Source: Myxococcales bacterium (GTDB lineage: Bacteria > Myxococcota > Myxococcia > Myxococcales > UBA5297). Taken from it: a stretch of 64,000 nucleotides of DNA. Shown one piece after another: positions 1 through 64,000 of this stretch (positions within the stretch are counted from its first letter, which is position 1; each line of letters opens with the position of its first letter). The position numbers and the translations under genes are program-made. The DNA lies in assembly GCA_050288705.1 (NCBI GenBank), contig JBNKEI010000169.1:1108-65107 (forward strand), in the 5' to 3' direction. Under the pieces are notes generated by a model. That model ran no database searches and was not told where the DNA came from. It saw only the letters and a list, made by a program, of their open reading frames with translations.

Positions 1-2424
1 GTCATAGATAAGGTTATTGTTTTTATTGTCATTGTCATTGTCATTGTCATCGTTGTTGTCCGAGCTTTGGCTAACACCAAAAGAAATAGTCAATGACTTG
101 CCCGCCTGACCTTCTCCATTGGCTAAAGAGTAGGGCGTAGCGGTAAGCGTGAAATTACCTGTTTTTGGTTTCCATGAGTGGTAATCTCCCTGGTCGTCTC
201 CGGCGAGCGCATAAGGCGCAGTACTCTCCGTATGTGCAAGCAAGCCAGAAAACACTACGCTTCCAGGGTTACCTTCGACCTCTGCTCGAATATTGAGCAT
301 GCTTCCATCTTGGGAAAGGTTGATTTTACCACCATCGGTAAGGGCTCTTAAATCGGAATCAGTGAGTGCATCAATTAAAGTGAAACCCTTAACCGCCAAG
401 TCATTGCTAGGGTCTCCGACCCAGTCGCCAAAAAACGTCCGGTACTTTTCTGGGTTTCCATCATCCTTGCCAGTCATTGCAAAATAGGCGATGCCCGAGT
501 CGGAAATGTCCCCTATGTTTTTGTATTCTTCTTTTCCTTTTAATTTTGAGAAAAATACTGATGCGTTCCGCATCCGTTCATAAATCCACCTCAGGCGTGA
601 ATCGTCAGCATCGCGCATCCAGCGGTACTCATCGTATTCGCATCTCAAACGCGGCTTGCTCTTCTGATCATCATCTTTCTGATCACCATTCTGATCGCGA
701 ATTGACACCCATTGCACTCCCAGTTTTTCAACATCTTCCCGGGTATTCTGCATTTGATCGGTATCTGCGTGGACATCATTCCAATATTCGCTATGCGATA
801 TAATTTTCACATACCGTCGTTTGGCGCGATCAGAAGCATCGATACCCCTCCAGATTACCTCCATTGGTCCCATAGCAAAAATGCAAAGCGGATTATCCGG
901 CGAGGAGGCATTGATTGCCTCGGACAGGTTATTAATCGAGCTATTCAGTTGGGTTTGGTCGTTAAAGAATCGCGATTTATCAAAACCAAAGCGCGAGGCT
1001 GCGCCCATGGTGCTTTTGCGCATTTCTTCAGCCATTAAAGAATCGTTATCCCCAAGATGATTATTAAAATCGTAATGTACTAGTTTATGCTGCCATTCCC
1101 GTTTGGCTAGCAAGGCAAGAGTTGCGGGAGTAGCCCCCCAATCATCGCTGTCGTGTTGATTGCCGTCAGCGCTAATGGCAATACGAGCGTTAGAACAGTC
1201 TTGGCTGGGCGACTGGCTAAGCGCATTTCCAACATTTCTTAAGAAATTCGAATAGACGTCATCGCCGATTCTGAACCCCCCTTTGTACTCATCTTGGCCT
1301 AATCGTACAATCACCATATTCCAGTCGGGAATAACAAAAAGTTTGTTGTTATTATAGCCGCTGGCAGCGTAGGTTGAGGCTGGAGCCCCAGGCCATTTAC
1401 GTTTTCCGTCATTTGTCCACCAGTTAAATCCATAGGTTCCACGACCATCGAGTTTGGATTGGGGGATAGCTAGATTGATCGAGGAGGACACCTGGTTTTT
1501 AGTCGCGTCATCTACCCACTTTGAATTTACTAACTGCTTCCCATTCCATGCTCCCCGATTGAGAAAAAGAAGGCCAAATTTTGCTAACTGCCGGGCGGTA
1601 ATTTCCAGAGATTGGCTTCCATTCCCTGCTCCGTCACTGACTTCCAATCCATGGATTGTTTTCCGCCCTCCCCATTTCCAGCCTTTCATGCCGATGGGAT
1701 CAGCGATGCGACGCTTAAAAACTTGGCTTATAGGCTCATTGGCCGCTTTAGTTAAAGCATGGGCAAGTTGATTCATTGCTGAATCCCAGTAAGCAAATTT
1801 TGTTCCCGGCGGACTAAAGAGCGGGCTAGAGGGATTAAATGGGGTTTGGCTCTGTCCATGGTCGTCTTTTTTATCTCCTTCCGCGAAATAACCCGAAGTC
1901 ATAGTGGTAAAATGTTTAAAAGTCGCATTTGAGTAATTCTTTTCGAGTTCAGGAAGATACCTCTGCAATGGCGTATCTAATTTTATCTTTCCATCATCGA
2001 TTAATAGGCCAAGAACCGTGCTGGTGAAATTTTTGGTGCATGACCAAACACCATGTTTGTTGTCGACATTCTTGCCTTTCCAGATTAAATAACCGTTACG
2101 AACAATAACTAGCTCCTGCACACCATTGAAAGGTGCTTTTTTTTCAAAATCACCGATGGCCTGCTCAAGCTTCTTAGAATCTACCCCCTGAGCTTCCGGC
2201 GTGGAACTAGCCCATTCATTTTTCGGAAAAACCATCAATCCTTTTGCCGATGATGACGTCCTCCCCGAGCTGGCGCCAAAAAGAACATCGAGTTCAGGAC
2301 CAGCGGCTTGCCAGTCATTAATGTTTTGGTCATCATCTTCAAATTCCATGTTTTCTGAACCGCAAGCACCAAGAATTACCAGCGGTACTAAGGTTATAAA
2401 ACCTATTACTTTTAATTTTTTCAT
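1..2424 (-). CDS. Multidomain lipoprotein (3' end outside window): class C beta-lactamase-like serine hydrolase, uncharacterised D-x-D-D domain and Ig-like domain
   Basis: Missing from the ORF track because it has no stop in the window. Translated by hand from ATG 2424: MKKLKVIGFITLVPLVILGAC (lipobox), SxxK motif WSCTKNF, then RIAISADGNQHDSDDWGATP, then LNIRAEV...APYALAGD...FTLTATPY and a DN linker. Frame checked at several points. Confidence 0.75.
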   Translation of the reverse strand, partial: MKKLKVIGFITLVPLVILGACGSENMEFEDDDQNINDWQAAGPELDVLFGASSGRTSSSAKGLMVFPKNEWASSTPEAQGVDSKKLEQAIGDFEKKAPFNGVQELVIVRNGYLIWKGKNVDNKHGVWSCTKNFTSTVLGLLIDDGKIKLDTPLQRYLPELEKNYSNATFKHFTTMTSGYFAEGDKKDDHGQSQTPFNPSSPLFSPPGTKFAYWDSAMNQLAHALTKAANEPISQVFKRRIADPIGMKGWKWGGRKTIHGLEVSDGAGNGSQSLEITARQLAKFGLLFLNRGAWNGKQLVNSKWVDDATKNQVSSSINLAIPQSKLDGRGTYGFNWWTNDGKRKWPGAPASTYAASGYNNNKLFVIPDWNMVIVRLGQDEYKGGFRIGDDVYSNFLRNVGNALSQSPSQDCSNARIAISADGNQHDSDDWGATPATLALLAKREWQHKLVHYDFNNHLGDNDSLMAEEMRKSTMGAASRFGFDKSRFFNDQTQLNSSINNLSEAINASSPDNPLCIFAMGPMEVIWRGIDASDRAKRRYVKIISHSEYWNDVHADTDQMQNTREDVEKLGVQWVSIRDQNGDQKDDDQKSKPRLRCEYDEYRWMRDADDSRLRWIYERMRNASVFFSKLKGKEEYKNIGDISDSGIAYFAMTGKDDGNPEKYRTFFGDWVGDPSNDLAVKGFTLIDALTDSDLRALTDGGKINLSQDGSMLNIRAEVEGNPGSVVFSGLLAHTESTAPYALAGDDQGDYHSWKPKTGNFTLTATPYSLANGEGQAGKSLTISFGVSQSSDNNDDNDNDNDNKNNNLIYD

Positions 2425-2928
2425 TGTTTTCCCTTCTCATTTCAAGAAAAGCAAAGTTTATGCCTAACTATCAATCTTTCACTATTCGTTAGAATCTTCA
2501 CCAATGTGTAACGTGTCATTTTTGGTCCTCTGACATTCGCAATTAGCTTCATACGTCGGATTGGCTTTGCGCTGCACACGCTATATACTGACGTTCGACT
2601 AAAATTGTTAAACAGGTTTGGGGACATGTTGATATTTTAACAATAGATATTTTTGGTCTTTATTTTTAACAAAAATTCTGGCAGTAAAAACTTGTGATTA
2701 GCAGTTTCGGGGCAGATTCTTAACTGCGGCTCACTGACATGTTAAAAAATTTGACACTGATTTCCGCAAAGGCTAACCGTCACAAGGAACTAACAAAAAA
2801 GGAAACGGTTTGAGTCTCTTCACTACTTTGTAGAATTTGTCGCTGAGTAGGGCTTCTGATCGCGATTCCTATGGAGGGGCCTGTGCAGAAATGAAAAACT
2901 AGCTACTATCGCGCGAACGATAATTGCA

Positions 2929-3066
2929 CACAGTAACCAGTGGACCATCACGACGGAACGAGCGCCCATGGAGCGCTCGCGCAACCAGTTCTTTTCCAGT
3001 ACCGGTTTCGCCATGAATTGCTACTGCCGCCTCGGAAGCAGCAACGTAAGCGGTGCACCTGCGGAG
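2929..3066 (-). pseudogene. Fragment of a sigma-54-dependent activator (NtrC-family AAA+ domain N-terminus)
   Basis: Minus strand reads [46 protein letters not shown], the typical bEBP Walker A region. Similarity stops before the NCAA/GAFTGA region and a stop follows about 10 codons later. Confidence 0.8.
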
Positions 3067-3113
3067 ACAGACAGACAGACTACTCTAATTTTGCTAGACA
3101 AAAGAACAGTGGT

Positions 3114-3683
3114 TCATTTTTCTTTTGCAGACAAAGGAATGGCTCTGTCTACGATAAGATTGCCAAAACGCACAGGGGGAATTGATTCGCCGGTTGATTC
3201 CTGGGCAATTTTTTTCACTGAAATATCGGGAAAGACAGCTGGAAAATCAGCCCAGGTTTTAAACGAGCTGTCACGACTAGAAGAAGTTAGAGTAAATCGC
3301 ACTGGTTTATCAGTTTGTTTATCGGAGTACGCTACTCGAAAAAACCGAATATAGGTATATGGATATGGACTAGGTGCAAATGTTTCTTCAAGATTTCCCT
3401 CCTTTAACCCTGAATTAGAAGGCAATTCTACACGAAGGACAGGCGCTGCCGGAACTTTTGCCTTTATGGATATTTTAACGCGAAACCAACATGATTCATT
3501 CTCTATTCCTGAGTCCTCTATAGTTACTTCCATTGGATTCCAGGATAGCGTACGAGAAGAAAGTTGGTTATTTTTCAGGGCTTCGGCAAAAACGTTTGTG
3601 GTACTTTTCTCTTCGTTTGCAAAAGCAAGCAATGGGACAGAAAGAAATGCTGTATAGATTATTACTTTTGACGTTCTAAACAT
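3114..3683 (-). CDS. Secreted hypothetical protein, likely partner of the upstream metalloprotease
   Basis: ORF track 3114..3737. More likely start is ATG 3683 (MFRTSKVIIYTAFLSVPLLAFA, signal peptide) with a GGAG RBS. Confidence 0.6.
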   Translation of the reverse strand: MFRTSKVIIYTAFLSVPLLAFANEEKSTTNVFAEALKNNQLSSRTLSWNPMEVTIEDSGIENESCWFRVKISIKAKVPAAPVLRVELPSNSGLKEGNLEETFAPSPYPYTYIRFFRVAYSDKQTDKPVRFTLTSSSRDSSFKTWADFPAVFPDISVKKIAQESTGESIPPVRFGNLIVDRAIPLSAKEK

Positions 3684-3727
3684 TTTGACTCCTTCCAAGA
3701 AACGACGTTTAGGCAAATTATCTACCA

Positions 3728-5056
3728 TTAGTGGCAAATTGAATTTCCAGAATCGTAGGGAAATCCAAAATATTGTAATGTATTATCGACATTAGTGCTT
3801 TCCTGTGGCGAAGCACAAACTAATGCATCAACAAAATCGACAAGGTCAGCACCTAAGGCACCGCGATCTTGTCTTTTAAATCTCGACGAGGAAATAGCGG
3901 AAAAAACCGCTTCGGTCCCCAATGCAGCTCCATCGTCTTCCCCTACTTCTGCCACATCCTTGCCATCCCAGAGATTATATAGTGCTGAGGCTACGAAACT
4001 CTCATCGATATCCTGTTCAATTCCGCCATCTAATGTAGGTAGAGCAATAGCCGATTCAGGGCTAATTTCATTATAATTGAGCCAAAAAAAACTATTTTGT
4101 TGAATATTCCAAAAATAAGGAAATGGCTGCTTGCTCCATCTTCCCATGGCACTAGTTGCAAAAAAACTAGCCCATCCTTCACTAAAGGCGAATGCAGGCT
4201 CTATCTTTTCTCCCAACAAATGTTTTCCTCCTAAACTATCATCGCGTGAATAGTTCTGCATTACATAATGACCAAGCTCATGAAGAAGGACTGGTGCTCC
4301 CCAGGCAGAAGAGCCAGATCGACTACCTCCCAGAAAAACAAATTGCTGAAACTGTACAGATGAGTTATTAACCAATAGTGTAATATTTTGGTTAGGCGGT
4401 ACATAACACGAAACACATTCCACATCCTCCTTCCAATCCTTGCCAGGCGCCCATATATATGCTATTGGTTTTAAATTTTCTAAGCGATCTTCAAGCATAT
4501 ACTTTACTACGTCTTGTAAAGCACGTGTAGCCATAGAAAATATAAAGACAGCACCTGAACCATCATCCTCTTTAATTATTGCTCGTCCTACTTTGCCTGA
4601 GCTAGGCACAGGCACAGACCACACCCATAAGTCGGCAAATACGTTAATATCTTCTTGTTTTTCTTGAAAAGAAACCGTACCTGCATTCAATACTGTAAAA
4701 ACAACCTCGTTTGTCGAGGACAATAAAGCTGGCACAAAAAGAACTTTATCGCCTTTTTTGACAGGCCTCGTAATATTAAAATCAAAAGCACCGTTTTCGT
4801 CTAACGATGATGAAGCTAAGACATTGCCATTTTTGTCTACTAATAAGGATAATAACCCCCCGGCCTTTTCCCGAAATAATTCGGTCCCTAGGACAATCTC
4901 ATCATTTTCTTTGGCTAGCCGTCGATATTGAAACTCCACTTTTCCAAATACTCTGCCATTATAGTCTTCACTAGATCTTTTATGATCATTGTCTCCTCCG
5001 CAACTAGTTGCCATCACAACCAATAACAAAAAAAGAGATGTTTTTAAGTACATCAT
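3728..5056 (-). CDS. Lipoprotein with zinc metallopeptidase (HExxH) motif
   Basis: Lipobox MATSC; LLHELGHYV followed by AFSEGWASFF (candidate third zinc ligand Glu). Confidence 0.7.
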   Translation of the reverse strand: MMYLKTSLFLLLVVMATSCGGDNDHKRSSEDYNGRVFGKVEFQYRRLAKENDEIVLGTELFREKAGGLLSLLVDKNGNVLASSSLDENGAFDFNITRPVKKGDKVLFVPALLSSTNEVVFTVLNAGTVSFQEKQEDINVFADLWVWSVPVPSSGKVGRAIIKEDDGSGAVFIFSMATRALQDVVKYMLEDRLENLKPIAYIWAPGKDWKEDVECVSCYVPPNQNITLLVNNSSVQFQQFVFLGGSRSGSSAWGAPVLLHELGHYVMQNYSRDDSLGGKHLLGEKIEPAFAFSEGWASFFATSAMGRWSKQPFPYFWNIQQNSFFWLNYNEISPESAIALPTLDGGIEQDIDESFVASALYNLWDGKDVAEVGEDDGAALGTEAVFSAISSSRFKRQDRGALGADLVDFVDALVCASPQESTNVDNTLQYFGFPYDSGNSICH

Positions 5057-5295
5057 AAATGAGCGCTTTCTTTTTCAATTAAGTTGTTTAGTCGATCCGA
5101 ATTATTCCCCTTGAGACGCTTATCATCCGCTTCCTTGTAGACAGATGGAGCACAATCGGTGCCAACCCGTAATTTTGACGGCGACTTTTCGATAAGCCTG
5201 CATGAAACGACGCTACTGCCCGCGAGCGTACTTTGTCTGGCGGGAAGCGGTTGCAATTTCATCAAGCCGACAACGGTTATCGTATGGGTTTGACT

Positions 5296-5327
5296 AGTCC
5301 AGTTTCTAAACCATTGGTCCGCAAATT
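5296..5327 (+). promoter_or_regulatory. Putative activator-binding (UAS) box, divergent copy
   Basis: AGTCCAGTTTCTAAACCATTGGTCCGCAAATT resembles the reverse complement of the boxes at 7345 and 8393. Same orientation and about 78 bp spacing relative to a sigma-54 promoter. Confidence 0.55.
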
Positions 5328-5404
5328 TTACTAATAGGCCACTACAGAGTCACTTTTTCGAGCAAACCCGCATTCAGCGATGGACAAACGACTCAATAAC
5401 TAGC

Positions 5405-5420
5405 TGGCACCGGGCATGCA
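5405..5420 (+). promoter_or_regulatory. Sigma-54 -24/-12 promoter
   Basis: TGGCACCGGGCATGCA (GG-N10-GC) upstream of 5538. Confidence 0.7.
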
Positions 5421-5537
5421 TATATACACTCATCATAAAAACAGACAGGTGGCATAAGTGGAATAATTTTATTCTATTTATGGTCACGATTTGGTTAACA
5501 AACGTAATTCAGCAATGATTAAACAAAGGAGAAAGCC

Positions 5538-5804
5538 ATGACCGGGTCACTCAAACGCCCCATTAATATCAATGGATTTGGCGAAAACGATCAAATTAGT
5601 GTTACATCAAAAAAACATGGGAGCGTTCGAATTGTTGTTACCGGTGAGTTTGGAAAAAAGAAGATTTACAACTTGACTGCCCAAGAAGCTGAGCGAGCTG
5701 TTATCAATGGAGGCAGAGGAAATAACGTCATCTGCATCGGAAGTGGTATAAATTGGGACCAGAAAATAAATGTTACATTCGGATACAACATGTTGACGAT
5801 TTAA
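5538..5804 (+). CDS. Small hypothetical protein with a degenerate RTX-like GGxGN motif
   Basis: AAGGAG RBS, own sigma-54 promoter and downstream terminator; INGGRGNNVI motif. Confidence 0.65.
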   Translation: MTGSLKRPININGFGENDQISVTSKKHGSVRIVVTGEFGKKKIYNLTAQEAERAVINGGRGNNVICIGSGINWDQKINVTFGYNMLTI

Positions 5805-5825
5805 AACTAATGGAGCATTTAATTA

Positions 5826-5859
5826 GCCGCATCCAGGATGCGGCCCTATTTCTTTCTTT
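5826..5859 (+). terminator. Intrinsic terminator
   Basis: GCCGCATCC-A-GGATGCGGC stem followed by a T-rich tract. Confidence 0.65.
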
Positions 5860-6098
5860 ATAAAGCGATCTACAACTATTGTGCTACGACTTAAGATTCC
5901 CATTGAGAAAGCGGACCAACGGGATTTTGGGCCATGAATAGTCTATTCTAAATCATTGGTTTACAATTTTTAACAATTTGTTTGATAAGCGAGTTAGTTT
6001 TTCGTATCAGCCAATTCCTGGCAAACGAATAGAGCATTAATAAAATGAACGGATAAGGAATGAGATCTCTGAAACAAAATCTTAATACCAAATCTTGG

Positions 6099-6130
6099 AA
6101 AAAATTCTTGGGCTGAAATATTCAGCCCAA
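6099..6130 (-). terminator. Intrinsic terminator for the MIIA-domain gene
   Basis: TTGGGCTGAA-ATA-TTCAGCCCAA perfect stem, with a T tract on the minus strand. Confidence 0.6.
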
Positions 6131-6188
6131 ATTTCTCGAGAATTTAAGCTACTATTTCTCGGTGATTCTTAAGGAGACGTCAACAGCA

Positions 6189-7202
6189 TCATCTAGGAAT
6201 CGAGTGTAACTTTTTATCAAGTTCACCGAATTTAAGCATGAGGTGATAGAGACTTTCGGTCCAGCGAATGCTATCCTCCTGTCGATAATGTGTTTTGTCA
6301 TCTATTGGCTTTAGATCTTGTCCCACTACTAGCTTGGAACCGCGGTCCTTGCTTCCAACTATTTCTTTGCCACCAAGAATCCAATCATCGCCGTCTCCAG
6401 CCATTTGGAATACGTCGTTGCCGCCAAAGCCGCGGTTTTCTGCGCGATACTCTCTGCCGTCATGTTTTATATCGCTCGATTTTCCTGGGCCTTTGTCAAT
6501 ATCAGAAATAGTCGCGTGATCATTGCCACAAGTTATGTCGAGCTGCTTGGTTGTGGTCCAGCCATTTTTGTTGGCAGCCGTTGTTCTCACATCGATTCGC
6601 GTACCATCCGGCAATTTGAATACTGAATCTCTCTTGAAATCCCATGTACCTCCATCGCCCTCGGCCACATGGGGATCACCAGAGACGTTCGTGGTTTTCC
6701 CCTCGGGTGATACAATTGTCCAACCTTGATTGTTTTTTTTCGAAGGAATGATTTTGTATCCACCAGGAGTAGTGTACGAGCCATTGTCATTTTTGGTTAA
6801 TTTTGGTCTATGACTGTGATGATGATGATGATGATGCCCTCCTTCTATATCATCCACAGCACCTTCAACCTCAAAAGCATCTAGTGCGTCTTTCTGATCT
6901 AGATGGAAAAAATCTGGACCCTTTTCCGAATTTTCCACCAGATTAAAATAGGCTGGATTGTCAAGAAAAAACTTGCATGCATTTTTTAAAGCCAATGGCG
7001 CCCCAGGGTTATTGTAAGCAATATCGTGCAAATCGTTTTTGTCAATTTGTGCGCAGCTGCCTTTTGCTCCTGCAATCAATTTGAAATTGTTTTTTAATAT
7101 ACGAATAGCCTTTTTATAATCCATTTTTCCCCAAGGCAAAGATCCAGAATAAGGGAAAGCCCCAGAAGGGGAATGTCCTGGAGGCATAGGTAAAATTGAC
7201 AT
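6189..7202 (-). CDS. DUF1521 / MIIA (metal-inducible autocleavage, GDPH) domain protein; putative T3SS substrate
   Basis: Start ATG 7202 with TAGGAG RBS. Ser/Pro-rich N-terminus, His-run linker, then NVSGDPHVAEGDGGTWDFKRDSVFKLPDGTRIDVRT...QLDIT, matching the DUF1521 pattern. N-terminal domain is paralogous to 7647..8255. Confidence 0.75.
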   Translation of the reverse strand: MSILPMPPGHSPSGAFPYSGSLPWGKMDYKKAIRILKNNFKLIAGAKGSCAQIDKNDLHDIAYNNPGAPLALKNACKFFLDNPAYFNLVENSEKGPDFFHLDQKDALDAFEVEGAVDDIEGGHHHHHHHSHRPKLTKNDNGSYTTPGGYKIIPSKKNNQGWTIVSPEGKTTNVSGDPHVAEGDGGTWDFKRDSVFKLPDGTRIDVRTTAANKNGWTTTKQLDITCGNDHATISDIDKGPGKSSDIKHDGREYRAENRGFGGNDVFQMAGDGDDWILGGKEIVGSKDRGSKLVVGQDLKPIDDKTHYRQEDSIRWTESLYHLMLKFGELDKKLHSIPR

Positions 7203-7249
7203 GATATTTCTCCTAATTTGGTTATGGGTTAATTCTCGACAAGACATAT

Positions 7250-7265
7250 TGCCAACATCATGCCA
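7250..7265 (-). promoter_or_regulatory. Sigma-54 -24/-12 promoter
   Basis: Minus strand TGGCATGATGTTGGCA (GG-N10-GC). Confidence 0.65.
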
Positions 7266-7344
7266 ACATGCGCTTAGCCTATTTGTTGCCTACCGGAAAT
7301 GCGGATAGTGGTTATTTAAAACCAAAGAAGAAACAAGTATTAGG

Positions 7345-7381
7345 GTTAATTTGCTGGACCAACAGTTCAGATTTCGAACTC
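7345..7381. promoter_or_regulatory. Conserved 37-bp putative activator-binding box
   Basis: GTTAATTTGCTGGACCAACAGTTCAGATTTCGAACTC, 36/37 identical to 8393..8429; contains the dyad AGTTC-N7-GAACT. Confidence 0.65.
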
Positions 7382-7646
7382 CAGCATATCTCAAGAACGC
7401 TGGTAATAAAATTGTCGATTGGGCCACAATGCTCTGGGCAAGTACAGCAAAACTCTTTAAGGTTTTGGAAATTCTCGACAAAACGGGTGGTGTCGGGAAC
7501 ATTGTGAGCAGCGCGCTCTCCCTCATCCGGTCGCGCAACTTTGTAAATAGGAAATGAAGTGACCCCATTATTTCGGGGCCACCGAAAGACAATTTTTATT
7601 CTCCTCTAAAAGCGTGTACTGCTCAACACATAACTCGCCATGTTGG

Positions 7647-8255
7647 TCAGAATCCAAATATTTTACCAACGTTTTTAAGACCGTCGGCTAATTTATTGCC
7701 GATATCCATAGCAGCATTCGTGGCGTTCTTAACCCCATCGGCTAATTTATTGCCGACATTCATAGCAGCATTCGTGGCGTTCTTAACTCCATCGGCTAAT
7801 TTATTGCCGACATTCGTGGCGGTCTTCGTGGCGGTCTTCGTGGCGGTCTTCGCAAGGGCGTACACAGAATCTAGTTTACAGTGACCATGATATCCTCCCC
7901 ACATATCTTTCATGGCACTATTAATCTCAAAAACATCTAATGCATTTTTTTTGTCAAGCCCAAAAGGCATGTTCGCGGAATTTTCTACCAGATTAAAATA
8001 GGCTGGATTATCAAGAAAAAACTTGCATGCTCTTTTTAGATCCGATGGCGCTCCAGGGTTATTGTAAGCAATATCGCGCAAATCATTTTTGCCAATTTGT
8101 CTGCAGCCGCCTTTGGCTCCAGCAATCAATTTGAAATTATTTTTTAGAACACTAAGAGCTTGTTGATAATCCATTTTTTCCCAAGGTAAAGGCTGAGGAA
8201 AACCAAAATTCTGAGGTATAGAAGGGAAATGGCGCCCCATAGGTAGTTGTGACAT
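7647..8255 (-). CDS. Putative T3SS-secreted protein; paralog of the 6189 gene N-terminus with C-terminal amphipathic repeats
   Basis: Shares MDY..A..LKNNFKLIAGAKG...DL.DIAYNNPGAP..LK.ACKFFLDNPAYFNLVENS with the 6189 gene. Tail of ATKT repeats and about three NVGNKLADGVKNATNAAM-type repeats. Confidence 0.7.
   Translation of the reverse strand: MSQLPMGRHFPSIPQNFGFPQPLPWEKMDYQQALSVLKNNFKLIAGAKGGCRQIGKNDLRDIAYNNPGAPSDLKRACKFFLDNPAYFNLVENSANMPFGLDKKNALDVFEINSAMKDMWGGYHGHCKLDSVYALAKTATKTATKTATNVGNKLADGVKNATNAAMNVGNKLADGVKNATNAAMDIGNKLADGLKNVGKIFGF
7684..7851. repeat. Intragenic tandem repeats (54-bp unit about x3; 12-bp unit x3)
   Basis: Repeated TCGGCTAATTTATTGCCGA...ATAGCAGCATTCGTGGCGTTCTTAAC units and TTCGTGGCGGTC x3. 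Confidence 0.85.
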
Positions 8256-8302
8256 GATATTTCTCCTATTTTGGTTATGAGTTAATTCTCAACAAGGCAT
8301 TT

Positions 8303-8318
8303 TGCTAATACCATGCCA
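8303..8318 (-). promoter_or_regulatory. Sigma-54 -24/-12 promoter
   Basis: Minus strand TGGCATGGTATTAGCA (GG-N10-GC). Confidence 0.7.
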
Positions 8319-8392
8319 ACGCGTATTCGCCCATTTGCTGCCTATTATAAATGCCGAATAGCCCATTTAGCATCAAAAAAGAACAGGAAAGA

Positions 8393-8429
8393 GTTAATTT
8401 GCTGGACCAACAGTTCAGAATTCGAACTC
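8393..8429. promoter_or_regulatory. Conserved 37-bp putative activator-binding box between divergent sigma-54 promoters
   Basis: GTTAATTTGCTGGACCAACAGTTCAGAATTCGAACTC lies about 75-78 bp from each of the two divergent promoters. Confidence 0.65.
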
Positions 8430-8506
8430 AGGCATTTGGCTGGGCCTAGTAATCAACGTTGTTTCACGAGAGAGATGCCGGCGCGATTCTTACACTTCAA
8501 TAATAT

Positions 8507-8522
8507 TGGCATCATTCTAGCA
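8507..8522 (+). promoter_or_regulatory. Sigma-54 -24/-12 promoter
   Basis: TGGCATCATTCTAGCA (GG-N10-GC) upstream of 8595. Confidence 0.7.
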
Positions 8523-8594
8523 TTGATAATTTAGCGAAGTACAAAACAAATAACGAAGACCTTTGGTCTTCTATACCACTAATAGGAGTACACT

Positions 8595-8873
8595 ATGATT
8601 GGCGCAATCGTTGGCGGAATAGCAAGTCAAGCAATTGGTAAAATAGCCAGTAATGCTATCGGCAATATTATGGGCGGTGGCGGCCAAGAAGGGGCTTCGG
8701 GCATGTCTAAAGCTGAACTGGAGGAGCAACACAAAAAGAGCATGGAAGAACAATATGCTATGATGGCTCTCCAAGACAAAATGGCCCATGATAACACTAT
8801 GGCACAAATGATATCTAACATACAGAAGTCAGAAATCGATACCCTAAAAGGCATTGCAGCCAACATGAAGTAA
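8595..8873 (+). CDS. T3SS needle/pilin-like small helical protein
   Basis: 92 aa with TAGGAG RBS. C-terminus LQDKMAHDNTMAQMISNIQKSEIDTLKGIAANMK fits the Q..M......SN..K...D....I..N.K/R pattern of SctF-like filament subunits. Confidence 0.6.
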   Translation: MIGAIVGGIASQAIGKIASNAIGNIMGGGGQEGASGMSKAELEEQHKKSMEEQYAMMALQDKMAHDNTMAQMISNIQKSEIDTLKGIAANMK

Positions 8874-8898
8874 TTATCCTAACCTTTGTACAATCATA

Positions 8899-8930
8899 AC
8901 GCGTGAACTAATATCTTGTGGTTCACGCGT
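8899..8930 (+). terminator. Stem-loop after the needle-like gene (partial terminator or mRNA stabiliser)
   Basis: ACGCGTGAAC-N12-GTTCACGCGT perfect 10-bp stem; the T tract is not immediately adjacent. Confidence 0.5.
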
Positions 8931-8984
8931 ATATCCCCAAGATTTTTTATTTTATTCATTGTTATTTTGAAATAGGAGAAAATT

Positions 8985-9542
8985 ATGCCTAGTCAACATG
9001 CAACATATCAAGAACCACCAGAAATTACCGAGCAACGAAAGCAAGTACTGCATGAACTCCAAAAGGCGGCCAAATCTCATTCAGGAATATTGCAAGAAGT
9101 ATTGCTAAAAATATATCAAGTAGTACAGAATACAACCCCTGACTCGAACCGCGATGCTCGATTAACTAAAGACACTCAACTGGCTATTCAGCAATATTTG
9201 AATGCTCGTAAATCAGGCAAGGTTTCTTCCGAGATCCCCCAGGCCATCCCTTTAGCCGTTGAATTTATACAAAACAATATAAAAGTGCTAGGAGAAGCAA
9301 CTCGTTTAGAAACAGAAGGGAAGCCCCTGGAAGTCAAAGAGTTCAAAGGAATAAAAACCTTTCTGCCGTCCTTGCGCACCATACACTTTGATAATGATGC
9401 ACTTGAATTGACACCACAGGGGTACCATCGCCAGGTTTTCTTAGGAGAATATTATGCCACCAATACAATCACTCAGAGCCCTCGTATCCGTACAAAAACT
9501 CCTGGATGGGTAAATCCAGCGCTAGGCCACATTATTGTTTAG
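8985..9542 (+). CDS. Hypothetical protein
   Basis: 185-aa ORF with TAGGAG RBS; no motif recognised. Confidence 0.65.
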   Translation: MPSQHATYQEPPEITEQRKQVLHELQKAAKSHSGILQEVLLKIYQVVQNTTPDSNRDARLTKDTQLAIQQYLNARKSGKVSSEIPQAIPLAVEFIQNNIKVLGEATRLETEGKPLEVKEFKGIKTFLPSLRTIHFDNDALELTPQGYHRQVFLGEYYATNTITQSPRIRTKTPGWVNPALGHIIV

Positions 9543-9871
9543 ATACATGCGCATTCCCCCTTGCACTTCTGCTCCAGTTTTTTGTGCTTCCAACTGCAAG
9601 AAAGAACAAAGACTATTTTGAATAGCTCAAGGACAAAAGACTTCAGAATACTCTGTGCGTTGCCAGCATTGCAGAAGAACAGTTTCTCCGAATCAGCTCA
9701 ATGATCACAGCCATTCAAAAACTCTTAGTGAATCAAGCACTAAACCACCCTGATGTTAAATGCAAGCGCATACTTGGATTTTGATCGAGAGTGCAAGTTG
9801 TTGTTGACCGATATCCAGTTCACTGCAAAAATTATAAATTGAATTTGGGCGATCCTAATAACGTAGGCCAA

Positions 9872-9968
9872 CTGGGTTCGGATGCGTTTGTTAATATTTC
9901 TTAGGAATGGTAGTTAGCTAAGAAAACAATTAGTAGCAAGTAAGTTTTTTTAGAGCGAGCTGGAATTT
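9872..9968 (+). pseudogene. Vestigial 3' end of a PEGA-domain gene
   Basis: CTGGGTTCGGATGCGTTTGTTAATATTTCTTAGGAATGGTAGTTAGCTAAGAAAACA... aligns by eye with 16228..16331 (CTGGTTCGGGGGCGTTTTTCTATGTTTCTTGGGATCGACAGCCAGCCAAGATAACA...); contains stops. Confidence 0.6.
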
Positions 9969-10001
9969 GGAACATGAGCTATAAAGAAAGGCTTATTCAC
10001 C

Positions 10002-12335
10002 ATGAAATCACCTGAGGCATCAGGGGGTATTTTGGCAGTGGCACTGCTAGGTATTGCGGCATGTTCGGATAATTTTCCCGGAAAATGCAATAGTAACGCC
10101 GGTTGCCAAGGGGAAAGTAAATGCCATGAGGGTTTGTGTGTGCTCATTCCTGGACAGACCAATGGACAGACCGATGAAATAACTAATTTGATTGCCGAGC
10201 CTGGTCCTCAGCGGACACTATTGCATTGGGACGCAGTTCCAGGAGCTTTGAGTTACAACGTCTATTGGAAGAATTCTAGTGGAGTTAGTAAAAGCGATAA
10301 GTACGAAATCAGTGAAACCAACGAGCTGGTACACAGCGAGCTTGAAAATTGGCAATCCTATTATTATGCGGTAGCAGCAGTGTTACCCACCGGGGAGACA
10401 TCGCTTTCCCAGGAGGCCTGGGCGCGACCTGCTCCTCTAATCCCTGATAAGACTGTAAACGCGATTGCCCAAGGAAGCGACGGTACCGTTTATATCGGTG
10501 GACAGTTCTCTAGAATTGGACTTGCTAGCGGAAGCATATTGGCATGGAATACTATTCGTAGTCAGCCCATTCCCTTTCCGCTGGTAACAGGTTTTGTTTC
10601 TGCGATCGCTCCTGATGGAACTGGAGGGTGGTATATTGGTGGAGAATTTTACCGGGTGGATGGCGTAAAGAAAAGCGGCTTAGCTCATATTCTTGCTGAC
10701 GGCACCCTAGACCAGAATTGGAAGTCTGGTGATAATTTTTTGGGCCATGTTAATGCATTAACAGTTAACGGAGAAACCATTTACGTAGGGGGCGAGTTCT
10801 CGCGCATCGGCGGTAAGGAAAGGAATAACCTTGCGGCTATCCATTCTGACGGCACCCTAGATCTAGATTGGAAGCCTGATGCCGATGGTAAGGTAAGCGC
10901 ACTAGCAGTAAGCGGAGAAACTATTTACGTAGGCGGCGAATTCTCGCACATCGGCGGAGAGGAAAGGAAGAGCCTTGCGGCTATACATTCCGATGGCAAC
11001 CTGGACCAGAAATGGAAACACGATGTTGAGGGTCTGGTCAATACATTGGCAGTAAGCAAAAGCGGAGAAATCATTTACATAGGGGGGAATTTTTCCAAAA
11101 TTGGCATTGATGAAAGGAAAAACCTTGCGGCTATCCATTCCGACGGCACCCTAGACCAGAATTGGAAGCCCTATTCTAATTCTGGGTCTAGTGTAGCTAC
11201 GTTGGCAGTAAGCGGAGAAATCATTTACGCAGGTGGTTATTTTTCCAAAATCAATGGAGAGCTAAGGAAAAACCTCGTGGCCATTCATTCCGATGGCCGC
11301 CTAGACCAGAATTGGAAGCCCGAAGCTAATAGTGGTGTAGTAGAGTTGATAGTAAGCGGAGAAACCGTTTACGTGGGGGGGGCTTTTTTCAAAATCAATG
11401 ATACACCACGGAGAAACTTGGCGGCAATAAAAGTCGACGGTACTCTGGACCAGAATTGGAGTCCCGAACCCAATGGTGTTGTGTCTGCGTTGGCAGTAAG
11501 TGGAGAGAATATCGTTGCAGGGGGCAAATTTGCCAGTATCGGCGGAGAATCAAGAAAGTACCTTGCCGCAATAAATGCCGACGGTTCCCTCGGCCAAGAC
11601 TGGAAGCCCGAGCCTAATGGTGTCGTGTCTGCGTTGGCAGTAAATGGCCAAACCGTTTACGTAGGTGGTGCTTTTTCCAGTATTGGGGAGGCTTCAAGAA
11701 AAAAATTTGCAGTAATAAAAGCCGATGACGGTACCCTAGACCCGAATTCTAATTGGGATCTCAGGCCCGATAATTCTATACTTGCCTTGGCAGTAGAGGG
11801 AAAAAGAATTTATGTGGGCGGTGAGTTTTCCACTATCGGCGGAGTGGCAAAAAAGTACCTTGCCTCAATAAATGCCAACGATGGCACCCTGGACTCGAAT
11901 TGGAATCCTAATCCCGAAGGAGTTGTCTCGGCATTGGCAATAAGCGGCGAAACCATTTATGTGGGTGGCGAATTTGAAAATATTAGCGGAGGGTCACACA
12001 AGCATCTCGCAGCAATAAAAGCCTCCGACGGCAGCCTGGACACGAATTGGAATCCTAACCCTAATGAAGCTGTCTCGGCATTGGCAGTAAATGGAGAAAC
12101 CGTATACGTAGCAGGCAATTTTACCAGCATTGGCGAAGGACAAGAGAAATATCTTGCGGCCATTCTTGCCAACGGTATCGGTACTCTTAACAAGAATTGG
12201 AATCGTCCGCCTGCTACCTACTCTGCCGTATCTGCATTGGCAACAAGTGGAAAAACCCTTTTCATAGGTGGCAGTTTTACCAGCATCGACTACCATTTCC
12301 CCCAAACCAACTTCACCAACTTGAGCTTACCCTGA
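10002..12335 (+). CDS. Lipoprotein: Cys-rich module, FN3 domain and delta-60/DUF5122-like beta-propeller repeats (copy 1)
   Basis: Lipobox IAAC; C-x5-C-x5-C-x4-C module; LHWDAVPGALSYNVYW...YYYAVAAV (FN3); about 11-12 repeats of V.ALAVSGETIYVGG.F..IGG..R.NLAAI..DG.LD.NW.P. Confidence 0.85.
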   Translation: MKSPEASGGILAVALLGIAACSDNFPGKCNSNAGCQGESKCHEGLCVLIPGQTNGQTDEITNLIAEPGPQRTLLHWDAVPGALSYNVYWKNSSGVSKSDKYEISETNELVHSELENWQSYYYAVAAVLPTGETSLSQEAWARPAPLIPDKTVNAIAQGSDGTVYIGGQFSRIGLASGSILAWNTIRSQPIPFPLVTGFVSAIAPDGTGGWYIGGEFYRVDGVKKSGLAHILADGTLDQNWKSGDNFLGHVNALTVNGETIYVGGEFSRIGGKERNNLAAIHSDGTLDLDWKPDADGKVSALAVSGETIYVGGEFSHIGGEERKSLAAIHSDGNLDQKWKHDVEGLVNTLAVSKSGEIIYIGGNFSKIGIDERKNLAAIHSDGTLDQNWKPYSNSGSSVATLAVSGEIIYAGGYFSKINGELRKNLVAIHSDGRLDQNWKPEANSGVVELIVSGETVYVGGAFFKINDTPRRNLAAIKVDGTLDQNWSPEPNGVVSALAVSGENIVAGGKFASIGGESRKYLAAINADGSLGQDWKPEPNGVVSALAVNGQTVYVGGAFSSIGEASRKKFAVIKADDGTLDPNSNWDLRPDNSILALAVEGKRIYVGGEFSTIGGVAKKYLASINANDGTLDSNWNPNPEGVVSALAISGETIYVGGEFENISGGSHKHLAAIKASDGSLDTNWNPNPNEAVSALAVNGETVYVAGNFTSIGEGQEKYLAAILANGIGTLNKNWNRPPATYSAVSALATSGKTLFIGGSFTSIDYHFPQTNFTNLSLP

Positions 12336-12350
12336 AAAAGATTTCTATAA

Positions 12351-12434
12351 GGTTTTTCATTATTTCTTGGAATCGGGTAGCCCTTTCAAGAAAAAAGTAT
12401 TGGCAAGCAAGGTTTTATTAAGCGTGGGAATTTG
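12351..12434 (+). pseudogene. Vestigial 3' end of a PEGA-domain gene
   Basis: Translates FFIISWNR... then, after a frameshift, ASKVLLSVG; compare FFYVSWDR...TSQVLFTVGGNF at the end of 14883..16331. Confidence 0.6.
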
Positions 12435-12467
12435 GAACGTGAGCTATAAAGAAAGGCTTAATTCACC

Positions 12468-14804
12468 ATGAAATCACCTGCGGCATCAGGGGGTATTTTG
12501 GCAGTGGCGCTGCTAAATATTGCGGCATGTTCGGTTAATTTTCCCGGAAGATGCAGTAGTAACGCCGATTGCCAAGGAGAAAGCGAATGCCGTGAGGGTT
12601 TGTGTGTGCACATTTCTGGACAAGCCAATGGGCAGACCAATGAAATAGCTAATTTGATTGCCGAGCCGGGTCCTCAGCGAACACTGTTGCGTTGGGACGC
12701 AGTTCCCGGAGCTTCGAGTTACAAAGTCTATTGGAAGAATTCCAGCGGAGTAAGTAAAAGCGATAAGCACGAAATCAGCGAAACCAACGAGCTGGTACAC
12801 AGCAAACTTGAAAATTGGCAACCCTATTATTATGCGGTAGCAGCAGTGTTACCCACCGGGGAGACCTCGCTTTCCCAGGAGGCTTGGGCGCGACCTGCGC
12901 CTCTCATACCTGATAGCCCTGTAAACGCAATAGCCCAAGGAAGCGACGGTACTGTTTATATAGGTGGAGCTTTTTCCCGAATTGGCCCTGTATGCGGAGG
13001 GGTAGTAGCCTGGGATACCGCCCGTAACCGCCAAAGCCCCTTTCCACTGGTAACAGGCTCTGTTTATGCGATCGCTCCCGATGGAACTGGAGGGTGGTAT
13101 ATTGGGGGAACGTTTCGCCAGGTGGATGGCATAAATAAAACTGGGTTAGCTCATATTCTTGCCAACGGCACCCTAGATCCAGTTTGGAACGTTAATGGTT
13201 TTTCGGGCCATATCGAAACATTGGCAGTAAGCGGAGAAACCATTTACGTCGGTGGCAACTTCTCGCTCGTCGGTGAAGAGCAAAGGAATAACCTTGCGGC
13301 TATCCATTCCGACGGCACCCTAGATCTCGATTGGAAGTCTTATGCCGATGGTCCAGTCCTTTCATTAGCAGTAAGCGAAAGTGGAAAAATCATTTACGTA
13401 GGGGGTTCTTTTTCTAAAATTGGCACTGATGATAGGAAAAACCTTGCGGCTATCCATTCCGACGGTATTCTAGACCAGAATTGGAAGCCCGATGCTGATG
13501 GTCAGGTCAATGCATTGGCATTGAGCGAAAGTGGAGAATTCATTTACGTAGGGGGGAGGTTTTCCAAAATTGGAACTGATGATAGGAAAAGCCTAGCGGC
13601 TATCCATTCCAGCGGCAGCCTAGATCAAGTTTGGAAACCCAAAGTTAAATCTGAGTCTAATGTAGTTACGTTGGCAGTGAGCGGAGAAATAATTTATGTA
13701 GGTGGTTATTTTTCCGAAATTGATGAGGAGAGAAGGTGGAACCTCGCGGCCATTCATTCCGATGGCAAACTAGATCGGAATTGGAAGCCCAAAGCTAATA
13801 ATGGTGTAATGAAGCTGGAAGTAAGCGGAGAAAATGTTTATGTGGGGGGTTCTTTTTCCTCAATCAATGAAAAACCACGGGGGGGCTTTGCGGTAATAAA
13901 AGCCAACGGTACTTTGGACCAGAATTGGAGGCCCGAGCCTGATGGACATATACACGCGTTGGCAGTAAGTGGAGAGAATATCGTTGCAGGAGGCGAATTT
14001 ACCAGTATCGGAGGGGAGCCGCGAAAGCACCTTGCCGCAATAAATGCCGACGGTACCCTGGACCAAGACTGGAAGCCCGAGCCCGATGACAATATATATG
14101 CGTTGGCAGTAAATGACCAAACCGTTTACCTAGGCGGCGCTTTTTCCAATATTGGTGAGGTTTCAAGAAAGAGATTTGCAGTAATAAAAGCCGATGACGG
14201 TACCCTAGACCCTAATTCGAATTGGTATCCCGAGCCCGATGACTCTGTACTTGCCTTGGCAGTAAAGGGAAAAAGTATTTATATGGGCGGTAAGTTTTCC
14301 ACTATAGGAGGAGCGGCAAAAAAGTACCTTGCCGCAATAAATGCCGACGATGGCACCCTAGACCCGAATTGGAATCCTAATCCCGAAGGAGTTGTCTCAG
14401 CATTGGCAATAAGCGGAGAAACTCTTTATGTGGGTGGCGAATTTGAGAATATTGGCGGAGGGTCAAACAAGCATCTCGCGGCAGTAAAAGCCGCCGACGG
14501 CAGCCTGGACCCGAACTGGAATCCTAGCCCTAATGAAGCTGTCTTGGCATTGGCAGTAAACGGAGAAACCGTATACGTAGGCGGCAATTTTACCAGCATC
14601 GGCGGAGAATCACAGAGATATATTGCGGCCATTCTTGCCAACGGTACCGGCACTGTGAACAAAAAATGGAATCGTCCGACTGCTATCTACTCTGCCGTAT
14701 CTGCATTGGCAGCAAGTAAAAAAACCCTTTTCATAGGTGGCAGTTTTACCAGCATCGACTACCATTTTCCCCAAGCCAGGTTTACCAACTTGAGCTTACC
14801 CTGA
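12468..14804 (+). CDS. Lipoprotein: Cys-rich module, FN3 domain and beta-propeller repeats (copy 2, tandem paralog)
   Basis: Colinear with 10002..12335, with near-identical termini and upstream sequence (GGAATTTGGAAC.TGAGCTATAAAGAAAGGCTTA.TTCACCATG). Confidence 0.85.
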   Translation: MKSPAASGGILAVALLNIAACSVNFPGRCSSNADCQGESECREGLCVHISGQANGQTNEIANLIAEPGPQRTLLRWDAVPGASSYKVYWKNSSGVSKSDKHEISETNELVHSKLENWQPYYYAVAAVLPTGETSLSQEAWARPAPLIPDSPVNAIAQGSDGTVYIGGAFSRIGPVCGGVVAWDTARNRQSPFPLVTGSVYAIAPDGTGGWYIGGTFRQVDGINKTGLAHILANGTLDPVWNVNGFSGHIETLAVSGETIYVGGNFSLVGEEQRNNLAAIHSDGTLDLDWKSYADGPVLSLAVSESGKIIYVGGSFSKIGTDDRKNLAAIHSDGILDQNWKPDADGQVNALALSESGEFIYVGGRFSKIGTDDRKSLAAIHSSGSLDQVWKPKVKSESNVVTLAVSGEIIYVGGYFSEIDEERRWNLAAIHSDGKLDRNWKPKANNGVMKLEVSGENVYVGGSFSSINEKPRGGFAVIKANGTLDQNWRPEPDGHIHALAVSGENIVAGGEFTSIGGEPRKHLAAINADGTLDQDWKPEPDDNIYALAVNDQTVYLGGAFSNIGEVSRKRFAVIKADDGTLDPNSNWYPEPDDSVLALAVKGKSIYMGGKFSTIGGAAKKYLAAINADDGTLDPNWNPNPEGVVSALAISGETLYVGGEFENIGGGSNKHLAAVKAADGSLDPNWNPSPNEAVLALAVNGETVYVGGNFTSIGGESQRYIAAILANGTGTVNKKWNRPTAIYSAVSALAASKKTLFIGGSFTSIDYHFPQARFTNLSLP

Positions 14805-14882
14805 AAAAGACTGGGTGCAAGTTACTCGGCCCATAACGATGGATGTCGTCGAAAAAAGCATAATGCACTGGGGAGTCAAAAA

Positions 14883-16331
14883 ATGAAGCGCTGGAAATAT
14901 AATTCTACCGGCTGGTTACTAACCAGCATAATCATTGCTTCAACGCCAGTTTACGCACAATCAACAGCAGTAGTAGCAGGTGGCTCTTGTCAACAAAACT
15001 CGCTCGCCGCAACCGTTAGCAAGTTTCGCGCTGCGCTCGCGCGCAAAAATGTAACCGTCGAGTCGCAGCAGTCTCTCATCAATAAACTTGGCGGCATTCC
15101 GTCAATGTCGATGGAGGAAATCAATCACCGTCTGGAGGCACGTCGCGAGGACCTTCTCAATATGGACTATCAAAAAGCAATCAATCCATTATTGGAAGAA
15201 ATCAAAGAACTAATGTTACAGCCTCCTTCGCAAAAGCGTTGCGACAGTGTTCGCGATGCTTATGTCAAATTAGCCTGGGCGTATTACAAATCGAAAGCAA
15301 ACGAAAAGGATTACCGCGCGGCAGTAGAGAGAATAGCTCGAATCGGTACTTTTAAACTCGATTTCAGATTATTTCCTCCCACGTTTCACCAATATGTTGA
15401 TAATACGCGAGAGGAACTGAAAAGGGGCGCCAATTCATCACTTAGCATACTCACAAATCCAGTAGGATTGATGGTACATATTGATGGATGTCCAGTCGGG
15501 CACTCTCCCCAAAGACTTCGCGTCCCCGAAGGTAAATACCAAGTAGATATCGAGTTTCCCAGTGGACGAGGTTTATTCCAAAAAGTTGTAGCAAAAGGCG
15601 ATACAACAGTCGAATTTAACAAAGGATTTGAAGGATCAATTTTTGCTGATAAAGGTCCCTGCGTTGCTTTCTCTAAAGACAATAAAGAGCGAATTAAGTC
15701 ACTGGCTCGGCTCGCTGGCTTGCTGAAGGTTCAATCGGTGGCAATGGTTCGGGAACACGAACCAGTAGAGGGTAAAAAATATTTAGCCGTCCAGTTGGTC
15801 GATAAAAATAAGAATTCGAGAGAGGCAGAAATAAACCTTTTAACCAATGGCGCCACCGATGATGAATTAGACGACAATTTGGAAAAGCTCGCTACGTTCA
15901 TAGCCACGGGAAAAGTCGAACCACCGGTTAAGTCTCTTCCTCTTCGTGCAGACAACCCGATAATAAACGTCTCCTCTGCGCCAAAGCCAAAAGCAAAATG
16001 GCAACGTACGGTTGCGTGGTCATTGGCTGGACTCGCGGCTGCATTAGCCGGAGCAGCAGTCTACGAACAGGTGCATATGAGAAATATTGCGAACGATGCG
16101 AGCCCGCGTCGTAATTCCGACGGGAGTTATAATCATGACGACTTAATGGCTTACCAGTTATCCCGCGACTTTAATACCGCGGACAAGCTGCGCACGGGAT
16201 TCATAATAGGAACGGCGCTAGCCGCGGCTGGTTCGGGGGCGTTTTTCTATGTTTCTTGGGATCGACAGCCAGCCAAGATAACAGAATCAGCAACTAGTCA
16301 GGTTTTATTTACCGTAGGTGGAAATTTTTGA
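14883..16331 (+). CDS. PEGA-domain protein with signal peptide, helical (TPR-like) region and C-terminal hydrophobic segments
   Basis: LSILTNPVGLMVHIDGCPVGHSPQRLRVPEGKYQVDIE (PEGA); hydrophobic VAWSLAGLAAALAGAAVY and GFIIGTALAAAGSGAFFY; terminal Phe. Confidence 0.75.
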   Translation: MKRWKYNSTGWLLTSIIIASTPVYAQSTAVVAGGSCQQNSLAATVSKFRAALARKNVTVESQQSLINKLGGIPSMSMEEINHRLEARREDLLNMDYQKAINPLLEEIKELMLQPPSQKRCDSVRDAYVKLAWAYYKSKANEKDYRAAVERIARIGTFKLDFRLFPPTFHQYVDNTREELKRGANSSLSILTNPVGLMVHIDGCPVGHSPQRLRVPEGKYQVDIEFPSGRGLFQKVVAKGDTTVEFNKGFEGSIFADKGPCVAFSKDNKERIKSLARLAGLLKVQSVAMVREHEPVEGKKYLAVQLVDKNKNSREAEINLLTNGATDDELDDNLEKLATFIATGKVEPPVKSLPLRADNPIINVSSAPKPKAKWQRTVAWSLAGLAAALAGAAVYEQVHMRNIANDASPRRNSDGSYNHDDLMAYQLSRDFNTADKLRTGFIIGTALAAAGSGAFFYVSWDRQPAKITESATSQVLFTVGGNF

Positions 16332-16370
16332 GTCAGGGCTAGTGAAACCCAAGGTAAGGTCTAGTTCACC

Positions 16371-17156
16371 ATGAAATCACGTGCGACGTCGTGGGGAGGT
16401 TTGGCAGCGGTGTTACTAAGTACTGCTACCTGTATTGATTTCCCCGGAAAATGCAATGATGACAAAGATTGTAAAAATGGAGTGTGCCGTCAAGAATTGT
16501 GTTATACAAGGCAGCCCAATGAAGATAATAATGGAAGCGAATGCGTACCCGAGACAGTGGACGAGCACTGTGAAAGCGTGGGAAAAGCTTGCGGCATAAA
16601 TTCCTGGACCGACAATTGCGGGCAAACACGAAATGAGATCTGTGGAGAATGTCCTAATTGCACAAAGTTTGACGAGGAGCGAAATCGGCCTGCGCTTACC
16701 AATTGGACCAATTGGCCGGCTATTCCCATTCCTCCGCCAAATGATGCTTATTCAGTCATCAATGACCAAGGAGATGTGCTCGATTCTCAGACCTGCCTCA
16801 TTTGGCAACGCTATGTACAGACAAATACTATAGCTCAGCCGCATACGGGTGGTCCGCAGTTTTTTACCTGGTACGAGGCAAAAGATCATTGTAAGGGAAA
16901 CTGGCGGTTGCCCTCCAAAGTTGAACTTGAATCGATTATTGACAACAGTCGAATTAATTTGGCGATTAACGACGTCTTTGGTCAGCCAGAAAATGGTTGT
17001 CCATCACGCGGCTGTTGGTTCTGGACTGCAACAGATTACGAGCACATCCCGGGCAGTGGTTATACTGACCCGGCGGCATGGTATGTCGACTTCTCTAGCG
17101 GTTACAGCAATGGAGACAACAAGGACTATACCGGCTTCGTCCGCTGTGTGCGCTAA
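16371..17156 (+). CDS. Lipoprotein with Cys-rich module and DUF1566 (Lcl C-terminal, C-type lectin fold) domain
   Basis: VLDSQTCLIWQR, FTWYEAKDHC, WRLPSKVELESI, WFWTAT, AWYVDF..G, FVRCVR. Leader homologous to the 10002 and 12468 genes. Confidence 0.85.
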   Translation: MKSRATSWGGLAAVLLSTATCIDFPGKCNDDKDCKNGVCRQELCYTRQPNEDNNGSECVPETVDEHCESVGKACGINSWTDNCGQTRNEICGECPNCTKFDEERNRPALTNWTNWPAIPIPPPNDAYSVINDQGDVLDSQTCLIWQRYVQTNTIAQPHTGGPQFFTWYEAKDHCKGNWRLPSKVELESIIDNSRINLAINDVFGQPENGCPSRGCWFWTATDYEHIPGSGYTDPAAWYVDFSSGYSNGDNKDYTGFVRCVR

Positions 17157-17176
17157 CCCCCTAAGTAAAAAGCATT

Positions 17177-17749
17177 TTGGGAGCAAAAATGAAAAGCATT
17201 ATTTATTCACATGGTCCCTGTATTAGAAATTATGCTCACTTATTCAGCGTCGTCGGAGTAATCGCCATTTTTAGCGCGCCAGCGACCTATGCAAGCGCAC
17301 CCGTAGGCCGGTTCATAGTGACAGAACATGACGATCCCAATGACAACACAGTCTACGATAGCGTAACCAAATTGACTTGGCAGCAGAAAGTTCTCAACAG
17401 CGGCCGTAAATGGGCAGAAGCAGTTGATTACTGTGATGAGCAAAACACAAAAAAGCTTGGAGGATTTGATTCTAGGTGGCGACTACCAACTATTTCCGAA
17501 CTAAGGACTATTGTAGACACGGCCAATATCAAGGGATCAACCATAGATAACAAGCGACCAGCTATTGATCCAACCGCTTTTCCAAATGCTAGAGATTGCT
17601 GGTTCTGGAGTTCCACCCCTTATATGGACGGTAACTTCAAGCCGGATGGTACTGGGGGCTTTGCATGGCGTGTCCTCTTCTCCGACGGCTCCAGTCTTTT
17701 TGGCAAAGTTGACGACATCTACACTGCCGTCCGTTGCGTGCGCGACTAG
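17177..17749 (+). CDS. Secreted DUF1566 (Lcl C-terminal) domain protein
   Basis: TVYDSVTKLTWQQ, WAEAVDYC, WRLPTISELRTI, FWSST, AWRVLF..G, AVRCVR. Start may be ATG 17189. Confidence 0.85.
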   Translation: MGAKMKSIIYSHGPCIRNYAHLFSVVGVIAIFSAPATYASAPVGRFIVTEHDDPNDNTVYDSVTKLTWQQKVLNSGRKWAEAVDYCDEQNTKKLGGFDSRWRLPTISELRTIVDTANIKGSTIDNKRPAIDPTAFPNARDCWFWSSTPYMDGNFKPDGTGGFAWRVLFSDGSSLFGKVDDIYTAVRCVRD

Positions 17750-17900
17750 GCCGTTGTTTAGTCATCTGAAGGTGAGAAAAATCCAGCCAGTAGCGCCTCT
17801 TTCCTTGCCATGCGTGCAAAACACGACCAAGAACTTGCTTGGTTATGCTATGTTGCCAGGTAATGAATGTGCTGCATAGCTTGCTAACGGGGGAAGTCGG

Positions 17901-19658
17901 TTGGAGCTGTTTCCGGGCAAAAGATTTGAAAAATACGAAATAATTAAGCGGCTAGCCACGGGCGGAATGGCCGAAGTTTATCTTGCGCGCACGCTTGGCC
18001 ATGCCGGCTTTTCCAGGCCAATTGCTCTCAAACGAATCTTACCGGATTTTGCTCGCGAGCAAAGATTTCGCGAAATGTTTTTGCGTGAAGCCTCGGTAAC
18101 AGTCCACCTGGATCATCCAAATATTGTTCGCGTTCTCGATTTCATCGAGGAAGATGGCGAGTTAATTCTGGCCATGGAATACATTAATGGAACTAGTCTC
18201 AAAGAACTGCACAATGCCTCTCTTTCGCGAACAGCTATAGACAACTCGCCAGGCATCAGTCCCCTGCTGGCAGCAACTATAGGAGAACGTGTTGCGAAAG
18301 CGCTCGATCATGCCTGGCATGTTCCTGGTGATCACGGGCATCCATTACATATTGTACATCGGGATGTAAGCCCTCAAAATATACTTTTGTCATATGAGGG
18401 AGATGTAAAATTGGTTGATTTTGGCATTGCCAAACCAGCTAATGAAAATACCAGCATAGGGGGCATAAAAGGAAAGCTACAATATTTATCACCAGAGCAA
18501 GCCAAAAGCGAGGAACTCGACGAGTGTTCCGACATTTTTGCTCTGGGAATAGTGCTATATGAAGTAGCGTTAAATCTTTCTACCCCGCTTTTCGCAGCAG
18601 AGAATCAAGCGGGAGTGCTTTATGCTGTACTAAATCGAGAAATTATTCCGCCAGTATCGAAAAAGCCAGATTTTCCTCCGCGGCTCTCTTCGGTAATCAT
18701 GCAAGCGCTCGCCCGCAAGCGTAAGAACCGCTTTCAATCCGCCGAGGAGTTTGCGAGTGCGCTAAATCAATCAATACATCTGGAGACCACGAACCCTGCG
18801 GAATGCGACCTAGTAGCTTATATGCGTTCACTATATGGGGAGACGAAAAAATTTGAATTGGCGCATTTATTATCTAAACAAAAGGTTCACACCAAAAAAC
18901 CAGAAAAAATCGAGACATCTATTCATTATAGAGCAAAAAAAATGCTCAATAATTCTGTTCCGTTGGCGCCAATAGAGCAGTCTAAAACAATCGCCGATAT
19001 CTCAGTAAGCCTGCCTGGCACTATACTTCCTATTAATATTCCCATTGAGATCACCGAAACAGAGAAATCGGACAAAAGAAAGTTGCGAATCGGCGTTATC
19101 GCTGGTTTATTAGTCGCTGTACTATTGGGCGCGTTCATTGTCAAAAAAATTATGCAAAAAACAGATGATTTGCACTCGTCTACTACCGAGACATTGCGGT
19201 CTTCTGCCGCTGGCCAAAACAAGGTTGCCACTCCGTCGAACCACGTATCGCCGCCGCCTTCGGAACTCGATTCTGCGAATTCTACTAAAGTAAAAACAGA
19301 CGCCCAGGAAGCAATCTTGGCAACCAAAAAGGACCAGACAACGACTCAAGTCCAGCGGAAAAAACCGATTAATCCCCCGCCGCGTCGAAAAAAAAAGCAA
19401 TTGGCAATCAAGAAACCGGAAACAGGCACTCTGGTCATTAACCTAAGACCATACGGATGGGCAATCATTGGCATTGACGGAGAAACTCCTAAACTAAATG
19501 ATACGCCAGAAATTACTCGGAAGCTATCCGCTGGTCCTCACTATATTCGTATTGCTTCACCGAATGGAAAAGTAATTACATCAAAAAAAATAGAAATAAA
19601 ATCTGGAAAAAATACCGTTGTGAATATTGGGAACCTCTTAAGCAAAGAGCAGCATTGA
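17901..19658 (+). CDS. Hanks-type Ser/Thr protein kinase, single TM segment, C-terminal PEGA-like domain
   Basis: LATGGMAEVY, ALKRI, HRDVSPQNIL, DFGIAK, YLSPEQ; TM IGVIAGLLVAVLLGAFIV; GTLVINLRPYGWAIIGIDG. Confidence 0.9.
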   Translation: MELFPGKRFEKYEIIKRLATGGMAEVYLARTLGHAGFSRPIALKRILPDFAREQRFREMFLREASVTVHLDHPNIVRVLDFIEEDGELILAMEYINGTSLKELHNASLSRTAIDNSPGISPLLAATIGERVAKALDHAWHVPGDHGHPLHIVHRDVSPQNILLSYEGDVKLVDFGIAKPANENTSIGGIKGKLQYLSPEQAKSEELDECSDIFALGIVLYEVALNLSTPLFAAENQAGVLYAVLNREIIPPVSKKPDFPPRLSSVIMQALARKRKNRFQSAEEFASALNQSIHLETTNPAECDLVAYMRSLYGETKKFELAHLLSKQKVHTKKPEKIETSIHYRAKKMLNNSVPLAPIEQSKTIADISVSLPGTILPINIPIEITETEKSDKRKLRIGVIAGLLVAVLLGAFIVKKIMQKTDDLHSSTTETLRSSAAGQNKVATPSNHVSPPPSELDSANSTKVKTDAQEAILATKKDQTTTQVQRKKPINPPPRRKKKQLAIKKPETGTLVINLRPYGWAIIGIDGETPKLNDTPEITRKLSAGPHYIRIASPNGKVITSKKIEIKSGKNTVVNIGNLLSKEQH

Positions 19659-19977
19659 ACATATTTATAATTATCATTGGTTACATTTTATTATGCGCTA
19701 ATTGTATATTCGCAAGGCGGGGCCAAGACCTTCGGCATCCCCCGAAGAGCAGGCAAACTACGAGTGCTGAGACTTTACGGCGGGCACTGTTGGTTCATCA
19801 GACCAGACAAGCAAGAGTTGTACTTTTGGGCACAATCGCAGTATCCGGTTAAGTGAACAACTTTTCCGGATAATCGGGTTGCTTTGCGACTCACCTTCAC
19901 GCAAAATTTGTCCGCCAAGGAAGCATTCGAGCGGGTCTTGCATGATGCGAAACCTGCAAAAAGTGCAAGCTTATCGC

Positions 19978-20760
19978 ATGAAAGATTTTCTTTTCTCCAA
20001 AACCATTGCTCTCACCGGACCTTATGGAACCGGCAAAACCGAAATTGCCCTGGGGTTGGCTCTGCAAGCTGTACAGTCTATTCGGCCGGAAAGTAAAGGC
20101 TTTAACGAGGTGGTCTTAGGCGACTTAGACATATTGAAACCCTATTTTCGCTCGCGCGAGGCTCGCCATTTTCTCCAGCAAGCCAGAATCAAAGTGCTTT
20201 GTCCTCCAGATACTTGGAGCTACAGCGATCTTCCGGTTTTTGCTCCCGAACTGCGTAGATATTTGGCGGGAACTAATTCGCAAATAATTTTGGATGCGGC
20301 CGGAGACTCCGCTGGCGCCAAGGCTTTGGGCGCGCTGTCGGACATCCTTTCGACTAAGGATCACCAGTTGCTTTTGGTAATCAATCGTTACCGTCCATTT
20401 TGCAATTCCGCAGAGGAGCTAGTGGAACTAGGCAAGCGCATTACCGACGCTGCGCAAATGCGCATTACGGGAATTGTTTCTAATACCCATTTTGTCGAGC
20501 ATACTACTGCCGATGACGTGGAATGGGGCCTTGATCTTGCTCGCCGTGTGGCCTATCAACTGGAGGTGGGCGTACGTTTGCTGGCAGCTCCGGAAGAACT
20601 TCAGTCTACCTTGCAAGCTAGAGAAGATCTCCCGCCACAACTGTTCATTCGCCGACGAATGATACCCCAGTTTCTGGGCGGAGTGGCGCTTTCACCAGGC
20701 GTCGGTTCGTCAGATTCACAGGCTGGCGCCTTTGGAAGAGTTGAAAAGGAGCGTTATTGA
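19978..20760 (+). CDS. P-loop ATP-binding protein (MinD/ParA/CobQ-like) associated with vor operons
   Basis: TGPYGTGKTE Walker A and DLDILKPYFRSRE motif. ORF track starts at 19879; ATG 19978 preferred. Confidence 0.75.
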   Translation: MKDFLFSKTIALTGPYGTGKTEIALGLALQAVQSIRPESKGFNEVVLGDLDILKPYFRSREARHFLQQARIKVLCPPDTWSYSDLPVFAPELRRYLAGTNSQIILDAAGDSAGAKALGALSDILSTKDHQLLLVINRYRPFCNSAEELVELGKRITDAAQMRITGIVSNTHFVEHTTADDVEWGLDLARRVAYQLEVGVRLLAAPEELQSTLQAREDLPPQLFIRRRMIPQFLGGVALSPGVGSSDSQAGAFGRVEKERY

Positions 20761-20972
20761 TGAATCGTTTGGAGATAGACGCTAACCGGTGCAAAGCATG
20801 TCGGCTTTGCATTCAGGCATGCTCAAAAAAGCTTCTAGTTCTTTCCACTAATCTCAATGAAAAGGGATACCATCCGGTCATGCTGGGCGATACCTCTGCC
20901 TGCATTGCCTGCGCTTTGTGCGCAACTGTGTGTCCAGAAGGCGCTATTTCCGTCTTTAAAAAGAAAAAATAA
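20757..20972 (+). CDS. 2x[4Fe-4S] ferredoxin, delta subunit of 2-oxoacid:ferredoxin oxidoreductase
   Basis: CKACRLCIQAC and CIACALCATVCP. Confidence 0.9.
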   Translation: MMNRLEIDANRCKACRLCIQACSKKLLVLSTNLNEKGYHPVMLGDTSACIACALCATVCPEGAISVFKKKK

Positions 20973-21031
20973 GGTGTCAAGAAAAGAACTAGCTCAACTA
21001 CTTGAGTCTAGATAGACGAGAAAGGGACCCC

Positions 21032-22123
21032 ATGGAATCTCGGACCCCAAAAAGCCTCGCCCCTTCACAACGGGTATTGATGAAAGGAACCGAGGCGATT
21101 GCCGAAGCAGCTATTCGCGCCGGTTGTCGATATTTTTTCGGCTACCCTATTACCCCCCAAAACGAGATTCCCGAGTACATGTCAAAACGGATGCCTCAGG
21201 TGGGAGGTGTATACCTACAAGCGGAAAGCGAAGTAGCTACCTCAAATATGCTGTATGGTAGCGGAGGAAGCGGCGCACGGGTAATGACTAGCTCTTCTAG
21301 CCCTGGCTTATCGCTCATGTCCGAAGGCATCTCCTATATGGTAGGAGCAGAAATTCCTGCGGTAATAGTTAATATGATGAGAGTAGGTCCCGGACTTGCC
21401 GGAATTGCTCCCGCCCAAAGCGACTACTCGCAAATGACGCGCTCGTTAGGCCATGGCGACATGAAAACTATTGTTCTGGCACCTGGTTCGGTCCAAGAAT
21501 CAGTAGAGATTACTCCTCTAGCTTTTGATTTGGCCGATGAATATCGCAACCCAGTAATAATCATTGGCGATGGACTATCTGGTCAAATGATGGAACCAGT
21601 AGTTTTTCCAGAAATTCAACCAAAGGCATTCGACAAAAATTGGGCGGCAACGGGAAAGAGTAACACTCGCTCTCGCAACCTCATCAGCTCTTTGCGGCTG
21701 GATCCGGAATCTATGGAACAGCACCTACATCGGCTTTTTGAAAAATTCAATCGCATTAAACAGAAAGAGCAGCGCTGGGAAGAGTATCAAATGGACGACT
21801 CGCCCCCAGTAGTGCTTTGTGCCTACGGAACTACCTCGCGAATTTGCAAAACCGCCATCCGTGAGCTACGCCAGAAAGGTTTTCGCACTGGTCTTTTTCG
21901 GCCAATTACTGCTTGGCCTTTCCCCTCTGAAGCACTAGCCAAACGTGTAAAGGAAACTCGGGTTTTCCTGTCGATAGAAATGAGTATGGGACAGATGGTA
22001 GAAGACGTACGCGCCGTAGTGGGACACAAACGTCCGGTTGAGTTTTGGGGTCGTACGGGAGGAATAATTCCCACTACCGAGGAAATAGTCGACCAGGTAA
22101 AAAAAGTATTCGCAGCCCTCTGA
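21032..22123 (+). CDS. vorB: 2-oxoacid (ketoisovalerate-type):ferredoxin oxidoreductase alpha subunit
   Basis: LMKGTEAIAEAAIRAGCRYFFGYPITPQNEIPEY, QAESEVA, MTSSSSPGLSL. Confidence 0.85.
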   Translation: MESRTPKSLAPSQRVLMKGTEAIAEAAIRAGCRYFFGYPITPQNEIPEYMSKRMPQVGGVYLQAESEVATSNMLYGSGGSGARVMTSSSSPGLSLMSEGISYMVGAEIPAVIVNMMRVGPGLAGIAPAQSDYSQMTRSLGHGDMKTIVLAPGSVQESVEITPLAFDLADEYRNPVIIIGDGLSGQMMEPVVFPEIQPKAFDKNWAATGKSNTRSRNLISSLRLDPESMEQHLHRLFEKFNRIKQKEQRWEEYQMDDSPPVVLCAYGTTSRICKTAIRELRQKGFRTGLFRPITAWPFPSEALAKRVKETRVFLSIEMSMGQMVEDVRAVVGHKRPVEFWGRTGGIIPTTEEIVDQVKKVFAAL

Positions 22124-22136
22124 TGCAGGAGCAAAT

Positions 22137-22967
22137 ATGTCTATTCTTGCCAAAACATCTCCGTCTGCAGGCGACGAAAAAGTGGTGCTTAAAAGAACAT
22201 CCATTCTTACGCCCGCCTACTTCCATTATTGCCCTGGCTGCTCCCATGGACTCGCTCACCGGCTATTAGCAGAAGTCATTGAGGAGCTGGGTATTCAGGA
22301 AAAAACTATTGGAGTTGGATCGGTTGGTTGTTCTGCGCTTATATACGACTATCTAGATATTGATTGGCATCAGGCTTCCCATGGACGAGCCCCAGCAGTA
22401 GCTACTGGTGCCCGCAGGGCCCTGCCACCCGACCGATACCTATTTACCTATCAGGGTGATGGCGATCTTGCTTCCATCGGGATAGGGGAAGTAATTCATG
22501 CGGCCAACCGAGGAGAAAAATTTACGGTAATTTATGTAAATAATGCCATTTACGGAATGACTGGGGGACAAATGGCTCCCACTACCCTTCCAGGAATGCG
22601 CACCACTACTTCTCCCACTGGCCGTGACACCAAATCTTGCGGGCATCCTATTCGCATGTGCGAACTGCTCAACACCTTAGTGGAGCCTAAGTTTATTGCA
22701 CGCGGAGCTTTGAGTTCACCAAAGCACATTATTCGATCCAAGAAGCTAATAAGGCAGGCATTCGAGCTTCAGCATCAAGGCTTTACTTTCGTAGAGTTGC
22801 TTTCGGCTTGTCCAACCAACTGGGGGTTAGTTCCTACTGACGCCGTTAAATGGCTGGAACGCAATATGATTCCATTTTTTCCTTTAGAAACATTTCGCGA
22901 ACCCGGAAATACGCCTCCTGCTGCGCAACATTATGCGCCTGATCTCCAAGTGGAAGACAAGGTTTAG
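22137..22967 (+). CDS. 2-oxoacid:ferredoxin oxidoreductase beta (TPP-binding) subunit
   Basis: HYCPGCSHG, HGRAPAVATG, YQGDGDLASIG, NNAIYGMTGGQMAPTT, ACPTNWG. Confidence 0.9.
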   Translation: MSILAKTSPSAGDEKVVLKRTSILTPAYFHYCPGCSHGLAHRLLAEVIEELGIQEKTIGVGSVGCSALIYDYLDIDWHQASHGRAPAVATGARRALPPDRYLFTYQGDGDLASIGIGEVIHAANRGEKFTVIYVNNAIYGMTGGQMAPTTLPGMRTTTSPTGRDTKSCGHPIRMCELLNTLVEPKFIARGALSSPKHIIRSKKLIRQAFELQHQGFTFVELLSACPTNWGLVPTDAVKWLERNMIPFFPLETFREPGNTPPAAQHYAPDLQVEDKV

Positions 22968-23020
22968 GATTTTATGCCTTGCGCGAATATGGAGGAGAGC
23001 GATAACAAAAAGGAGGTTCT

Positions 23021-23557
23021 ATGGCTTGGACAAATGTGTTGATTGCTGGCTTTGGCGGCCAGGGCCTTTTGGCAATTGGAAAGATTTTGGCCTGGGCTAC
23101 TATGGAAGAAGGAAAACACGTTACGTGGCTTCCTTCTTACGGACCGGAAATGCGCGGAGGAACCGCCTGCTGCGTGGTTACTATTGATGATTCGCCCATC
23201 GGCTCTCCGGTAGCCAAGTACTATCAATCGGCAATTATCATGAACAAGCAATCATTTAATCGATTTGAACCCTTTGTAGCACCCAATGGCCTATTAGTAA
23301 TCAATAGCACCCTCGTAGATAAAACAAGCAATCGAAAAGATATTCGAATTCTGTATGTACCTGCAACGGAATTAGCAGAAAAAGAGGGAAACTCTAAAGC
23401 AGCAAATTTAATTATGCTAGGCGCTTACGCAGTGTCCAGTCAAAACGTCAATCTCGAAAACATAGAAAAATCTATTAAAAATACTTTCGAAGCAAAAAAA
23501 AACATTTTGGAAATTAACCTTCGGGCTTTCCGTAAAGGGTGCGAAATTGCGTATTGA
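23021..23557 (+). CDS. 2-oxoacid:ferredoxin oxidoreductase gamma subunit
   Basis: IAGFGGQG, WLPSYGPEMRGGTA, ANLIMLGA. Confidence 0.9.
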   Translation: MAWTNVLIAGFGGQGLLAIGKILAWATMEEGKHVTWLPSYGPEMRGGTACCVVTIDDSPIGSPVAKYYQSAIIMNKQSFNRFEPFVAPNGLLVINSTLVDKTSNRKDIRILYVPATELAEKEGNSKAANLIMLGAYAVSSQNVNLENIEKSIKNTFEAKKNILEINLRAFRKGCEIAY

Positions 23558-23695
23558 GCTAGCTTCAGCAAGCATCGCCGAAGGCCAGCCTGCCGGCTAA
23601 AAAATTTATCCAAAATTGCATGTTGAAATCGAGCGCGCCGACGTGTAAACCGCAGACACACTGTCCGTTTCAAATTGCCAGGAGCCTTACTTCCT

Positions 23696-25603
23696 ATGAG
23701 CACTAACCCGCGAGCCTGGACCATTGCCGACTCTTTGGAAACATACGCTATTCCTAATTGGAGTTCGGGCTACTTTGGCATTAACCAAAAGGGACACGTC
23801 GAGGTCCATCCCCAAGGACCACAAGGGCCAAGCGCCGATCTGAAAGAATTAGTTGACGAAATCATCCGCCGAGGAATCGACCTCCCAGTTCTTTTACGAT
23901 TTACCGACATACTTAGCAGCCGAATAAACGCCTTAAATGAAGCTTTCCGCCGCGCTATTCAGGAAAATGGCTTTTGTGGTGAATATCGCGGGGTCTTTCC
24001 GGTAAAAGTCAACCAGCACCGCTGGGTGGTTGAAGAAATTATTCGCCTGGGACAGCCTTTTCATTATGGGCTGGAGGCTGGCAGCAAGCCAGAGTTAATG
24101 GTGGTAATGGCGCTTCTCGACGACAAAGACGCCCTGATCATCTGCAATGGCTACAAAGACGAAGAATACATTGAGACCGCTCTTTTAGCGAATAAAATGG
24201 GTCGAAATGTAATCTTGGTAGTGGAAAAAATCAGTGAGTTACAGCTTATATCTAAGGTTTCCCTCAGAACTGGCATTCGACCAAGAATTGGAGTTCGCGT
24301 TAAGCTTTCAAGCCGAGGAGCCGGACGCTGGGAAGCTTCTGGAGGCGATCGTTCAAAATTCGGGCTTTTTGCCAGCGAATTAATGGAAGCGCTTTCCTTT
24401 CTTAAAGAACATAACCTTCTCGACTGCTTTGAGCTGATGCATTTTCATTTGGGAAGTCAAATATCCAATATTCGCAGCATTAAAAATGGACTGCGCGAGG
24501 CAAGCCGATTCTACGTAGAACTATGCAAGTTAGGAGCTCCGCTGAAGTATCTTGATGTAGGGGGAGGCTTGGGAGTGGATTATGACGGCTCTCAAACCAA
24601 CTTTTCTTCCTCGATCAATTATACTCTGCAAGAATACGCTAACGACGTGGTTTATACGGTCTTTGAACAGTGTGAAGCTGAAAAAGTCCCTCACCCCACA
24701 ATAATCACCGAATCAGGTAGAGCTTTAGTGGCTCATCATGCAGTGCTAGTAATGAATGTGCTAGGCACTTCCGAATTCGAAGTTAAAAAGATTTCCGAGC
24801 AAATTCCTGACGATGCGCCGTCGGTACTCAAAAATCTGTTCGCCACCTATCGCGAGGTTACCCGCAAAAACGTTACCGAAGCTTATCACGATGCCCTGGA
24901 ATACAAAGAAGAGTGCCTTACCCGGTTTTCTTTAGGCCATCTTTCTTTAGAACAGCGGGTTATGGCGGAAAACGTTTATTGGGCTCTTTGTCAGAAAATA
25001 TTACGAATTTCCAAAGAGCTGGATGATGTACCGGAAGAGCTTCAATCCCTGGAAAGAGCACTATCGGACATTCTTTTTTGCAATTTTTCCGTTTTCCAGT
25101 CGCTTCCCGACTCTTGGGCAGTAGATATGCTTTTTCCCATTATGCCTATCCATCGGCTCAACGAAGAACCCACTCGACGGGCAGTGTTAGGCGACATCAC
25201 TTGTGATTCTGACGGAAAAATTGATCACTTTATTGATAAACGAGACGTCAAAGATACGTTGGAAACTCATCCCATTACCGATCAGCCTTACTACTTGGGC
25301 ATTTTTTTAGTAGGAGCATATCAAGAAATTCTTGGCGATCTCCATAATCTACTCGGAGATACTCATGCAATTCAGGTAAGGATTATGCCTTCCGGTTATG
25401 AAATTGAGCACGTGGTACCCGGTGACACGGTTGCAGAAGTTCTTCACTATGTCATGTACAACCGCGAAGAGCTTATGACTCGTCTGCGTCGGGCCGCCGA
25501 GTTAGCACTACGCGAAAACCGAATCACCATTGAAGAGTCACGTCATTTACTGCGTACCTACGATGAAGGATTGAGCGGATATACCTATTTGGAACGAGAG
25601 TAA
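23696..25603 (+). CDS. speA: Biosynthetic arginine decarboxylase
   Basis: FPVKVNQ (PLP Lys), [51 protein letters not shown]. Confidence 0.95.
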
Positions 25604-25605
25604 CC

Positions 25606-26634
25606 ATGACTACCTATCGAGAAGCCGGCGTCGATATTGAAGAGGGCGACCGACTTGTAGAGCATATTAAGCCTTTAGCCGCTAAAACCTTACGTCCAGA
25701 AGTATTATCTGGAGTAGGAGGGTTTTCTGGGCTATTCGCCTTGCCACCAAATAAATATCGAGAACCAGTATTGGTGTCTGGCACTGACGGCGTAGGAACA
25801 AAACTGAAATTAGCTTTTCAATCCGGCCATCACGACACTATCGGTATTGATCTAGTAGCTATGAGTGTCAATGACATTGCCGTATGTGGTGCGGAGCCAC
25901 TGTTTTTCCTAGACTATTTTGCCACCTCGCGACTGCGAGCCAACGACGCCGCTGAAGTTATCAAAGGAATTGCTGAGGGCTGTCGCCAAGCAGGATGTAC
26001 TCTATTAGGAGGTGAAACCGCAGAAATGCCTGGTTTTTACTCGGATGGCGAATATGACCTGGCTGGTTTCGCGGTGGGCGTGGTCGAGCGGTCCCAGATT
26101 ATTGATGGAAAAAAAGTCCAAGCCGGAGATGTAATTCTAGGGCTAGAGTCTTCTGGACTACATTCCAATGGTTACTCGCTAGTGCGTAAAATTTTAGAAG
26201 AACGGGCCATTCCGTTAACTTCTTCCCCAATCGGCCTTGACCGACCCCTCCTCGACCTATTGCTTGCCCCTACCAAAATCTATGCCGCGGAGATAGCCGC
26301 ACTACAAAAAAGTGTGGAGATTTTGGCTATCGCCCATATTACCGGGGGTGGAATTCCGGGAAATCTTCCCCGGACTTTACCTCGGGAGACTAGTGCGCTA
26401 GTACACTTAGATTCTTGGTCCCGTTCTCCGCTCTGGAATTACCTAGCTCAACAAGGTTCTGTTTCGCTGAACGAAATGCTATCTACTTTCAACCTAGGAA
26501 TTGGACTTACCGTGGTTGTGCGACCAGAACAGGCGGTTACTGCATTACAAGTTATTCATGAGAGTGGCACGAACGCCTGGAAAATAGGAGAAATTGTTTC
26601 TGGCGCAGGTGAAGCCAAGGTAAAAATTGTCTAG
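25606..26634 (+). CDS. purM: Phosphoribosylformylglycinamidine cyclo-ligase
   Basis: [43 protein letters not shown]. Confidence 0.95.
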
Positions 26635-26649
26635 CTATCGTTTACCATC

Positions 26650-26684
26650 ACCCTCTCCCCCTCCCAGGAGATGAGGGAGAGGGT
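26650..26684. repeat. Intergenic inverted repeat (REP-like or terminator)
   Basis: ACCCTCTCCC...GGGAGAGGGT between purM and purN. Confidence 0.5.
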
Positions 26685-26761
26685 AATGACATAACCCGGT
26701 TGCCTTGCTACCCGGTCTGTTTTCCCATCTATCTAGCGATGGGGCGCTTTTTGGAGAAAAC

Positions 26762-27406
26762 ATGCTTTCCATAGGTATTCTGGCTAGCGGTAGGGGCTCC
26801 AATCTTCAAGCCATATTAGACGCTTGTCAGCAACAACGTATCCAAGCAGAAGTGGCCCTGGTTCTTTCTAACAACCCGGAAGCGCACGCTTTGGAACGAG
26901 CTGCAAGCATGGGCGTTCCCACTGCACTGCTAGACCATCGAGAATTTGCTACCCGCGACGGATTTGAGCAGGCCGCAGTGGATTGCATGAAAGCCAAAGG
27001 AGTAGAATTAGTGTGCCTAGCTGGCTTCATGCGTCTTCTTTCCGCCACCTTTTTGTCGGCTTTTCCCGGCCGTGTGCTGAACATTCATCCATCTCTTCTC
27101 CCTTCATTCCCAGGGTTGCATGCCCAAACTCAAGCCTTAGCGGCGGGAGTGCGCTTTACTGGCTGTACTGTTCATTTTGTGGATGAAGGGATGGACACGG
27201 GACCAATTCTTATGCAAGCAGTGGTACCGGTTCTCCCTGGCGACAATGAAACCACCCTGAGCGCCCGGATTCTGGAACAAGAGCACCGTGTTTTCCCAGC
27301 AGCCATTGATCTTTTGGCGCAACGAAGGGTACGCATAGAAGGCCGTCAAGTACACGTCGAGGATGTGAAAGGCCCTAGCCTTTGTTTAGTCAATCCCTGC
27401 TGGTAG
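26762..27406 (+). CDS. purN: Phosphoribosylglycinamide formyltransferase
   Basis: ASGRGSNLQA, LAGFMRLL, LNIHPSLLPSFPG, GCTVHFVDEGMDTGPI; ATG 26762 with GGAG RBS. Confidence 0.95.
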   Translation: MLSIGILASGRGSNLQAILDACQQQRIQAEVALVLSNNPEAHALERAASMGVPTALLDHREFATRDGFEQAAVDCMKAKGVELVCLAGFMRLLSATFLSAFPGRVLNIHPSLLPSFPGLHAQTQALAAGVRFTGCTVHFVDEGMDTGPILMQAVVPVLPGDNETTLSARILEQEHRVFPAAIDLLAQRRVRIEGRQVHVEDVKGPSLCLVNPCW

Positions 27407-27425
27407 AAGAATATGCAAGGACGAG

Positions 27426-28985
27426 ATGATGCCACTGACATCGCCCGCTCCCCCACCAAAAGTTTTTCGTCCCAGCAGTTTAGTTGCTTCTTCGAAATCT
27501 GTCTCTCCATCCCGCCATGTGTACGACGTAATAGTTTTAGGTGGCCAACTGGCAGGAACTGTCGCCGGTGGGATTTTGAGCAAACATGGATTCCGCGTTC
27601 TGCAAGTAAATAATTACGGGCTAGATACTTCTTACGAGCACCAGGGGTATCAGTTTCCTTATGCACCCGCGATTTTCCCCCATTTTCGACGTATTCCCGC
27701 AGTAGAATCAACATTTGCCGAGCTGGGTATCTCCGTGGAAGTCAATCGCGCCTTGGAGTCTTCAGGCGGAGAAATCCAGTTTCTCTTACCTAATCATCGC
27801 CTTGATTTTCCTTCGGAAAAAGAAACGAACCGGCGTGCTTCCGAATTGGAGCGCGAGTTTCCTCTCCACAAAGATCGCATTATTGGATTTCTGGCTTCGC
27901 AATCTGCCTGGGTTGAAACCACCCATGCCCTTTTTGGAAGCCACGTATCCTTGTCTCCGAGCAATTTCTTGGAGAAACTAGCAATAAAAAAATTCATTTC
28001 GACAAATTCTAGCTCTTTCCAACCGATGAACGGTTGGTCAGAGCTAGATGATCTACCTTTGGGGCAAGCAATCCGCGGGCTCTACCCCTTTCTGGGATAT
28101 CTCCACGAACCCCAAGTTGGAAGCGTCGGCTGTCAGCGAGTAATGGCTTTGGCGCTACAAGGTGTGTATCGCTTCCCGGAAGGAATTGATGGTCTTAGAA
28201 ACATCGTTGCCCGTCGGCTTCAAGACCTTGGCGGCGAACTTCAGGGACACAATTCTGAAAGAACCGTGGTGGAGGAACTTCTTTTTGAGGGTGGTCACTT
28301 TTCCGGCATAAAGCTTGCATCTAGTCCACATGCTTTCCGTGCCAAGTGTTTAATTGCGGGAACTGATTTAGAAAGCCTAGCTGCTCTGGTTTCGCCAAAA
28401 ATCAAAAGAACCGGATTCGCGAATCTTTTCCAGGCAATCCAGCCGCGGCGTAGTCTTTTGGCAACCAATCTGGTAGTCAAAGCTGCAGGATTACCTCTAG
28501 GGCTCAAAGAATTGGCCATGATAATCTCAGATCTTCTGCCAGAGCCGGTTCTCTTAGAAATTGTTCCTGCGCGAAAAGCAGGCGAGAAAATTCCCGATGA
28601 GCGCATTCTAAGCGTAGCAAGCTTTGTCCACAGCAGCGAACACCAAGCCTCGGAAGAAAGACTTGCCACCCTGGTCGCAAAACTTGAGGCCGTTATCCTT
28701 GATCTAGCTCCTTTTCTCACGCCCTACATCGTAACTCGCTCCACCCCTTATTTAGATGCCAAGTTTTTAAAAACCGGCAAGTTTCTCTATCACCCTCTTT
28801 TAGAAATAGACTCCCCAAGGTATCTAGGGATCTCTGGCCTTCCACATCGAACCCCCTGTAAAAATTTATTTTTGGCTAGCCGGGAAGTACTTCCCGGGCT
28901 AGGAGTCGAAGGCGAAATTTTGGCAGGAGCGCGCACAGCCACTTTAGTGCAAGAATCTCTAAAAAAGTACAATCCCCTGCGTTAG
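27426..28985 (+). CDS. FAD-dependent oxidoreductase, phytoene desaturase-like family
   Basis: YDVIVLGGQLAGTVAG Rossmann motif; C-terminal TPCKNLFLASREVLPGLGVEG. Confidence 0.75.
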   Translation: MMPLTSPAPPPKVFRPSSLVASSKSVSPSRHVYDVIVLGGQLAGTVAGGILSKHGFRVLQVNNYGLDTSYEHQGYQFPYAPAIFPHFRRIPAVESTFAELGISVEVNRALESSGGEIQFLLPNHRLDFPSEKETNRRASELEREFPLHKDRIIGFLASQSAWVETTHALFGSHVSLSPSNFLEKLAIKKFISTNSSSFQPMNGWSELDDLPLGQAIRGLYPFLGYLHEPQVGSVGCQRVMALALQGVYRFPEGIDGLRNIVARRLQDLGGELQGHNSERTVVEELLFEGGHFSGIKLASSPHAFRAKCLIAGTDLESLAALVSPKIKRTGFANLFQAIQPRRSLLATNLVVKAAGLPLGLKELAMIISDLLPEPVLLEIVPARKAGEKIPDERILSVASFVHSSEHQASEERLATLVAKLEAVILDLAPFLTPYIVTRSTPYLDAKFLKTGKFLYHPLLEIDSPRYLGISGLPHRTPCKNLFLASREVLPGLGVEGEILAGARTATLVQESLKKYNPLR

Positions 28986-28999
28986 ATATGACAGCCGAC

Positions 29000-29029
29000 A
29001 ATTCTCTCTCCCGATTGAGGGAGAGAATT
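29000..29029. terminator. Hairpin between convergent genes
   Basis: AATTCTCTC...GAGAGAATT inverted repeat. Confidence 0.5.
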
Positions 29030-29151
29030 CGCTCTAGGTCTAGTTTTTACTCCATGATCATCTCCTGAGAGAACTTTGGAGGCCTCTCAGGCTCTCATAG
29101 CTCAAGGCTCCAAAACGAGGGAAATTGTCTAAAATATCGCTACCAAACAAT

Positions 29152-30234
29152 TTACCGCTGGCCAAACGTTTGCGTCCAATAGCTCTGGTACTGAGATGCG
29201 CTAACATTTGCGTACCCCACCCCGATTTCATTCGAATTTGCATTAAGAATGTTTCTGCAATGCCCGGAAGAATTCATCCATCCAGCTACTACTGCTTGGG
29301 CACTACTATAACCTGCAGCAATATTTTCTCCGGTTGCGAAGGCAGTGTAATTAGCCTGCGCTATACGATCCCAGGGACTAGAACCATTTAATCCAGTATG
29401 GTTGAAGTAATTTTGATTTCCCATATCCAGACTGTGACAACGAGCAGCCTCGCGAAGGCGAGAGTCCATTACCAATGGCGATGAAGGAGCAAACCAAGTA
29501 CCTCCGCAGTTTCCACCTTGTGCCCGTTGCTGGTTGACTAACGCGACAACCTCATTTTCAAAAGCAACCCATGCTGTTGGCCAGGAAGCGGCATTACGGC
29601 AATCCAAAGCTGTACCCGGTTGTGGCTCGGGCTCTGGTTGTGGTTCAGGTTCAGGTTCCGGTTCAGGGGAATTTTGCTCGAACGAAGCAACTAAAGAGAC
29701 CCCCGAGAAGCTACTATAAGCGCTAACCATAACGTACCAGGTTCCCGATCGTGGTGCATTCACAACTACTGCTTCGTTATTGCCATTAAGATAGGGTCGG
29801 AAATCCCAAATTCTCAGCGTAGGAGCATCGCCATATTTAACATACAAATCGGCATCCCCTGTTCCTCCGGAGATTTTAAATTTCAAATTGGTTGCATTAG
29901 CTGGAACCTTAAACGTATAATTAAACTTTTCTCCTCGTACTCCTGACAAAGGAGAAATAGCAACATTGTTCTGCAGTGGAGTTAAAAAAGAAAGCCTGCT
30001 CTCTATCGACTCAATATCGTCGCTAACTTGCTTCTTTTCTACCGAATTATCTGCAAAAACGTCTTCGCTATCCGCAATAGGCTGTCCATTGCAACCAACC
30101 ACGAGTGTTATAGCACAAAAAACAGTAAGCAAAGTTGCTATGCGTGAAGCTACTTCAGGAACCATACGATTATCAGGTCCATTTATACTTCTCATTACTC
30201 GCTCCTTATCAATTTCGTTTGTTCGTAAAGACAA
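29152..30234 (-). CDS. Lipoprotein with PPC (pre-peptidase C-terminal) domain, Glu-Pro linker and CAP/SCP domain
   Basis: LVVGC lipobox; ISGGTGDADLYVKYG...GTWYVMV (PPC); (EP)n linker; LVNQQRA, ARCHSLDM, GENIAAG, WMNSSGHCRNI, YWTQTFG (CAP). True start probably downstream of 30234. Confidence 0.85.
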   Translation of the reverse strand: MSLRTNEIDKERVMRSINGPDNRMVPEVASRIATLLTVFCAITLVVGCNGQPIADSEDVFADNSVEKKQVSDDIESIESRLSFLTPLQNNVAISPLSGVRGEKFNYTFKVPANATNLKFKISGGTGDADLYVKYGDAPTLRIWDFRPYLNGNNEAVVVNAPRSGTWYVMVSAYSSFSGVSLVASFEQNSPEPEPEPEPQPEPEPQPGTALDCRNAASWPTAWVAFENEVVALVNQQRAQGGNCGGTWFAPSSPLVMDSRLREAARCHSLDMGNQNYFNHTGLNGSSPWDRIAQANYTAFATGENIAAGYSSAQAVVAGWMNSSGHCRNILNANSNEIGVGYANVSASQYQSYWTQTFGQR

Positions 30235-30470
30235 AAAGCTATCTAGTTATATTCCCTAAACCGGGGAATGCACCACAAAAAAGTCATAAAAGCACAATGC
30301 ATAACGCGTTTCAAGAAAAGAGCACAATTCTTAACCATCGATAGTTTCATCATTTACGAATCGGTTGCAAAATCATGGGCGATCAAACTGATCGCATTTC
30401 GGTTACAGATCGAGACACCATCCATAATCGAATTTTAAATTAGCTAATTAAATAAAAAACTCGGTAAAGC

Positions 30471-30680
30471 TTATTCTATTTTGGATTTTGCCACCGATAT
30501 ACTTAGCTGTTTATGAGCTCTTTTTAGACGAGATTTTACTGCCTCTTTAGTCAGCTTGAATTGGGTAGCTAATTCGTGAATCGAGCGCCCCTCACTCCGA
30601 AGAAGAAGCAGTTGACGGTTCAAAAACGGCAGTTTTCCAGCCATAGTTCGATGGGGGCATCTCCACATAGCCACGAAATC
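30471..30680 (-). pseudogene. Probable C-terminal remnant (region 4 HTH) of an ECF sigma factor
   Basis: LPFLNRQLLLLRSEGRSIHELATQFKLTKEAVKSRLKRAHKQL; the 5' part is replaced by duplicated DNA at 30681. Confidence 0.55.
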
Positions 30681-30907
30681 GGGACACAATTCTGAAAGAA
30701 CCGTGGTGGAAGAACTTCTTTTTGAGGGTGGTCAGAATTCGCTCTAGGTCTAGGGCGTGTCCCCATATCCAGCACCACGCCCTCCGTCATTCCCGATTCC
30801 CGCCTTCGCGGGAATGACGGAGCGGCGATGTCGGATATAGGGACATGCCCTAGTTTTTACTCCATGATCATCTCCTGAGAGAACTTTGGAGGCCTCTCAG
30901 GCTCTCA
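30681..30907 (+). repeat. Composite duplication of 28244..28297 and 29024..29097
   Basis: 30681..30734 matches 28244..28297 (1 mismatch). 30734..30753 plus 30854..30907 matches 29024..29097. Confidence 0.9.
30750..30853. mobile_element. About 100-bp palindromic MITE-like element inserted at CTAG
   Basis: CTAG-GGCGTGTCCCCATATCC...GGATATAGGGACATGCC-CTAG; empty site at 29040..29043; internal CTCCGTCATTCCCG...CGGGAATGACGGAG hairpin. Confidence 0.8.
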
Positions 30908-30911
30908 GGCT

Positions 30912-31304
30912 CTATCCCCCAGACTCCTCGTGAGCGATCATTCTTCTATTTACCCATATTCCCATCAAATAGGTCACCACAAAAATTGAAGCAAAAGGAA
31001 TCCAAGTACCTAAAGGACTTTTAAACATGTCCAAACTTTTATTAACGATTAAGGCCACCAGAAAAAAATCAACAAGAACAGTAAAACCAATAAATACCAA
31101 CGCCGTCATGAGAGGCCTAGTATAATTAAATTTTTTATGATAAGTAAATGACAATATTCCAAAAGCAATAGTTCCACCCACAGCGTGAATAATCAAGGCA
31201 ACCTGCATGGGAAATAGACGCATTCCCACACCCATAAGAGAAGCACAAATAAGCCATCCAATCAATGCAAACAACAAAACAATCGACTTCTTTTTTAATT
31301 CCAT
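30912..31304 (-). CDS. Small integral membrane protein (about 4 TM segments)
   Basis: 130 aa with four hydrophobic segments; GAGGAG RBS. Confidence 0.75.
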   Translation of the reverse strand: MELKKKSIVLLFALIGWLICASLMGVGMRLFPMQVALIIHAVGGTIAFGILSFTYHKKFNYTRPLMTALVFIGFTVLVDFFLVALIVNKSLDMFKSPLGTWIPFASIFVVTYLMGIWVNRRMIAHEESGG

Positions 31305-31319
31305 GTTATAAGTTCTCCT

Positions 31320-32747
31320 CTATTTACTTTCAACATATCGTTCATACAGTTTCTTTATTTCCGTCCCATCAAGTATATTCGTATAAATACTAAACTCATC
31401 TATCGACCCGTTCCATCGATAATCTGACCAATACTGCCCAATATATATATTTCCCAAATCTCCCGGGTCGCCAAATTCTTTCTGGTAATGCTGAGTTTCT
31501 CCTTGTTTCTCACCATCGACGAAAAATTCTATTTGTTTTTCTTCATTATCAACAGTCAATACAAAAAAGTGCCACTCATTTGCAGGAAATTTGTAACCTG
31601 ATCCAATTATTTCTGTGCTCCCATTTTCTATAACTATATCCCATTCTCCACCCGCAGTTCTGATATGAAACAACTTATCTATCCTGAAATAGGCGCATGT
31701 TATATTTGCATTTCGGCTTTGCAACCAGGCAGAAATGGTATACTTCTGCGATTCAAGCATCAAATCATTTTCCACCAACACATAGTCAGTATCACCATTC
31801 AACGCTATCGCACTACCCACTTTACCCTTAACAAATACTGGATTCCCATTAGCAGTTCCATCAAGCCCATTTTGCACCTCATCATAGGTATTTTCAAAAC
31901 TATAGTGGGCTACCGGAACCGGTTCAACCAATTGCTCGGAAAACACCATCCGCCCCCAATTTTCGGGACCACCGAAGGTGGCGCAATCGCTAGACCAGCA
32001 GGTATATTCGTTCTCACCGTCATCATTTCTGTCGTTGAGACTCAAGTTAAAACCAAACACCTGGTCTTTGATTGGCACATCGATCTTCCATTTCGACCAT
32101 GGTATGGCCATCTCCACAACATACCCTAAATCGGATTTGCCATCGTTCAGCTCTCCATCCAACTTAACGTATGAGGAAAAATCGCTGTCCCAGGCGAAAT
32201 CCAGAGAGTCGCCATTACCTTGCAAATCTGCCTGCGTTCCCCTTACCGACACTAAGAACTGGTAGTCATCAATATTCATTTTGGCGCCACCATCAAGTTT
32301 GGTATCAAACAACAATCCCAGCGAGTCTTCTAACCACAATCGGTCGTCGCGGTATTGGTAAACAGCGTGGAGTGCCGAATCTTCAACTCGGCCGGCTACG
32401 TATAAGGCCTGGTCATCCCACATAAACTGATATGCGCCCTTAGTCCCGCGCTGATTGTCCAGAATGATCTTGCCCGCGCTTCCAAACTCACTGTTGTTCC
32501 CATCAACAACGGCAGCCTTCGTGGCCCTTAGCACCTGATAGGTCTTTGCAGATTCACATATGCCTTGTACGCATGTTTTGCCACTAGGGCAGTCAGCGTT
32601 TTTCTTACATCCCGAGATGCAAACTTCTTCCTTACAGTACGCACCCGATGGACAATCTGCATTTTTCTGGCAGCTAAAAGGAAACTCTTTCTTGCAAGCT
32701 GATAGCCAAGCCACCCCAGCCAAAGCGAGAAAAACGAATTTATTCAT
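31320..32747 (-). CDS. Lipoprotein: two Cys-rich modules, CBM9-like sugar-binding domain and LamG/ConA-like domain
   Basis: Start MNKFVFLALAGVAWLSAC at 32747; CQKNADCPSGAYC and CKKNADCPSGKTC; MWDDQALYVAGRVED, GYVVEMAIPW (CBM9-like); GSAIALNG, EWHFFVLT, WNGSIDEFSIY (LamG). Confidence 0.8.
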   Translation of the reverse strand: MNKFVFLALAGVAWLSACKKEFPFSCQKNADCPSGAYCKEEVCISGCKKNADCPSGKTCVQGICESAKTYQVLRATKAAVVDGNNSEFGSAGKIILDNQRGTKGAYQFMWDDQALYVAGRVEDSALHAVYQYRDDRLWLEDSLGLLFDTKLDGGAKMNIDDYQFLVSVRGTQADLQGNGDSLDFAWDSDFSSYVKLDGELNDGKSDLGYVVEMAIPWSKWKIDVPIKDQVFGFNLSLNDRNDDGENEYTCWSSDCATFGGPENWGRMVFSEQLVEPVPVAHYSFENTYDEVQNGLDGTANGNPVFVKGKVGSAIALNGDTDYVLVENDLMLESQKYTISAWLQSRNANITCAYFRIDKLFHIRTAGGEWDIVIENGSTEIIGSGYKFPANEWHFFVLTVDNEEKQIEFFVDGEKQGETQHYQKEFGDPGDLGNIYIGQYWSDYRWNGSIDEFSIYTNILDGTEIKKLYERYVESK

Positions 32748-33055
32748 AAATAGCCTCTTCATGAACAGCTCAAACTTCATCATGCCCGCTGCATTTTCAT
32801 TAATGAATTCAAAACTGACGCAGCAGGCACAGCCATGGTTAGCAAAAAAAACTTTAGATTGGCAAGAAAATAATAGTACAACACTGAGCGCAAGTTGTAT
32901 TTGGAACAACGCATATTAAAAATATTAATATTATTTTTAATTACACCGTAATATAATTTTCATTATGTTGATTCTTGCTGCAAGTAAGTGTAAGACTTTC
33001 AATAGCTCTAGCGCTTGGTATGCTCCAAGGTGGGATATGACAAACGGAGGAAAAA

Positions 33056-34354
33056 ATGCGTAGGATAGTTAGTACATTGTTCGTTATTTTGTCGATTACG
33101 GCAGTATTCTACTGCAGTGGACAGAACACTGAAAGCAAAGACCCTTCTTCTGAAGATCCCACTGATAATCCTGGTGATGGTGGCGATGATGAACAGCCAA
33201 ATGGACAAGAACCGGAGGGAGAACCCGAGGAAGAAGTTATCCCTAGCGTGAAAGGAGTAGAAGCTTTGGGGGTACGATGGGTGGGACGAGTAGACACCAC
33301 TGCTGATAAACCATGTTTTTCCTGGTCAGGCTCTGGCTTTGTAGCCCGGTTTACTGGCACCAACATTACAGTAAAAATTAAAAATGATCGCGACATATAT
33401 TTTCAGCCAGTAATGGATGGAAAACCTTTGGACCGCGTAGAGATGAGGGCAGGAGAAGACACCTATGTGGGAAGAGTTTCTGAGGACAAAGCAGAACATA
33501 TTTTTGAATATTATCGAGAAACCGAAGGATATTCTTTCGGAGCCTCGCAATTGTTAGAAATAAAAGTTGAAAATGGGTCATTGTTAGAGCCACCCCTTTT
33601 TAGTGGACGAACTATTGAAATTGTTGGCGACTCTATCTCCGCAGGGTATGGTAATTTGGGCGAAGAAATACACCCTAATTGGGGAGACGCCATAGCACCA
33701 TGTCGATTTAGCCCATTCACAGAAAGCGCATACGCAACTTACGGGTGGTTGGCAGCAAAAAAACTCAAAGCTGATGCAAGTATATTAGCAGCTTCTGGAT
33801 TTGGAATGTACCAGAGCAATCAAGGCTCTACTGAACACGTACTCCCCAAGTTCTATAATCGCATCATTGCAGACAACGAGAACCCTACTTGGAATTTTAA
33901 TGAAAAAGTTAGACCACAAGTAGTTGTAATCAATCTAGGCACTAATGATTTTTATTCTGGAAATAAATGCCCGACAGTGAATGCAGAATATTATAAAGAA
34001 GCCTATTCAGATTTTATCAATACTATCCGCAAAAATAACTCCCAGGCATGGATATTTTGCACCATCGGACCAATGCTTTCTGATTGGTATCCATCCGGTT
34101 GCAAAGTTTTAACCAATGTAAAAACACATATACAATCAGTCATTGAAAAACATCAAGCTGATGGCGATGACCGAATTAGTTTTTTAGAGTTCCATCCGGA
34201 ATCTGATCTTTCTGATTGCACTCCCGACTATAAAAGCTGTACCGAAACAACTGGCTGTGACTGGCATCCAAACGTAACTGTTCAACAAAGAATGGCGGAC
34301 ATTTTAGTTCAGGCGATCAAACAAAAAGTTCAAGAAAAGAAAATATCTTGGTAA
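33056..34354 (+). CDS. Secreted/lipoprotein SGNH hydrolase, carbohydrate esterase family 2-like
   Basis: FSWSGSG N-domain, IEIVGDSISAGYG, INLGTNDF, CDWHP; acidic linker after the signal peptide. Confidence 0.85.
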   Translation: MRRIVSTLFVILSITAVFYCSGQNTESKDPSSEDPTDNPGDGGDDEQPNGQEPEGEPEEEVIPSVKGVEALGVRWVGRVDTTADKPCFSWSGSGFVARFTGTNITVKIKNDRDIYFQPVMDGKPLDRVEMRAGEDTYVGRVSEDKAEHIFEYYRETEGYSFGASQLLEIKVENGSLLEPPLFSGRTIEIVGDSISAGYGNLGEEIHPNWGDAIAPCRFSPFTESAYATYGWLAAKKLKADASILAASGFGMYQSNQGSTEHVLPKFYNRIIADNENPTWNFNEKVRPQVVVINLGTNDFYSGNKCPTVNAEYYKEAYSDFINTIRKNNSQAWIFCTIGPMLSDWYPSGCKVLTNVKTHIQSVIEKHQADGDDRISFLEFHPESDLSDCTPDYKSCTETTGCDWHPNVTVQQRMADILVQAIKQKVQEKKISW

Positions 34355-34527
34355 ACTATCAATTTTACCTGCCATACACTCAACTCAATCTCCCTACATG
34401 AGCGGAGCATCCAAAAAACAAAAGCTTGCAAAAAATAGAATTGACAATCAATTTCCCACAAACCATCGGGGAGAGTAAACTACCGGTTTTTTTGGCTAGC
34501 GGCGCCACATTTCAAAAAGAGAGACTT

Positions 34528-36210
34528 ATGAGTGACGGCAACTTCATTTACACTACCCAAGAGCTTAGCCGGGTTCACCCGCCCGACAAAGTAGTCATTA
34601 AAGATCTTTCTCTATGTTTCTTTTTCGGGGCCAAAATCGGAATTATTGGGGGCAACGGTGCAGGAAAAAGCTCGTTGCTCAAAATTATGGCCGGATTAGA
34701 CAACGATTTCTTGGGACATGCCAAGCCGGCTGAGGGCATCAAAATTGGCTACCTTGCTCAAGAACCCCAACTCGACTCGTCGAAAAATGTTTTTGAAAAC
34801 GTACTGGAAGGCGCCAAAGAAACCAAAGCGCTGCTTACTCGCTTTGACGAGATTAATAATCGTCTCGGGGAATGCCCTGACGAAAAAGAAATGGAAAAGC
34901 TGCTTAGCGAGCAAGCGAAAGTTCAAGATGCTATTGATGCCGCTAATGCCTGGGAACTCGATCGCACTATCGAACGCGCCATGGATGCATTGCGATGCCC
35001 TCCAGCAGACCAAGATGTAACCGTTCTTTCTGGTGGAGAAAAGCGACGCGTAGCGCTATGCCGAGTTTTGTTGGAAAGACCCGATCTTCTCCTTTTGGAT
35101 GAACCCACTAACCATCTAGACGCCGAATCAGTTGCCTGGCTAGAACATCATTTACAGGAATATCCCGGCACCGTAATTGCTATCACCCACGACCGTTACT
35201 TTTTAGACAATGTAGCCCAATGGATTTTGGAGCTCGATCGCGGAGAAGGGTTTCCCTACAAAGGAAACTATTCAGGGTGGCTGGAGCAAAAACGAAAGCG
35301 GCTAGAATTAGAGGAAAGAACCCAAAGCGCTCGCCAACGAACTTTGCAACGAGAATTAGAATGGGTGCGCATGGCCCCGCGAGCCCGCCAAGCCAAAGGA
35401 AAAGCCCGTTTGGCCGCTTATGAAAAACTTCTGGCCGAAAAGAGCGAATCTCGCGAAATCACTGCAGAAATCAATATTCCTCCCGGTCCGCGACTAGGAG
35501 ACTCGGTGGTTCTGGCAAAGGGATTATGCAAATCCTTTGGCGATAAAATGCTAATCGACAATCTCGACTTCCGACTTCCTCCTGGTGGAATTGTCGGGGT
35601 GATTGGCCCCAACGGAGCAGGAAAAACTACCCTATTTAAAATGATTACTGGCCTGGAAAAACCCGACGCCGGTACTCTCGAAGTAGGTCCCACCGTACGG
35701 CTAGCTTACGTTGACCAAAGCCGCGATATTCTCGACCCCGACAAAACTATATTTGAGGAAGTTTGTGAAAAACTTGACTACATAGAAATAGGACGTACGC
35801 GCATTGCTTCCCGAGCTTGGCTCTCCGGATTCGGTTTCAAAGGCGCTGACCAGCAAAAACGTGTTGAATTTCTTTCTGGAGGTGAACGTAATCGGGTACA
35901 CCTAGCCAGGGTACTAAAAAGTGCTGGCAACGTTTTGCTGCTCGACGAGCCTACTAACGACTTAGATGTTGACACCCTGCGCGCTTTGGAAGATGCCCTG
36001 CTAGAATTTCCTGGATGTGCGGTAGTAATCAGCCACGATCGCTGGTTTTTGGACCGTATTGCTACCCATATTCTCTCTTTTGAAGGAAATAGCAAAGTGG
36101 TCTGGTTCGAAGGTAATTATCAAGATTACGAAGCCGACCGCAAACGTCGACTGGGTTCGGAAGCAGACACACCTCATAGAATTCAGTACAAAAAACTTGC
36201 GGTTAGCTGA
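34528..36210 (+). CDS. ettA: Energy-dependent translational throttle ABC-F protein
   Basis: Two ABC domains ([32 protein letters not shown]); [18 protein letters not shown] linker; PHRIQYKKL end. Confidence 0.95.
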
Positions 36211-36291
36211 TTATCGCTATAGCCAGTTTTAAACTGCTGCTTTCAATACCTAAACAACGATTAAGGACTGGCTTGGTAAAACGAGGCTTTT

Positions 36292-36708
36292 ATGACCGAA
36301 AAATCATTGACTTCAGCGGGAAACAACGAGCACTGCCTTGCCTGCAAAGTCTACTACGAAGACACTGATTGCGGCGGCGTAGTGTATCACGCTAATTACC
36401 TCAAATACCTGGAGCGAGCCCGTACCGAACTGCTGAATAGTCGTGGTCCTTCCATAGTCGAATGGGCAAAGAAGGGGTTTACTTTTGTAGTGTACCACCT
36501 AGAAATCGCCTACCGATTTCCTGCAGGCCTGGGAGATGAATTAGCAGTTTTTTCTCGCGCATGCCCTACTTCGCCTTATCGGGTAACTTTTGATCAGCGA
36601 ATTATGCTTTCCGGCCAGGAGAGCAAATTGTTAATCAAAGCAAAGGTAGAGGTAGTTTGCATTGACCAAGAAGGCAACCTCCAGGCTTTTCCGGATATAA
36701 ATTGGTAA
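36292..36708 (+). CDS. YbgC/FadM-family acyl-CoA thioesterase
   Basis: KVYYEDTDCGGVVYHANYLKYLERARTE. Confidence 0.9.
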   Translation: MTEKSLTSAGNNEHCLACKVYYEDTDCGGVVYHANYLKYLERARTELLNSRGPSIVEWAKKGFTFVVYHLEIAYRFPAGLGDELAVFSRACPTSPYRVTFDQRIMLSGQESKLLIKAKVEVVCIDQEGNLQAFPDINW

Positions 36709-36856
36709 GAACAGCATTATAAAGGGCTAATTTCCAACCTGCTGCTGGATTGGTACATCCATGAAAAAGAAAACTAGAGCGAAGGTTGCCAAGCCAGTAA
36801 AAGAGCGAAAAAATGGGTTTTGAAATTGCCTTAAAAGAGAAGAAAGGAGCATTAAA

Positions 36857-37462
36857 GTGAATTTCTTCCCGAATTTGAACCAAGGGTCTCGTCTAATAGC
36901 TACTGGTCTAGCAGTTGCACTTGCAACAATACCTGGAACTTTGTGCCTTGCCGACTCCAAGGCTCCCCAAGAAATCGAAACCGAAAGTCTTGCCGCTGGC
37001 GCATGCATTGGTCGCGGTGCAGGAACAGTAGGGGGCTATGTAAAATTTCGTCCTTTTGATTTTTTGGGAATCGAGGCCAGCTTAGGCAAACGGCTATTTA
37101 AATTCGATGATTTCGGGGATATTGAATTTTATTGGCCTACTACGGGAGCCGTGCGGGTGGAATTCTTTTTTATGGATCGGTTTCAACGTCTGCAAGCAGG
37201 CATTTCTAGTGGGCTTCTTGCCGCTCAAGACATGGGACTGGGAGTGGATCTTGCCGGCATTGTAACTTGGCGAATACACCGGCATATTCACCTGGATGGA
37301 CTTTTGGGGATAGCAGTTTTTCCACAAATTAAATCGCGTCAAATCAATTATTTAATCAACAAAAGCGGTCGTACCGAATCATTTTATAAGCATAGCGCCA
37401 CTTTTGTAGATATTTCGCCAATCATTCCCATGTGGGGAATGGGCATTGCCTGGGTATTTTAG
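36857..37462 (+). CDS. Secreted hypothetical protein, probable small outer-membrane beta-barrel
   Basis: Signal peptide, alternating amphipathic strands, C-terminal WGMGIAWVF. Confidence 0.6.
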   Translation: MNFFPNLNQGSRLIATGLAVALATIPGTLCLADSKAPQEIETESLAAGACIGRGAGTVGGYVKFRPFDFLGIEASLGKRLFKFDDFGDIEFYWPTTGAVRVEFFFMDRFQRLQAGISSGLLAAQDMGLGVDLAGIVTWRIHRHIHLDGLLGIAVFPQIKSRQINYLINKSGRTESFYKHSATFVDISPIIPMWGMGIAWVF

Positions 37463-37464
37463 TC

Positions 37465-38931
37465 ATGATCAAACCTACAAAAACCTCGGTTGCCGCACTG
37501 GTGGAACAATTACAGCCATTTTTTACTATTCTCCGCCGAGAAGACGCCCACTCTCTAACGCAAATCCCTGAATACGTTCAAGAGATTTGGACTAGGCTCG
37601 TACCTTATTTTCGCACTTCATTGCACGAGGCATGGAATGATGTTTGGGAAAATCAAGATGATGAAGAGTCCCTAGCTTCTTTTCGTTTTCAACTACGCAA
37701 ATTATTGACTAAAGAAAAAAAACTCGATGAGGAACTAGCTGGTTTTCTGGGGTTGCAAAACACCGCTCCTCGCCCCTTTTCTTCTTCGTCTTTCCAAGGA
37801 TTAGACCCCTCAGACGAAACATTACGCCGCTTAGAAATGGTGCGCTTGCTGCGTTGGGGAGTCAAGCCAGAAAAAATCACCAAAGCGTTCAATATTAATC
37901 AGCAACAACTGTTCGCGATTCATGCTTCCTTTACTTCTCACGGCGTTAGCGGAATTCTTCCCGGAAACCTTGCTAGGCGTTGGTTTGAGCAGCTTAATCG
38001 CGACGATCCCATGTTGCGTCGACTGGAGATGGTACGCTTAGCTAGAACAGGAGTTCCCGCAGAGATTGCCGGTTCTGAATTTGGAGCAGTTCCTGAATAC
38101 GTGGAAAAGCTTTCTACCCGGTTTGCCAAAAATGGTTTTGCCGGATTACTCACTGAAGAAGAAGAAAACAAAGCCCGCCAGTCCCGGCCATCGGCAATAC
38201 GTATCGCCACCTATAACTTGCACGGGATTCACGACGGAAATGATTTGCGTTTTCGCTATATTGCTCGCGAGTTAAGCGCTTTCGAACCAGAGATAGTGGC
38301 TTTTCAAGAAGCGATTAATGGCAACGGAATCCGGGAAACCAGTGCTCAGGTAGCGCAAAAAATGTCCGCCATGATTGGTGCACACTATCGAACATTTTAC
38401 TCCCATTGCCATTTGTATCGCGAGACTTATCCGGAAGGTGTTGCGGTCTGCGCGCGTTTTGCTTTCACTAATCCTCAAACTATTGACCTCAATGAAAAGC
38501 TCAGAGATGGCTTGAAGCCTACTATGCCGCGATATGCTTCCGCTTTTCAAATCCAGATTCGAGAGAAGAAAGTAGCTGTAGCCTCTACGCATCTCGATCA
38601 TGGAAGCAGTTCGGATGTTCGCGCCGCACAAGCAGAAAAACTTGTTTTGGAAATGGAAAAGCTGTATCCCCACGTCGATATTTTAATAATTGCCGGAGAC
38701 ATGAATGACGTGGAGAATTCATTGACTCTCGAACAATTCCGATCAAAGGGATATATAGACGCATATCGCAGTTGCCAGCCAAGGGGGGGGAATACGTTTA
38801 CTGCTGACCATCCTCATACTCGCATTGACTTTATACTCATAAAAGGCTCGGTCAAGCTGGTAAGCGCGCGTACTATTTTGGCAGATCCCCGATGCAGCGA
38901 TCACTTAGGAGTATTAGTGACATGCATTTAA
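37465..38931 (+). CDS. Tandem HTH repeats fused to an endonuclease/exonuclease/phosphatase (EEP) domain
   Basis: Two repeats D..LRRLEMVRL.R.GV..E....F...........F...G..G.L. EEP motifs IATYNLHG, AFQEA, STHLD, IAGDMND, RIDFILI, SDHLGV. ATG 37465 lies 2 bp after the previous stop. Confidence 0.85.
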   Translation: MIKPTKTSVAALVEQLQPFFTILRREDAHSLTQIPEYVQEIWTRLVPYFRTSLHEAWNDVWENQDDEESLASFRFQLRKLLTKEKKLDEELAGFLGLQNTAPRPFSSSSFQGLDPSDETLRRLEMVRLLRWGVKPEKITKAFNINQQQLFAIHASFTSHGVSGILPGNLARRWFEQLNRDDPMLRRLEMVRLARTGVPAEIAGSEFGAVPEYVEKLSTRFAKNGFAGLLTEEEENKARQSRPSAIRIATYNLHGIHDGNDLRFRYIARELSAFEPEIVAFQEAINGNGIRETSAQVAQKMSAMIGAHYRTFYSHCHLYRETYPEGVAVCARFAFTNPQTIDLNEKLRDGLKPTMPRYASAFQIQIREKKVAVASTHLDHGSSSDVRAAQAEKLVLEMEKLYPHVDILIIAGDMNDVENSLTLEQFRSKGYIDAYRSCQPRGGNTFTADHPHTRIDFILIKGSVKLVSARTILADPRCSDHLGVLVTCI

Positions 38932-38997
38932 ATTGAAATTGCCTGCATTTCGATATATCTACCTATAAAATCATTTAAGATCTCACGAGGTAGGATA

Positions 38998-41900
38998 ATG
39001 CCCCACCGCGCAGGGTATTTTGTTTTAGCATATAATTGGGATCATCACTGTAGCGATTTGGCGGAAACTATTAAAACGCGTTTCGGCCATCTTTACTGCG
39101 AGCTGGAATCGCTAGCGCTTCCTCAACGCAATTCGCGCGCACACCTGATTGCATATTTGAGCAATTGGCAATCTTTACAAGAACGTTTTCAACAACACAT
39201 TCATGAGCTAGATCGCCGTTGCCAAACCATTCATGAACTTGGGCAACGCGGTTACGGGACTAATCGCGACCTTCTTCAGGCCTTGCAAATTTTGGCCAAA
39301 GAACAAAGAGCAGTAACCGAACCCATATTCCACCAGAAATTCGAGCATTGTATTCCCCGACTTCCCAAAAAAGGTTCTATTCCCAAAGAAGTAGTGGTAG
39401 CGCGCGACGTGAAAACGCTTGTGACCATTCTAGGCAGTCCCACCTTTAACAATACTTCCGAGCACGATATTATCTCCAACGGCTTCGGCCAGTATTTTCA
39501 GGCGATGTCAAAAACGCCATGGGTGGTCAACACTTCAATTTTTCAAAAGCTTTTTTTGAAAATTGGCGCTGCTTCCATGACTCTAATGCAAGGAAAAGTG
39601 GGACTTTCTTCGCCACGACCGGCGCGCGAGTTAAAAATAACCGCTAACCGTAATTTTATGGAAATGTATCGAGAATCGTTCGCCAGTTTGCACTTGTTTT
39701 CAGAAATTGGACTCGATTTTTTAAAACATATTCACTGGGTACTTTCGAAAGGCATCTACGCTGATGCTGGCCATTTTCGCACGATTGACTTTCCCGATCG
39801 CAATGGAGTCACCACTGAATTTAATAATCTTTCCCGTGAAATCGGCAATCTAACCCATGTTCTAAGAGAAACTGCTCGCAGCTTCCATGATCTACCCAAA
39901 TTCATATGGGACCTTGCTCGGTCGTACTACATGTTTATTGGTATTCATCCTTTTTCGGACTCCAATGGTCGCGTGGGCCGAATATTTCTTAACCACATGC
40001 TTTTGAAAAAAGGAATCCCTCCCATTGGATTCCACGACAAAGACGAAATTTTTGCCTTACCTCGATATGGTGGAACCATGGAGGATATGCACCAATATTT
40101 ACTTCGTCGAATTTCCCTTGCAACCGAAGATTATTTTCGTGAACGAACCCTCATGGAATCTGCTGGCCGGTTCGACAAAGATGTATATAATATTTCATTT
40201 GATTCCGGATGCCATTTTCAGCAAATCGATGATAACCCTCAGCATATTGAAGTGCATCTTCCCGTATATATCGCCCCCGAAGAATCACCCGAAGCTAAAC
40301 TGCTAATCAACCATGGCAAAATTGTGCTTTCCAATGAAGAATTACTGCCAGATTTTTCTTTATATTGCGGATTGACCGACACTGAGAGAGGGGACTGGAA
40401 ACATACATTAGGATTGATTAGACCGCGCTCATCACACGAGATTTCTTCCGATGTTCCCGCCACAAAATCATTCGAGCTCCGTTACGCCATTGACTTTGAC
40501 AAAGAATTTTCCGAACACGAGTATCTTTGCTGCTCCGCGGTTTCTCCTAGTAACCAGCAAGTGTTCAGTAATCAAGGAGCTTATTATTCATTACGCTTAG
40601 AAAAGCGTCATTTTACCGGCATCCATCATTCTTTGGCGGCTGAGCGTTATGCTTTTCCTTCATATAAATGGCTCAACGCCCGCCGCATGCTTCCCGTAAC
40701 TCCTCATGGGCTAGCAGTTTGTAATCCGGGAGGAATTGGTTTCTCATTTATGGGCGGCGCTGAGGGAATGTCTCTCAAAGTTCTGCTGCAATTATGGCGG
40801 GCAGACGGAGCCAGTGAGCATTATCTTTGCGATGCCTACCGCGTGCACGATTTTGGTGGCGATTGGCAACAGTGGCAAACCCACCGCCTTCCATTGCTAC
40901 CATGGGACGGACCACACGGACATGTTACCTACGCTGTTTTTTCTTATTTAATCCACCGCAGCAATCAAGCCCTAGTTTCTCAAAACTGCTATAAGTTTGC
41001 GACCTTTGCAGAGTTTTCCAGCAATTCAACTGATCGTACTGATTTTTTTGATCCCTGCTATAAAACAGAAAACCCTTACACCCTTAATCAAGTTGACGCC
41101 CAAGAGTTGCAAGCGGCCTACGATCGGGTCTGTAATTCCCAGACTTTGGACATGGAGGTCAGATTTACCCGTGGAAACCCGGGAAGCCCCGAGCACCCGG
41201 TGAACGAAATTCACCGCGAAATCGACCGGGTAATTGCCAAAAAGAAAGACGATCCCCAAGGTCGTCATTGGATTCATTTAGCTTTGTTTGACTTAGACAA
41301 TTATCACATTGCAGAGCACTTGATTTATGCAAAAAATCAAGGAGTTGAAGTTGAGTGTTTAGGCGACTGGGCGGGAATGAGTGCGCTCAATCGCACTGAT
41401 AATATTGCCCGAATTCGTAAAGCCGGTATCCCAGTTTTGGGAATAGTTCGCAACACCCCAGGAGTGCCCTCTGAGGGCATTGGAAGCATGCATACGAAAA
41501 TTTTTATTTTCGATGGGGAAGTAGTGCATAGCAGTTCTTATAATTTGCATTTCCATCTTTGGGGTGGAAACCGTGAAGAGGTTATGATTTTTCGCTCGCC
41601 AGAAATAGCTCTTCTTCATGAAAATATATTTCAAGCTATACGAGGAGGAATCATTCAGCCATTACAAATTGATCCTCTTGCATCATTTAATTTGTACTAT
41701 AGTTTTGGCTATACCATTACTAAAGAAGGAAAATTGTTCCGCGCGCAAGACGCCATACTTACCGAAATCCATAATGCCCAAAAATCGATAGAAGTTTGCA
41801 TGTTCGACATTGGATTTCTAGTGGGCACATCTTTAGGAGATTCTTTTGAATCCGATGTAGTATCAGCCCTCATTCATGCCCGAAATCGAGGCATAAGAGT

Positions 41901-42237
41901 AAAAGTAATATTGAATGGACAAATTGCCCACACTGGTCAGCTCCCGGCGAGTTGGGATAAAAAATTCAGACGCCCACTCAAACCAGCCGCCAAACGATTG
42001 AAGGACGCCTGGGTTGACGTCTCGTTTTTGTATTACCACGAAAGCGTTTATTCCCCTCTGCATCACAAAATAGCAGTAATTGATGGACACACTTCGGTCA
42101 TTGGATCGTATAACTGGTATGAAGCCAGCCTAGTTTCTGACGAAGTAGTTTCAGTAATAAGGAACCGACAATTAGCCAAAACACTTTCCGATGAAATTCA
42201 TCTTATTGAAAAGTCCTATCGCTTGGAGAAAGAGTAG
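38998..42237 (+). CDS. Fic domain-phospholipase D (two HKD motifs) fusion protein
   Basis: Fic motif IHPFSDSNGRVGR (39946); HKD motifs MHTKIFIFDG...SSYN (41491) and LHHKIAVIDG...GSYNW (42061); 1079-aa continuous ORF with RBS. Confidence 0.85.
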   Translation: MPHRAGYFVLAYNWDHHCSDLAETIKTRFGHLYCELESLALPQRNSRAHLIAYLSNWQSLQERFQQHIHELDRRCQTIHELGQRGYGTNRDLLQALQILAKEQRAVTEPIFHQKFEHCIPRLPKKGSIPKEVVVARDVKTLVTILGSPTFNNTSEHDIISNGFGQYFQAMSKTPWVVNTSIFQKLFLKIGAASMTLMQGKVGLSSPRPARELKITANRNFMEMYRESFASLHLFSEIGLDFLKHIHWVLSKGIYADAGHFRTIDFPDRNGVTTEFNNLSREIGNLTHVLRETARSFHDLPKFIWDLARSYYMFIGIHPFSDSNGRVGRIFLNHMLLKKGIPPIGFHDKDEIFALPRYGGTMEDMHQYLLRRISLATEDYFRERTLMESAGRFDKDVYNISFDSGCHFQQIDDNPQHIEVHLPVYIAPEESPEAKLLINHGKIVLSNEELLPDFSLYCGLTDTERGDWKHTLGLIRPRSSHEISSDVPATKSFELRYAIDFDKEFSEHEYLCCSAVSPSNQQVFSNQGAYYSLRLEKRHFTGIHHSLAAERYAFPSYKWLNARRMLPVTPHGLAVCNPGGIGFSFMGGAEGMSLKVLLQLWRADGASEHYLCDAYRVHDFGGDWQQWQTHRLPLLPWDGPHGHVTYAVFSYLIHRSNQALVSQNCYKFATFAEFSSNSTDRTDFFDPCYKTENPYTLNQVDAQELQAAYDRVCNSQTLDMEVRFTRGNPGSPEHPVNEIHREIDRVIAKKKDDPQGRHWIHLALFDLDNYHIAEHLIYAKNQGVEVECLGDWAGMSALNRTDNIARIRKAGIPVLGIVRNTPGVPSEGIGSMHTKIFIFDGEVVHSSSYNLHFHLWGGNREEVMIFRSPEIALLHENIFQAIRGGIIQPLQIDPLASFNLYYSFGYTITKEGKLFRAQDAILTEIHNAQKSIEVCMFDIGFLVGTSLGDSFESDVVSALIHARNRGIRVKVILNGQIAHTGQLPASWDKKFRRPLKPAAKRLKDAWVDVSFLYYHESVYSPLHHKIAVIDGHTSVIGSYNWYEASLVSDEVVSVIRNRQLAKTLSDEIHLIEKSYRLEKE

Positions 42238-42257
42238 TCTTCTCAGAAATTTATTTT

Positions 42258-42758
42258 TTAAAAAATAATAGATGGCATTTTCTTTGAGTCGTTCATGTAT
42301 TTTTTCAACGCATCCAATGTCAATACTCGACACCCATCAGCAATTAAGTAAGGAGCACATCTCTCATCATCAGTAAGCACTTGGCATTTCGTTTCTACTG
42401 CCACCAGATATAACGATGCATCAGCAACTCCGACATAACGAAGAAAATGATACCCTAAGATTTTTTCTTTAGGGATGTATATTTCAAATTGTTTTTTGCT
42501 AGAAAAAACTTTCTTAAAAACATCGAAGAATGGCTCGTTTTTCTCTCCAATCCTATCAGTTAAATTTGAAACCTCAGTAAGAATACTCGGAGTTACATAT
42601 ACCTTACTAGCATTAGCTATATACGTTTGGACATATTCGAAATCTTCGATCGAGTAAGAAGAAGTTCTTTTATTGCTTCGCATCAATTTTTGATCGTATA
42701 ATCCTATAAGAAACAAAACTAATAGGTTAGTGTCAACAAGCAGTTCCAGTTCTCTCAT
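42258..42758 (-). CDS. PIN-domain (VapC-like) ribonuclease
   Basis: LLVDTNLLV, ILTEVSNL, GVADASL, VLTDD acidic tetrad. Confidence 0.8.
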   Translation of the reverse strand: MRELELLVDTNLLVLFLIGLYDQKLMRSNKRTSSYSIEDFEYVQTYIANASKVYVTPSILTEVSNLTDRIGEKNEPFFDVFKKVFSSKKQFEIYIPKEKILGYHFLRYVGVADASLYLVAVETKCQVLTDDERCAPYLIADGCRVLTLDALKKYMNDSKKMPSIIF

Positions 42759-43006
42759 GACATGGCTCTATCGGGATCCAGAAATTTCATTGAAAGAGCC
42801 ATACCCTTATCTGGATCAATATCGATCTGTTTAAAAATTTTCTTTGGTGGCAGAATAAGATCTCCCGCCGGGTTTTCGTAATAGCTTACGACGACTACCC
42901 ACACTCCTTTTTCGAATAACACCGCTTCGGTGGTTAATTTCACCTGAGGGTCTGATATTTCTTTAAAGTAGTCGCGCGCGATATGCACTGCATCTTTGGC
43001 TTCCAT
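42755..43006 (-). CDS. Small protein translationally coupled to the PIN gene (antitoxin-like partner)
   Basis: 83 aa with GAGG RBS; ATGA overlap with the PIN gene start. Confidence 0.65.
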   Translation of the reverse strand: MEAKDAVHIARDYFKEISDPQVKLTTEAVLFEKGVWVVVVSYYENPAGDLILPPKKIFKQIDIDPDKGMALSMKFLDPDRAMS

Positions 43007-43133
43007 AGCTCTATGGCCTCCTCAATCTAACTAAGTGAATACATTTAACAAGGTACTCGCCCCCGAATCAAGGATATCGTCCCCACAAATTAAAAACTGG
43101 ACAGTTGGGCCAAGACAAGCCCATTCTGGGCGT

Positions 43134-43499
43134 ATGAAACTCTTACTCAATCTACTTTGGGTCATTCTTGGAGGAGGACTGATCATCTTTCTGGAATACC
43201 TACTAGCAGGACTGCTGTTTTGCGTTACCGTGGTAGGCATTCCTTTTGGCCTCCAGTGCTTCAAAATTGCTGGGCTAGGACTGTGGCCATTTGGCAAAGA
43301 GATAACTTACGCCTCTTTTGGCGCTGTGGGGGTACTTCTCAATGTTTTGTGGCTGCTGTTGGCAGGGTTATGGATTGCATTGAGCCATCTGGCTGCCGCT
43401 TGTGTCCTGGCAGTTACTATTATCGGGATTCCTTTTGCCTGGCAACATTTGAAGCTTGCGCGAATTGCTTTAGTTCCATTTGGCGCTCGTATCATGTAA
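43134..43499 (+). CDS. yccF: YccF-domain inner membrane protein
   Basis: Two repeats of LNLLW...G....A....TIIGIPF..Q..K.A..L.PFG. Confidence 0.85.
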   Translation: MKLLLNLLWVILGGGLIIFLEYLLAGLLFCVTVVGIPFGLQCFKIAGLGLWPFGKEITYASFGAVGVLLNVLWLLLAGLWIALSHLAAACVLAVTIIGIPFAWQHLKLARIALVPFGARIM

Positions 43500-43560
43500 C
43501 CTTCCCGCTTAGCTCTTTGTTTAGCTTTCCTTAGCTCTTTCTTTTTGGTACGCGACTGTC

Positions 43561-45021
43561 ATGCGCATGAAAAAAATCATACTTCTACTTATTGGGCTTC
43601 ATGGCGTCCGATTTCTACTGTCTTTCACCTTCGATCTAGCGCCACAAGAGGCTTATTACTTCTTGTATTCCCAGCATATTGCCCTTTCCTATTTCGACCA
43701 CCCGCCGGCAATTGCTTGGTTGTTAGGAGCTTTTTCCTGGGTTTTAGGAAAACAGGTTTTTGCAATTCGCTTGGCTTCCCTTCTCACCACCCTAGGGACT
43801 CAAGTAGTATTCATTTATTTAGCTAAAAAGTTTTTGCCGATAAATCGCCAATCGCGAGCCATTCTATTGTTTTCTACCACCTTAATGATATCAATACTCT
43901 CTCTTATTTCTACTCCTGACGTTCCTCTACTTCTATTTTGGGCACTATCTCTACTATTTTTGCACCGAGCCATATTCGAAAACAAAAAATTTTCATGGGT
44001 GGCTGCTGGGTTGTCTATGGGGTTGGCCTTTGACAGTAAATATACGGCGGTTTTTCTGTTTTTGGGTCTTTTTCTGTTTTTATTTGCGTCCAAGCAATAT
44101 CGGCATTTACTGAAAACAGTTTGGCCATATGCTAGCCTGCTTATAGCTAATCTAGTAATGTTGCCAGTTTACTTATGGAATTATAAAAATGGATTTGCTT
44201 CATTTTTATTTCAAAGCTCTAATCGAGCTTCCAATTTTGGAAGCCTAACCTATGTCAACATTTTGAAGCTTCTGGCAACACAATCCTTTCTATTACTCCC
44301 TCCATTACTATTTCTAATAATATTTGCAGCTTTTAAAAGCTTTCGCTTGGCATGGAAATCATCTTTGCCCGTGCGCGACCGCACTTTGTTTCTGGCCTGC
44401 TTTACAATTCCTCTGCTGGTGATTTTTGGAACCATTTCTTTATTCTCATTAGTGAAGCCAAATTGGCTTCTGCCTTGTTATCTTACTGGCACCCTGTTAG
44501 CAGTACGCTTCGGCTTCTCTCGAAAAGTTGCTTGGGCAAATTTCTGCTTTGCCGGGGTGATACACTTAGCTACCGCAATTCAAATCATATGGTATCCCGT
44601 ACCAATTAAAAGCGACGATACTTGGTTTGGCTGGAGAGACCTGGCTGTTCAGGTTGACCGTTTACAGCTACAGTATCCCGACTCATTTGTTTTCTCCAAC
44701 GACGGATATAAGACCAGCGCCCAATTACGATTCTATTCCACCTCGCCAACTTATGCAGGAAATATTTTGGGATTACCTGCCCTGCAGTTTGATTACTTTC
44801 CCGACAATTTGGGCGCATTACAGGGAAAAAACGCGATTTTCCTTGATTCGCAACCCAATGCGTTCTCCTCACAAAAATCGGGCCACATTCCTAACATTTT
44901 GTTAACTTTCTTTGAATCAGTGGAAGAACTTGACCCTATCGTCATCTATAGAGGTAACTCCATAATGCGCAAGTTCCTGGTTTTTCACTGCAAGAGCTAC
45001 CTGCCGCATGCCAGCGACTAA
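43561..45021 (+). CDS. ArnT/PMT-like (GT39/GT83) membrane glycosyltransferase
   Basis: QEAYY, SYFDHPPAIAW, TPDVPLLLFW, GLAFDSKYT; many TM helices. Confidence 0.85.
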   Translation: MRMKKIILLLIGLHGVRFLLSFTFDLAPQEAYYFLYSQHIALSYFDHPPAIAWLLGAFSWVLGKQVFAIRLASLLTTLGTQVVFIYLAKKFLPINRQSRAILLFSTTLMISILSLISTPDVPLLLFWALSLLFLHRAIFENKKFSWVAAGLSMGLAFDSKYTAVFLFLGLFLFLFASKQYRHLLKTVWPYASLLIANLVMLPVYLWNYKNGFASFLFQSSNRASNFGSLTYVNILKLLATQSFLLLPPLLFLIIFAAFKSFRLAWKSSLPVRDRTLFLACFTIPLLVIFGTISLFSLVKPNWLLPCYLTGTLLAVRFGFSRKVAWANFCFAGVIHLATAIQIIWYPVPIKSDDTWFGWRDLAVQVDRLQLQYPDSFVFSNDGYKTSAQLRFYSTSPTYAGNILGLPALQFDYFPDNLGALQGKNAIFLDSQPNAFSSQKSGHIPNILLTFFESVEELDPIVIYRGNSIMRKFLVFHCKSYLPHASD

Positions 45022-45195
45022 ACCATTCTAGGTTACCCTCACGTTCCTTGACGTAGTCATTACCAAGAATCTACCATTTAATAAAAGCGCCATCCTTGTT
45101 GCCAAGTTGACGAATGAGCATTCATTTTTTTTCATCGAGATAACGCTATGCATAGCTACCGAGAAAGCATGTTAGCAAGTAAGCCAACGCAGCAG

Positions 45196-45630
45196 CCTAG
45201 CGAAAAGCTTGTCATGGCAGATTCGAAGGACCTAATCAACTTTACCAACCCGCGGCTTGTAACCGTAATACCCTACGGGGACCAAACTCGTCGCAAATGC
45301 ATGCCTGGGCTCCCGAAGCTTTCTATGATTCGGAAAAGAACCAATACGCTATTCTCTGGTCGGGCAATGACACCACCAACCGCAACCGCATCTACGTATA
45401 CACAGAAGACAATACTCCCTTTTACGTTGCACACTCCTGGTTCCATCTGATGATTGCCTACCGCGGAGATACCCGGCAGTTTCCAGACGATTTTAACTGC
45501 CGATCCCACCATGGTATCGTTACAATGGCATACAGACCCGTCGCACTACTTTCAACACTGGAGTTATAAGATTTTCGCCAAGCCCTTAAGTGCCGCAGAA
45601 AAAGGTTTTGTTGCTTCTTTTGTAATAGAG
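45196..45630 (+). pseudogene. Internally deleted, frameshifted paralog remnant of the adjacent GH43-like gene
   Basis: Segments ADSKDLINFTNPRL, MHAWAPEAFYD..NRIYV, PFYVAHSW, MVSLQW and SFVIE match successive regions of 45730..47760 in different frames. Confidence 0.8.
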
Positions 45631-45729
45631 GGGGGTAATGATAAACCGACCACTACTGAAAGTAATAATAATTGGTTCGCATTCAGAACTGTCTTGATAA
45701 ACACTACATTGGCTATGTTTTGAGGGTTT

Positions 45730-47760
45730 ATGAATCGCGGTTCTATATCTTTGTACACATTGTACATATTTGCCATTTTTCAGGCGTCCTTATACACCAG
45801 CGGATGTCCCGCACTTAAGGAAGTCCAAATCTCTTGCGAATCAAGCCTAGATTGTCCGACCAAGTATGGCTGCAACAAAAACAAGATTTGTGCAAAAAAC
45901 ATTGAGGAATCGGCATTAACAATTTACCCCAACAAAACTAGGATATTTTCCGCATCTTCTACCATCTTCACTGCCAAACTCGATGACGAGCACACTACCA
46001 ATGTAACCTGGAGCATCGACAAGGAAACGGAAGGACAGGAACTCGGAACTATCGATGGCTCTGGCAAATATACTCCTCCTTCAGGTATTACTTCTGTCTT
46101 GAAAGTAACAATCAGGGCAACCCTCAAGAGTCACCGTGATTTGAAGGCCCTTGCTGAAGCAACTATATTTCCGCCAGATGATACTTCAGCTTGGGTGATG
46201 AGTTATTTCCTGACCGGAAACCTACCAAGGAGCAGTTTGCAAGACTCAGTTCACTTGGCATACTCCAGAGATGGATATCGTTGGACCGAACTTGCGGCAT
46301 TTATCCCCGAATACCAACTACCGGAACTAGGCGATAACAAGAATAACCACCTGCGCGATCCCTTTGTTTTGAGAAAACTTGACGGAACATTCGTTCTTTT
46401 GGCAAGCGACTGGACGCGTTCGTTCAGCAGTTCAGACTATTGGAAAAGCCCTAGCCCAGAAATTCTGGTCGCAGATTCTGTAGACCTAATTACCTTTACT
46501 AACCCGAGATTGCTGCGGCTTACCCCGATCATATTCATCGATGGAACCCCCATGCATGCACGGGCGCCAAAAGCGTTCTATGATCCTGAAAACGAACGGT
46601 ACGGAATAATCTGGACCGGTAACGATGCCAAAAACGTCAACCGAATTTATGTAAGCTATACCAAAGACTTCGAAAAACTCGAAAATGAGATTCCGACCTT
46701 GTTCTTCGATCCTGGATATAGCGTTACCGACGCAACGCTGGTACAAACCGAAAATTATAACTACCTGCTATTCGTCGACGACAGAAATAACGCTGATACC
46801 AAGGACGTCCAAATTGCGCGTTCAGCTTCGGTTGCGATAGCTCCGGGATCTTTCAGCATGTGGAGCCCAGATTATATCACCCGTGAAGACCAAACAAACC
46901 CGGCGGGAACGAAAAGTCCTTTCGTGATTTCTCCGGAAGCAAATTCCTGGACAATGTGCGCCTCTAAATACGGTACAAATAGCCTTTTTTCGTGCTGGGG
47001 AACGAACAATCTCGACTCTCCCCCGAGCTCATGGCATGCCCTCCCAATGTCTACGTATACCATGCCGCCGAACGCCTTACATGCGAGCACTGTACGAGTT
47101 ACCAAGAATCAACTCAACGCTCTTATCAGTCACTATGGAGTTTCAACAAAGGTTAAAATAAAGTCGACCTATGTAAATTCTAATGGCAGGCCTTTCTATC
47201 TGGCACATTCCTGGAGACATGGGGTTTTCACATTTGATGGTGATACTGCTAATGGCCAGCTTGCAAGCGACTTCGTGTTTCAATTGCGGCCGGGCTCAGC
47301 CAACCCTGACGACGCCACTCTGGTATCGTTTACTGGCACCCCAGCCATATTTGAGAATGATTGGCTGTATATAAACAGCGAAACACCAACTGAGTGGCCA
47401 ACAGGCGAATCTGCAACGAATTCGAATCAATCAAGCTACTTGAGCCAAATTCCCTCTGATCAGCGCCACCACCTAGTGTTTCTAAAGAAATCTGAGTTAA
47501 CAACAAGTTTCGCTAGCAACGTCACATTCAAAATTGTACCAGCATTAAACGGAAATACCTCCATGGTTTCCCTGAGGTGGTGCGGAGAGAGCGTAGACCA
47601 GACATGCAACGATATCGATTATCCTCGTTACCTTAGCCATAACTATTATCAGGTCTTTGCTTGCCGCGAGAGCGAACTCTGTGGAGTCGATCCCACCAAC
47701 CCCCAGGCGCCGGTTAATACCAAAAATGCAATGTCATTCACGCTCGAAATTCAAAAATAG
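45730..47760 (+). CDS. Lipoprotein: Cys-rich module, Ig-like domain, GH43-like five-bladed propeller and AbfB/CBM42-like domain
   Basis: TSGC lipobox; CESSLDCPTKYGC; VTWSI..GTIDGSGKYTPP; HLAYSRDG, LRDPFV, SVDLITF, VTDAT; FQLRPG...LVSF and TFKIVPALNG. Confidence 0.75.
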   Translation: MNRGSISLYTLYIFAIFQASLYTSGCPALKEVQISCESSLDCPTKYGCNKNKICAKNIEESALTIYPNKTRIFSASSTIFTAKLDDEHTTNVTWSIDKETEGQELGTIDGSGKYTPPSGITSVLKVTIRATLKSHRDLKALAEATIFPPDDTSAWVMSYFLTGNLPRSSLQDSVHLAYSRDGYRWTELAAFIPEYQLPELGDNKNNHLRDPFVLRKLDGTFVLLASDWTRSFSSSDYWKSPSPEILVADSVDLITFTNPRLLRLTPIIFIDGTPMHARAPKAFYDPENERYGIIWTGNDAKNVNRIYVSYTKDFEKLENEIPTLFFDPGYSVTDATLVQTENYNYLLFVDDRNNADTKDVQIARSASVAIAPGSFSMWSPDYITREDQTNPAGTKSPFVISPEANSWTMCASKYGTNSLFSCWGTNNLDSPPSSWHALPMSTYTMPPNALHASTVRVTKNQLNALISHYGVSTKVKIKSTYVNSNGRPFYLAHSWRHGVFTFDGDTANGQLASDFVFQLRPGSANPDDATLVSFTGTPAIFENDWLYINSETPTEWPTGESATNSNQSSYLSQIPSDQRHHLVFLKKSELTTSFASNVTFKIVPALNGNTSMVSLRWCGESVDQTCNDIDYPRYLSHNYYQVFACRESELCGVDPTNPQAPVNTKNAMSFTLEIQK

Positions 47761-47878
47761 TTTGTGACACACTACGGAGAGACAGTGTCAATTACATGGC
47801 TGATTAAAGCAGGAGAGGTTGTTTTAGCCGAGGTCTAGGCTCTATGATTGATTCCGGACTAAATTATCGGAGGTTGGG

Positions 47879-48637
47879 ATGCTTGCTAGTTCCTGGTTAG
47901 TAAATGTGCTTATTGTCACGCTATGCGGCTCGCCAACTGCTCAAACATTGCCGGGCACTGAAGAAGTAGCTCAAATGCATGAACAAGCCCGCGCAAAAAT
48001 GCGTAATGTCGAGTACGAGCTTGCCATTCCACTACTAGAACAGGCGCTAACCGCCAATTTGAGTCCGACCCAAATTGCAGAAGTTAATGCCGATCTCGGC
48101 ATTTGCTATGCTAGCCTCGGCAATACCCAGGGTGCGCGCGTCGCATTCCAACGAGCACTGAAAGCAAATGTTTTATTCGATTTGCCAGTTGGCACTTCTC
48201 CGAAAATTCGTCAGCTTTTCGAAACAGTTCGCACCCAGGATGCCGTAGTCGCCCAAAAGTACACCCAAAAAACCGTAGCTAAGCCCTTTGACCCATTTTT
48301 CGGTCTGAACATTAAGACTATTGATTTAGCATTAGGTGGAGCGGTGGTAGTGGGCCTGGCTACTGGCATCATCAGTGGAGTAATCTCCTCCAATGCCGCT
48401 GACGAATTAAAAGATGGTCAACACGAACGTGCGACTGTCGATAACCTCGTCAGTCGACAACGCAACTTTGGCATTGTTTCGGCCTGCGCCTACGGAGTCG
48501 CCGGCGCCGCTGCGCTTGGCGAGGTAGCAGTTGTGCTATTCATGGATCGTGATTCTAAACCAGCGAACGCTATATCGGTACAGGGCTCCATCTCTGCCAC
48601 GGGTGATGCATACGCCGGCGTAAGTGTTCGTTTTTAG
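47879..48637 (+). CDS. TPR-containing secreted/membrane protein with C-terminal hydrophobic segments
   Basis: ADLGICYASLGNTQGARVAFQRAL (TPR), TSPKIRQLFE, two hydrophobic stretches, terminal VSVRF. Confidence 0.75.
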   Translation: MLASSWLVNVLIVTLCGSPTAQTLPGTEEVAQMHEQARAKMRNVEYELAIPLLEQALTANLSPTQIAEVNADLGICYASLGNTQGARVAFQRALKANVLFDLPVGTSPKIRQLFETVRTQDAVVAQKYTQKTVAKPFDPFFGLNIKTIDLALGGAVVVGLATGIISGVISSNAADELKDGQHERATVDNLVSRQRNFGIVSACAYGVAGAAALGEVAVVLFMDRDSKPANAISVQGSISATGDAYAGVSVRF

Positions 48638-48871
48638 CGACCTCTTGCTATGACGCTTGCCTTTTGCCAACTTCAGAAGCTCAACTGAGTACTCTCCAGG
48701 CGAGTTTCTAGCTTTGGTCGCCTGACAGACATATCGCCCTTACTCTGACTCGATTAGTTATCTAGATCCCCTTGGACGACGGGCTGCCCGTAAATCTTTG
48801 TTCTTTTGGGCAAGGTGCAAGTCTGAAACTGACGAGAGCTGTGGCTCGGCAACAGGGCAATCGAGTTCTAA

Positions 48872-49162
48872 TTAATTAGAAAAGATTTTGCAGAGTTTAT
48901 GGGCTGTCACCGAGTTGGCAAAGGTCGGGCCTTTTCTTCCTCGCATGCGGCGATAGAAGGCTTTGAGGACAGTGTGACTATTGGCCAGCGTTCTCGCTGT
49001 GACTCCGAATGCTTTAGCGACCCTATTTGCGGCTGATTCCTTAATAACCCTATAGCGCTTGCCTCCTGTGATTTTGTTTTTAGGTGCCAAGTTACACCAA
49101 TTCGCAAATGCCTTATAACTACGCAAAATAGTTCCTGTTAGTTTTAGGACATAGCCGGGCAC
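48872..49162 (-). mobile_element. IS110-family transposase remnant (C-terminal part)
   Basis: FANWCNLAPKNKITGGK...ANRVAKAF...LKAFYRRMRGRKG...VTAHKLCKIF; the DEDD N-terminal domain is absent. Confidence 0.75.
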
Positions 49163-49313
49163 GGCCTGGTGGGTTGCTCGGGGTGACCGGTAGGAGAAAC
49201 TGCGGTGTCAGCAGAAGTTACACCCTTTTGGGCACTACTAGTCCACCCCAATCGTTTGCGGGGCAATCGAGTTCTAATTGCCCTTCAATCGTTTTGCTGT
49301 ATAGTTTCAGCAA

Positions 49314-49428
49314 TGGACATCCTCACCGCCCTGAAGGACGGTGTCTCATTGTTCGGAAATCGGAGCCTTTGGCTCCTCGCTCTATCCTTCCCCGCCCTAA
49401 GGACGTGGTTTGCCAAGCATCTGGATCA
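49314..49428. mobile_element. Non-autonomous IS200/IS605-type element (paired subterminal hairpins)
   Basis: GACATCCTCACCGCCCTGAAGGACGGTG and CTATCCTTCCCCGCCCTAAGGACGTGG...GGATCA resemble the two end hairpins of IS605-family elements, with no coding sequence between them. Confidence 0.6.
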
Positions 49429-49430
49429 TT

Positions 49431-51326
49431 CTATTTACTTAGCCTAATCCGGGTAGTGGCAACCTCTCCTGGACGAATCTCTACTTGAATAGCTTTTTCT
49501 ATCCCTGCGGATTTGTTCACCAGTTTTAACCAATATTTTCCGGCCGGAAACAGTAGATGATTGAGAGGAGTAGTGCCAATACGCTCCCCCCTAAGGTAAA
49601 CGTCACACCATGGTTCAGTTCGCAAGTTAAGCCATCCGTCTCCGCTGACCTCCCTAGGCGCAGGCGATAGTTGGGTGGCGGAAAGCGATGACGATTGGGA
49701 ACTCTCAAGTCGCTTTGGCTCAGCCGCAGTCGTTGGAACTACCGGTTCCTTAGCCACATCTAACCGAGTCAAAGAAGTTGTCTGCACAGCAGCCAACGAA
49801 TCATTAACCTTAACCTTAACCTTAGCCTTAACCTTTGCTGGCTTTGTCCTCGCAGAAGCCACTCGGTGTTTTTCCTTCGCCGGCTTTGGTGACGATTTCA
49901 CTGTAGATTTTGTCTCGTTCTCCGGAGCAACTATTGGAATTTTTACAGAACTGGAAGGTTGAGACTGAGAAGCACTGACGCTCGATTGAGAAGCAGAAAC
50001 AGGGTCCTCTTTTGGCGAATCCATAGTGGTCACCGGTTTTGCTTCTGGAGTTGTTATAGGAGTAGCTACTGGAGCAGTTGTAGGAGTAGTTACTGGAGCA
50101 GGCGGAGAACTACGTTGCAGCACAATAAGACCACCTGCAATCACCACCGCAAGTAGCGATACGAAGAGAATACCCAGTCCAAGTTTTCTCCGAGCACCTC
50201 CCAGAGCAGCCTGATCTGAGGTTTGAGCACCTGGTTTTGAAAGAATCGTGGTAGGATTCGTTCCCTCAGCAGCGAAAACCATGGTGGAAGGCGCTTCTTC
50301 TTCACATTCCCAATCGTCCCAGTTCCAAGAAGAACTATCAAGTTCCCGGTTGCGAACGCTATTGACACTCCATTGCGATACCTGAGCTACAATTTCGGAT
50401 AGCTCCGATCTCTTCACTCGCAAGCCGCGCGACTTCAGGTAATCGTCTATATCGGCGTGCACAGCGAGCATATCGGGGTAACGGTCCTTAGGATCACGAG
50501 CGATGGTTCGGGAGATTATGTTGGAAAGCTGGGGGTCAATTTCCGGCTGCGCCAAATGCGGTGGCTCGGGATCGGTATTCATGATGGAATACACGAGCTC
50601 AAGATCGTTTGAGGCAACGTGTGGACGACGCCCTACCAACACTTCATATAGCGTGACCCCGAGCGAGTAAATGTCAACACGCTGATCAACTGGTTGACCA
50701 AGTATCTGTTCTGGTGCTATGTAAGCAAACTTACCTTTAACTACTCCGGCAGTAGTAAGATCCCGCTGCAAAGTACTGGCCCTGGCAACACCGAAATCGA
50801 CCACCTTGGCAATTCCGGAATTAGAAACCAGGATGTTGTCCGGAGAAATGTCGCGATGAACAATGTTGTAGCAATCCCCATTTTCCGCCTTCAGCTTGTG
50901 CGCGTAAGCCAGCGCTTCACATACGCCCTGAACCCATACGAGAATTGGCGCAACAGGAATGCGACGCTGCTGCGCAGCGTAGTACAGCATAATTGTGCGA
51001 AGGTTCTCCCCTTCGACATATTCCATCGCTATATAGTAGGTACTTGAATGCCTCCCGAAATCGAAAACCTGGACGATATTAGGGTGATCAAGCAAGGCCG
51101 CCAACTTGGCCTCGTTCATGAACATCGAAATGAATTCGCCATTTTGGGCAAGATTAGGAAGAATCCGCTTGATAACCACACGCTTACTAAAACCGGCAGG
51201 CCCTAAAGCTCGACCAATGAATACTTCAGCCATACCACCGCGAGCAAGAAGGCGCTCGATCGAGTATCGGCCGATCTGGCGCTTTAGTTCTTCGTACGTT
51301 GCCGAAGCTTGTTTCTGCGCTTTCAT
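49431..51326 (-). CDS. Hanks-type Ser/Thr protein kinase, single TM segment, Pro/Thr/Ser linker, C-terminal PEGA-like domain
   Basis: LARGGMAEVF, VIKRI, HRDISPDNIL, DFGVAR, YIAPEQ; TM segment; GWLNLRTEPWCDVYLRGERIGTTPL. Confidence 0.9.
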   Translation of the reverse strand: MKAQKQASATYEELKRQIGRYSIERLLARGGMAEVFIGRALGPAGFSKRVVIKRILPNLAQNGEFISMFMNEAKLAALLDHPNIVQVFDFGRHSSTYYIAMEYVEGENLRTIMLYYAAQQRRIPVAPILVWVQGVCEALAYAHKLKAENGDCYNIVHRDISPDNILVSNSGIAKVVDFGVARASTLQRDLTTAGVVKGKFAYIAPEQILGQPVDQRVDIYSLGVTLYEVLVGRRPHVASNDLELVYSIMNTDPEPPHLAQPEIDPQLSNIISRTIARDPKDRYPDMLAVHADIDDYLKSRGLRVKRSELSEIVAQVSQWSVNSVRNRELDSSSWNWDDWECEEEAPSTMVFAAEGTNPTTILSKPGAQTSDQAALGGARRKLGLGILFVSLLAVVIAGGLIVLQRSSPPAPVTTPTTAPVATPITTPEAKPVTTMDSPKEDPVSASQSSVSASQSQPSSSVKIPIVAPENETKSTVKSSPKPAKEKHRVASARTKPAKVKAKVKVKVNDSLAAVQTTSLTRLDVAKEPVVPTTAAEPKRLESSQSSSLSATQLSPAPREVSGDGWLNLRTEPWCDVYLRGERIGTTPLNHLLFPAGKYWLKLVNKSAGIEKAIQVEIRPGEVATTRIRLSK

Positions 51327-51504
51327 CGGCTGCGCCTCTAAGCTAGGAATTACCAGTTTATTCCTAAGTTTGTCATCTAGAGAATACTAGCGTCAAGCGG
51401 GGTTCCCCTTACCCCCCAACCCAGAATTCGCGAGAAGAGATGCCCCTTGCGTAACAGAAAAACGGGTAGCACACCACCAAACATGCCTCGCGAAGAAAGA
51501 ATAC

Positions 51505-53520
51505 TCAGGGCGAAAAATCCGTCACATCGCTAATAACCCAGTCAGCCTCTTTCCAAAAGATATCGTCTGTCATGCCCAAGGTAGCTGCATCCATGGCCAC
51601 TATATGAAAGCAAAGGTGAGTAATATAGGATTGACCACTTGCATCCCCCATCCATTGAAAGTACACCTTACCTGGTGCTTCGGACCGTGACACCATTCTA
51701 AAGGTAGAATCCTTTTTAAACGCTTCAACTTCCGTTTCCGGCAGCGGATCGGCATGCGCTACGCGCGATGTTGGTTTGGGAGTGGAATAATCACACCAGG
51801 CAAAGTATTGGCCTTGTGCATCATAGCCGCCTTCACGAATGTGCATGTAGCGTTCGGTATCAACCCACTTGTCGCCAATATACTGCTGATTCCTAAAGCT
51901 CACCAGCGATGAGTCTGCTGGATCTGCCAAGCCAGGTAATAGAACCCATCGATAGTTTTTTGGGAAATCATTTTTCTGGATTTCGCTACTATTTGCCATT
52001 ACCAAATCATGAGTCTCCACATTATTTGGCGATGAACCATTTGTATCCGTGAGCACCATTAGCGTATCGCCATTAAAAATTCGACTCAACACTTTCACAG
52101 CAACCTGTTCTGGCGTCTTTCCGGTAATCTCTGTCTCGTCCGATGATGTATTCGATGAACCGAGCACCTGAATAGAAAACTTGTATTCAGTATCGACTTT
52201 TAAACCAGAAAAAACTGTATTTTGCTTTCCCAGGGGAACAGTTCGGGGCGATCCCAATACACTTCCTGCTTCTAGCATGGTTACTTGGATACTGGTCGCT
52301 CCTACATCTCGTGGATCAGTCCAAGCAAGAACGATTTGACCGGTAGCTGGATATGTTACTTCGGGCAAAGTTACCGGGTCTGGCCGGACAGTCACTTCGC
52401 AGGTATCGGTGTGTTCGCCATCCAGAGTCTTCACTGTAATTTCTACCACACCCGATGCCACCGGAGTAACAATGCCATCTTCTACAGTAGCGATCGCCGA
52501 GTTGGCGGTAATCCATTCCACCGCTTGGTAATCCGCATTCAAAGGGTATACGGTGGCGGTTAATTGCTGTGTTGAACCTCCTACGGCAAGGTTAATATCG
52601 TGCTTTAGTGTTACCCCGGTCACTCTAATCTTCAGTTGTTTAACCGTAACCAGGCAAGACGCAGTAAAGGCTCCATCTTTGGTTTTCACTTCAATGTTGG
52701 CTTGGCCTTTTGCCACGCCGGTGACCAGCCCGTTCCCATCGACGGTTGCAACTTCAAGATTATCCGATGTCCACGAAACCGCCTTATCAGCCGCACTTTC
52801 AGGCCAAACTGTCGCCACCAAAACCTGTCCATCAAGGTCTACGGCCAAAACAAGCTCTTCCTTGTCCAGCGCAACCCCGGTGACAGCAATGGGAGCCGGG
52901 GCAACCACCACTGAACACTTGGCTATTTTTGATCCATCAGCATTCTTCACCACTATTTCGGCACTACCTGCTGCCAGCGGCGTTACATCTCCCGTTTCAC
53001 TTACCGTGGCAACGTTGGCGTTACTAGATTGCCAGAGTAACTTCTTGCTAGTTGCGTCTGATGGCGTAATTGTCGCGGTTAACCTGACTGCCGCGCTGCC
53101 TGCAACTAGATTAAGCGTACTCTTATCAAGCAACACGCGCTCAACTGCGACAAAAGAGGGAACAATAGTAACAGCGCAAGTCGCGGTCCATGCGCCATCT
53201 GCAGTAGTCACGGTTATAGTAGCAATTCCGGGCTCAACTGGAGACACCACGCCAGTATCACTAACCAATGCGACCGCGGAATCACTCGAACGCCAAGACA
53301 CAGCGGTGTTGGTTGCATTAGAAGGCGATACTGTCGCCACCAACGCGAAAGCCGGGTCCCCTACCTTTAGGCTAAGAATCGAGGGTTCTAGCGTCACTCC
53401 GGTAACGGCTATCGTCTCATTACCGGGACTCCCACATGCGAAACTCCCCGCGACTACCAGGCAAGCAGCAAGAATAATAAAGAAACTTCTTGGCGTACTA
53501 ACAATCACTCTCGCTTTCAC
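51505..53520 (-). CDS. Lipoprotein with four bacterial Ig-like (Big_2) repeats, FN3 and AbfB-like C-terminal domain
   Basis: SFAC lipobox; four repeats of V.GVTL...L.ATV.P..A....V.W.S....VA.V...G.VT; WVLLPGLADPADSSLVSF resembles the C-terminus of the 45730 gene. Confidence 0.85.
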   Translation of the reverse strand: MKARVIVSTPRSFFIILAACLVVAGSFACGSPGNETIAVTGVTLEPSILSLKVGDPAFALVATVSPSNATNTAVSWRSSDSAVALVSDTGVVSPVEPGIATITVTTADGAWTATCAVTIVPSFVAVERVLLDKSTLNLVAGSAAVRLTATITPSDATSKKLLWQSSNANVATVSETGDVTPLAAGSAEIVVKNADGSKIAKCSVVVAPAPIAVTGVALDKEELVLAVDLDGQVLVATVWPESAADKAVSWTSDNLEVATVDGNGLVTGVAKGQANIEVKTKDGAFTASCLVTVKQLKIRVTGVTLKHDINLAVGGSTQQLTATVYPLNADYQAVEWITANSAIATVEDGIVTPVASGVVEITVKTLDGEHTDTCEVTVRPDPVTLPEVTYPATGQIVLAWTDPRDVGATSIQVTMLEAGSVLGSPRTVPLGKQNTVFSGLKVDTEYKFSIQVLGSSNTSSDETEITGKTPEQVAVKVLSRIFNGDTLMVLTDTNGSSPNNVETHDLVMANSSEIQKNDFPKNYRWVLLPGLADPADSSLVSFRNQQYIGDKWVDTERYMHIREGGYDAQGQYFAWCDYSTPKPTSRVAHADPLPETEVEAFKKDSTFRMVSRSEAPGKVYFQWMGDASGQSYITHLCFHIVAMDAATLGMTDDIFWKEADWVISDVTDFSP

Positions 53521-53936
53521 GCCTTTTCCCTTCTTTTTCTGCTCCAGTTAGCCCCTTGAATGAATAAGCACAGGAAGCCAACAAATACATTTTCCACATG
53601 GCTAGCTCTGAATACCTCGTATTGTCGCGCGGAGTTTCAGAACACCCTACAAAAAACCTTGATTATTATGGAAACACGAAATTGAAAACTAGGCAACAGG
53701 TAAAGTAAATATGTGGCTATACATGTCTCCAATATATGCTTATCACACATGAATCCGTACTTTTCATGCTAAATGCCGAAATACACTACTTGGCATTACT
53801 ATTCGCTACCTCAATCCCGACTCACAATCCAAACATCGCCTTTAAGTTAAAGCCTAATAAAAAAATGACTGGTCATTTGTAGGATATCTTCTGCTAGACT
53901 GACCGACCAGCCTATCGCCTACCTATAGGAGACCTA

Positions 53937-54959
53937 ATGAAAAGAAATTTTCGAGTAGCCATTCTCGGAGCCACCGGCGCAGTGGGCCTCGAGATGCTTC
54001 GAGTGTTAGAGGAAAGAGATTTTCCAGTCAAGCAGCTTACGTTGCTAGCCAGCCCTCATAGCGAAGGAACAAAACTTGAGTTTCGCGGCAATCAAATATC
54101 GGTTCAGACAGTAACTGCCGAGCACTTTCGAGAAATAGAATTGGCACTTTTTTCTCCGGGCGCACAAATTTCTAAACAGTGGGCTCCAATTGCAACCAAA
54201 GCAGGGGCAATAGTAATTGATAACTCCAGCGCTTTCCGGATGGACTCCTCCATACCTTTGGTAGTGCCAGAAATAAATCCCGACGCTTTGGAGTTAGCCC
54301 GCCATAGCAAACTTGTAGCCAATCCCAATTGCTCGACGATTCAAATGGCCACTGTGCTTAAACCGCTACATGATGCCGCTGGAATTACAAGGATTGTGGT
54401 TTCTACCTATCAATCAGTTTCTGGAAAAGGACAGCAAGGCGTTAAAGAGCTAGAACAACAGACTTCCGACTTAATGAACGCTAGAGAGATTCGAATCAAG
54501 ACCTTTGTCCATCGTATTGCTTTCAATGTAGTGCCCCATATCGATCAATTTACAGATAATGGCTATACTCGCGAAGAACTAAAGTTAGTGGATGAAACCA
54601 AAAAGATTTTGAACGAGCCAAACATGCGCATTAGCGCTACCGCGGTTCGTGTTCCGGTCTTTTTTGGACATTCGGAGGCAATTAACATTTCTACCCAAAA
54701 AAAACTATCAGCGAAGGAAGCACGAGAGATTCTTCGTCACGCGCCCGGAGTCAAAGTACTGGACGATCCCGAGAACAAAATCTATCCCATGCCCATGCTA
54801 GCCGCCGGCGACAGCTATGCGCACGTGGGGAGGATTAGAGAGGATATCAGCCAAGAAAATGGGCTGGAGTTGTTTGTCTGTGCTGACAATTTGAGGAAAG
54901 GCGCGGCGCTTAACGCGATACAAGTCGCCGAGTGTTTGGTTGCTCGGGGAATGGTATAG
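53937..54959 (+). CDS. asd: Aspartate-semialdehyde dehydrogenase
   Basis: GATGAVG, DNSSAFRM, ANPNCSTIQM, STYQSVSG, VRVPVFFGHSE, DNLRKGAALNA. Confidence 0.95.
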   Translation: MKRNFRVAILGATGAVGLEMLRVLEERDFPVKQLTLLASPHSEGTKLEFRGNQISVQTVTAEHFREIELALFSPGAQISKQWAPIATKAGAIVIDNSSAFRMDSSIPLVVPEINPDALELARHSKLVANPNCSTIQMATVLKPLHDAAGITRIVVSTYQSVSGKGQQGVKELEQQTSDLMNAREIRIKTFVHRIAFNVVPHIDQFTDNGYTREELKLVDETKKILNEPNMRISATAVRVPVFFGHSEAINISTQKKLSAKEAREILRHAPGVKVLDDPENKIYPMPMLAAGDSYAHVGRIREDISQENGLELFVCADNLRKGAALNAIQVAECLVARGMV

Positions 54960-55011
54960 CTATTTGCACCTTTCTCCAAAGAAGCTCCTAAAGCACCGAC
55001 ATGGTTACATT

Positions 55012-56292
55012 ATGATTATTTTGAGAAGATTAGCGTTAGCACATACATTGCGCGCCCTACAACCTGTACGTAAAGCAATAAGACTTGGGCGCTCTCGTTT
55101 ATTTTCCAACAGGAAAGCTGCGCCTGCGAAATGCCCGGAAGCACCTCTTAACCTCCTAGTAGAAGTAAAGTCGCTTGACCGCGGAGGTATGGAAGAAATG
55201 GTCTTTCGATTAGTACAAAATCTCAGCAAAGAAAAATTTCGTCCGGTCGTAGCTTGCGTCGAAAAAGGGGGGTTGGTCGCACAAAAACTCGAAAATTCTG
55301 GAATACCAATTCATTTTTTAGGCAGAAGCACTAAGACCTACCGACAAATATTAGAAATGCATAAAATTGATATAGTTAATTCACATTATTCTGTCTTTGG
55401 AGCACCTATTACTAGCACCCTTGGAATTCCTAATATCCACGTGCTTCACAATAGCTTCATATGGATTAGTCATTTACGCTCCGCCCAACTCTCTTGGGCT
55501 TTTCAAAATATTAACCATTTTGTCGCGGTATCATCATCAGTCAAAAATTATTCACAAAAACGATTTTTTATACCCGAGTCCAAGCTAACCGTCATTCCTA
55601 ATGCGCACGATTACCATACGATGAACCCATACAAAGAAGATCTACGCGCTAAAGTTTTAAGCGAGCTAGGTTGGAGCAACAATTCTTTCATTTTTTTACT
55701 AACTGGAAGCTTTGAACCTCGCAAAGGACATCTTGCCCTTCTACATGCTTTTGCAAGAATAGCGCCTACTTATCCAAATGCCAAATTGATCTGCATTGGA
55801 GCTATTTTTTATCCTGACTATTTGAAAGAATGTCGCGCTTTAGTAAAGCGTCTCGACCTTGATGAGCGTGTGCGGCTCCAAGATTTCGACATCGACATTG
55901 ACCGGTTTTACGCTGCAGCCGATGCTTTTGTGCTTCCGTCGATAGTAGAAGGATTCAGCCTGAGCACATTAGAAGCAGCCGCACACGGACTACCTTTAGT
56001 TTTAACGAACACCGGTGGAGCCCAAGAGCTTTTGACGCATTATCCCGCTGGAATTCTAGTAAAAAGCTATATAGACCGTCCTGCCAACGCAAAAAAGAAA
56101 GAGATCCGCGACGCGCATCGGTATGTATCGGCTGAACTAGTCAGAGAACTTGGAAATGCAATGACCGAGATTTGCAAAAACCGAGATCGATGGAAGGAGT
56201 TAGCAAGAAGTTCATTCGAAAAAATCCTCGAGGTATATAGTACAAGAACTATGGTGCAGAAATACGAAACCTTATTTGCCGAGTCAGTCTAA
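55012..56292 (+). CDS. Glycosyltransferase family 4
   Basis: GGMEEMV, RKGH, FVLPSIVEGFSLSTLEAAAHGLP. Confidence 0.9.
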   Translation: MIILRRLALAHTLRALQPVRKAIRLGRSRLFSNRKAAPAKCPEAPLNLLVEVKSLDRGGMEEMVFRLVQNLSKEKFRPVVACVEKGGLVAQKLENSGIPIHFLGRSTKTYRQILEMHKIDIVNSHYSVFGAPITSTLGIPNIHVLHNSFIWISHLRSAQLSWAFQNINHFVAVSSSVKNYSQKRFFIPESKLTVIPNAHDYHTMNPYKEDLRAKVLSELGWSNNSFIFLLTGSFEPRKGHLALLHAFARIAPTYPNAKLICIGAIFYPDYLKECRALVKRLDLDERVRLQDFDIDIDRFYAAADAFVLPSIVEGFSLSTLEAAAHGLPLVLTNTGGAQELLTHYPAGILVKSYIDRPANAKKKEIRDAHRYVSAELVRELGNAMTEICKNRDRWKELARSSFEKILEVYSTRTMVQKYETLFAESV

Positions 56293-56335
56293 AAATGATT
56301 CCGCAAGATAATAGGCAATACCCGGAGGTTCTACA

Positions 56336-57091
56336 ATGAAGGGCGTGATACTTGCAGGTGGAACCGGTTCGAGACTCTTTCCTCTTACCAAGGTTACTAA
56401 CAAACACTTATTGCCGGTTGGTCAGGAACCTATGATCTATCATCCTATTAGAAAGCTTATTGAGACAGGGATCGATGAGATTCTAATCGTTACCGGCGTA
56501 GATCACATGGGAGACGTGGTGACTCTTCTTGGTTCAGGCCGAGAATTTGGTTGTCGTTTTACCTATAAAGTACAAGACGAAGCCGGCGGTATTGCCCAAG
56601 CGCTAGGGTTGGCCAAGAATTTTTCCGCTGGAAGTCCGGTTTGTGTAGTATTAGGTGATAATATTGTTCAGGACTCCATTCGACCATTTGTGGAGCGATT
56701 CATGGCTCAACAAAAGGGGGCGCGCATTGTTCTCAAGGAAGTACACGATCCTCATCGTTATGGGGTGGCCGAAATCACGCATGGAAAAATTACTGGTATT
56801 CAAGAAAAACCCCAAAAGCCTAAGTCGAATCTAGCCGTCACCGGGATCTACTTATATGATTACAAAGTTTATGATCTCATCAGCAATCTTAAACCTTCTG
56901 CTCGTGGAGAATTAGAAATTACTGATGTTAATAATGCCTACCTAACCAATGGAGAACTGGAATATGACCTTCTAGAGGGATGGTGGACCGATGCGGGCAC
57001 TTTTGACTCACTTCAACACGCTAATAGTTTAGTTCTAACCAGCCAATCTTTCGCAAAATCTAAACGCGAACTGAACGCAGTATCTGTCTAG
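56336..57091 (+). CDS. rmlA: Glucose-1-phosphate thymidylyltransferase (short form)
   Basis: MKGVILAGGTGSRLFPLT..NKHLLPV, EKP, SARGELEITD, WTDAGT. Confidence 0.88.
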   Translation: MKGVILAGGTGSRLFPLTKVTNKHLLPVGQEPMIYHPIRKLIETGIDEILIVTGVDHMGDVVTLLGSGREFGCRFTYKVQDEAGGIAQALGLAKNFSAGSPVCVVLGDNIVQDSIRPFVERFMAQQKGARIVLKEVHDPHRYGVAEITHGKITGIQEKPQKPKSNLAVTGIYLYDYKVYDLISNLKPSARGELEITDVNNAYLTNGELEYDLLEGWWTDAGTFDSLQHANSLVLTSQSFAKSKRELNAVSV

Positions 57092-57099
57092 GAGATATC

Positions 57100-57567
57100 A
57101 TGACCAAAGTACGAATTTCCGGTGTGCACATAAAGCCATTAAGAGTAATTCCTGACGAGCGCGGTCGACTCATGGAAATACTGCGTCGCGATGACGAGGT
57201 TTTCACTGAATTTGGTCAAACATATATGACAACCATGTATCCAGGGGTAACCAAGGCATGGCACTATCACAAATTACAAACTGACAATTTTGCATGCGTC
57301 AAAGGTATGATCAAATTAGCCTTGTACGACGAACGCGAGGATTCCCCCACTAAAAATGCGGTAAATGAGTTCTTTTTAGGTGAGCATAACCAGCAACTCG
57401 TGCAAATTCCACCAAACATCTGGCATGGTTTTAAAAATATTGGAGATTCGGAATCCATTATTGTTAACATAACTACTCATCCTTACAACTATCAAGAGCC
57501 CGATGAGTATCGAGTTGACCCTCATGAAAATCATATTCCTTACCAATGGGATCGTCAGGATGGTTGA
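57100..57567 (+). CDS. rmlC: dTDP-4-dehydrorhamnose 3,5-epimerase family
   Basis: DERGRL, KAWHYH, IPPNIWHGF. Confidence 0.88.
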   Translation: MTKVRISGVHIKPLRVIPDERGRLMEILRRDDEVFTEFGQTYMTTMYPGVTKAWHYHKLQTDNFACVKGMIKLALYDEREDSPTKNAVNEFFLGEHNQQLVQIPPNIWHGFKNIGDSESIIVNITTHPYNYQEPDEYRVDPHENHIPYQWDRQDG

Positions 57568-57594
57568 TCTATTTATGGCCATACAGGAGAATAT

Positions 57595-58575
57595 ATGAAT
57601 ATTCTTATTACTGGCGGTTGCGGCTTTATAGGATCTAACCTAATCCGAATGCTGATTAAAGAACGTCCTACCTGGAAAATAGTTAATCTAGACAAACTGA
57701 CCTACGCCGGAAATGTAAAAAATCTTTCAGATGTAGAAAAACATGTACAGTATCGCTTCGTTCGAGGAGATATTGCCAATGGCGAATTGGTTGGAGAAAT
57801 AATTCGGAGCGAGAATATCGACGCGATTATGAATCTGGCTGCAGAAAGTCATGTGGACCGATCTATACTTTCGCCAGCTATTTTTATTGAAACGAACGTA
57901 CGCGGAACGCAGGTCCTTCTCGAAGCAGCAAGAGAATTTGGCGTGAAACGTTTTGTGCATGTTTCCACCGATGAAGTATATGGCTCTTTGGGTCCCTCTG
58001 GTTTTTTCACAGAAAAGACACCTTTGGCTCCATCATCACCTTATTCAGCATCTAAGGCGGGGGCAGACTTGCTCGCATTAGCATACTTTCATACCTTCGG
58101 ACTAGATTTGGTGATTACCAGATGCTCGAATAATTTTGGACCTTTTCAATTTCCGGAGAAACTAATTCCTTTAATGATTTCAAATGCTTTACGTGACCTT
58201 CCATTGCCTGTGTACGGTGATGGGAAAAACATTAGAGATTGGATTTATGTAGAAGACCATTGCAGGGGTTTGCTTGCTGCCCTGGAAAAGGGAATTCCCG
58301 GAAATATTTACAACTTTGGCTCTTCTAATGAAAAACAGAATATTGATTTGGTACATTCCATTCTGGAAATACTTCACAAACCACGTTCATTAATTCAATT
58401 TGTGGACGACAGACTGGGACATGACCGAAGATACGCCATTGATGCCACCAAGTCACGCAAGGAGCTAGGATGGGAGCCGCTGCATAGTTTCCAAGAAGCT
58501 CTGAAAAACACGGTTCTTTGGTACAAAAAAAACAAGGTTTGGTGGGAAAATATTTTGAACAGGGAGAAATGTTGA
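57595..58575 (+). CDS. rmlB: dTDP-glucose 4,6-dehydratase
   Basis: TGGCGFIGSN, DKLTYAGN, AAESHVDRS, STDEVYG, YSASK, GHDRRYA. Confidence 0.95.
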   Translation: MNILITGGCGFIGSNLIRMLIKERPTWKIVNLDKLTYAGNVKNLSDVEKHVQYRFVRGDIANGELVGEIIRSENIDAIMNLAAESHVDRSILSPAIFIETNVRGTQVLLEAAREFGVKRFVHVSTDEVYGSLGPSGFFTEKTPLAPSSPYSASKAGADLLALAYFHTFGLDLVITRCSNNFGPFQFPEKLIPLMISNALRDLPLPVYGDGKNIRDWIYVEDHCRGLLAALEKGIPGNIYNFGSSNEKQNIDLVHSILEILHKPRSLIQFVDDRLGHDRRYAIDATKSRKELGWEPLHSFQEALKNTVLWYKKNKVWWENILNREKC

Positions 58576-58608
58576 TAGTTGATAGTTTAGTCTTGAGGAA
58601 CGCTAATC

Positions 58609-59517
58609 ATGCCTTTAGTAAGCATTATAATTCCTAATTTCAACCATGAAAGGTTTTTGAAACAGCGCTTAGATAGCGTGATTAACCAATCTTTTCAAGA
58701 TTTTGAAATATTGTTTCTGGACGATGCGTCGTCGGACGACAGTTTGAACATTGTTTCTGCATATCGCAGCAATCCTCGTTTCCGGTTTTTCGAGAACAGA
58801 ATCAACAGCGGAAGTCCCTTTACGCAATGGAATAGAGGAATTGAACATGCTAAAGGCAAATATATATGGATAGCCGAATCGGATGATTATGCGGACCCAA
58901 GTCTTTTGGAGACTCTAGTAAATCGTCTTGAAGGCCATGCAAACGTGGGATTGGCATATTGCCAGTCACTCGGCGTCGACCAGTTAGGCAATACTTTGTT
59001 TTCTCATGAAGACATGACTCACCAGCTTGACCCGAAACGATGGGGTAGCGATTTTCAAAACAAAGGAAACGATGAATGCTCCAGGTATTTGTTTTTTCAA
59101 AATACCATTCCAAATGCTAGCGCCGTTCTCTTTAAAAAAACTCTATTCAAACAAGTCGGAGGCGCTGATGAAACCATGCATCTCTGCGGAGATTGGCTAC
59201 TGTGGACAAAAATATTAATGAAGTCCGACGTCGACTTCACTTCTCGCCCTTTAAACTTTCATAGGACTCATTCAGATTGTGTTCGTAGCACTTCCGATAT
59301 TAATCGACAAGCACAAGAGCGATGGCAAGTCAGGAAATATATTTTAGAAAACACTGAAATGAATGCTGATATGAAATTCAGGGCGGCTAAAACTATTACC
59401 CGCGAATGGCTACACACTATCAAACTTCAACAAAAACGTTTTTTTGCCAATCATATTAACTTTGCGAAAGAACTTATTGAATTAATTCATCCAAAACAGC
59501 AAAGGGTTAAAACATGA
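58609..59517 (+). CDS. Glycosyltransferase family 2
   Basis: VSIIIPNFN, DDASSD, WIAESDD. Confidence 0.9.
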   Translation: MPLVSIIIPNFNHERFLKQRLDSVINQSFQDFEILFLDDASSDDSLNIVSAYRSNPRFRFFENRINSGSPFTQWNRGIEHAKGKYIWIAESDDYADPSLLETLVNRLEGHANVGLAYCQSLGVDQLGNTLFSHEDMTHQLDPKRWGSDFQNKGNDECSRYLFFQNTIPNASAVLFKKTLFKQVGGADETMHLCGDWLLWTKILMKSDVDFTSRPLNFHRTHSDCVRSTSDINRQAQERWQVRKYILENTEMNADMKFRAAKTITREWLHTIKLQQKRFFANHINFAKELIELIHPKQQRVKT

Positions 59518-60401
59518 AAACCATTCTTATTATTGGCGCCTCAGGTCAGGTAGGACAAATATGTCTGTCTGAGTTTGAAAAACGAGGCTTTGAGGTGGTG
59601 GGTGCCGACAGCTTGGTCATACCCAACAGCTCAACTTACCACGTTGATCTCCAAAATCATGACGCAGTTCGAGACTTAATCCGGTCTGTAAGACCCGCAA
59701 CCTGCATACTAACTGCAGCTCTAACCAATGTCGAGCAATGTGAAATCGAACCCCATCTCGCTAAGGCGATTAATACCGAAGGCCCAGGCATAGTTGCTAA
59801 CGAATGCAATGGAATTGACTGTAAAGTCATTTACTTTTCTACCGAATACGTATTCGACGGAACTAACGGTCCCTATTCCGAAAATGACCCGGTTTCGCCT
59901 ATAAGTGTGTATGGAAAGTCCAAACTTGACGGTGAAAGGCTGGTTCTTTCATCTTCACCAAGAAACCTTTCCGTCCGAACTACAGTAGTTTACAGTTACC
60001 ACGAGCGTGGTATGAATTTTATGATGCAGCTTTGGAATCGGCTACACAGTGGAGAGCGCATGCGGGTTCCTGTCGATCAAATTTCCAGCCCTACTTACGC
60101 ACCTGATCTTGTTCAGGCGATTGCTGGCCTTGTCGAGATAGATGCTTCCGGTATTTATAATATTGCCGGCCCTGATGTTATTGACCGATACAACTTCGCA
60201 ATCCAAGCTGCGCAAGCGCTTGGATTACCTAGCTCTCTGATTGAGCCGGTTGATACCCCTTCTCTTCGACAGAAAGCCAAGCGTCCTTTAAAAGCTGGAC
60301 TTAGCATTGGCAAATTGACTAGCGCGATTGATTTCCCAATGAAAGGAATCAATACAGGAATAGCTGCTTTTTTAGATCAAGCACAAAAGTCAATAAGCTA
60401 A
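59514..60401 (+). CDS. rmlD: dTDP-4-dehydrorhamnose reductase family
   Basis: IGASGQVG, STEYVFDG, YGKSK, DQISSPTY. Confidence 0.88.
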   Translation: MKTILIIGASGQVGQICLSEFEKRGFEVVGADSLVIPNSSTYHVDLQNHDAVRDLIRSVRPATCILTAALTNVEQCEIEPHLAKAINTEGPGIVANECNGIDCKVIYFSTEYVFDGTNGPYSENDPVSPISVYGKSKLDGERLVLSSSPRNLSVRTTVVYSYHERGMNFMMQLWNRLHSGERMRVPVDQISSPTYAPDLVQAIAGLVEIDASGIYNIAGPDVIDRYNFAIQAAQALGLPSSLIEPVDTPSLRQKAKRPLKAGLSIGKLTSAIDFPMKGINTGIAAFLDQAQKSIS

Positions 60402-60491
60402 TCGCGCGCAACAATTACTTCGAAAACACAATATTAAAGGCAAAATCGGAATCTCATTTTTGCTGATCAACAATTGCTTCGCCTTCAGTCA

Positions 60492-62297
60492 TCATGGCCC
60501 CTGATACAACCTTTTGGCTTTTAGATAAGCACGATAAGCTCCAGGGAGCTTTTTTCCGCAATTGATGAACCGCAGTCCAATGGAATTTTTTAGCAGATGG
60601 AGCTGCCCTTGCACGGAATCCCGATCGTTCCGGGCTTGTATCAATTCCTGTTGGAGGAGAGCAATTTCTCTTGCTCGGTTCTCTGCGCTCGCTCGTGCAG
60701 CATCGCGTTCTGCGGAAGCTGCGGCGCACTCAGCACGGAGTCGAGATACTTCCGTACGACTCGCGGCTTCCTGCACTTGAGCCTCGCGCTCGATTATTGC
60801 GACAGCCTTCAAAGCATCTTCGGCAATTCGAAAAAACTCGTTTTCGAGAATAGGTGGCGCAATCGAATCTCTTCCAGCAGTGTCTTCGAGCATACGCTCG
60901 ATATACCGTCTTGCCGATTCTGCGTCTCTTAGCCGAAAATCGTAATTCTGATGACCGAGCCATTCGCCCAAAAATCGGATGGCAGGGGAAGTACTTTCCG
61001 TTCGGCAGAACCATCGTGCAATTTGCCCAATTGCATAAAGATCATTCCCAGTCCCCTCAGGGGGACGTATGCTTATGGTGGTTCGTGTTGCTGGTAAGAA
61101 AACATCAGCACCAAGGTAGGGAGGCGTAAAATCGTATGTTCCAGGGAAGGTCGCCCAACCGAAATCAATGAGATGTGGCTTGTCAGTCATATCGAGAATG
61201 ACATTGATCGGGTGTAGATCGCGATGCACGATACCTGCCTCGCACAAGCGGGATACGATTTCCACAAGACCGAGAAGAAGACGTAGCACTCCCTCATGTG
61301 AAAGGTGTTCTCGCGCCATCCGTTCATCGAGAGACTCTCCATCCACATACGGCCGCCGGAGCAGCCACCAAGATTCGTGCTGCTCCAAAATGTCAAATTT
61401 TTCGCCCAAAACAGCCGCCCCCTTAACTTCTCGTTCTGCGAGCGGCGGAATGCATTGCTTATAAATGTAACCATCGAGTTTATAAACCCGGCTCCAAAAC
61501 TTATTCTCGTTGCACGACCAAAGCTGGCTAGAAGAAATAACCGTATCTCTGGGAAATACCAAAGGGGCTTCCCAGGAAAAGTCTGGCAAAGTGCGCTTAG
61601 TGGCTAAAAAGATGCGGCGGGTTGGGCTTATTTCGCCTAATAGCTCTACCGACGAAAACTGCGACGAAAGCGCGGAGATGAAATCGTGAAACGTGTACGG
61701 TTGAGCCTTCGCTCCTTCTTGGGTTTCGGTGTGGTAAAAACCTTGAACTAGTGGATCTGCCGGATCTACCCATTCGACCACTAGAAAATCTCGAGTTAGG
61801 TTCGCTAGTCTTTCGACAATTCCATCTAGAGAAAGAATGCGTGACGTACACGAATAAATCCAATGCACGAGAGCGAAAGCAAGAACGACATCCGCGGGAT
61901 CACTCCATTGATCGATGTTTTGGTTCTGCGCTCGGATGGGCAGCTCTAAAAAGTGAGACTTAGCTCTATTCAGGTTAGTTATGCATTCGGCATCAAGGTC
62001 AACCACAGTGGCCGTAGACGCTCCGGACAAGAGTGCTTTGAAAGAAAAGAAGCCGTTGTTACCTCCTAAATCGAGTATTGTTCGGCCAGACATGTAGCGC
62101 GGCGTAAAAACACTCTCCACCAATTTCTCTTTTTGGGCCAAAGCATCGCCTATCGCTCGCAAGGCTTTGTTTCTTGGCTCGAAGGAAAACTCTTGGTAGC
62201 CAGAAAAAAGAGCTGCCTGACCATCAAGTACGAGCCCATTGGGGTGAGCGTATTTGTTAGGTCGTGCTGCGAGGTCTGGATCGCGCTTTTTAAGCAT
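60492..62297 (-). CDS. WbdD-like bifunctional methyltransferase-kinase with C-terminal coiled coil (glycan chain terminator)
   Basis: ILDLGGNNGFFS (SAM binding), VHRDLHPINVIL...IDFGWA (kinase), long heptad-rich helix and an amphipathic basic tail; adjacent to glycosyltransferases. Confidence 0.7.
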   Translation of the reverse strand: MLKKRDPDLAARPNKYAHPNGLVLDGQAALFSGYQEFSFEPRNKALRAIGDALAQKEKLVESVFTPRYMSGRTILDLGGNNGFFSFKALLSGASTATVVDLDAECITNLNRAKSHFLELPIRAQNQNIDQWSDPADVVLAFALVHWIYSCTSRILSLDGIVERLANLTRDFLVVEWVDPADPLVQGFYHTETQEGAKAQPYTFHDFISALSSQFSSVELLGEISPTRRIFLATKRTLPDFSWEAPLVFPRDTVISSSQLWSCNENKFWSRVYKLDGYIYKQCIPPLAEREVKGAAVLGEKFDILEQHESWWLLRRPYVDGESLDERMAREHLSHEGVLRLLLGLVEIVSRLCEAGIVHRDLHPINVILDMTDKPHLIDFGWATFPGTYDFTPPYLGADVFLPATRTTISIRPPEGTGNDLYAIGQIARWFCRTESTSPAIRFLGEWLGHQNYDFRLRDAESARRYIERMLEDTAGRDSIAPPILENEFFRIAEDALKAVAIIEREAQVQEAASRTEVSRLRAECAAASAERDAARASAENRAREIALLQQELIQARNDRDSVQGQLHLLKNSIGLRFINCGKKLPGAYRAYLKAKRLYQGP

Positions 62298-62333
62298 CGT
62301 TGTCCTTTCATCGTCTGGCGCTTTAATAGATTT

Positions 62334-63653
62334 TTATTTTGTTTCATTGGAAGGCAAGTAAGGTTTTCTCTCAACACAAAGAAGATCAGCATTTGATGAA
62401 TGCGCCAAATGACTCTTTAATCGAGCCTTCGCAACCAAAGGCAAAGCAAGTATTGCCTGTAATGTTCCGCGAAAACCATGTGCATTATGACAGGTTTTTC
62501 GCAACGACAAGCCGTCCTTTCTACTACATTCGGACGCCAAATCACGCAGACGCTGTCTCAGGAGAGCTTTGATGCTGTTAACGCTACCGTAACGCATTGT
62601 AAACAGAAAAGAAGAGCACGCGACATTTTGTATGAAGTGTGGCGAATGTTCTCGATTGGTGCCCGTATGATAATGATTTACAATTGAATCTGGGCAAAAT
62701 ATCAATTTTCCGCCATGCTGGCGTAGCTGTAGACAAAGATCAGTATCCTCATAATACATTCCATAGTATTCGGGGAACCATGCTACAGCGTCAAGAGCTG
62801 AGCGGCGTACAATTAGAGCAGCGCCACAAAGAGAAGGCACTTCTTCTTCGATCACCCAACTTGACCCCTCATTTTCTATTCCGGAACCAACATCTCCAGC
62901 CGATCCATCTTTGCGAACAAAGCTGCCTGCATTCTGTACAAGGCTAATGCCTTTACTTTGTTGCATATCCGGAATTATTGCAATTCCAGGTATCGCAGAT
63001 AGAACTTGTTTACGTCCTGAGATTTCAATAATTGTTTTTTGTTCTCCTTCAAAACCTAAAAAGCTCAGCGTTGGAAACGACGACAATTCTGACTCAAGTT
63101 CAGGAATTGCAATAGGCAAGTAAATATCGCTATTTGAAAGCCATCTTCCAAATTGGCCATTAATTGGAAATAATTCTGAGGCATCTGAAGACCACCGAAT
63201 TTTATTGTCCAAATCATTTCCAAAAATTCGCGTTCCAACAAGAACCCTTCCTCCCTGGGGACGCACAATGCGAACACGAACAAACCGATGCATAAATAGT
63301 AACTTCGAGCCGACCGCAACTACTTCAGGATCCAGCGCCAGTATTTCTAAAGGTCGCATCAACCAATTCTTATCTACCCTGGTATCGTTATTCAAAAAAA
63401 CAACTACTTCCCCCTGCGCAAGCGAGCGGGCGGCATTATTCGCCTGAGAAAAACCCATAGAGTGTTTTGAAACTATTGTTTCAACCATAGAAAACTGTTT
63501 AAGCCAATCAGCAGTTCCATCATTCGAGCCATTGTCAACGACTATTACTTGAAGACTAACACCAGGAGGTAAAATTGTCTCCTTTATGGCTTCTATACAT
63601 CCAGCCAAGAACTTTTTCCCATTATGGCTGGCAATAATAACTGTAACTTTCAT
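62334..63653 (-). CDS. Glycosyltransferase family 2 (rhamnosyltransferase-like) with an internal insertion
   Basis: VVDNGSNDGT, GFSQANN, FLNNDT, CGAALIVRR, YYEDTDLC. Confidence 0.85.
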   Translation of the reverse strand: MKVTVIIASHNGKKFLAGCIEAIKETILPPGVSLQVIVVDNGSNDGTADWLKQFSMVETIVSKHSMGFSQANNAARSLAQGEVVVFLNNDTRVDKNWLMRPLEILALDPEVVAVGSKLLFMHRFVRVRIVRPQGGRVLVGTRIFGNDLDNKIRWSSDASELFPINGQFGRWLSNSDIYLPIAIPELESELSSFPTLSFLGFEGEQKTIIEISGRKQVLSAIPGIAIIPDMQQSKGISLVQNAGSFVRKDGSAGDVGSGIENEGSSWVIEEEVPSLCGAALIVRRSALDAVAWFPEYYGMYYEDTDLCLQLRQHGGKLIFCPDSIVNHYHTGTNREHSPHFIQNVACSSFLFTMRYGSVNSIKALLRQRLRDLASECSRKDGLSLRKTCHNAHGFRGTLQAILALPLVAKARLKSHLAHSSNADLLCVERKPYLPSNETK

Positions 63654-64000
63654 AGGCCGACTCCTTGCAAATATTCGGTCGGAAGAGAAATTATGTTTGA
63701 AAAGAAAACTCGCAAGTCGCTGTCAAATCTTGCTCGAGAAAAGTCGTTAGCACGTATTGCTGCTGCTTGACTCATTCGCTTCCGAAGCTGAGAATTATTC
63801 ACCACCGCGACAGAAAAAGCTTGTAATTCTTCAAAACTACAAAACAGAAATCCGCTTTCGCCGTGACGAATGATCTCCCTGGGCCCCCCGCGGTGAAAAC
63901 ACATTGGAATTACGCCAAAAAGCATCGCCTCAAGAACCGCAATACCAAAATGCTCCATTTTGGAGGCGTCGCGTGGTTCTTGTTTTCCAATACCGGTTCC
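63650..64000 (-). CDS. Glycosyltransferase family 4 (5' part outside window)
   Basis: EHFGIAVLEAM..G.IP...GGPREII.HGESGFL. Confidence 0.85.
   Translation of the reverse strand, partial: GTGIGKQEPRDASKMEHFGIAVLEAMLFGVIPMCFHRGGPREIIRHGESGFLFCSFEELQAFSVAVVNNSQLRKRMSQAAAIRANDFSRARFDSDLRVFFSNIISLPTEYLQGVGL

Follow-up and report, generated by a model that had tools for sequence, protein, structure and literature searches.

In the window, the whole 64,000-nucleotide stretch of Myxococcales DNA that was analysed, three copies of a tandem box (at 5296, 7344 and 8392) serve five sigma-54-type promoters, and we consider it probable, judging from the sequence, that this box is the upstream activator site of one bacterial enhancer-binding protein (bEBP). 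The first-pass annotation had suggested an enhancer motif that could define a whole regulon, with hits to be expected before type III secretion (T3SS) operons. The enhancer-site part of this proposal gains from three further copies on unrelated contigs (C39, C63 and C105), each with a sigma-54 site downstream, and from the recurrence of the design elsewhere, but the predicted regulon is not that of T3SS and would be small, with eight promoters and six boxes in the genome. The predicted targets are mostly of exported or surface type: a DUF1521 protein and its paralogue, an HrpA-like ORF, and lipoprotein-like, beta-helix and beta-barrel-like proteins.

Each box consists of two imperfect 17-bp palindromes, RGTYHR-N5-YDRACY with the core GT-N11-AC, which are separated by a 3-bp gap and repeat with a 20-bp period. 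Two such units at this period are found in all six copies, and the core is kept in 11 of the 12 units. The string AATTTGC(T)GGACCAA, recognised earlier as part of the box, has three exact matches in the 4.7-Mb genome, every one inside the window. The accompanying dyad, AGTTC-N7-GAACT, is exact at 7364 and 8412, but the unit at 5296 reads AGTCC-N7-AAACC, and what had been taken for the dyad of the box is one of its two units and not the dyad centre. We also considered a single 35-bp dyad of which the duplicated copies would be a 37-bp form, but it tied those copies in only weakly (6–12 bits, with 2–105 sites scoring higher), and we therefore adopted the two-unit model. There are three boxes, not four, and two of them, 7344 (promoter 7265) and 8392 (promoter 8318), arose when a segment of about 1.05 kb was duplicated in tandem. 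Even asymmetric inner bases are common to the four non-duplicate copies, which exceeds what a homodimer would require.

Table 1. Boxes, sigma-54 sites and genes at the locus (window positions).
Feature	Position	Strand	Remark
bEBP AAA+ gene remnant	2929..3060	-	68 nt identical to the end of contig C136
Two-gene unit downstream of promoter 5164	3114..5056	-	No Pfam family above cut-off
207-aa ORF	3114-3737	-	In the two-gene unit
442-aa lipoprotein-like ORF	3728-5056	-	In the two-gene unit
Fifth sigma-54 site, TGGCACCGATTGTGCT	5149..5164	-	108 nt upstream of the 442-aa gene
Box 1	5296..5332 (units 5296-5312, 5316-5332)		Between divergent sigma-54 promoters
Sigma-54 -24/-12 site, TGGCACCGGGCATGCA	5405..5420	+	Precedes the 88-aa ORF
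88-aa ORF	5538..5804	+	No family assigned
338-aa DUF1521 protein	6189..7205	-	PF07481, E 7e-10
Sigma-54 site, TGGCATGATGTTGGCA	7250..7265	-	Weakest -12 element
Box 2	7344..7380 (units 7344-7360, 7364-7380)		Box 3 duplicate
202-aa ORF, paralogous to the N-terminal part of the DUF1521 protein	7647..8255	-	Carries 18-aa repeats
Sigma-54 site, TGGCATGGTATTAGCA	8303..8318	-	
Box 3	8392..8428 (units 8392-8408, 8412-8428)		Centred between divergent promoters
Sigma-54 site, TGGCATCATTCTAGCA	8507..8522	+	
92-aa ORF	8595..8873	+	Weak HrpA-type T3SS pilin likeness (E 0.0015, 18.9 bits vs cut-off 34)

The four GG-N10-GC sites with T on which the original observation was built, at 5405(+), 7265(-), 8318(-) and 8507(+), were borne out; the first of them scores 19.7 bits with a matrix trained partly on these very sites. 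A fifth site at 5164(-) was absent from that list, and its presence means that the 5296 box, like the one at 8392, sits between divergent promoters. In total, TGGCAY-N7-GCW sites containing GG-N10-GC accompany the boxes five times in the window and three times on the other contigs, with same-strand gene starts downstream, and the genome has one PF04552 (rpoN) match in a profile search (contig C9, E 2.7e-63). The reported distance of about 75–83 bp agrees with edge-to-promoter gaps of 73, 79, 74 and 79 bp (for 5405, 7265, 8318 and 8507), and the 8392 box is indeed centred, at 93 and 98 bp from 8318 and 8507. The idea of a fixed spacing does not hold genome-wide, where the centre-to-GG distances are 85, 92, 93, 98, 98, 151, 175 and 234 bp. 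We saw no helical phasing between box and promoter in these distances, and the IHF consensus was matched in the box-promoter interval solely with up to two mismatches, which is uninformative.

Several statistics support the association of the boxes with one another and with promoters. The tandem pattern has three matches in the window, compared with 0.00 in 100 shuffles. With a symmetric 17-bp matrix built from the copies on C39, C63 and C105 only, the window copies top the 4.7 Mb at period 20, and box 1 (31.3 bits) ranks first among the non-training sites; boxes 2 and 3 reach 24.5 and 22.2 bits when held out, with no non-seed site above either. In the opposite direction, a matrix from the two duplicated copies leaves 0, 0, 0 and 3 non-seed sites above the remaining four copies. 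When periods from 15 to 44 were scanned, intergenic matches with a sigma-54 site occurred at period 20 only. Finally, TGGCAY-N7-GCW lies within 50–240 bp of all six boxes, three of which had been found via the box alone, compared with 0.98% of 20,000 random intergenic positions.

The mechanism underlying sigma-54 enhancers is textbook knowledge, and by analogy with it, two activator dimers would occupy the box on almost the same face of the helix, assemble into an oligomer, contact the sigma-54 holoenzyme by looping and open the promoter. Given that the site is symmetric, activation could proceed in both directions from 5296 and 8392, each of which would drive two divergent promoters. As for the activator itself, the genome contains 24 bEBP activator domains and 19 HTH_8 matches, and no cognate bEBP gene adjoins any of the six copies. 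A weak lead is a predicted FHA-type bEBP whose gene is cut by the end of contig C136, with evidence on both sides. Within 6 kb of boxes, a zone that makes up about 1% of the genome, there are two remnants of its gene, and the recognition helix of the protein (SKTTLIKKI) is similar to that of bEBPs adjoining arrays in other bacteria (SKATIFNKL). On the other side, 85 of 92 family f7 genomes carry its orthologue, and there the gene has no box in its vicinity (the best pair scored 7.9 bits among the 29 loci fetched); the box is also absent from its own neighbouring promoter. A comparison of HTH sequences with three other box-bearing genomes did not bring out a shared activator.

The design of the box extends beyond this genome, as the GT-N11-AC unit and the 20-bp period recur upstream of predicted sigma-54 promoters in unrelated bacteria. 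Collection scans for the tandem pattern, from which the -12 GC was left out, returned 27 loci, 10 with the -12 GC and 17 without it beside a TGGCA match; when grouped by eye into 17 families, five have it (binomial p 0.003 at an expectation of 1/16 and 0.02 at 0.1). One lineage has six loci with three near-perfect units each at the 20-bp period. In two of these loci (L095 and L098), the array begins right after a bEBP gene, at its 3′ end, and LuxO is the best family match of the bEBP at L098 and L102. The box itself was not found in 12 same-family genomes with three mismatches allowed. A GC-tolerant pattern gave six matches, every one within ORFs, vs three control matches. A DNA search of 40 relatives yielded no homologous promoter, and neither the exact palindrome in the genome contig collection nor a specific 35-mer in the metagenome contig collection had any match. 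Conservation in orthologous promoters, which would support the reading but does not define such a site, did not emerge at the distant homologous DUF1521 loci, where pair scores were at or below 0 bits in 29 of 29 cases and one locus (L032) has a plausible sigma-54 site. Contigs of near-identical strains span one box with zero differences, which is uninformative.

Other explanations deserve consideration. The array could be the operator of a regulator other than a bEBP, such as a TetR-type repressor bound as paired dimers, that modulates otherwise-activated promoters. Two pattern-matching arrays, L106 and L111, do adjoin genes that look TetR-like by eye and lack the sigma-54 -12 element, and on C105, with the promoter at a distance of 234 bp, a different motif occurs twice nearer to that promoter and may be the actual activator site. 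We nevertheless find this reading improbable, as all six copies lie at enhancer distance with no promoter overlap, none of the 38 GATCAAnTTGATC matches in the genome offers the window promoters an alternative activator site, and inspection found no TetR-like ORF beside any copy. It is slightly more improbable still that the 37-mer is a mobile-element relic or recombination site that carried promoters along and has no present regulatory role. Such an origin would suit four near-identical copies that share one orientation relative to the promoter and have repeats or IS remnants nearby, as well as a motif present in this genome alone among 301 (the other 300, of the same order, were searched with one mismatch allowed). 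However, sequence likeness stops at the box edges (non-paralogous flanks are non-homologous, with a highest z of 2.2 in 20 comparisons), the box-promoter gap varies from 66 to 215 bp, diverged copies retain the GT-N11-AC cores and the period despite changed inner bases, and unrelated genomes have an equivalent design upstream of sigma-54 promoters.

The proposal that the box activates the entire T3SS regulon is already largely refuted, and we give it very little credence. In its favour are two window targets that look T3SS-linked (the DUF1521 protein and the weakly HrpA-like ORF), the presence of SctV, SctR and SctJ in the genome, and a Desulfovibrio sigma-54 bEBP regulon that covers T3SS genes (PMC4641369). 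Nevertheless, none of the six boxes from the genome scan precedes sct genes, neither a box nor a PF00158 match was found in the T3SS stretches at C29:35312, C198:5266-8448 and C38:20041-25931, and three other targets show no T3SS link. Moreover, the myxococcal-type pilin genes and three groups of T3SS genes have FliA-like promoters: sites of the type G(A/C)AAC-N16-CGATAA lie before groups of genes on C29 and in the T3SS cluster of C38 and before the C45 pilin-like genes, and a FliA-like sigma factor (a match below cut-off) is encoded within the C38 cluster. Upstream of sctV, we found neither this type of site nor the strict sigma-54 pattern. The different motif GATCAAnTTGATC is found in many substrate-like sigma-54 promoters.

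DUF1521 homologues in relatives adjoin sctV or pilin-like genes. The HrpA likeness of the 92-aa ORF has a second score of 0.88 and is a lead only; the ORF is not the myxococcal pilin-like orthologue, as that family is located on C45. For the 88-aa ORF, the atlas points weakly towards haemolysin-type Ca-binding proteins (127–128 of 256 features in common), and no homologue was found among longer proteins. Upstream of four window genes, the best FliA-like scores are 4–5 bits, and near 5538 the best is 12.4 bits, 287 nt upstream; since 3 of the 12 training sites of this matrix are out of register, this is a weak negative. Tentatively, and with more doubt than confidence, we suggest that in this lineage some type-III-substrate genes (the DUF1521 pair and the HrpA-like gene) moved from the order-wide FliA-like promoter of their relatives to a private bidirectional sigma-54 enhancer. 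If so, there would be three separable tiers of T3SS control: the pilin and some of the core genes under FliA-like G(A/C)AAC-N16-CGATAAT sites, many substrate-like genes under GATCAAnTTGATC enhancers, and a small subset under the GT-N11-AC tandem. The three motifs jointly would then help to catalogue what the myxococcal T3SS, which is poorly understood, secretes as substrates.

The box is probably a new example of a well-known type of gene switch, and its value lies in a precise, testable predicted binding motif and target list for one activator in an uncultured Myxococcota-type bacterium, together with a predicted enhancer positioned for two divergent promoters that occurs twice in 3.3 kb. The by-product may be more useful, namely two further promoter motifs that mark T3SS-associated genes, one of them conserved order-wide, which could help to predict substrates. 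Literature titles on this motif or on a Myxococcales FliA-like promoter were not found in a search whose coverage largely excluded subscription journals.

Among known systems, NtrC acts at glnAp2 through interrupted palindromes placed in tandem before a sigma-54 promoter, a layout shared with the box. PexR of Myxococcus xanthus has the same kind of arrangement but differs in sequence (CACCG-n6-CGGTG) and targets (PMC12754779). The motifs of Desulfovibrio DVU2894 and DVU3023, with units of 16 and 18 bp in the supplement rows compared (PMC4641369), resemble the 17-bp unit in having half-sites (GTCA...TGAC and AGTCC...AGACT) around an AT-rich spacer. DVUA0100, from the same source, is alike in that bEBP sites are common to divergent sigma-54 promoters and T3SS-linked genes are among the targets, but its 15-bp motif GCCAAC-N3-GTTGGC (compared with the box units by eye), the position of its sites upstream of T3SS operons, and the bEBP inside the T3SS cluster all have no counterpart here. 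Finally, M. xanthus NmpR (PMC11841059) is an NtrC-like protein that controls oxygen-use genes and binds two dyad sites (S1 and S2, GCGCA-N5-TGCGC, 14 bp apart) upstream of a sigma-54 site; it belongs to the same broad lineage and shares with the box the two-dyad sigma-54 design and a small multi-locus regulon, whereas here the dyads are RGTYHR-N5-YDRACY with a 3-bp gap, and the targets are exported proteins.

All four GG-N10-GC promoters named in the first-pass annotation were confirmed in position, and a fifth predicted sigma-54 site, 5164(-), lies upstream of a 442-aa gene; thus the box at 5296, like that at 8392, is flanked by divergent promoters. The sequence AATTTGC(T)GGACCAA is present as annotated, occurring three times in the genome and always in the window, although in three boxes (5296, 7344 and 8392) rather than one per promoter. 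Two of these derive from the tandem duplication of a segment of about 1.05 kb, promoter and gene start included, and the AGTTC-N7-GAACT dyad, exact only in this duplicated pair, is one unit of the box, while AATTTGC(T)GGACCAA comprises most of the second unit and the linker. Treated as a single 35-mer, the box fitted the duplicated copies poorly, a misfit resolved by splitting it into two units. Each is 17 bp long (consensus RGTYHR-N5-YDRACY), the two lie 20 bp apart, and 11 of the 12 units have the core GT-N11-AC.

A permissive search of the genome turned up near-identical copies on three other contigs (C39, C63 and C105), each ranking first in leave-one-out tests, and at one mismatch the genome analysed (G000; 4.7 Mb, 46% GC; window, C169:1108-65107) holds exactly six box sites. 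A model built from those three copies only scored the window boxes at 31.3, 24.5 and 22.2 bits (5296, 7344 and 8392, respectively), with zero other sites higher; a model from the duplicated pair only left 0, 0, 0 and 3 sites above the other four copies. When periods of 15-44 were compared, intergenic pairs with a sigma-54 site appeared at 20 only, and the tandem pattern gave 3 matches in the window vs. 0.00 in 100 shuffles. TGGCAY-N7-GCW lies 50-240 bp from six of six boxes, three of which were identified without reference to a promoter, for a total of eight promoters; the rate at random intergenic positions is 0.98%. Flanking sequences of the non-paralogous copies are unrelated. The distances from box centre to GG are 85, 92, 93, 98, 98, 151, 175 and 234 bp, so the fixed spacing noted earlier holds at the window locus and is peculiar to it. 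Judged from sequence, the corrected motif is real and is very likely an enhancer for a bacterial enhancer-binding protein (bEBP) governing a small, lineage-specific regulon.

According to the NmpR paper (PMC11841059), an NtrC-like activator acts from two to three enhancer sites at each promoter. From this and general knowledge of bEBPs, two activator dimers would bind about two helical turns apart and assemble an AAA+ ring that contacts sigma-54 through DNA looping. The box at 8392 does lie midway between divergent promoters, as annotated (centre 93 and 98 bp from each), and being symmetric, it could serve both. G000 has a single rpoN and 27 PF00158 matches, 24 of them sigma-54 activator domains with E < 1e-24; two bEBPs adjoin the flagellar gene cluster on contig C152. 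One weak candidate for the activator is an FHA-type bEBP encoded at one end of contig C136. Its remnants sit at the ends of two operons predicted to be box-driven, and its recognition helix is similar to that of bEBPs near the outside arrays described below; no box was found near its orthologues (family f7).

The window targets comprise a DUF1521 protein, a truncated DUF1521 paralogue, a 92-aa ORF weakly resembling HrpA, an 88-aa orphan and a lipoprotein-like pair. Elsewhere, the targets are a 216-aa ORF with no family assigned, by appearance an outer-membrane barrel (C39), a beta-helix/GH115-C protein (C63) and an 812-aa ORF with zero families over the cut-off (C105). DUF1521 is linked to NopE-type secreted proteins, an association with which published titles agree. 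Most named homologues belong to Hyalangium, Stigmatella, Archangium and Corallococcus and some to Acidobacteriota, which suggests that G000 is a Myxococcales-type organism. Of 29 loci with a DUF1521 homologue, 4 have it immediately behind sctV and 11 next to pilin-like ORFs, which makes a T3SS link plausible for no more than two or three targets. The non-flagellar T3SS of G000 is dispersed (SctV on C29, SctR on C198, SctJ on C38), and the expectation of boxes before sct/T3SS genes did not hold, as zero were found upstream of any sct gene in G000. Nor was the box seen at homologous loci in the order: all 29 score <=0 bits for the pair. It was not found in 300 same-order genomes, none of the same genus, with an AT-rich pattern biased against GC-rich genomes; a GC-tolerant pattern gave 6 matches, all in ORFs, vs. 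3 for controls.

A sigma-28-like promoter, G(A/C)AAC-N16-CGATAAT, is conserved across the order before T3SS-associated genes, including 18/29 DUF1521 loci and 18/24 loci matched by the 92-aa ORF. In G000, it stands before groups of genes on C38 and on C29 and before the pilin-like genes of C45, and is not found upstream of sctV (C29); a FliA-like sigma is encoded inside the T3SS cluster on C38. None of the titles listed in a literature search concerned this promoter. At one DUF1521 homologue (L032), three GRTGAC-N4-GTCAYC palindromes lie ahead of a sigma-54-like site; this gene may have switched to sigma-54 control independently.

Sigma-54 upstream regions other than the box-bearing ones were searched de novo and yielded a different motif, GATCAAnTTGATC, ahead of 9/38 strong candidate promoters (the discovery set included) and 1/108 weak ones; random 270-mers give 0.6%. 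This palindrome, GATCAA-N-TTGATC, is often repeated two or three times and lies 25-160 bp ahead of sigma-54 sites; many genes behind it have low-complexity, T3SS-substrate-like N-termini. Another bEBP probably binds it and controls a larger regulon than that of the box.

Coordinates of promoters, motifs and genes
Feature	Location	Remarks
G(A/C)AAC-N16-CGATAAT	L026-L051, L062-L085	Other genomes of the order
G(A/C)AAC-N16-CGATAAT	C38:24554, C45, C29, C97, C183, C156, C131, C99, C65, C92, C17, C14, C150	G000
GATCAA-N-TTGATC	C105:6515 and 6539, C61:2094, C69:24076 and 17022, C207:161581, C189:622, C40:4104, C146:32733, C172:965, C177:20446, C159:21822, C7:36984, window ~30380	
FHA-type bEBP remnant 1	Window 2929-3060 (-)	
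FHA-type bEBP remnant 2	C63:3159-3406	G000
FHA-type bEBP gene	C136:57035-57945	Truncated by contig end; 552 aa in another assembly (P0121)
54-nt (18-aa) and 12-nt repeats	Window 7670-7852	In 202-aa ORF
Two tandem ~778-aa paralogues	Window 10002-14804	DUF5122 beta-propeller repeats (Pfam run on first copy); followed by PEGA-like and Ser/Thr-kinase-like gene module
Sigma-54 site	C125:4105	nifH-like ORF downstream (label by inspection)

In outside collections, TGGCA combined with the tandem pattern was matched at 27 loci, 6 from GTDB and 21 from metagenomes; one is a Syntrophomonadaceae record (L090). The -12 GC, no part of the search pattern, is seen in 10/27 loci and, with duplicates collapsed by eye into families, in 5/17 (p 0.003-0.02). 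It is absent beside the TGGCA match in 17/27; three of these 17 have the same array as L094, with TTGGTA as a variant, and two adjoin TetR-looking genes; thus, such arrays are not restricted to bEBPs. In one lineage, three AGTCTA-N5-TAGACT units with a 20-bp period precede a TTGG(C/T)ATT-N3-TTTG(C/A) site at six loci, which independently shows a unit of 17 bp and a period of 20. Triple arrays of this lineage (L094, L095, L096, L098, L102, L108, L109 and L112) lie upstream of the sigma-54 promoters of several distinct genes. They begin right behind a bEBP gene in L095 and L098 and ~640 bp off in L102; the best family for the bEBPs of L098 and L102 is LuxO, under that family's cut-off. These arrays near a LuxO-like bEBP would form a clean regulon.

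In its architecture, the box follows the NtrC-type enhancer design. Its sequence is not that of NmpR (PMC11841059), PexR (PMC12754779), Nla28 or DVUA0100 (PMC4641369), as far as the available portions of these sources go, and Desulfovibrio motifs of 16 and 18 bp seen there have similar half-sites in different sequences. One of the Clostridiales motifs of PMC6615313 may match, which would be relevant to the Syntrophomonadaceae copy. The box would thus represent an already-known enhancer architecture with a sequence different from the motifs compared.

Follow-up and report, generated by a model that had tools for sequence, protein, structure and literature searches.

The ‘Myxo’ type III secretion system (T3SS), or needleless T3SS* of Myxococcus xanthus, is described in passages of published accounts as a machine that cannot build a needle (PMC3459982, PMC10433427), and passages elsewhere call the needle, translocon and effectors of Myxo-type systems missing or unknown (PMC3459982; PMC12075869). 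Further points of comparison are the SctF needle subunits (MxiH, PrgI, EsaG/SsaG and YscF; PF09392, TIGR02105), the HrpF, NolX and HrpK1 proteins (PF16937, PF05819) and the DUF1521 or MIIA proteins, such as NopE1 and NopE2 of Bradyrhizobium and VIC_001052 of Vibrio coralliilyticus. The sections of PMC6506597 cited here describe the MIIA proteins studied so far as secreted and assign to their GDPH motif a Ca2+-triggered self-cleavage after Asp.

Here we describe an island of five small genes, g1 to g5 (positions 5538-9542), in a window of 64,000 nucleotides, the whole stretch of DNA analysed, from a Myxococcales bacterium. The non-flagellar, secretin-less T3SS of this genome resembles the ‘Myxo’ type or T3SS*, and the island is probably a module of its substrates, detached from it and under separate regulation. 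The decisive support for this reading comes from sequence comparison, namely from the gene context in relatives.

Genes and control elements of the island

All five open reading frames (ORFs) were found as the original prediction had described them, and its statement that the products lack signal peptides holds as well: no hydrophobic N-terminal core was seen in g1, g2, g3 or g5, and the N-terminus of g4 is a moderately hydrophobic glycine zipper without a charged n-region. As also predicted, the window carries no apparatus genes; scans of 43 other ORFs of the window and of the three flanking ORFs (3114-3737, 3728-5056 and 10002-12335) found neither these nor a sigma-54 activator. The island holds no chaperone gene, which counts against a substrate module. 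Terminator-like hairpins were called by a terminator scan after g1 (5826-5844, forward strand) and after g2 (6107-6131, reverse strand), and an inverted repeat between g4 and g5 (8900-8929, forward strand) was recognized by eye and not called by the scan.

Gene g2 (6189-7202, reverse strand) encodes 337 amino acids, in which a MIIA (DUF1521) domain is combined with a His7 run and a repeat of the NolX/HrpK1 type. Its longest ORF spans 6189-7247 on the same strand; the start was revised to Met16 at 7202, because only 3 nt separate the ATG at 7247 from the end of the -12 promoter element, because Met16 has an AGGAG ribosome site in front of it and because the public gene call likewise gives 337 aa. 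Its identification as a GDPH/DUF1521 protein is borne out by the domain core (6504-6758, reverse strand), which matches PF07481 with an E-value of 7.9e-10 and 39.4 bits against a cut-off of 23.6, by the conservation of the near-invariant DUF1521 columns and by an intact GDPH motif (6669-6680, reverse strand), a predicted site of Ca2+-triggered self-cleavage after Asp. The family alignment of this domain extends past the Pfam match toward the C-terminus. With NopE1, NopE2 and VIC_001052, g2 shares a DUF1521 domain over the cut-off, the GDPH motif, the lack of a Sec signal and the linkage of its gene family to T3SS clusters; unlike them, it joins a single MIIA domain to a His7 run and a repeat of the NolX/HrpK1 type, its gene lies away from the apparatus under a sigma-54 promoter, its host system has no secretin and its cleavage is predicted from the motif.

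The product of g3 (7647-8255, reverse strand; 202 aa) was correctly recognized as a paralog of g2 with amphipathic repeats, being 66% identical to the N-domain of g2 over about 140 aa and carrying three 18-aa amphipathic repeats (7670-7838; 3.1 units of 54 bp). A profile HMM built from seven NolX-type repeats of two other proteins of the same genome matched the repeats of g2 (6867-7127, reverse strand; E 3.1e-9) and g3 (7908-8177, reverse strand; E 3.9e-11) among 55,703 ORFs, and the N-domain of g2 and g3 matches only the repeats of those two proteins. One of them, a multi-repeat paralog, passes Pfam T3SS_HrpK1 (PF16937; 34.8 against 30.9), and the other adjoins a YopJ-family acetyltransferase. 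The proposed relation of the shared N-domain to HrpF/NolX thus stands at the level of the repeat HMM and not at that of Pfam, where g2 is sub-threshold (E 0.011; 15.9 against 30.9) and g3 has no PF16937 match at E <= 0.1. Each of the two proteins has one repeat of about 90 aa like those of HrpF, NolX and HrpK1; since both fall below the cut-off and lack the hydrophobic C-terminal region of true translocators, we regard this as a common module rather than membership of the translocator family. The N-domain was not seen in the 119 other g2 homologs listed, because none of them covers more than 60% of the query. Both domains are sparsely distributed, DUF1521 being present in 3 of 31 relatives and the NolX-type repeat in 4 of 101 genomes of the phylum, and these counts weigh against the preferred reading.

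Gene g1 (5538-5804, forward strand) encodes a co-regulated 88-aa protein without a family. The ‘RTX-like’ label it had been given is not supported: g1 matches no Pfam family, finds only itself among 5.8 billion clustered proteins and showed no relation to DUF1521.

As the original prediction held, four of the five genes have sigma-54-type promoters of their own, identified by pattern matching as -24/-12 elements 47-118 nt upstream of g1 (TGGCAC-N5-ATGCA; 5405-5420, forward strand), g2 (7250-7265, reverse strand), g3 (8303-8318, reverse strand) and g4 (8507-8522, forward strand). No own promoter was found for g5, which follows g4. The pattern TGGCAY-N5-WDGCA occurs five times in the window against 0.57 expected, a count reached in 0 of 100 shuffles, an enrichment that is partly circular because the pattern was derived from the same sites; the stricter first consensus, with one mismatch allowed, showed no enrichment (8 matches, 4.24 expected). 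The genome carries rpoN. A conserved element of 35-40 bp, which had gone unreported, lies about 90-110 bp upstream of every island promoter: that of g1 (5293-5329, reverse strand; about 95 bp upstream) is conserved with the two other copies, that of g2 (7346-7385) lies about 110 bp upstream, and the third (8394-8433) is common to the promoters of g3 and g4, which diverge from it at a distance of about 90-95 bp on either side. This enhancer-like motif has five matches in the genome, the three island copies and one each on contigs C5 and C17, and a g4 paralog on contig C7 is preceded by a sigma-54-type promoter like that of g4. The SctF-like genes linked to the apparatus showed neither a sigma-54 promoter nor the enhancer element, so that they give no sign of co-regulation with the machine, a point against the preferred reading. 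In Pseudomonas syringae, HrpR and HrpS place the Hrp T3SS regulon under sigma-54 and enhancer control; the island resembles that arrangement in that sigma-54 and an upstream activator site would control genes for putative T3SS-exported proteins, and differs in that its -24/-12 promoters lie directly on the substrate genes and not on an intermediate sigma-factor gene.

The SctF-like family of g4

The 92-aa product of g4 (8595-8873, forward strand) consists of the glycine-zipper N-terminus, a Gly-rich linker and an SctF-like C-terminal helix (aa 52-92, 8748-8870), which, judged by sequence, is shared by the large unannotated family to which g4 belongs. BLASTP relates g4 to a 175-aa ORF of the T3SS cluster on contig C38 (E 1e-5). 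An HMM built from 37 foreign members only, with g4 left out, matched six of the 55,703 ORFs before the next match at E 1.1: the C38 ORF (5.9e-16), g4 (1e-11), a pair of 73-aa twins that have a P-D-P turn, and two others. Against the PDB, the family profile matched best 7y6c_F, with E 0.0055 (alignment A3) or 8.6e-5 (alignment A5), an entry in which, according to a passage of PMC9426511, the needle protein is EsaG(33-73), accompanied by its chaperones; MxiH was aligned to its exact C-terminus (E 0.24). Among Pfam families, T3SS_needle_F was matched by the most members (6/41, best E 5.6e-5); its absence from the other 35 makes the SctF similarity remote and counts against the preferred reading, and no family member passes a curated cut-off.

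Comparison by hhalign ties g4 to a short subtype of 72-75 aa with a proline turn between two predicted helices (probability 95.5%, E 1.5e-8). The g4 protein itself has no T3SS_needle_F match, scores 18.9 bits against a cut-off of 34 for the HrpA pilin and lacks the P-x-x-P turn. AlphaFold2 gave one confident long helix (aa 39-91) and a low-confidence N-helix (pTM 0.40); structure searches returned no match in Foldseek and only generic coiled coils in VIA-align (Z 6.2 or lower). The predicted helical hairpin was therefore not recovered with confidence, and of the description of g4 as needle- or pilin-like what stands is the alignment of the C-terminal helix of its family with needle subunits. 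The SctI-like ORF of the genome showed no similarity to the family (hhalign probability 0.24%), a further point against the preferred reading.

Family proteins thus resemble SctF subunits in their small size, in a C-terminal helix motif that aligns with the very C-terminal end of MxiH and EsaG, in the proline turn of the short subtype and in the position of their genes, which in relatives adjoin TPR chaperones inside T3SS clusters. They differ in falling short of the curated cut-offs, in the g4 glycine zipper that stands in place of helix 1 and the P-x-x-P turn, in their occurrence as multiple paralogs and tandem arrays and in host systems without an outer-membrane secretin.

Gene context and the secretion system of the genome

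The product of g5 (8985-9542, forward strand), the putative partner of g4, is a 185-aa protein with a helical N-domain and a C-terminal W-x-N-P-x-x-G motif, whose family adjoins SctF-like genes and an LcrH-like TPR chaperone. In a relative of the same order (G023) and in Cystobacter, Archangium and Pyxidicoccus, g5-like, SctF-like and DUF1521 genes stand in a row between sctRSTU and sctV, the order in G023 being SctL, SctN, SctR, S, T, U, TPR, g5-like, SctF-like, DUF1521, TPR; the island is therefore best read as a detached, re-regulated copy of this module. The proteins of the G023 locus match those of Cystobacter and Archangium (E 1e-64 to 1e-93), which indirectly upholds the assignment of the genome as Myxococcota-like. 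The surroundings of DUF1521 genes in named Myxococcota and Acidobacteriota were surveyed at 34 loci: within 10 kb, an Sct apparatus gene was present at 23, an SctF-like gene at 16, a g5-like gene at 7 and a TPR chaperone-like gene at 32; the 11 loci that had no T3SS gene in this range count against the preferred reading, although several of them are on short contigs.

Co-occurrence supports the preferred reading, with counts that overstate independence because the compared genomes are related to one another. Among 31 related genomes, the SctF-like family was found in all 13 with SctV over the cut-off, and SctV passed the cut-off in none of the 15 without the family. In a 101-genome sample of the phylum, 86 genomes had both the family and FHIPEP, 2 the family only, 2 FHIPEP only and 11 neither. 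A FHIPEP gene is found no more than 10 kb from 26 of the 56 family matches.

The genome itself encodes a non-flagellar T3SS, as the notion of a module detached from its apparatus presupposes, in genes spread across no fewer than five other contigs. SctV on C29 (821 against 692), SctN on C52 (620 against 604.75) and, on C198 together with SctS and SctT, SctR (228 against 208.6) and SctU (360.5 against 358) exceed the NCBIfam cut-offs; SctJ on C38 and SctQ on C136 fall just under theirs, and SctD (C38) and SctO (C136) are over the Pfam cut-offs. C38 also holds the SctI-like ORF and a TPR chaperone of LcrH type, both below threshold, the chaperone with respect to LcrH_SycD. Housekeeping genes flank each group on its own contig, which makes the scatter genuine rather than a product of assembly. 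Contig C45 carries a second pair of g4-like and g5-like genes and also a canonical module of TPR, g5-like and two SctF-like genes. No dedicated secretin was found in the genome, and a separate, complete flagellar cluster lies on C152. With T3SS* of M. xanthus, as portrayed in passages of Abby and Rocha 2012 (PMC3459982) and Herrou 2025 (PMC12075869), the system shares SctD, J, I, Q, R, S, T, U, V and N, LcrH-like chaperones and the lack of a detectable secretin; it differs in its distribution over at least five loci of a low-GC, flagellated genome and in the SctF-like, partner and DUF1521 genes found here inside such clusters. Of the two findings named in advance as fatal, a genome without any non-flagellar T3SS and a 92-aa protein that does not model as a helical-hairpin filament subunit, neither is clearly seen.

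Alternative explanations and proposed function

The proteins might be linked to the T3SS and yet stay inside the cell as regulators or assembly factors, for instance as SctF-derived decoys that titrate TPR chaperones or, for g5, as a gatekeeper-like regulator. We consider this unlikely, although six SctF-like paralogs in one genome, and up to six in tandem in Archangium, are unusual for a structural needle gene, and the absent secretin, the single-helix model of g4 and the published picture of a system that builds no needle agree with it. Against it stand the needle-type C-terminal helix, through which EsaG and MxiH polymerise and bind chaperones, the secretion of the MIIA proteins studied so far and the fact that exported substrates typically adjoin LcrH-type chaperones. 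Slightly less probable still is a sigma-54 stress or surface regulon of small lipid-binding, LEA- or phasin-like and Ca2+-binding proteins, with the T3SS resemblances as weak chance matches; the C-terminus of g3 does match phasin and Senescence domains below threshold, g1 is an orphan, the HrpK1 and HrpA matches of g2, g3 and g4 are not over the cut-off and the window has no T3SS gene, but chance fits poorly with the recovery of g4 by an HMM built without it, with the SctF-like family in 86/88 FHIPEP-positive genomes of the phylum sample and with the contiguity of g5-like, SctF-like and DUF1521 genes inside T3SS clusters. Export through the flagellar apparatus appears very improbable: the complete flagellar cluster, five flagellin matches and the frequent use of sigma-54 among flagellar genes in general would allow it, but the family and its partners sit in relatives in non-flagellar clusters (SctD, SctJ, SctQ), adjoining non-flagellar Sct genes and not flagellar ones, and all five FHIPEP-positive relatives without an SctV-grade copy also lack the family.

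If the island is a detached substrate module of the T3SS, a sigma-54 activator would bind the enhancer element and switch it on, and its products, having no Sec signals, would exit via the T3SS export gate. The needle-type helix of g4 would join or cap a short polymer of the 73-aa SctF-like subunits of the genome, its glycine zipper may contact a membrane, and g5 could be its dedicated partner, either a chaperone or a co-assembling cap. The g2 protein would be unfolded in the cytoplasm and, at micromolar Ca2+ outside, would fold and cut itself after the Asp of GDPH; the two parts, NolX-type N-module and C-fragment, would then separate as in NopE1 and VIC_001052. The g3 protein would deliver this N-module too, here joined to amphipathic repeats of lipid-binding appearance, and g1 would be co-regulated cargo. 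What the analysis exposes is an unannotated needle-like family in the supposedly ‘needleless’ T3SS of myxobacteria.

Gene content and putative promoters of the island

The island comprises five small genes: g1 (5538-5804, plus strand, 88 aa), g2 (6189-7247, minus strand, 352 aa as the longest ORF), g3 (7647-8255, minus strand, 202 aa), g4 (8595-8873, plus strand, 92 aa) and g5 (8985-9542, plus strand, 185 aa). The most probable start codon of g2 is that of Met16 (7202), yielding a protein of 337 aa, because AGGAG precedes this codon, the upstream ATG is located 3 nt from the -12 end and the public gene call is also 337 aa. As originally predicted, the island genes lack signal peptides and the window lacks apparatus genes: sequence inspection found no Sec-type N-terminus in any of the five proteins, and a scan of the 43 other window ORFs and of three flanking ORFs detected neither apparatus nor sigma-54 activator genes. 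The N-terminus of g4 is a moderately hydrophobic glycine zipper. Terminator-like hairpins are located 3' of g1 and of g2, and no Rfam family was detected across the window. The “RTX-like” label for g1 is not supported, given that the protein matches no Pfam family at E <= 0.1, Ca-binding nonapeptide repeats included, and, where an RTX protein would have several tandem GGxGxD repeats, contains at most one nonapeptide-like stretch recognizable by eye. A search of 5.8 billion clustered proteins retrieved no homologs of g1 other than g1 itself, and its comparison with the DUF1521 alignment using hhalign gave a probability of 0.35%. Directly past the island, the window encodes two paralogous DUF5122 beta-propeller proteins of about 777 aa and then two Lcl_C-domain proteins (10002-14804 and 16371-17749); farther along, a 1079-aa protein carries both a Fic domain and a pair of PLD-like domains (38998-42237).

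Putative sigma-54-type promoters precede four of the five genes, as had been proposed. Sites of the form TGGCAY-N5-WDGCA are located at 5405, 7250(-), 8303(-) and 8507, 47-118 nt ahead of the start codons of g1-g4, and all four have the form and position of -24/-12 elements, defined as GG-N10-GC near TGGCAC-N5-TTGCW and rightly placed before a gene. The window contains 5 matches to TGGCAY-N5-WDGCA against 0.57 expected, a partly circular test because the pattern was drawn from the same island sites; a stricter sigma-54 consensus with one mismatch gave 8 matches in the window against 4.24 expected, that is, no enrichment. Sigma-70-type promoters in the island are not above chance (11 against 11.9 expected). 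The genome encodes RpoN (Sigma54_DBD match on contig C9, E 2.7e-63). A conserved element of 35-40 bp is located 90-110 bp upstream of every island promoter, with one copy common to the divergent promoters of g3 and g4. Enhancers bound by sigma-54 activators are usually spaced in this way, about 80-150 bp from the promoter. The enhancer-like motif has 5 matches in the genome, namely the three island copies and one each on contigs C5 and C17, and was found at none of the other sigma-54-type sites of the genome. The leader of g4 contains a perfect hairpin with a 7-bp stem (8555-8571); the g4 promoter type, together with a similar leader, recurs ahead of a g4 paralog on contig C7 (L030, upstream of 685).

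Genome-wide, a loose sigma-54-type pattern has 42 matches against about 27 expected from composition. Such matches precede genes for a 504-aa Amidase_2 peptidoglycan amidase (L032:341-1855(-)), a 286-aa CHAP-like protein (L033:1265-2125(-)), a 414-aa TGL transglutaminase-like protein (L035:1103-2347(-)) and a 161-aa protein without an assigned family (L034:767-1252(+)), none of which has an obvious signal peptide when the N-termini are read by eye. [quoted passage not shown]

Type III secretion genes and the SctF-like family

The original prediction called for a genome-wide check for non-flagellar sct genes, which were indeed found beside a separate flagellar set. The non-flagellar genes are scattered: SctV is encoded on contig C29, a FliO-like gene together with SctR/S/T/U on C198, SctN on C52, SctD, SctJ, an SctI-like ORF, a FliA-type sigma factor and an LcrH-like TPR chaperone on C38, and SctQ, SctO and a FliK-like protein on C136. 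This scatter is real because housekeeping genes flank every piece on its own contig; the orphan sctN on C52 is also flanked by genes for Lcl_C proteins. SctV, SctU, SctR and SctN score above the cut-offs of the non-flagellar NCBIfam equivalogs, and SctJ and SctQ just under them. The complete flagellar cluster is on contig C152 (L018:8679-19540 and L019:1540-7349), with five flagellin matches (loci L013-L017), in a genome of 46% GC that shares its GTDB order with Cystobacter/Archangium-like genomes; FlhA-grade matches are also present in the same-family genomes G002, G003 and G011. No dedicated SctC secretin was found in the genome, which is rated 100% complete in 212 contigs: TIGR02516 detects only two secretins, both below the cut-off, of which one belongs to a type IV pilus operon (pilMNOPQ) and the other to a type II secretion operon (gspCDEFG). 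The best match to canonical Pfam SctF in the genome is the SctI-like ORF, below the cut-off at E 0.0027. Judged by sequence matches, this gene composition resembles that of the ‘Myxo’ system, or T3SS*, which the literature describes as devoid of secretin, needle and translocon, with no known effectors in reviews up to 2025 and with substrate movement as an open question (PMC3459982, PMC10433427, PMC12075869, PMC12428579).

A word search for close homologs of g4 retrieved g4 alone, and its C-terminus is similar to that of a 175-aa ORF in the T3SS cluster on C38 (pairwise E 1e-5). A profile of g4 and three paralogs retrieved 50 cluster representatives at E <= 0.001 from 1.84 billion proteins, the top four being g4 and proteins that match the three paralogs in length. 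An alignment of 37 of the remaining 46, nine sequences of at least 214 aa having been left out, shows a strongly conserved extreme C-terminal helix and a variable, often Gly/Ala-rich N-terminal part. An HMM built from these 37 foreign members recovered six ORFs of the window genome, namely the C38 ORF (5.9e-16), g4 (1e-11), two short ORFs and a pair of 73-aa twins (about 1e-7) that contain a P-D-P turn, with the next match at E 1.1.

With respect to the proposed needle- or pilin-like nature of g4, the C-terminal helix of this SctF-like family may be homologous to that of needle proteins; g4 itself matches no curated needle model and is not modelled with confidence as a hairpin. Among 177,635 PDB sequences, the best match of the family profile is 7y6c_F, with E 0.0055 for the alignment of 41 sequences and 8.6e-5 for that of 18 short members (72-75 aa); MxiH follows at E 0.24 in the same register, aligned to its exact C-terminus. 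According to PMC9426511, 7Y6C is the EscE-EsaG(33-73)-EsaH complex; the length of chain F (43 aa) and its printed sequence lead us to regard it as EsaG(33-73), the fragment of the needle protein. The results table names this 43-aa chain by the co-chaperone family. A profile of the four paralogs alone found nothing meaningful in the PDB. T3SS_needle_F (PF09392) is the Pfam family matched by the largest number of members, weakly and in 6 of 41 (best E 5.6e-5), and is absent from the other 35, including g4; neither this model nor III_needle (TIGR02105) matches g4 at E <= 0.1. Of related curated models, only HrpA pilin gives a match to g4, with 18.9 bits where the cut-off is 34; when the 18 short members were compared with NCBIfam, only 2 matched this model, weakly. 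Comparison of g4 with the short subtype by hhalign gave a probability of 95.5%, and the SctI-like ORF showed no similarity to the SctF-like profile with the same tool. SctF needle subunits are helix-turn-helix hairpins of about 70-90 aa. The AlphaFold2 model of g4 (92 aa; pTM 0.40) consists of a low-confidence helix at residues 10-22, a disordered stretch at 23-38 and a confident helix at 39-91; the P-x-x-P turn is absent, and the model is a long helix, not a hairpin. Foldseek against the PDB gave 0 matches, and VIA-align wide returned generic coiled coils with Z <=6.2 and no needle protein among the 50 matches listed; these searches are uninformative because a lone long helix cannot discriminate between folds.

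Co-occurrence counts, which overstate independence because the genomes are kin to one another, place the family in 16 of 31 related genomes, including 13/13 with SctV over the cut-off, and in 86 of the 88 FHIPEP-positive (SctV/FlhA family) genomes of a 101-genome phylum sample, where 2 genomes have the family only, 2 FHIPEP only and 11 neither. In the remaining three family-positive relatives, an SctV-like gene is located 6-8 kb from the family gene; the 15 family-negative relatives comprise ten that lack FHIPEP and five with a single copy below the cut-off. Overall, 26 of 56 family matches are within 10 kb of a FHIPEP match. Six seemingly detached family matches in the relatives were considered as islands like that of the window and rejected, a TPR chaperone gene being adjacent to five of them and SctJ to four. 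No sigma-28-type or sigma-54-type motifs were seen upstream of the apparatus-linked SctF-like genes.

DUF1521 proteins and the module in relatives

The identification of g2 as a GDPH/DUF1521 protein was confirmed by its score against PF07481 (39.4 bits, gathering threshold 23.6, E 7.9e-10) and an intact GDPH, contained in S-G-D-P-H-V at 6669-6680(-); G190, D191, P192 and H193 occupy near-invariant columns in an 11-sequence alignment with myxobacterial and acidobacterial homologs. As described in PMC6506597, the Asp of GDPH is catalytic in the MIIA domain, and the MIIA/DUF1521 domain of VIC_001052 is disordered. Among the matches listed, none of the 119 other homologs spans more than 60% of g2, so its N-terminal domain is not seen in them. 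This domain is common to g2 and g3 (66% identity), and at the C-terminal end of g3 an amphipathic 18-aa unit is repeated 3.1 times, in line with the description of g3 as a paralog of g2 with amphipathic repeats.

Among 55,703 ORFs, an HMM built from seven repeats of two other proteins of the genome detected, beyond these two, only g3 (3.9e-11) and g2 (3.1e-9). One of the two, a paralogous 535-aa protein on contig C183, passes the T3SS_HrpK1 (PF16937) cut-off (34.8 against 30.9); the other is just under the T3SS_HrpK1 and NolX cut-offs and adjoins a YopJ-family acetyltransferase. In the phylum sample, the NolX/HrpK1-type repeat is rare (4/101 genomes), and the NolX-type domain has no match among PDB sequences. 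Although g2 and g3 have a module in common with the HrpF/NolX/HrpK1 translocators (PF16937, PF05819), they are not members of the translocator family because they lack the hydrophobic, membrane-inserting C-terminal part of true translocators: 19-residue hydropathy peaks at 0.42 in g2 and 0.53 in g3, and against T3SS_HrpK1, g2 scores 15.9 bits (gathering 30.9) and g3 gives no match. YopJ-family acetyltransferases are classic injected effectors. The YopJ-family Ser/Thr acetyltransferase (L027:3293-4900(-), contig C179, Pfam E 2.6e-51), the neighbor of which is a 441-aa protein consisting of four NolX/HrpK1-type repeats (L027:943-2268(+)), is encoded here alongside a secretin-less T3SS.

A paralog of g5, 53% identical, is encoded on contig C45 downstream of another small family member, and a third copy on the same contig is part of a canonical module of genes for a 163-aa protein, a TPR protein, the g5-like protein and two 73-aa SctF-like proteins. 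Distant g5 homologs were found in 4/30 relatives, in each case with neighboring genes for a TPR chaperone and for small SctF-like proteins. In genome G023, the order is SctL, SctN, SctR, S, T, U, FlhB-C-like, a 159-aa protein, TPR, g5-like, SctF-like, DUF1521 and TPR. The FlhB-C-like gene (L042:8907-9197), of about 95 aa, is a free-standing FlhB/SctU C-terminal autocleavage domain directly 3' of full-length sctU, and the same gene is present in myxobacterial clusters at L047, L048, L053, L055 and L067. For the g5 family profile, the PDB returned designed helical bundles alone (E >=0.039), and no usable match was obtained for a g5-like homolog in Protein Atlas.

A scan with the DUF1521 alignment yielded 34 loci, in records of Archangium, Cystobacter, Hyalangium, Corallococcus and Pyxidicoccus and in Pyrinomonadaceae. 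An Sct apparatus gene is present within 10 kb in 23 of these loci, a TPR chaperone-like gene in 32, SctF-like genes in 16 (in tandem arrays of as many as six in Archangium) and a g5-like gene in 7, all from Myxococcota. The SctF-like family is found alongside genes for T3SS apparatus proteins and chaperones, g4 itself being detached from the apparatus. In Archangium lansingense (L055:6412-9145), as well as at L061 and L063, five or six near-identical 72-aa SctF-like genes are arranged in tandem between the g5-like and DUF1521 genes. Public records label the SctF-like, g5-like and DUF1521 proteins inside these clusters “hypothetical protein”.

Interpretation and implications

The family memberships and gene contexts are established, and they are best accounted for if the island is a copy of the substrate part of a Myxo-type T3SS cluster that has become detached and is governed by a separate sigma-54/enhancer switch. 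The predicted detached T3SS substrate module is supported by the T3SS encoded elsewhere in the genome and by the presence of g5-like, SctF-like and DUF1521 genes inside the T3SS clusters of relatives. Under this explanation, the island proteins would be exported through the T3SS, g4 would polymerize or cap, g5 would be its partner and g2 would be cut outside the cell by Ca2+-triggered self-cleavage.

The SctF-like family gives reason to revisit the view that such systems have no needle. A more far-reaching proposal, to which we assign somewhat less than an even chance, is that T3SS*, termed needleless in the literature, is not needleless. The conserved, unannotated SctF-like family, in its short 72-75 aa and longer glycine-zipper forms, would then build a periplasmic or surface polymer together with g5-like partners and LcrH-type chaperones, with DUF1521/MIIA proteins as its conserved cargo; the island would be a sigma-54-switched variant set and g4 a membrane-active needle-tip or cap variant.

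The island offers a clean four-promoter sigma-54/enhancer unit for tracing the signal that turns these genes on. The analysis also puts forward three testable candidates inside T3SS* clusters: the SctF-like family, the g5-like partner family and the MIIA proteins with their predicted Ca2+-triggered self-cleavage. Should these proteins prove to be exported, both the model of early T3SS evolution with loss of SctF in the Myxo lineage and the proposed mechanism of prey lysis would have to be revised.

Follow-up and report, generated by a model that had tools for sequence, protein, structure and literature searches.

Probable old duplication and domain shuffling around a PEGA-domain protein locus in a myxobacterial-type genome

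Results

Organisation of the locus

The window analysed here—the whole 64,000-nucleotide stretch of DNA from a Myxococcales bacterium—carries a series of same-strand genes grouped around an intact PEGA-domain membrane protein: two predicted lipoprotein genes ahead of it (A and B), a third directly after it (C), then a further gene (D) and a Ser/Thr protein kinase (Table 1). Any functions given to these proteins would be those that their domain names suggest.

Table 1. Positions of the genes and features discussed (coordinates are those of the window)
Feature	Position	Strand	Description
PEGA-gene 3'-end relic and spacer upstream of gene A	9872..10001	+	last transmembrane helix and C-terminus; stops, frameshifts
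Gene A	10002..12335	+	777 aa: predicted lipoprotein leader, 4-Cys module (to ~10144), FN3-like stretch, DUF5122 beta-propeller
Gene A junction zone, leader module/passenger	10145-10185	+	
Second PEGA-tail relic, upstream of gene B	12352..12467	+	inherited via tandem duplication; 80% identity to the gene A relic
Gene B	12468..14804	+	778 aa; tandem duplicate of gene A
Intact PEGA-domain membrane protein	14883..16331	+	482 aa; last ~100 bp (16230-16331) are of the type from which the relics derive
Gene C	16371..17156	+	261 aa: same leader class, 4-Cys module, Cys-rich linker, Lcl_C (DUF1566)
Gene D	17177..17749	+	190 aa; Lcl_C protein, signal peptide unlike that of gene C
Ser/Thr protein kinase	17901..19658	+	585 aa; transmembrane segment, weak PEGA-like C-terminus
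Further 4-Cys-module lipoprotein	31320..32915	-	leader class CK.., two Cys modules, CBM9 and Laminin_G_3

The intact PEGA protein comprises a signal peptide, a helical bundle, the PEGA domain itself (PF08308; 36.4 bits, above the Pfam gathering cut-off of 20.8), an alpha/beta domain and two C-terminal helices; the PEGA-like match at the C-terminus of the kinase (14.1 bits, E 0.044) lies below the same cut-off. A predicted model of the PEGA protein (mean pLDDT 75.1) returned no match to the PDB at E <= 0.001 with Foldseek; at the level of individual domains, Foldseek gave hints of a transthyretin-like/PEGA fold plus a TolB-N-like alpha/beta domain. In the ESM Atlas the protein scores 0.97 against three clusters of uncharacterised PEGA proteins of similar size (479-490 aa), commonest in Myxococcota. 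A co-fold prediction of its periplasmic part with the mature gene C protein scored 0.00 in a run made without controls, a value that speaks neither for nor against binding.

The ‘passenger’ domains following the lipoprotein leaders had earlier been described as FN3/beta-propeller in two genes and DUF1566 in one. The propeller and DUF1566 parts of this description hold, with DUF5122 (PF17164) scoring 159.8 bits in gene A and 145.5 bits in gene B against a gathering cut-off of 27, and Lcl_C/DUF1566 (PF07603) scoring 65.3 bits in gene C and 93.7 bits in gene D against a cut-off of 34.9; an FN3 domain, however, was called in neither gene A nor gene B, and appears in the C207 paralog only at a sub-threshold E of 0.0017. 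Pairs of C-like and D-like genes are also present on five other contigs of the genome. Neither gene A nor gene B has a small gene, such as one for immunity, after it.

A shared leader and four-cysteine module

As the earlier note had proposed, genes A, B and C share their start-codon region, signal peptide and cysteine module: TTCACCATGAAATCAC spans the start codon in all three, with a short conserved SD-like stretch and TTCACC upstream of the ATG, and the leader is followed in each by the common motif C-x4-6-FPG-x-C-x4-[DG]C-x4-5-C-x4-C. Candidate lipoboxes, read by eye, are LLGIAAC, LLNIAAC and LLSTATC, located behind a basic N-terminus and a hydrophobic core. Each gene is complete, with its own ATG, SD-like site and signal peptide, and none is truncated at its 5' end; the shared part of A/B and that of C are 66-74% identical, the longest exact match being 16 nt. 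No Pfam or NCBIfam model matched the four-cysteine (4-Cys) module above threshold—EB module, DUF7107 and Dickkopf_N were considered as names and set aside, all their matches being sub-threshold—and we regard it as an undescribed module, found genome-wide. The gene at 31320..32915 carries the module away from the PEGA locus.

The end of a PEGA gene upstream of genes A and B

The earlier note had also suggested that a decayed ~100-bp PEGA-gene end precedes A and B, and had taken a non-significant similarity as an outcome that would speak against its reading of the locus. The similarity is significant: upstream of gene A, positions 9875-9968 are 69% identical to the end of the intact PEGA gene (16230-16326) across 97 nt (within the window, E 0.002; z = 11), and for the region upstream of gene B the identity is 70% across 80 nt (z = 9.3), with none of 1000 shuffles attaining the score in either case. 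Translated, the two remnants read GSDAFVNIS* and FFIISWNR against GSGAFFYVSWDR of the intact PEGA protein, with both stops and frameshifts present. PEGA tail, spacer and leader moreover align as one block (9875-10091 versus 16230-16457; 66.7% over 231 nt, E 7e-9 in the 4.7-Mb genome); the ~130 nt upstream of the start codon are always part of the block. These alignments support the view that tail, spacer and leader were copied as a single DNA block that now precedes unrelated passengers, either propeller or Lcl_C.

Gene B as a tandem copy of gene A

Judged from its sequence, gene B is a tandem copy of gene A. Two adjacent copies (~9886-12341 and 12352-14810) are collinear throughout, and both the unit and its junctions (9886 and 12341/12352) can be delimited. 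An 815-nt stretch at the 5' end is 85% identical, and in windows of 100 nt identity ranges between 65 and 95%. Over the genes themselves, A and B are 76% identical in amino acids and 85% in nucleotides (dN/dS 0.45, dS 0.30), values that point to purifying selection on both. The synonymous divergence is uneven (dS is 0.09 across the 50 leader codons, 0.48 in mid-gene and 0.15 at the 3' end), thus making recombination or gene conversion between A and B after the duplication possible. As the relic ahead of gene B was inherited through the tandem duplication, there are two independent junctions rather than three.

PEGA loci and the lipoprotein family across the genome

The genome contains eight full-length PEGA paralogs (31-65% identity), a number that sets it apart from the relatives searched. 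At four of the eight loci (that of the window, C63, C53 and C113) a same-strand 4-Cys lipoprotein gene lies directly downstream, at two (C42 and C105) such a gene adjoins the PEGA gene in another orientation, at one (C78) it is absent and at one (C127) the contig ends. Outside the window, the repeated unit is the whole PEGA gene plus the lipoprotein gene and not the tail; the evolutionary unit proposed earlier, PEGA tail plus leader plus variable C-terminus, is borne out in so far as the block was copied ahead of unrelated passengers.

The search for further leader copies that had been recommended yielded 26 lipoproteins with the 4-Cys module, together with a leader/4-Cys fragment upstream of the C63 PEGA gene (E 2e-6), a relic at another locus. 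Passengers among the 26 include DUF5122, Lcl_C, PQQ-type propeller, Big_5, LTD, CarboxypepD_reg and CBM9+Laminin_G. In a leader tree of 41 columns, in which the key branch is unstarred and the bootstrap unsettled, one clade (87/92) unites the leaders of A, B, C, C63 and C113, and the AU test does not reject a topology that groups A, B, C and C63 (p-AU 0.685); C53 is PEGA-linked, yet its leader falls outside this clade. The passengers group differently. That of gene A is 62.7% identical to C120 and 45% to C207—its nearest relatives, both with a different leader and a second Cys module—against 31% to the PEGA-linked C53 gene. In the passenger tree, C63 is sister to C187 (96/95, starred; 60% identity), which has another leader, and constraining the passengers of C and C63 together gives a marginal p-AU of 0.045, gene C sitting on a long branch. 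With PEGA-linked leaders clustering and their passengers lying closest to genes with other leaders, the data support past recombination of leader and passenger.

Relatives and read evidence

The genomes searched for relatives included none of the same genus. PEGA matches in those searched number 0-7 each, at <=33% identity where the alignments are long, the exception being a short 34% match with an internal stop. Of 11 loci of relatives examined, one, in the distantly related G003, has a 4-Cys lipoprotein after its PEGA homolog. A PEGA-alignment search of genome and metagenome contigs found no related loci, and homologous-protein searches returned three matches for the PEGA protein, all paralogs from its own genome, and gene C itself plus two others for gene C. 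A JGI fragment (P0002), cut at its N-terminus, is 48% identical to gene C. The genome is low in G+C and probably myxobacterial. A housekeeping protein, Asd, had its best matches at only 59%, in mixed phyla, and the myxobacterial assignment draws on the taxa of the ESM Atlas clusters and on the high G+C (67-72%) of loci from genomes of the same family and order.

Logan contigs of run X1 cover 9500-10386, 12269-12752 and 14738-16488 without differences, X1 being probably the source sample and so not independent data; a contig from another study (X3) covers 12415-12565, again without differences. The search for rearranged junctions, proposed for long reads and carried out on short Logan contigs of four runs (X1-X4, with partial coverage in X2-X4), gave no convincing alternative. 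Four read joints were set aside as paralog or k-mer artefacts, their sides being 21-38 nt, inside the repetitive propeller and mostly at low depth; a loose end at 9543 (X2, X3), at first sight an alternative junction, is, by eye, a diverged version of the same intergenic sequence.

Discussion

We consider it likely that the locus arose when members of a large gene family around PEGA-domain protein loci were duplicated long ago and their domains shuffled, and that it holds no working switch. The genome has eight paralogous loci of this kind, each centred on a PEGA-domain membrane protein and usually with an adjoining gene for a predicted secreted lipoprotein whose mature N-terminus would be a small 4-Cys module followed by a ligand-binding passenger. 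The alignments show that a stretch beginning within the final ~100-130 bp of a PEGA gene and taking in the spacer, the leader and the 4-Cys module was duplicated; that in gene A this stretch is joined, within nt 10145-10185, to an FN3-like/propeller passenger; and that the resulting 2.47-kb unit was then duplicated in tandem to generate gene B. These events appear old (~30% divergence for the first, dS 0.30 for A versus B) and probably proceeded by ordinary illegitimate or unequal recombination. A, B and C are probably all functional binding proteins of the surface or periplasm, each expressed independently, with presumably no switching mechanism involved at the present day. PEGA-linked leaders probably stay together because block copying takes in the whole neighbourhood; the location or partner of the protein may also depend on the leader, whose class lacks the +2 lysine typical of Myxococcus inner-membrane lipoproteins.

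On this history the PEGA-tail relics would be neutral debris. They could instead have been kept for function, if a lipoprotein promoter or 5' UTR lay inside the end of the PEGA gene such that any working copy had to carry it along; the constant presence in the block of the ~130 nt before the start codon, and of the SD-like stretch and TTCACC, would fit. We think this unlikely, since the A and B relics are no better conserved than the four-fold synonymous sites of the two genes (80%, 98/123, versus 80%, 242/302) and carry indels, and since a sigma-70 scan placed no site in 9872-10001 or 12352-12467, the nearest ending at 9832. In that scan, which covered promoters of the sigma-70 type, sites were not clearly enriched (18 versus 11.1 +/- 3.7 in shuffles), and the promoter and terminator scan revealed nothing conserved within the relics. 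Selection could alternatively have held the leader class with the PEGA genes, a 4-Cys module or sorting signal being needed alongside PEGA protein and kinase, so that co-adaptation rather than block copying would explain the association. The pairing at four of eight PEGA loci and one of 11 loci of relatives agrees with this, as does the way the leader clade follows PEGA linkage; so too does the +2 position, where lysine occurs in 0/5 PEGA-linked leaders versus 11/21 others and marks 8/12 inner-membrane lipoproteins of M. xanthus (PMC3222651). A non-coding relic of the PEGA tail, however, indicates physical copying of DNA and is left unexplained by selection on protein; with C53 PEGA-linked through a different leader, and the protein contact purely putative, we regard co-adaptation as improbable.

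The earlier note had read the locus as a cassette array, in which recombination within the PEGA-tail/leader block swaps the passenger coupled to the PEGA/kinase operon and thereby varies a surface receptor. In its favour are the shared block, in direct orientation before three passengers, the past recombination of leader and passenger, the leader relic at another locus and the low dS of the A/B leaders, hinting at exchange between the two. We nevertheless find an active array very improbable. RecA-type exchange requires longer identical tracts than the <=16 identical bases in a row that A/B and C offer within their shared part; A, B and C are each complete; decay of the relic proceeds at the neutral (synonymous) rate; and, since A and B precede the PEGA gene, one crossover between direct repeats would remove that gene and re-couple nothing. 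No recombinase domain was found among the 44 ORFs of >=110 aa scanned (E up to 0.01 and 1e-5), and genes A, B and C all lie on the + strand, unlike a system in which inverted recombination sites flank the leader; the four runs, on short contigs, likewise gave no convincing alternative junction. The only recombinase-related match in those scans is a weak, sub-threshold one to an IstB-type ATPase at 19879-20760. That tandem copies and relics are themselves a mis-join of strains or paralogs is hardly credible: the metagenome-assembled genome is in 212 contigs, with many paralogs on short contigs and with paralog-derived loose ends and small joints, but the X1 contigs (an independent assembly of the probable source sample) and the X3 contig show no differences over the junctions they cover.

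Known systems offer several points of comparison. Families of modular surface lipoproteins expand by segmental or tandem duplication and domain shuffling, the DUF1566/Lcl_C lipoproteins of Leptospira being an example, and the present locus shares with such families a common leader at the N-terminus, binding domains that vary at the C-terminus, tandem copies and neighbour-gene relics at the borders of duplications. It differs in that the copied block begins inside the preceding PEGA gene, that the class of leader goes with linkage to a PEGA membrane protein and Ser/Thr kinase, and that its 4-Cys module lacks an above-threshold Pfam/NCBIfam match. Orphan modules of polymorphic toxins (Rhs, CdiA), to which the locus had been likened, are 5'-truncated, lie downstream of a full gene and have a near-identical recombination tract and immunity genes; the likeness ends at a short shared stretch that precedes, on a single strand, a series of alternative C-terminal domains, for none of these hallmarks is seen here and the passengers are a DUF5122 propeller and Lcl_C. 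In Mycoplasma vsa/vlp-type systems a single leader is expressed and the silent genes are leaderless, with inverted recombination sites and a site-specific recombinase also present. Here too the alternative passenger genes have a lipoprotein leader in common, but each gene has its own, all are in direct orientation and no recombinase was found. The Lcl_C/DUF1566 domain, carried by genes C and D, is often targeted by diversity-generating retroelements (PMC4159848, PMC5758913, PMC11661182). Unlike such targets, C and D have no template repeat in the genome, their last ~250 nt matching only themselves by blastn, and the five reverse transcriptase (RVT_1) matches are all on other contigs.

A full-text literature search, judged on the titles and abstracts of the papers listed, found no published description of the PEGA-tail/leader/passenger arrangement. 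Rather than a new variation mechanism, the locus reveals ordinary duplication and domain shuffling in an undescribed gene family of myxobacterial type. It is a clean, datable case of how surface-protein families in bacteria acquire new architectures: because the copied stretch reaches across a gene border and has left a relic that can still be recognised, the joining of a lipoprotein leader to a binding domain can be ascribed to DNA rearrangement. A bolder reading, to which we give little weight, is that PEGA proteins, Ser/Thr kinases and PEGA-linked 4-Cys lipoproteins make up a modular family of receptors, in which the leader/4-Cys module would serve as the adaptor between exchangeable ligand-binding domains (propeller, C-type-lectin-like) and a common signalling chassis, with copying of ‘PEGA end plus leader’ recruiting new sensors. 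The PEGA/lipoprotein/kinase neighbourhood itself recurs in a poorly sampled, myxobacterial-type lineage, and is as such a candidate for a role in envelope signalling.

Genes of the region

The region comprises two lipoprotein genes (A and B), the gene of a PEGA-domain protein, a third lipoprotein gene (C), an Lcl_C gene (D) and a Ser/Thr kinase gene, the C-terminus of whose product weakly resembles PEGA (E 0.044). Of the FN3/beta-propeller architecture claimed in an earlier note for A and B, the propeller stands; the FN3 part falls below the Pfam threshold. The remainder of the window carries housekeeping and envelope genes. A 1079-aa protein with a Fic/DOC domain and two PLD-like domains is encoded at 38998–42237 (+). 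Two adjoining genes (6189–7247 and 7647–8255, both −) are alike over their N-terminal ~110 aa and divergent beyond, one member having a seven-His run and a DUF1521 domain (E 7.9e-10), the other TATK and NVGNKLADG repeats.

Features of the region; all domains named are Pfam matches above the curated cut-off
Feature	Position	Strand	Length (aa)	Domain or description
Relic before A	9872–10001			Decayed copy of PEGA-gene 3' end
A	10002–12335	+	777	DUF5122 beta-propeller
Relic before B	12352–12467			Decayed copy of PEGA-gene 3' end
B	12468–14804	+	778	DUF5122 beta-propeller
PEGA-domain protein	14883–16331	+	482	PEGA
C	16371–17156	+	261	Lcl_C/DUF1566
D	17177–17749	+	190	Lcl_C/DUF1566
Ser/Thr kinase	17901–19658	+	585	Pkinase

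A common leader preceded by PEGA-gene tails

Sequence comparison upholds the earlier proposal that A, B and C begin alike: TTCACCATGAAATCAC spans the start codon of each, and the three products have in common a signal peptide with a terminal lipobox-like Cys and a module of the form C-x4-6-(F)PG-x-C-x4-[DG]C-x4-5-C-x4-C. The proposed copies of the PEGA tail (the last ~100 bp of the gene) are likewise real, the DNA upstream of A matching it at 69% over 97 nt (z = 11) and that upstream of B at 70% over 80 nt (z = 9.3), significant scores that 0 of 1000 shuffles reached in either case. Under less stringent scoring, the alignment runs through tail, spacer and leader as a single homology block (9875–10091 with 16230–16457; 66.7% over 231 nt; E 7e-9 against the entire 4.7-Mb genome). 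In translation, the relics retain a recognisable PEGA C-terminus, together with stops and frameshifts.

A unit at ~9886–12341 recurs at 12352–14810, making B a tandem duplicate of A; all three genes are preceded by a tail, as the note had it, but the relic before B was inherited and is not a third, separate case. The two relics are 80% identical to each other (98/123), the same as the four-fold synonymous sites of A and B (242/302), so that they look like neutral debris rather than a recombination or regulatory site that has been kept. A and B themselves are under purifying selection (dN/dS 0.45) and have identical stretches as long as 48 nt in common. Their dS is distributed unevenly, rising from 0.09 in the leader (50 codons) to 0.29 in the FN3-like part; the propeller gives 0.48 (first half) and 0.32, and the 3' end 0.15—a pattern that could reflect gene conversion between the tandem copies at both ends.

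The 4-Cys module family and the separate histories of leader and passenger

A pattern search of the genome returned 32 ORFs, of which seven with a different Cys pattern (C2, C19, C57, C87, C125, C144_24326 and C175, named by contig) were removed before tree building; C12, C52, C53 and C205 were added by hand, C12, C52 and C205 failing the module pattern and being excluded again, to leave 26 clear family members. Their C-terminal binding domains, or ‘passengers’, include DUF5122 propellers, Lcl_C, a PQQ-type propeller with EGF, Big_5, a lamin-tail domain, CarboxypepD_reg-like domains and CBM9 with Laminin_G_3; the last follows two tandem 4-Cys modules in a lipoprotein of the window (31320–32915, −), whose Cys modules resemble DUF7107, EB and Dickkopf_N at scores below threshold. 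The majority of members lie away from PEGA genes, and the combination of shared leader and interchangeable passenger is therefore a trait of the whole gene family. No Pfam or NCBIfam model matched the N-terminal module above threshold, and the titles and abstracts listed by full-text literature searches contain no description of it or of its PEGA-linked subclass; both appear to be undescribed.

In a tree of the leader module (n = 26; 41 columns, a short alignment with unsettled bootstrap), A, B, C and the genes on contigs C63 and C113 form one clade (support 87/92), all of them immediately downstream of a PEGA gene or relic; constraining the A, B, C and C63 leaders together is not rejected (p-AU 0.685). 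The passengers group differently. Forcing together those of C, which sits on a long branch, and C63 is marginally rejected (p-AU 0.045), the C63 passenger being sister to that of C187 (60% identity, 96/95), a gene with a different leader. A is 62.7% identical to a gene on C120, 45% to one on C207 and 31% to the PEGA-linked propeller of C53; the C120 and C207 genes both carry the common CN/CK-type leader and, unlike A and B, an additional Cys module. At the DNA level, similarity of A to the C63 leader stops at 10144 and similarity to C120/C207 begins at 10185–10189, so that the join falls within the 40 nt coding for the linker LIPGQTNGQTDEI.

A tail-plus-leader profile finds just four copies in the genome (A, B, C and C63), together with a single additional piece. 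A PEGA-type leader/4-Cys fragment without passenger, reading ...ATCAGELPGKCDRDPDCKGVDRCV... (L013:6342–6404 on C63, minus strand; nhmmer E 2e-6), lies between a GH115_C/beta-helix lipoprotein gene and the PEGA gene of C63, immediately upstream of the latter. Members of the family have evidently undergone repeated rearrangement, of which relics of both kinds, PEGA tail and leader, are left. The PEGA-linked leader gene of C113 (L019:9957–10238, near the contig end) runs only 93 aa to a stop and may be a truncated member.

PEGA paralogs and their neighbours

The genome holds eight full-length paralogs of the PEGA protein (31–65% identity), plus fragments. A 4-Cys lipoprotein gene lies directly downstream on the same strand at four loci (window, C63, C53 and C113) and adjacent in another orientation at C42 and C105; C78 has no such neighbour, and at C127 the contig ends. 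Pairs in which a C-like Lcl_C lipoprotein gene precedes a D-like Lcl_C gene also occur without a PEGA gene on five other contigs (C22, C39, C44, C52 and C12), with CK-type 4-Cys or plain lipobox leaders. Among eleven relatives' loci, one has the PEGA/lipoprotein pairing: in a distant, high-G+C member of the same family (L005:2874–4344), a PEGA homolog 28% identical to that of the window is immediately followed by a lipoprotein gene with AACSDPPIAYQCTTDSDCSAGNICWERWC, which makes the pairing old. Loci from same-family and same-order genomes have 67–72% G+C, against about 45% here.

The PEGA protein has a predicted structure (mean pLDDT 75.1) in which a signal peptide and a helical bundle precede the PEGA sandwich and a small alpha/beta domain; two long helices form the C-terminal part. 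No PDB entry matches the protein as a whole, and its Atlas neighbours are uncharacterised PEGA proteins of ~480 aa, commonest in Myxococcota.

Origin of the arrangement

No relative turned up when genome and metagenome contigs were scanned, and the only protein-database matches were paralogs from this genome and a single fragment, cut at its N-terminus and 48% identical to C. Four public runs cover parts of the stretch as short contigs only. In the probable source run (X1) these span every assembled junction with zero differences, as does one 151-nt contig from another study's run across the B relic/leader junction; such coverage says little about variation, but speaks against an assembly artefact, a very unlikely origin. 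A few alternative joints in the runs were discounted, being tiny and inside the repetitive propeller. At 12684–12765, contigs of X1 (depth 17) and X2 match the FN3-like region of B with unlike sequence on both sides, indicating that the samples hold FN3/propeller paralogs or strain variants beyond the assembly.

The earlier note had gone further, proposing an active cassette array in which exchange through the shared tail/leader block re-couples passengers to the PEGA/kinase operon. Nothing found indicates such a system, which we consider very unlikely; the uneven dS between A and B, low in the leader, is one hint of later exchange. A, B and C are all complete genes, with A and B selectively constrained; the part shared between A/B and C is 66–74% identical, with a longest identical run of 16 nt, and the relics have diverged as far as synonymous sites. 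Moreover, A and B precede the intact PEGA gene and are in direct orientation, so that a simple crossover with the C leader would delete that gene and re-couple no passenger. At the thresholds used the window contains no recombinase or transposase domain; no diversity-generating retroelement (DGR) template was found for the Lcl_C ends of C and D, reverse transcriptases being encoded on other contigs only; and a consensus promoter scan placed no site within either relic. Every defining feature tested of polymorphic-toxin orphan-module arrays, of expression-site lipoprotein systems and of DGR targets is missing here. The arrangement accords with ordinary duplication, both tandem and segmental, combined with domain shuffling.

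Proposed sorting and function

Lys directly follows the lipobox Cys in 11 of the 26 leaders, none of them in the PEGA-linked clade (0/5, against 11/21 of the others), where the residue is Ser, Ile or Ala; this split suggests two sorting classes. For Myxococcus xanthus, Lys at +2 is reported in 8 of 12 inner-membrane lipoproteins (PMC3222651). By analogy, joining a PEGA-type leader to a propeller may have changed the propeller's destination. Each locus probably encodes an envelope module of a PEGA membrane protein and one or more binding lipoproteins, with the kinase as a putative further part at two loci (window and C127). On a bolder and rather unlikely reading, the leader module would serve as an adaptor that couples interchangeable sensors to a PEGA/kinase chassis.

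Follow-up and report, generated by a model that had tools for sequence, protein, structure and literature searches.

This locus raises the question of what a gene encoding both a Fic domain and a phospholipase D (PLD)-like domain does beside a gene encoding tandem HTH units and an endonuclease/exonuclease/phosphatase (EEP) domain. The window analysed here, a 64,000-nucleotide stretch of a Myxococcales contig, carries the two genes on its plus strand within a run of three ORFs (36857-37462, 37432-38931 and 38998-42237), and it holds the rare fused form of a conserved three-enzyme gene set (Fic, PLD-like and EEP) that occurs in several bacterial phyla. Alignments of orthologues reveal that the catalytic centres of all three enzymes are conserved, and the co-directional HTH-EEP and Fic-PLD genes described in the first-pass annotation are indeed present with intact catalytic residues. 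That annotation knew of no system with such an architecture, and our search of the literature likewise found no description of the three-enzyme combination.

For the EEP gene, of which the longest ORF opens at 37432, the likeliest start is the ATG at 37465 (MIKPTKTS...), where its orthologues begin; the gene ends at 38931. Its product was modelled with AlphaFold (mean pLDDT 87.1) and aligned with 37 orthologues, in which an N-terminal helical domain without a Pfam match is conserved (residues 12-125, 37465-37806; helices at 20-110 in the model). Two tandem HTH units follow (residues 129-175 and 193-239, 37816-38148), each a three-helix bundle in the model; the first matches HTH_23 at 130-174 with 29.2 bits (cut-off 24.6), and the second, which scores 20.4 bits against HTH_28 at 196-240, under the cut-off of 25, clearly repeats the first within the same chain (LRRLEMVRL...). 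Within this region R196, R197, L198, M200, L203, G207 and P209 are invariant among the 37 orthologues. The catalytic domain (residues 256-498, 38197-38925) belongs to the EEP superfamily, as judged by its Exo_endo_phos match at 259-491 (58.3 bits, cut-off 24.5) and by the catalytic Asn/Glu/Asp/His set, with N262, E293, H387, D389, H390, D423, N425, D426, D466, D490 and H491 invariant in 37 sequences. The nearest solved folds are 4ruw, 3teb, 3g6s and 3mpr, then TDP2 and nocturnin, and the nearest characterised ones (TDP2, nocturnin, CNOT6L and ANGEL2) all act on nucleotide phosphoesters.

The fused gene (38998-42237) encodes 1079 amino acids, beginning with a helical region and the Fic core (residues 1-390, 38998-40167), and the extreme N-terminus, MPHRAGYFVLAY.WDHHC, is nearly invariant in the alignment. 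Membership of the Fic/Fido superfamily is indicated by a Pfam Fic match at 239-335 (42.1 bits against a cut-off of 24), and the closest relatives of the core are AMP transferases of the FICD and Fic types, with PDB profile matches to 8wt0 (5.5e-11) and FICD (5e-9). The canonical Fic motif is HxFx(D/E)GNGRxxR, of which the version in the window, HPFSDSNGRVGR (residues 317-328, 39946-39981), differs by a Ser at the first Gly. In the ten most frequent variants, which account for 34 of the 45 Fic halves, this position is occupied by S, G (five halves, which thus have the canonical GNGR), C (four) or T (one), and the other motif residues are kept. Auto-inhibitory helices of Fic classes I-III carry the motif (S/T)xxxE(G/N); at any single alignment column, [ST]xxxE[GN] was found in at most four of the 45 Fic halves and at most two of the 37 EEP proteins. 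The Fic module ends in a beta-rich domain (residues 396-536, 40183-40605) with strands at 396-533 in the model (block pLDDT about 52-85), and the region of residue 536 is where separate Fic-half genes end in other genomes. Residues 537-547 (40606-40638) form the fusion linker and align with the stop/start junction of split genes, which abut or overlap, with gaps of 15-36 nt between the tblastn matches.

The PLD module also opens with a beta-rich domain (residues 548-715, 40639-41142), which is common to CBM20-bearing relatives: the alignment to one of these (P0015) runs from residue 593, and the profile of the PLD module spans P0015 residues 65-581. This domain is poorly modelled (pLDDT below 50 over residues 537-692), and no Pfam family covers it (about 548-715) or the beta-rich end of the Fic module (about 396-536). 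The two-lobed catalytic domain (41143-42237) is a member of the PLD (HKD) superfamily, since it combines two HxKx4D motifs in one chain, HTKIFIFD (residues 832-839, 41491-41514) and HHKIAVID (residues 1022-1029, 42061-42084), with a PLD-like fold; PLDc_2 matches in two stretches (119.5 bits, cut-off 27), PLDc matches at 829-850, and the H, K and D of both motifs are invariant across 51 sequences. With regard to substrate class, sequence profiles favour Zucchini (4.4e-13), Nuc (7.7e-8) and NucT, Foldseek ranks 7e0m (E 1.7e-13), phospholipase-type PLDs, vaccinia F13 and PLD3/4, and relatives carry CBM20. The domains that the first-pass annotation read from the letters, namely two HTH units before an EEP domain, a near-canonical Fic motif, two uncharacterised middle regions and two complete HKD motifs, are all confirmed. 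Its further statement that the two proteins have no signal peptide agrees with their low hydropathy maxima over 19 residues (1.1 in the Fic-PLD protein; 1.5 in the HTH-EEP protein, in first residues that are not common to orthologues), which also speak against a membrane segment.

The fusion itself is conserved and is therefore no assembly artefact, a concern attached to the original proposal: eight other full-length clusters share 48-59% identity with it, and full-length fusions occur in four of 40 related genomes, each with an HTH-EEP gene directly upstream. The orthologues of the two genes are confined to the same four relatives and are adjacent there. The common form, however, is three separate genes in the order EEP, Fic-half and PLD-half, as seen in 10 of 301 Nitrospirota genomes and at the majority of 32 metagenome loci; thus the split orthologues for which a search had been suggested exist and are commoner than the fusion. 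EEP orthologues and PLD-family matches fall in the same 10 Nitrospirota genomes, the order is kept in all 10, and at the metagenome loci the EEP gene lies upstream in 28 of 30 informative cases and the PLD gene downstream in 16 of 19. Hence, HTH-EEP and Fic/PLD genes co-occur strictly and side by side in relatives, Nitrospirota and metagenomes. The cassette is single-copy in the related and Nitrospirota genomes, and its loci group by base composition and lineage in the Fic tree, which suggests mainly vertical descent.

The small gene at 36857-37462, which had been grouped with the set, does not belong to it: tblastn found no match at the cassette loci of the four related genomes, the 10 Nitrospirota genomes or at the 32 loci from metagenomes. 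The gene merely adjoins the cassette, with AGGAG 7 nt ahead of its GTG start and a stop 3 nt from the EEP ATG, and its product has a hydrophobic, signal-like N-terminus, a C-terminal Phe and no Pfam family. On the other side, a PIN-domain gene lies just downstream of the cassette in the window.

Apart from glgB, which encodes the glycogen branching enzyme, no other gene family is common to the cassette loci. We examined 47 loci, of which 33 have at least 1 kb of flank, and found glgB at most 750 nt from the cassette in nine of the 33. These nine loci show three arrangements and lie in two clades of the Fic tree, which points to few independent events on a quick tree with open forks; at one of them (L054) glgB and the start of the EEP gene share 4 nt, and at another (L069) a GH57 gene is present in addition. 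No glgB lies near the cassette in the window, whose genome has two copies on other contigs, nor in the four related genomes and eight of the 10 Nitrospirota genomes, and the scanned flanks contained no member of the glgA, glgC or glgP families. A sugar-metabolism neighbourhood, which had been named as an outcome that would speak against the original proposal, is thus seen in part, and the other flanks are mostly housekeeping. These include enolase, a class II tRNA synthetase (D/K/N type), a class-V aminotransferase with NifU, an amidase, chorismate synthase, a fatty-acid-synthesis protein (PF02504) and penicillin-binding proteins. A second connection to alpha-glucans comes from the PLD module, since the starch-binding domain CBM_20 was found by Pfam in eight of 13 scanned relatives, but not in the cassette's own module. 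In addition, two PLD-CBM20 genes in one genome (G516) precede an EEP gene that belongs to the same subfamily and shares the PEGVAV segment; this EEP is a predicted lipoprotein, and the sister set is therefore probably extracytoplasmic. No Fic enzyme is known to take part in glycogen metabolism, and a literature search on this point gave no paper that was pertinent from its title or abstract.

Several known systems resemble the cassette in part. Fic writers with a reverser or inhibitor (FICD; FicT-FicA/VbhT-VbhA; Fic-1-AntF) share the His/Asp/Asn/Arg of the Fic core and a possible counteracting neighbour protein; in contrast, the cassette has no [ST]xxxE[GN] inhibitory helix in either its Fic or its EEP protein, always includes a two-HKD PLD module and has a Fic module of about 540 amino acids that contains a beta domain and an N-terminal region without a family match. 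Its partner is an HTH-HTH-EEP enzyme of 488-499 amino acids rather than a small antitoxin or a PPM-fold phosphatase, and the cassette thus differs from toxin-antitoxin modules of the FicT/FicA type, in which a small antitoxin supplies the glutamate to a Fic toxin of about 200 amino acids. The non-Fic pair SidM-SidD is also a writer and an eraser, and SidD was reportedly found by the same neighbour-gene logic (PMC12409994). The uncharacterised PLD-CBM20 proteins (P0014-P0016, P0195, P0197, P0199, P0202 and P0203) have the same beta domain and two HKD lobes before a C-terminal CBM20, and their alignment with the PLD module covers it in full (30% identity, E 1e-58). Their sister set, seen at only one genomic locus, has its EEP gene after the PLD genes, but lacks both a Fic gene and HTH units, and its EEP is the predicted lipoprotein, whereas the PLD of the cassette has no CBM20. 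The TDP2/nocturnin/CCR4 branch and the structural-genomics EEPs 3teb, 4ruw, 3g6s and 3mpr share the fold and catalytic residues of the cassette EEP at 14-23% identity, to which the cassette adds the N-terminal helical domain, two HTH units and an insert peculiar to the family that contains an invariant PEG motif. Likeness to the single-gene Fic defence candidates SoFic and PDC-S04 and to DrmC of DISARM is at the single-domain level, with a different architecture and gene set, and Pfam scans of neighbouring genes, in the window and at related loci, showed no DrmA, DrmB or methylase family. In plants and animals, glucan is reversibly phosphorylated by glucan water dikinase with SEX4/LSF2, and laforin carries a CBM20; this offers an analogy only, in that a writer and erasers act on phosphoesters of alpha-glucan and a phosphoesterase bears CBM20, with entirely different enzyme folds.

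What, then, is the cassette for? Anti-phage defence, as suggested by the first-pass annotation, or a toxin-antitoxin-like module in which the Fic and/or Nuc-like PLD part is toxic and the HTH-EEP protein neutralises it and represses its own operon, as in DarT-DarG, is in our view unlikely, although several features would fit. A DNA-binding protein comes first, as in many toxin-antitoxin operons; the Fic domain lacks a built-in inhibitor motif; the best solved sequence relatives of the PLD are nucleases; the distribution is patchy and the flanks are variable; small genes without a family match are inserted inside the cassette at L024, L050 and L055; transposases lie nearby in two related genomes; and the PIN-domain gene is close. 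The Fic-PLD protein also resembles defence components in PADLOC-DB 2.0 (PDC-S04, 7.2e-17; SoFic, 4.9e-11; DrmC, 3.6e-10), but these matches are single-domain and partial, that to SoFic covering only model positions 95-219 of 361; the other two proteins match no family, and no system model fits the cassette. Among 107 proteins flanking the 10 Nitrospirota loci, mostly housekeeping by Pfam, PADLOC recognised mainly generic folds (radical SAM matching pVip, and GlgB), with candidate PDC genes at one locus. No match to the cassette was found in the viral contigs, phages and plasmids searched, and thus, in these small samples, its location is not that of a defence island or mobile element; single copy and the descent suggested by the Fic tree argue in the same direction.

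An AMPylation switch in stress or metabolic signalling without glycogen, with the Fic domain modifying a protein, the EEP domain as a new deAMPylase fold and the PLD as output enzyme or target, also strikes us as improbable. The AMP-transferase relatives of the Fic core and the five canonical GNGR halves are consistent with it, the Fic-PLD fusion speaks for a tight physical connection of these two modules, and the EEP is TDP2-like; TDP2 cleaves a tyrosine-nucleotide phosphodiester, the chemistry that such a deAMPylase would need. No neighbour other than glgB indicates a target, however, and the CBM20 of PLD relatives is left unexplained. RNase Z is reported as a precedent for nuclease-fold deAMPylases (PMC12663964), but the EEP fold has none among the known deAMPylase folds, namely the Fic, adenylyltransferase-domain and SidD phosphatase folds (PMC12409994). 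Nucleic-acid end processing or repair, in which the HTH units target DNA, the EEP and PLD (Nuc/Zucchini/Tdp1 superfamily) enzymes remove adducts or cut, and the Fic domain modifies, for example, gyrase, is more doubtful still. It would account for an EEP fused to two HTH units, for TDP2 among its closest characterised folds and for Nuc, NucT and Zucchini as the top profile matches of the PLD module, and Fic toxins that AMPylate GyrB are on record (PMC13327609); yet no conserved repair, replication or recombination gene lies nearby (DinB at one locus only), CBM20 and glgB adjacency are again unexplained, and Foldseek ranks two-lobed phospholipase-type PLDs and PLD3/4 about equally, so that the fold does not single out nucleases. 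It is very improbable that the proteins are secreted effectors or toxins with which a predatory myxobacterium attacks its prey. Secreted effectors of other bacteria do include Fic and two-HKD PLD domains, and the host genome is myxobacterial by the names of homologues, but the proteins lack a signal peptide and any hydrophobic segment, their neighbourhood contains no secretion-system or immunity gene, and the commonest hosts of the same three genes are Nitrospirota.

Against a substrate in glucan metabolism stand the nuclease relatives of the PLD, which fit a nucleic-acid substrate equally well; a patchy distribution (10 of 301 and four of 40 genomes) that is also typical of conflict systems; and the HTH units, which a purely metabolic role leaves unexplained. 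Nevertheless, housekeeping flanks, the recurrence of glgB and the starch-binding domain of PLD relatives lead us to place the substrate in alpha-glucan metabolism rather than in phage defence, and the surroundings hint at the same preference. We infer that the likeliest activity of the Fic module, with its conserved catalytic His, Asp, Asn and Arg and without an auto-inhibitory glutamate helix, is to make a phosphodiester by transferring a phospho-group from a nucleotide, by default AMP, to a hydroxyl. The HTH-HTH-EEP protein, a predicted metal-dependent phosphoesterase of the TDP2/nocturnin-like branch, would be the best candidate to hydrolyse that bond, and DNA binding, with autoregulation of the operon, is the likeliest role of its two HTH units. 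The PLD module, which has a beta domain of its own at the N-terminus and is a putative two-HKD phosphodiesterase, may share that substrate or use its product, and the substrate could be the branching enzyme or the glucan itself, in glycogen metabolism. Together, our data tentatively suggest that the cassette may serve these bacteria as a self-contained cytoplasmic set that writes and erases, with a single phosphodiester as its substrate and a probable tie to the metabolism of alpha-glucans.

Three co-directional open reading frames lie side by side in the window at 36857-37462 (P0001), 37432-38931 as the longest frame (P0002) and 38998-42237 (P0003, 1079 aa), and the frames, Pfam domains and motif positions together bear out the first-pass annotation's description of co-directional genes with an HTH-EEP protein and a protein carrying a Fic motif and two HKD motifs. 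P0002 contains an Exo_endo_phos domain at residues 259-491 (58.3 bits against a Pfam cut-off of 24.5), an HTH_23 unit at residues 130-174 that exceeds its Pfam cut-off and, at residues 196-240, a sub-threshold HTH_28 unit, which on its sequence (LRRLEMVRL...) is evidently a repeat of the HTH_23 unit. In P0003, Pfam places a Fic domain at residues 239-335, with the motif HPFSDSNGRVGR at residues 317-328, and two PLD-type stretches, and the HKD motifs stand at residues 832-839 and 1022-1029; residues ~396-536 and 548-715 matched no family in the Pfam scan, and no hydrophobic segment was found in the protein. Because aligned orthologues begin at the window's MIKPTKTS, the EEP gene probably starts at 37465, 3 nt past the stop of the first gene, and co-transcription of the two is therefore probable here. 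The first gene, which none of the other loci carries, is preceded by a good ribosome-binding site, and its product has a hydrophobic N-terminus and ends in Phe. Scans for promoter-like sites (10 found against 13.8 expected) and terminator-like sites (10 against 7.4) gave no signal.

The Fic-PLD fusion is genuine, and it is rarer than the split form, in which EEP, Fic half and PLD half are separate genes. A search of 5.8 billion proteins returned eight further full-length Fic-PLD clusters (48-59% identity) as well as a partial one, the named sources being 'Myxococcales' or 'Deltaproteobacteria' metagenome-assembled genomes, and full-length Fic-PLD proteins were found in 4 of 40 relatives of the window's genome, all four in one and the same family; these clusters and genomes rule out the assembly artefact that the first-pass annotation had allowed for. 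In the RNA-evidence check, contigs of three other runs contained near-identical short pieces, none of which bridged the fusion junction at 40606-40638, and the one contig that does span it may itself be where the window comes from. An HTH-EEP orthologue (49-53% identity) occurs in exactly those four genomes and in none besides, in each case directly upstream of the Fic-PLD gene on the same strand. Only the EEP and Fic-PLD proteins, out of 18 window proteins compared, are specifically common to the window and the four related loci; ABC-F and thioesterase matches there are weak, family-level and at other positions, and P0001 has no match in them. The G+C content of these related loci (L003, L011-L013) is 69-72%, against ~45% (40-50%) in the window, a wide gap inside one family. 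At L013 (G002:C4:2973792-2977044), the Fic-PLD orthologue lies in two frames, with the switch near residue 925, either through a frameshift or through a sequencing error, and the deposited protein (P0010) continues into an unrelated tail.

Among shorter proteins, the search gave 174 matches, and the 120 of these that were listed are ~535-545 aa long and mostly from Nitrospirota, 73 with PLDc_2 only and 47 with Fic only. A Candidatus Magnetobacteriaceae contig has the order HTH-EEP, Fic half, PLD half, the halves corresponding to P0003 residues 1-536 and 548-1076. An EEP orthologue is present in 10 of 301 Nitrospirota genomes, all ten having EEP, Fic-half and PLD-half genes in that order and co-directional; the Fic and PLD genes abut or overlap. 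A separate PLD-family query matched the same 10 of 301 genomes. The adjacent co-occurrence of EEP and Fic/PLD genes on which the first-pass annotation had staked its proposal was thus found in both collections (4/40 relatives and 10/301 Nitrospirota), and the split orthologues beside HTH-EEP genes that it had proposed to look for were present at 10 of 10 Nitrospirota loci. The HTH-EEP family comprises 54 clusters; a scan of genome contigs returned a single locus. Our data show that the cassette usually consists of three genes and that in the window the last two have been joined at what was once the boundary between them.

A metagenome scan with the Fic-half alignment as query yielded 32 loci with a G+C content of 0.34-0.64. 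Of the 30 loci with sufficient sequence, 28 have the EEP gene directly upstream of the Fic half; the other two, L045 and L049, are sisters in the tree and form a small subclade whose Fic half lacks an upstream EEP gene. A PLD gene follows the Fic half in 16 of 19 loci, the exceptions being L045, L052 and L055, the last of which shares a small-gene insertion with L024. Clustering of all flanking ORFs revealed no additional gene common across lineages beyond glgB. These comparisons show the cassette to be a self-contained, vertically behaving set of three putative phosphoester-handling enzymes. Several loci depart from the usual arrangement. At L045, an OmpA-family gene stands in place of the downstream PLD half. 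Small genes are inserted in the cassette in one low-G+C Nitrospirota lineage (L024, 5987-6914 and 8648-9710; also L050 and L055): those between the EEP and Fic genes are small ORFs, HicA/HicB-like and RelE-like by eye, and that between the Fic and PLD halves is a conserved pair of 168-aa and 188-aa genes, neither with a convincing Pfam family. A distant form (~30% identity) on the 4461-nt metagenome contig L071 has two divergently oriented EEP-Fic pairs, and the contig ends too soon to show any following PLD genes. At L069 (9102-9893), a decayed cassette near glgB and a GH57 gene has an intact EEP gene and a Fic gene shortened to 263 aa, which no PLD half follows.

The cassette proteins belong to the Fic, PLD and EEP superfamilies, and each module retains its characteristic residues. 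Across 37 aligned EEP proteins, the catalytic residues, a family-specific PEG motif and both HTH cores are invariant. The model of P0002 (pLDDT 87.1) has a helical N-domain, two three-helix bundles and an EEP sandwich, the closest solved structures being the uncharacterised 4ruw, 3teb, 3g6s and 3mpr, followed by TDP2, nocturnin, CNOT6L and ANGEL2. Two of 54 EEP homologues are labelled 'maltose 6'-phosphate phosphatase', an automatic JGI name; MapP is an EEP-type enzyme of that activity. The Fic halves retain the His, Asp, Asn and both Arg residues, and their best solved relatives are 8wt0 (a 205-aa Fic protein) and FICD; the inhibitory (S/T)xxxE(G/N) motif is conserved neither in the Fic halves nor in the EEP proteins. 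AnkX-like phosphocholine transfer, prompted by the Ser of the Fic motif, was set aside because that sixth motif position varies (S, G, C or T) within the family. Both HKD motifs are retained in the PLD halves, and the ESM Atlas gave only generic 'phospholipase D' clusters for this module. The P0003 model was moderate (mean pLDDT 63.3, with residues 537-692 below 50; 13 aligned rows), and a complex prediction for Fic residues 1-395 with EEP protein residues 12-499, made with separate alignments, scored 0.00 against a mark of 0.32, which is no evidence either way.

Two clues point towards alpha-glucans. Among the flank families, just one is widely shared: GlgB, the glycogen branching enzyme (with GlgB_N, CBM_48, Alpha-amylase and Alpha-amylase_C domains). 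Of 47 loci examined, 33 have at least 1 kb of flank, and at 9 of these the glgB gene is no more than 750 nt away from the cassette. It is downstream and co-directional at L037 and L041, upstream and co-directional at L054, with a 4-nt overlap onto the EEP start, and at L069, where a GH57 gene is upstream as well, and downstream and convergent at L051, L053, L058, L059 and L062; on a quick Fic-half tree, these loci fall in two clades. A second clue, independent of glgB, comes from the relatives of the PLD module, a small family with 59 matches below 1e-30 in a profile search of 1.84 billion representatives. Eight of 13 scanned distant relatives (P0014, P0015, P0016, P0195, P0197, P0199, P0202 and P0203) have the starch-binding domain CBM_20 at the C-terminus, and five (P0198, P0200, P0221, P0224 and P0263) lack it; the N-terminal beta region of these relatives aligns with P0003 from residue 593. 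In the myxobacterial genome G516, the one locus found with such a sister set, two histidine-kinase genes are followed by two PLD-CBM20 genes and an EEP gene whose catalytic domain has the insert of the cassette EEP family. This EEP protein has a lipoprotein-type signal, and the operon, an uncharacterised starch-binding phosphodiesterase set, is therefore probably extracytoplasmic. In the same region (L078, G516:C10:29000-48900), the kinases are of PAS/GAF type, the PLD-CBM20 proteins measure 577 and 655 aa and the EEP protein has an Asp-Ala-Gly-rich linker.

The first-pass annotation had offered anti-phage defence as one role for a writer, eraser and effector circuit, and the genomic context is not defence-like. 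Around the ten Nitrospirota loci, most of the 107 flanking proteins have housekeeping roles (penicillin-binding proteins, radical SAM enzymes, chorismate synthase, alanine dehydrogenase and chemotaxis proteins). Metagenome flanks encode, among other proteins, enolase, a class II tRNA synthetase (D/K/N type), a class-V aminotransferase with NifU, an amidase, DinB, a cystathionine-type (Cys/Met metabolism) PLP enzyme, YceD with a fatty-acid-synthesis protein (PF02504) and DJ-1; related myxobacterial flanks encode an ABC-2 transporter, transposases and glutaredoxin, and the window flanks an ABC-F ATPase, a thioesterase, a convergent PIN-domain gene and a glycosyltransferase. No relatives turned up in the viral contigs, phage records or plasmids searched. 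The PADLOC search that had been suggested produced no system: P0001 and P0002 had no match, P0003 had only partial Fic-type and DrmC-type domain matches, and the 107 flanking proteins gave mostly generic folds, with candidate PDC genes at one locus. A defence or toxin-antitoxin module is unlikely in our judgement. On the minus strand of the window, at 42258-43006, the PIN-domain gene (166 aa; Pfam E 2.3e-4, under the gathering score) and an 83-aa ORF without family that precedes and overlaps it resemble a VapBC-type pair in convergent orientation to the Fic-PLD gene. Upstream, three genes at 29152-34354 encode a CAP/PPC-domain protein, a protein with CBM9 and laminin-G domains and a CE2-type GDSL esterase, all of which have the look of secreted surface or carbohydrate-active proteins.

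Since the surroundings are housekeeping, glgB is close by at 9 of 33 loci and distant relatives of the PLD module carry CBM20, alpha-glucan metabolism is the best available context. We infer one common substrate for all three enzymes: the Fic module would make a phosphodiester, and either the TDP2-like EEP or the HKD enzyme would be able to break one. Taken whole, the reading of one shared substrate in an alpha-glucan context is tentative and falls somewhat short of probable. The sugar-metabolism neighbourhood, named in the first-pass annotation as a point against its proposal, held only in part, glgB being present beside the 9 of 33 loci but absent beside the window cassette and 8 of 10 Nitrospirota cassettes. 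Counted against the glucan link are the two glgB copies of the window's genome, both off the window's contig, the location of glgB elsewhere in those 8 of 10 Nitrospirota genomes and the absence of glgA, glgC and glgP families among the scanned flanks. An AMPylation switch independent of glycogen is improbable, to much the same degree as a defence role. The best solved relatives of the PLD halves are Zucchini, Nuc and NucT by profile search, and 7e0m, vaccinia F13, PLD3/4, PLD1/2 and phosphatidylserine synthase by fold search, a mix compatible with more than one class of substrate. In our judgement, a nucleic-acid processing set is very unlikely. Within the alpha-glucan reading, the cassette might reversibly decorate glycogen or GlgB with a nucleotide-derived phosphodiester, a specific version that we consider distinctly doubtful. 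The Fic module would then be the writer and the TDP2-like EEP and CBM-related PLD module the erasers, the EEP being a deAMPylase or phosphodiesterase fold unprecedented in that role, and the cycle would correspond, in prokaryotes and with unrelated folds, to the glucan phosphorylation cycle known in plants and animals.

As a whole, the cassette lacks the defining features of FicT-FicA modules, of SoFic and of DISARM, and displays those of no other PADLOC model. No description of this gene set was found in full-text searches of main articles, largely from outside the subscription journals. A 2025 review (PMC12409994) names only Fic, adenylyltransferase and SidD-type folds as deAMPylases, and RNase Z has since been reported as one (PMC12663964). 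Three well-known phosphodiester-handling folds are tied together in one operon in at least Myxococcota and Nitrospirota, and whichever reading holds, the natural split and fused forms are ready constructs for biochemistry. If the cassette were a defence or toxin-antitoxin module, it would be of a new type with an enzymatic HTH-EEP protein as the neutraliser; if the EEP protein reverses the Fic reaction, a new fold would join the short list of deAMPylases; and if the glgB and CBM20 clues hold, the cassette would be the first to connect Fic chemistry with the metabolism of storage polysaccharides.
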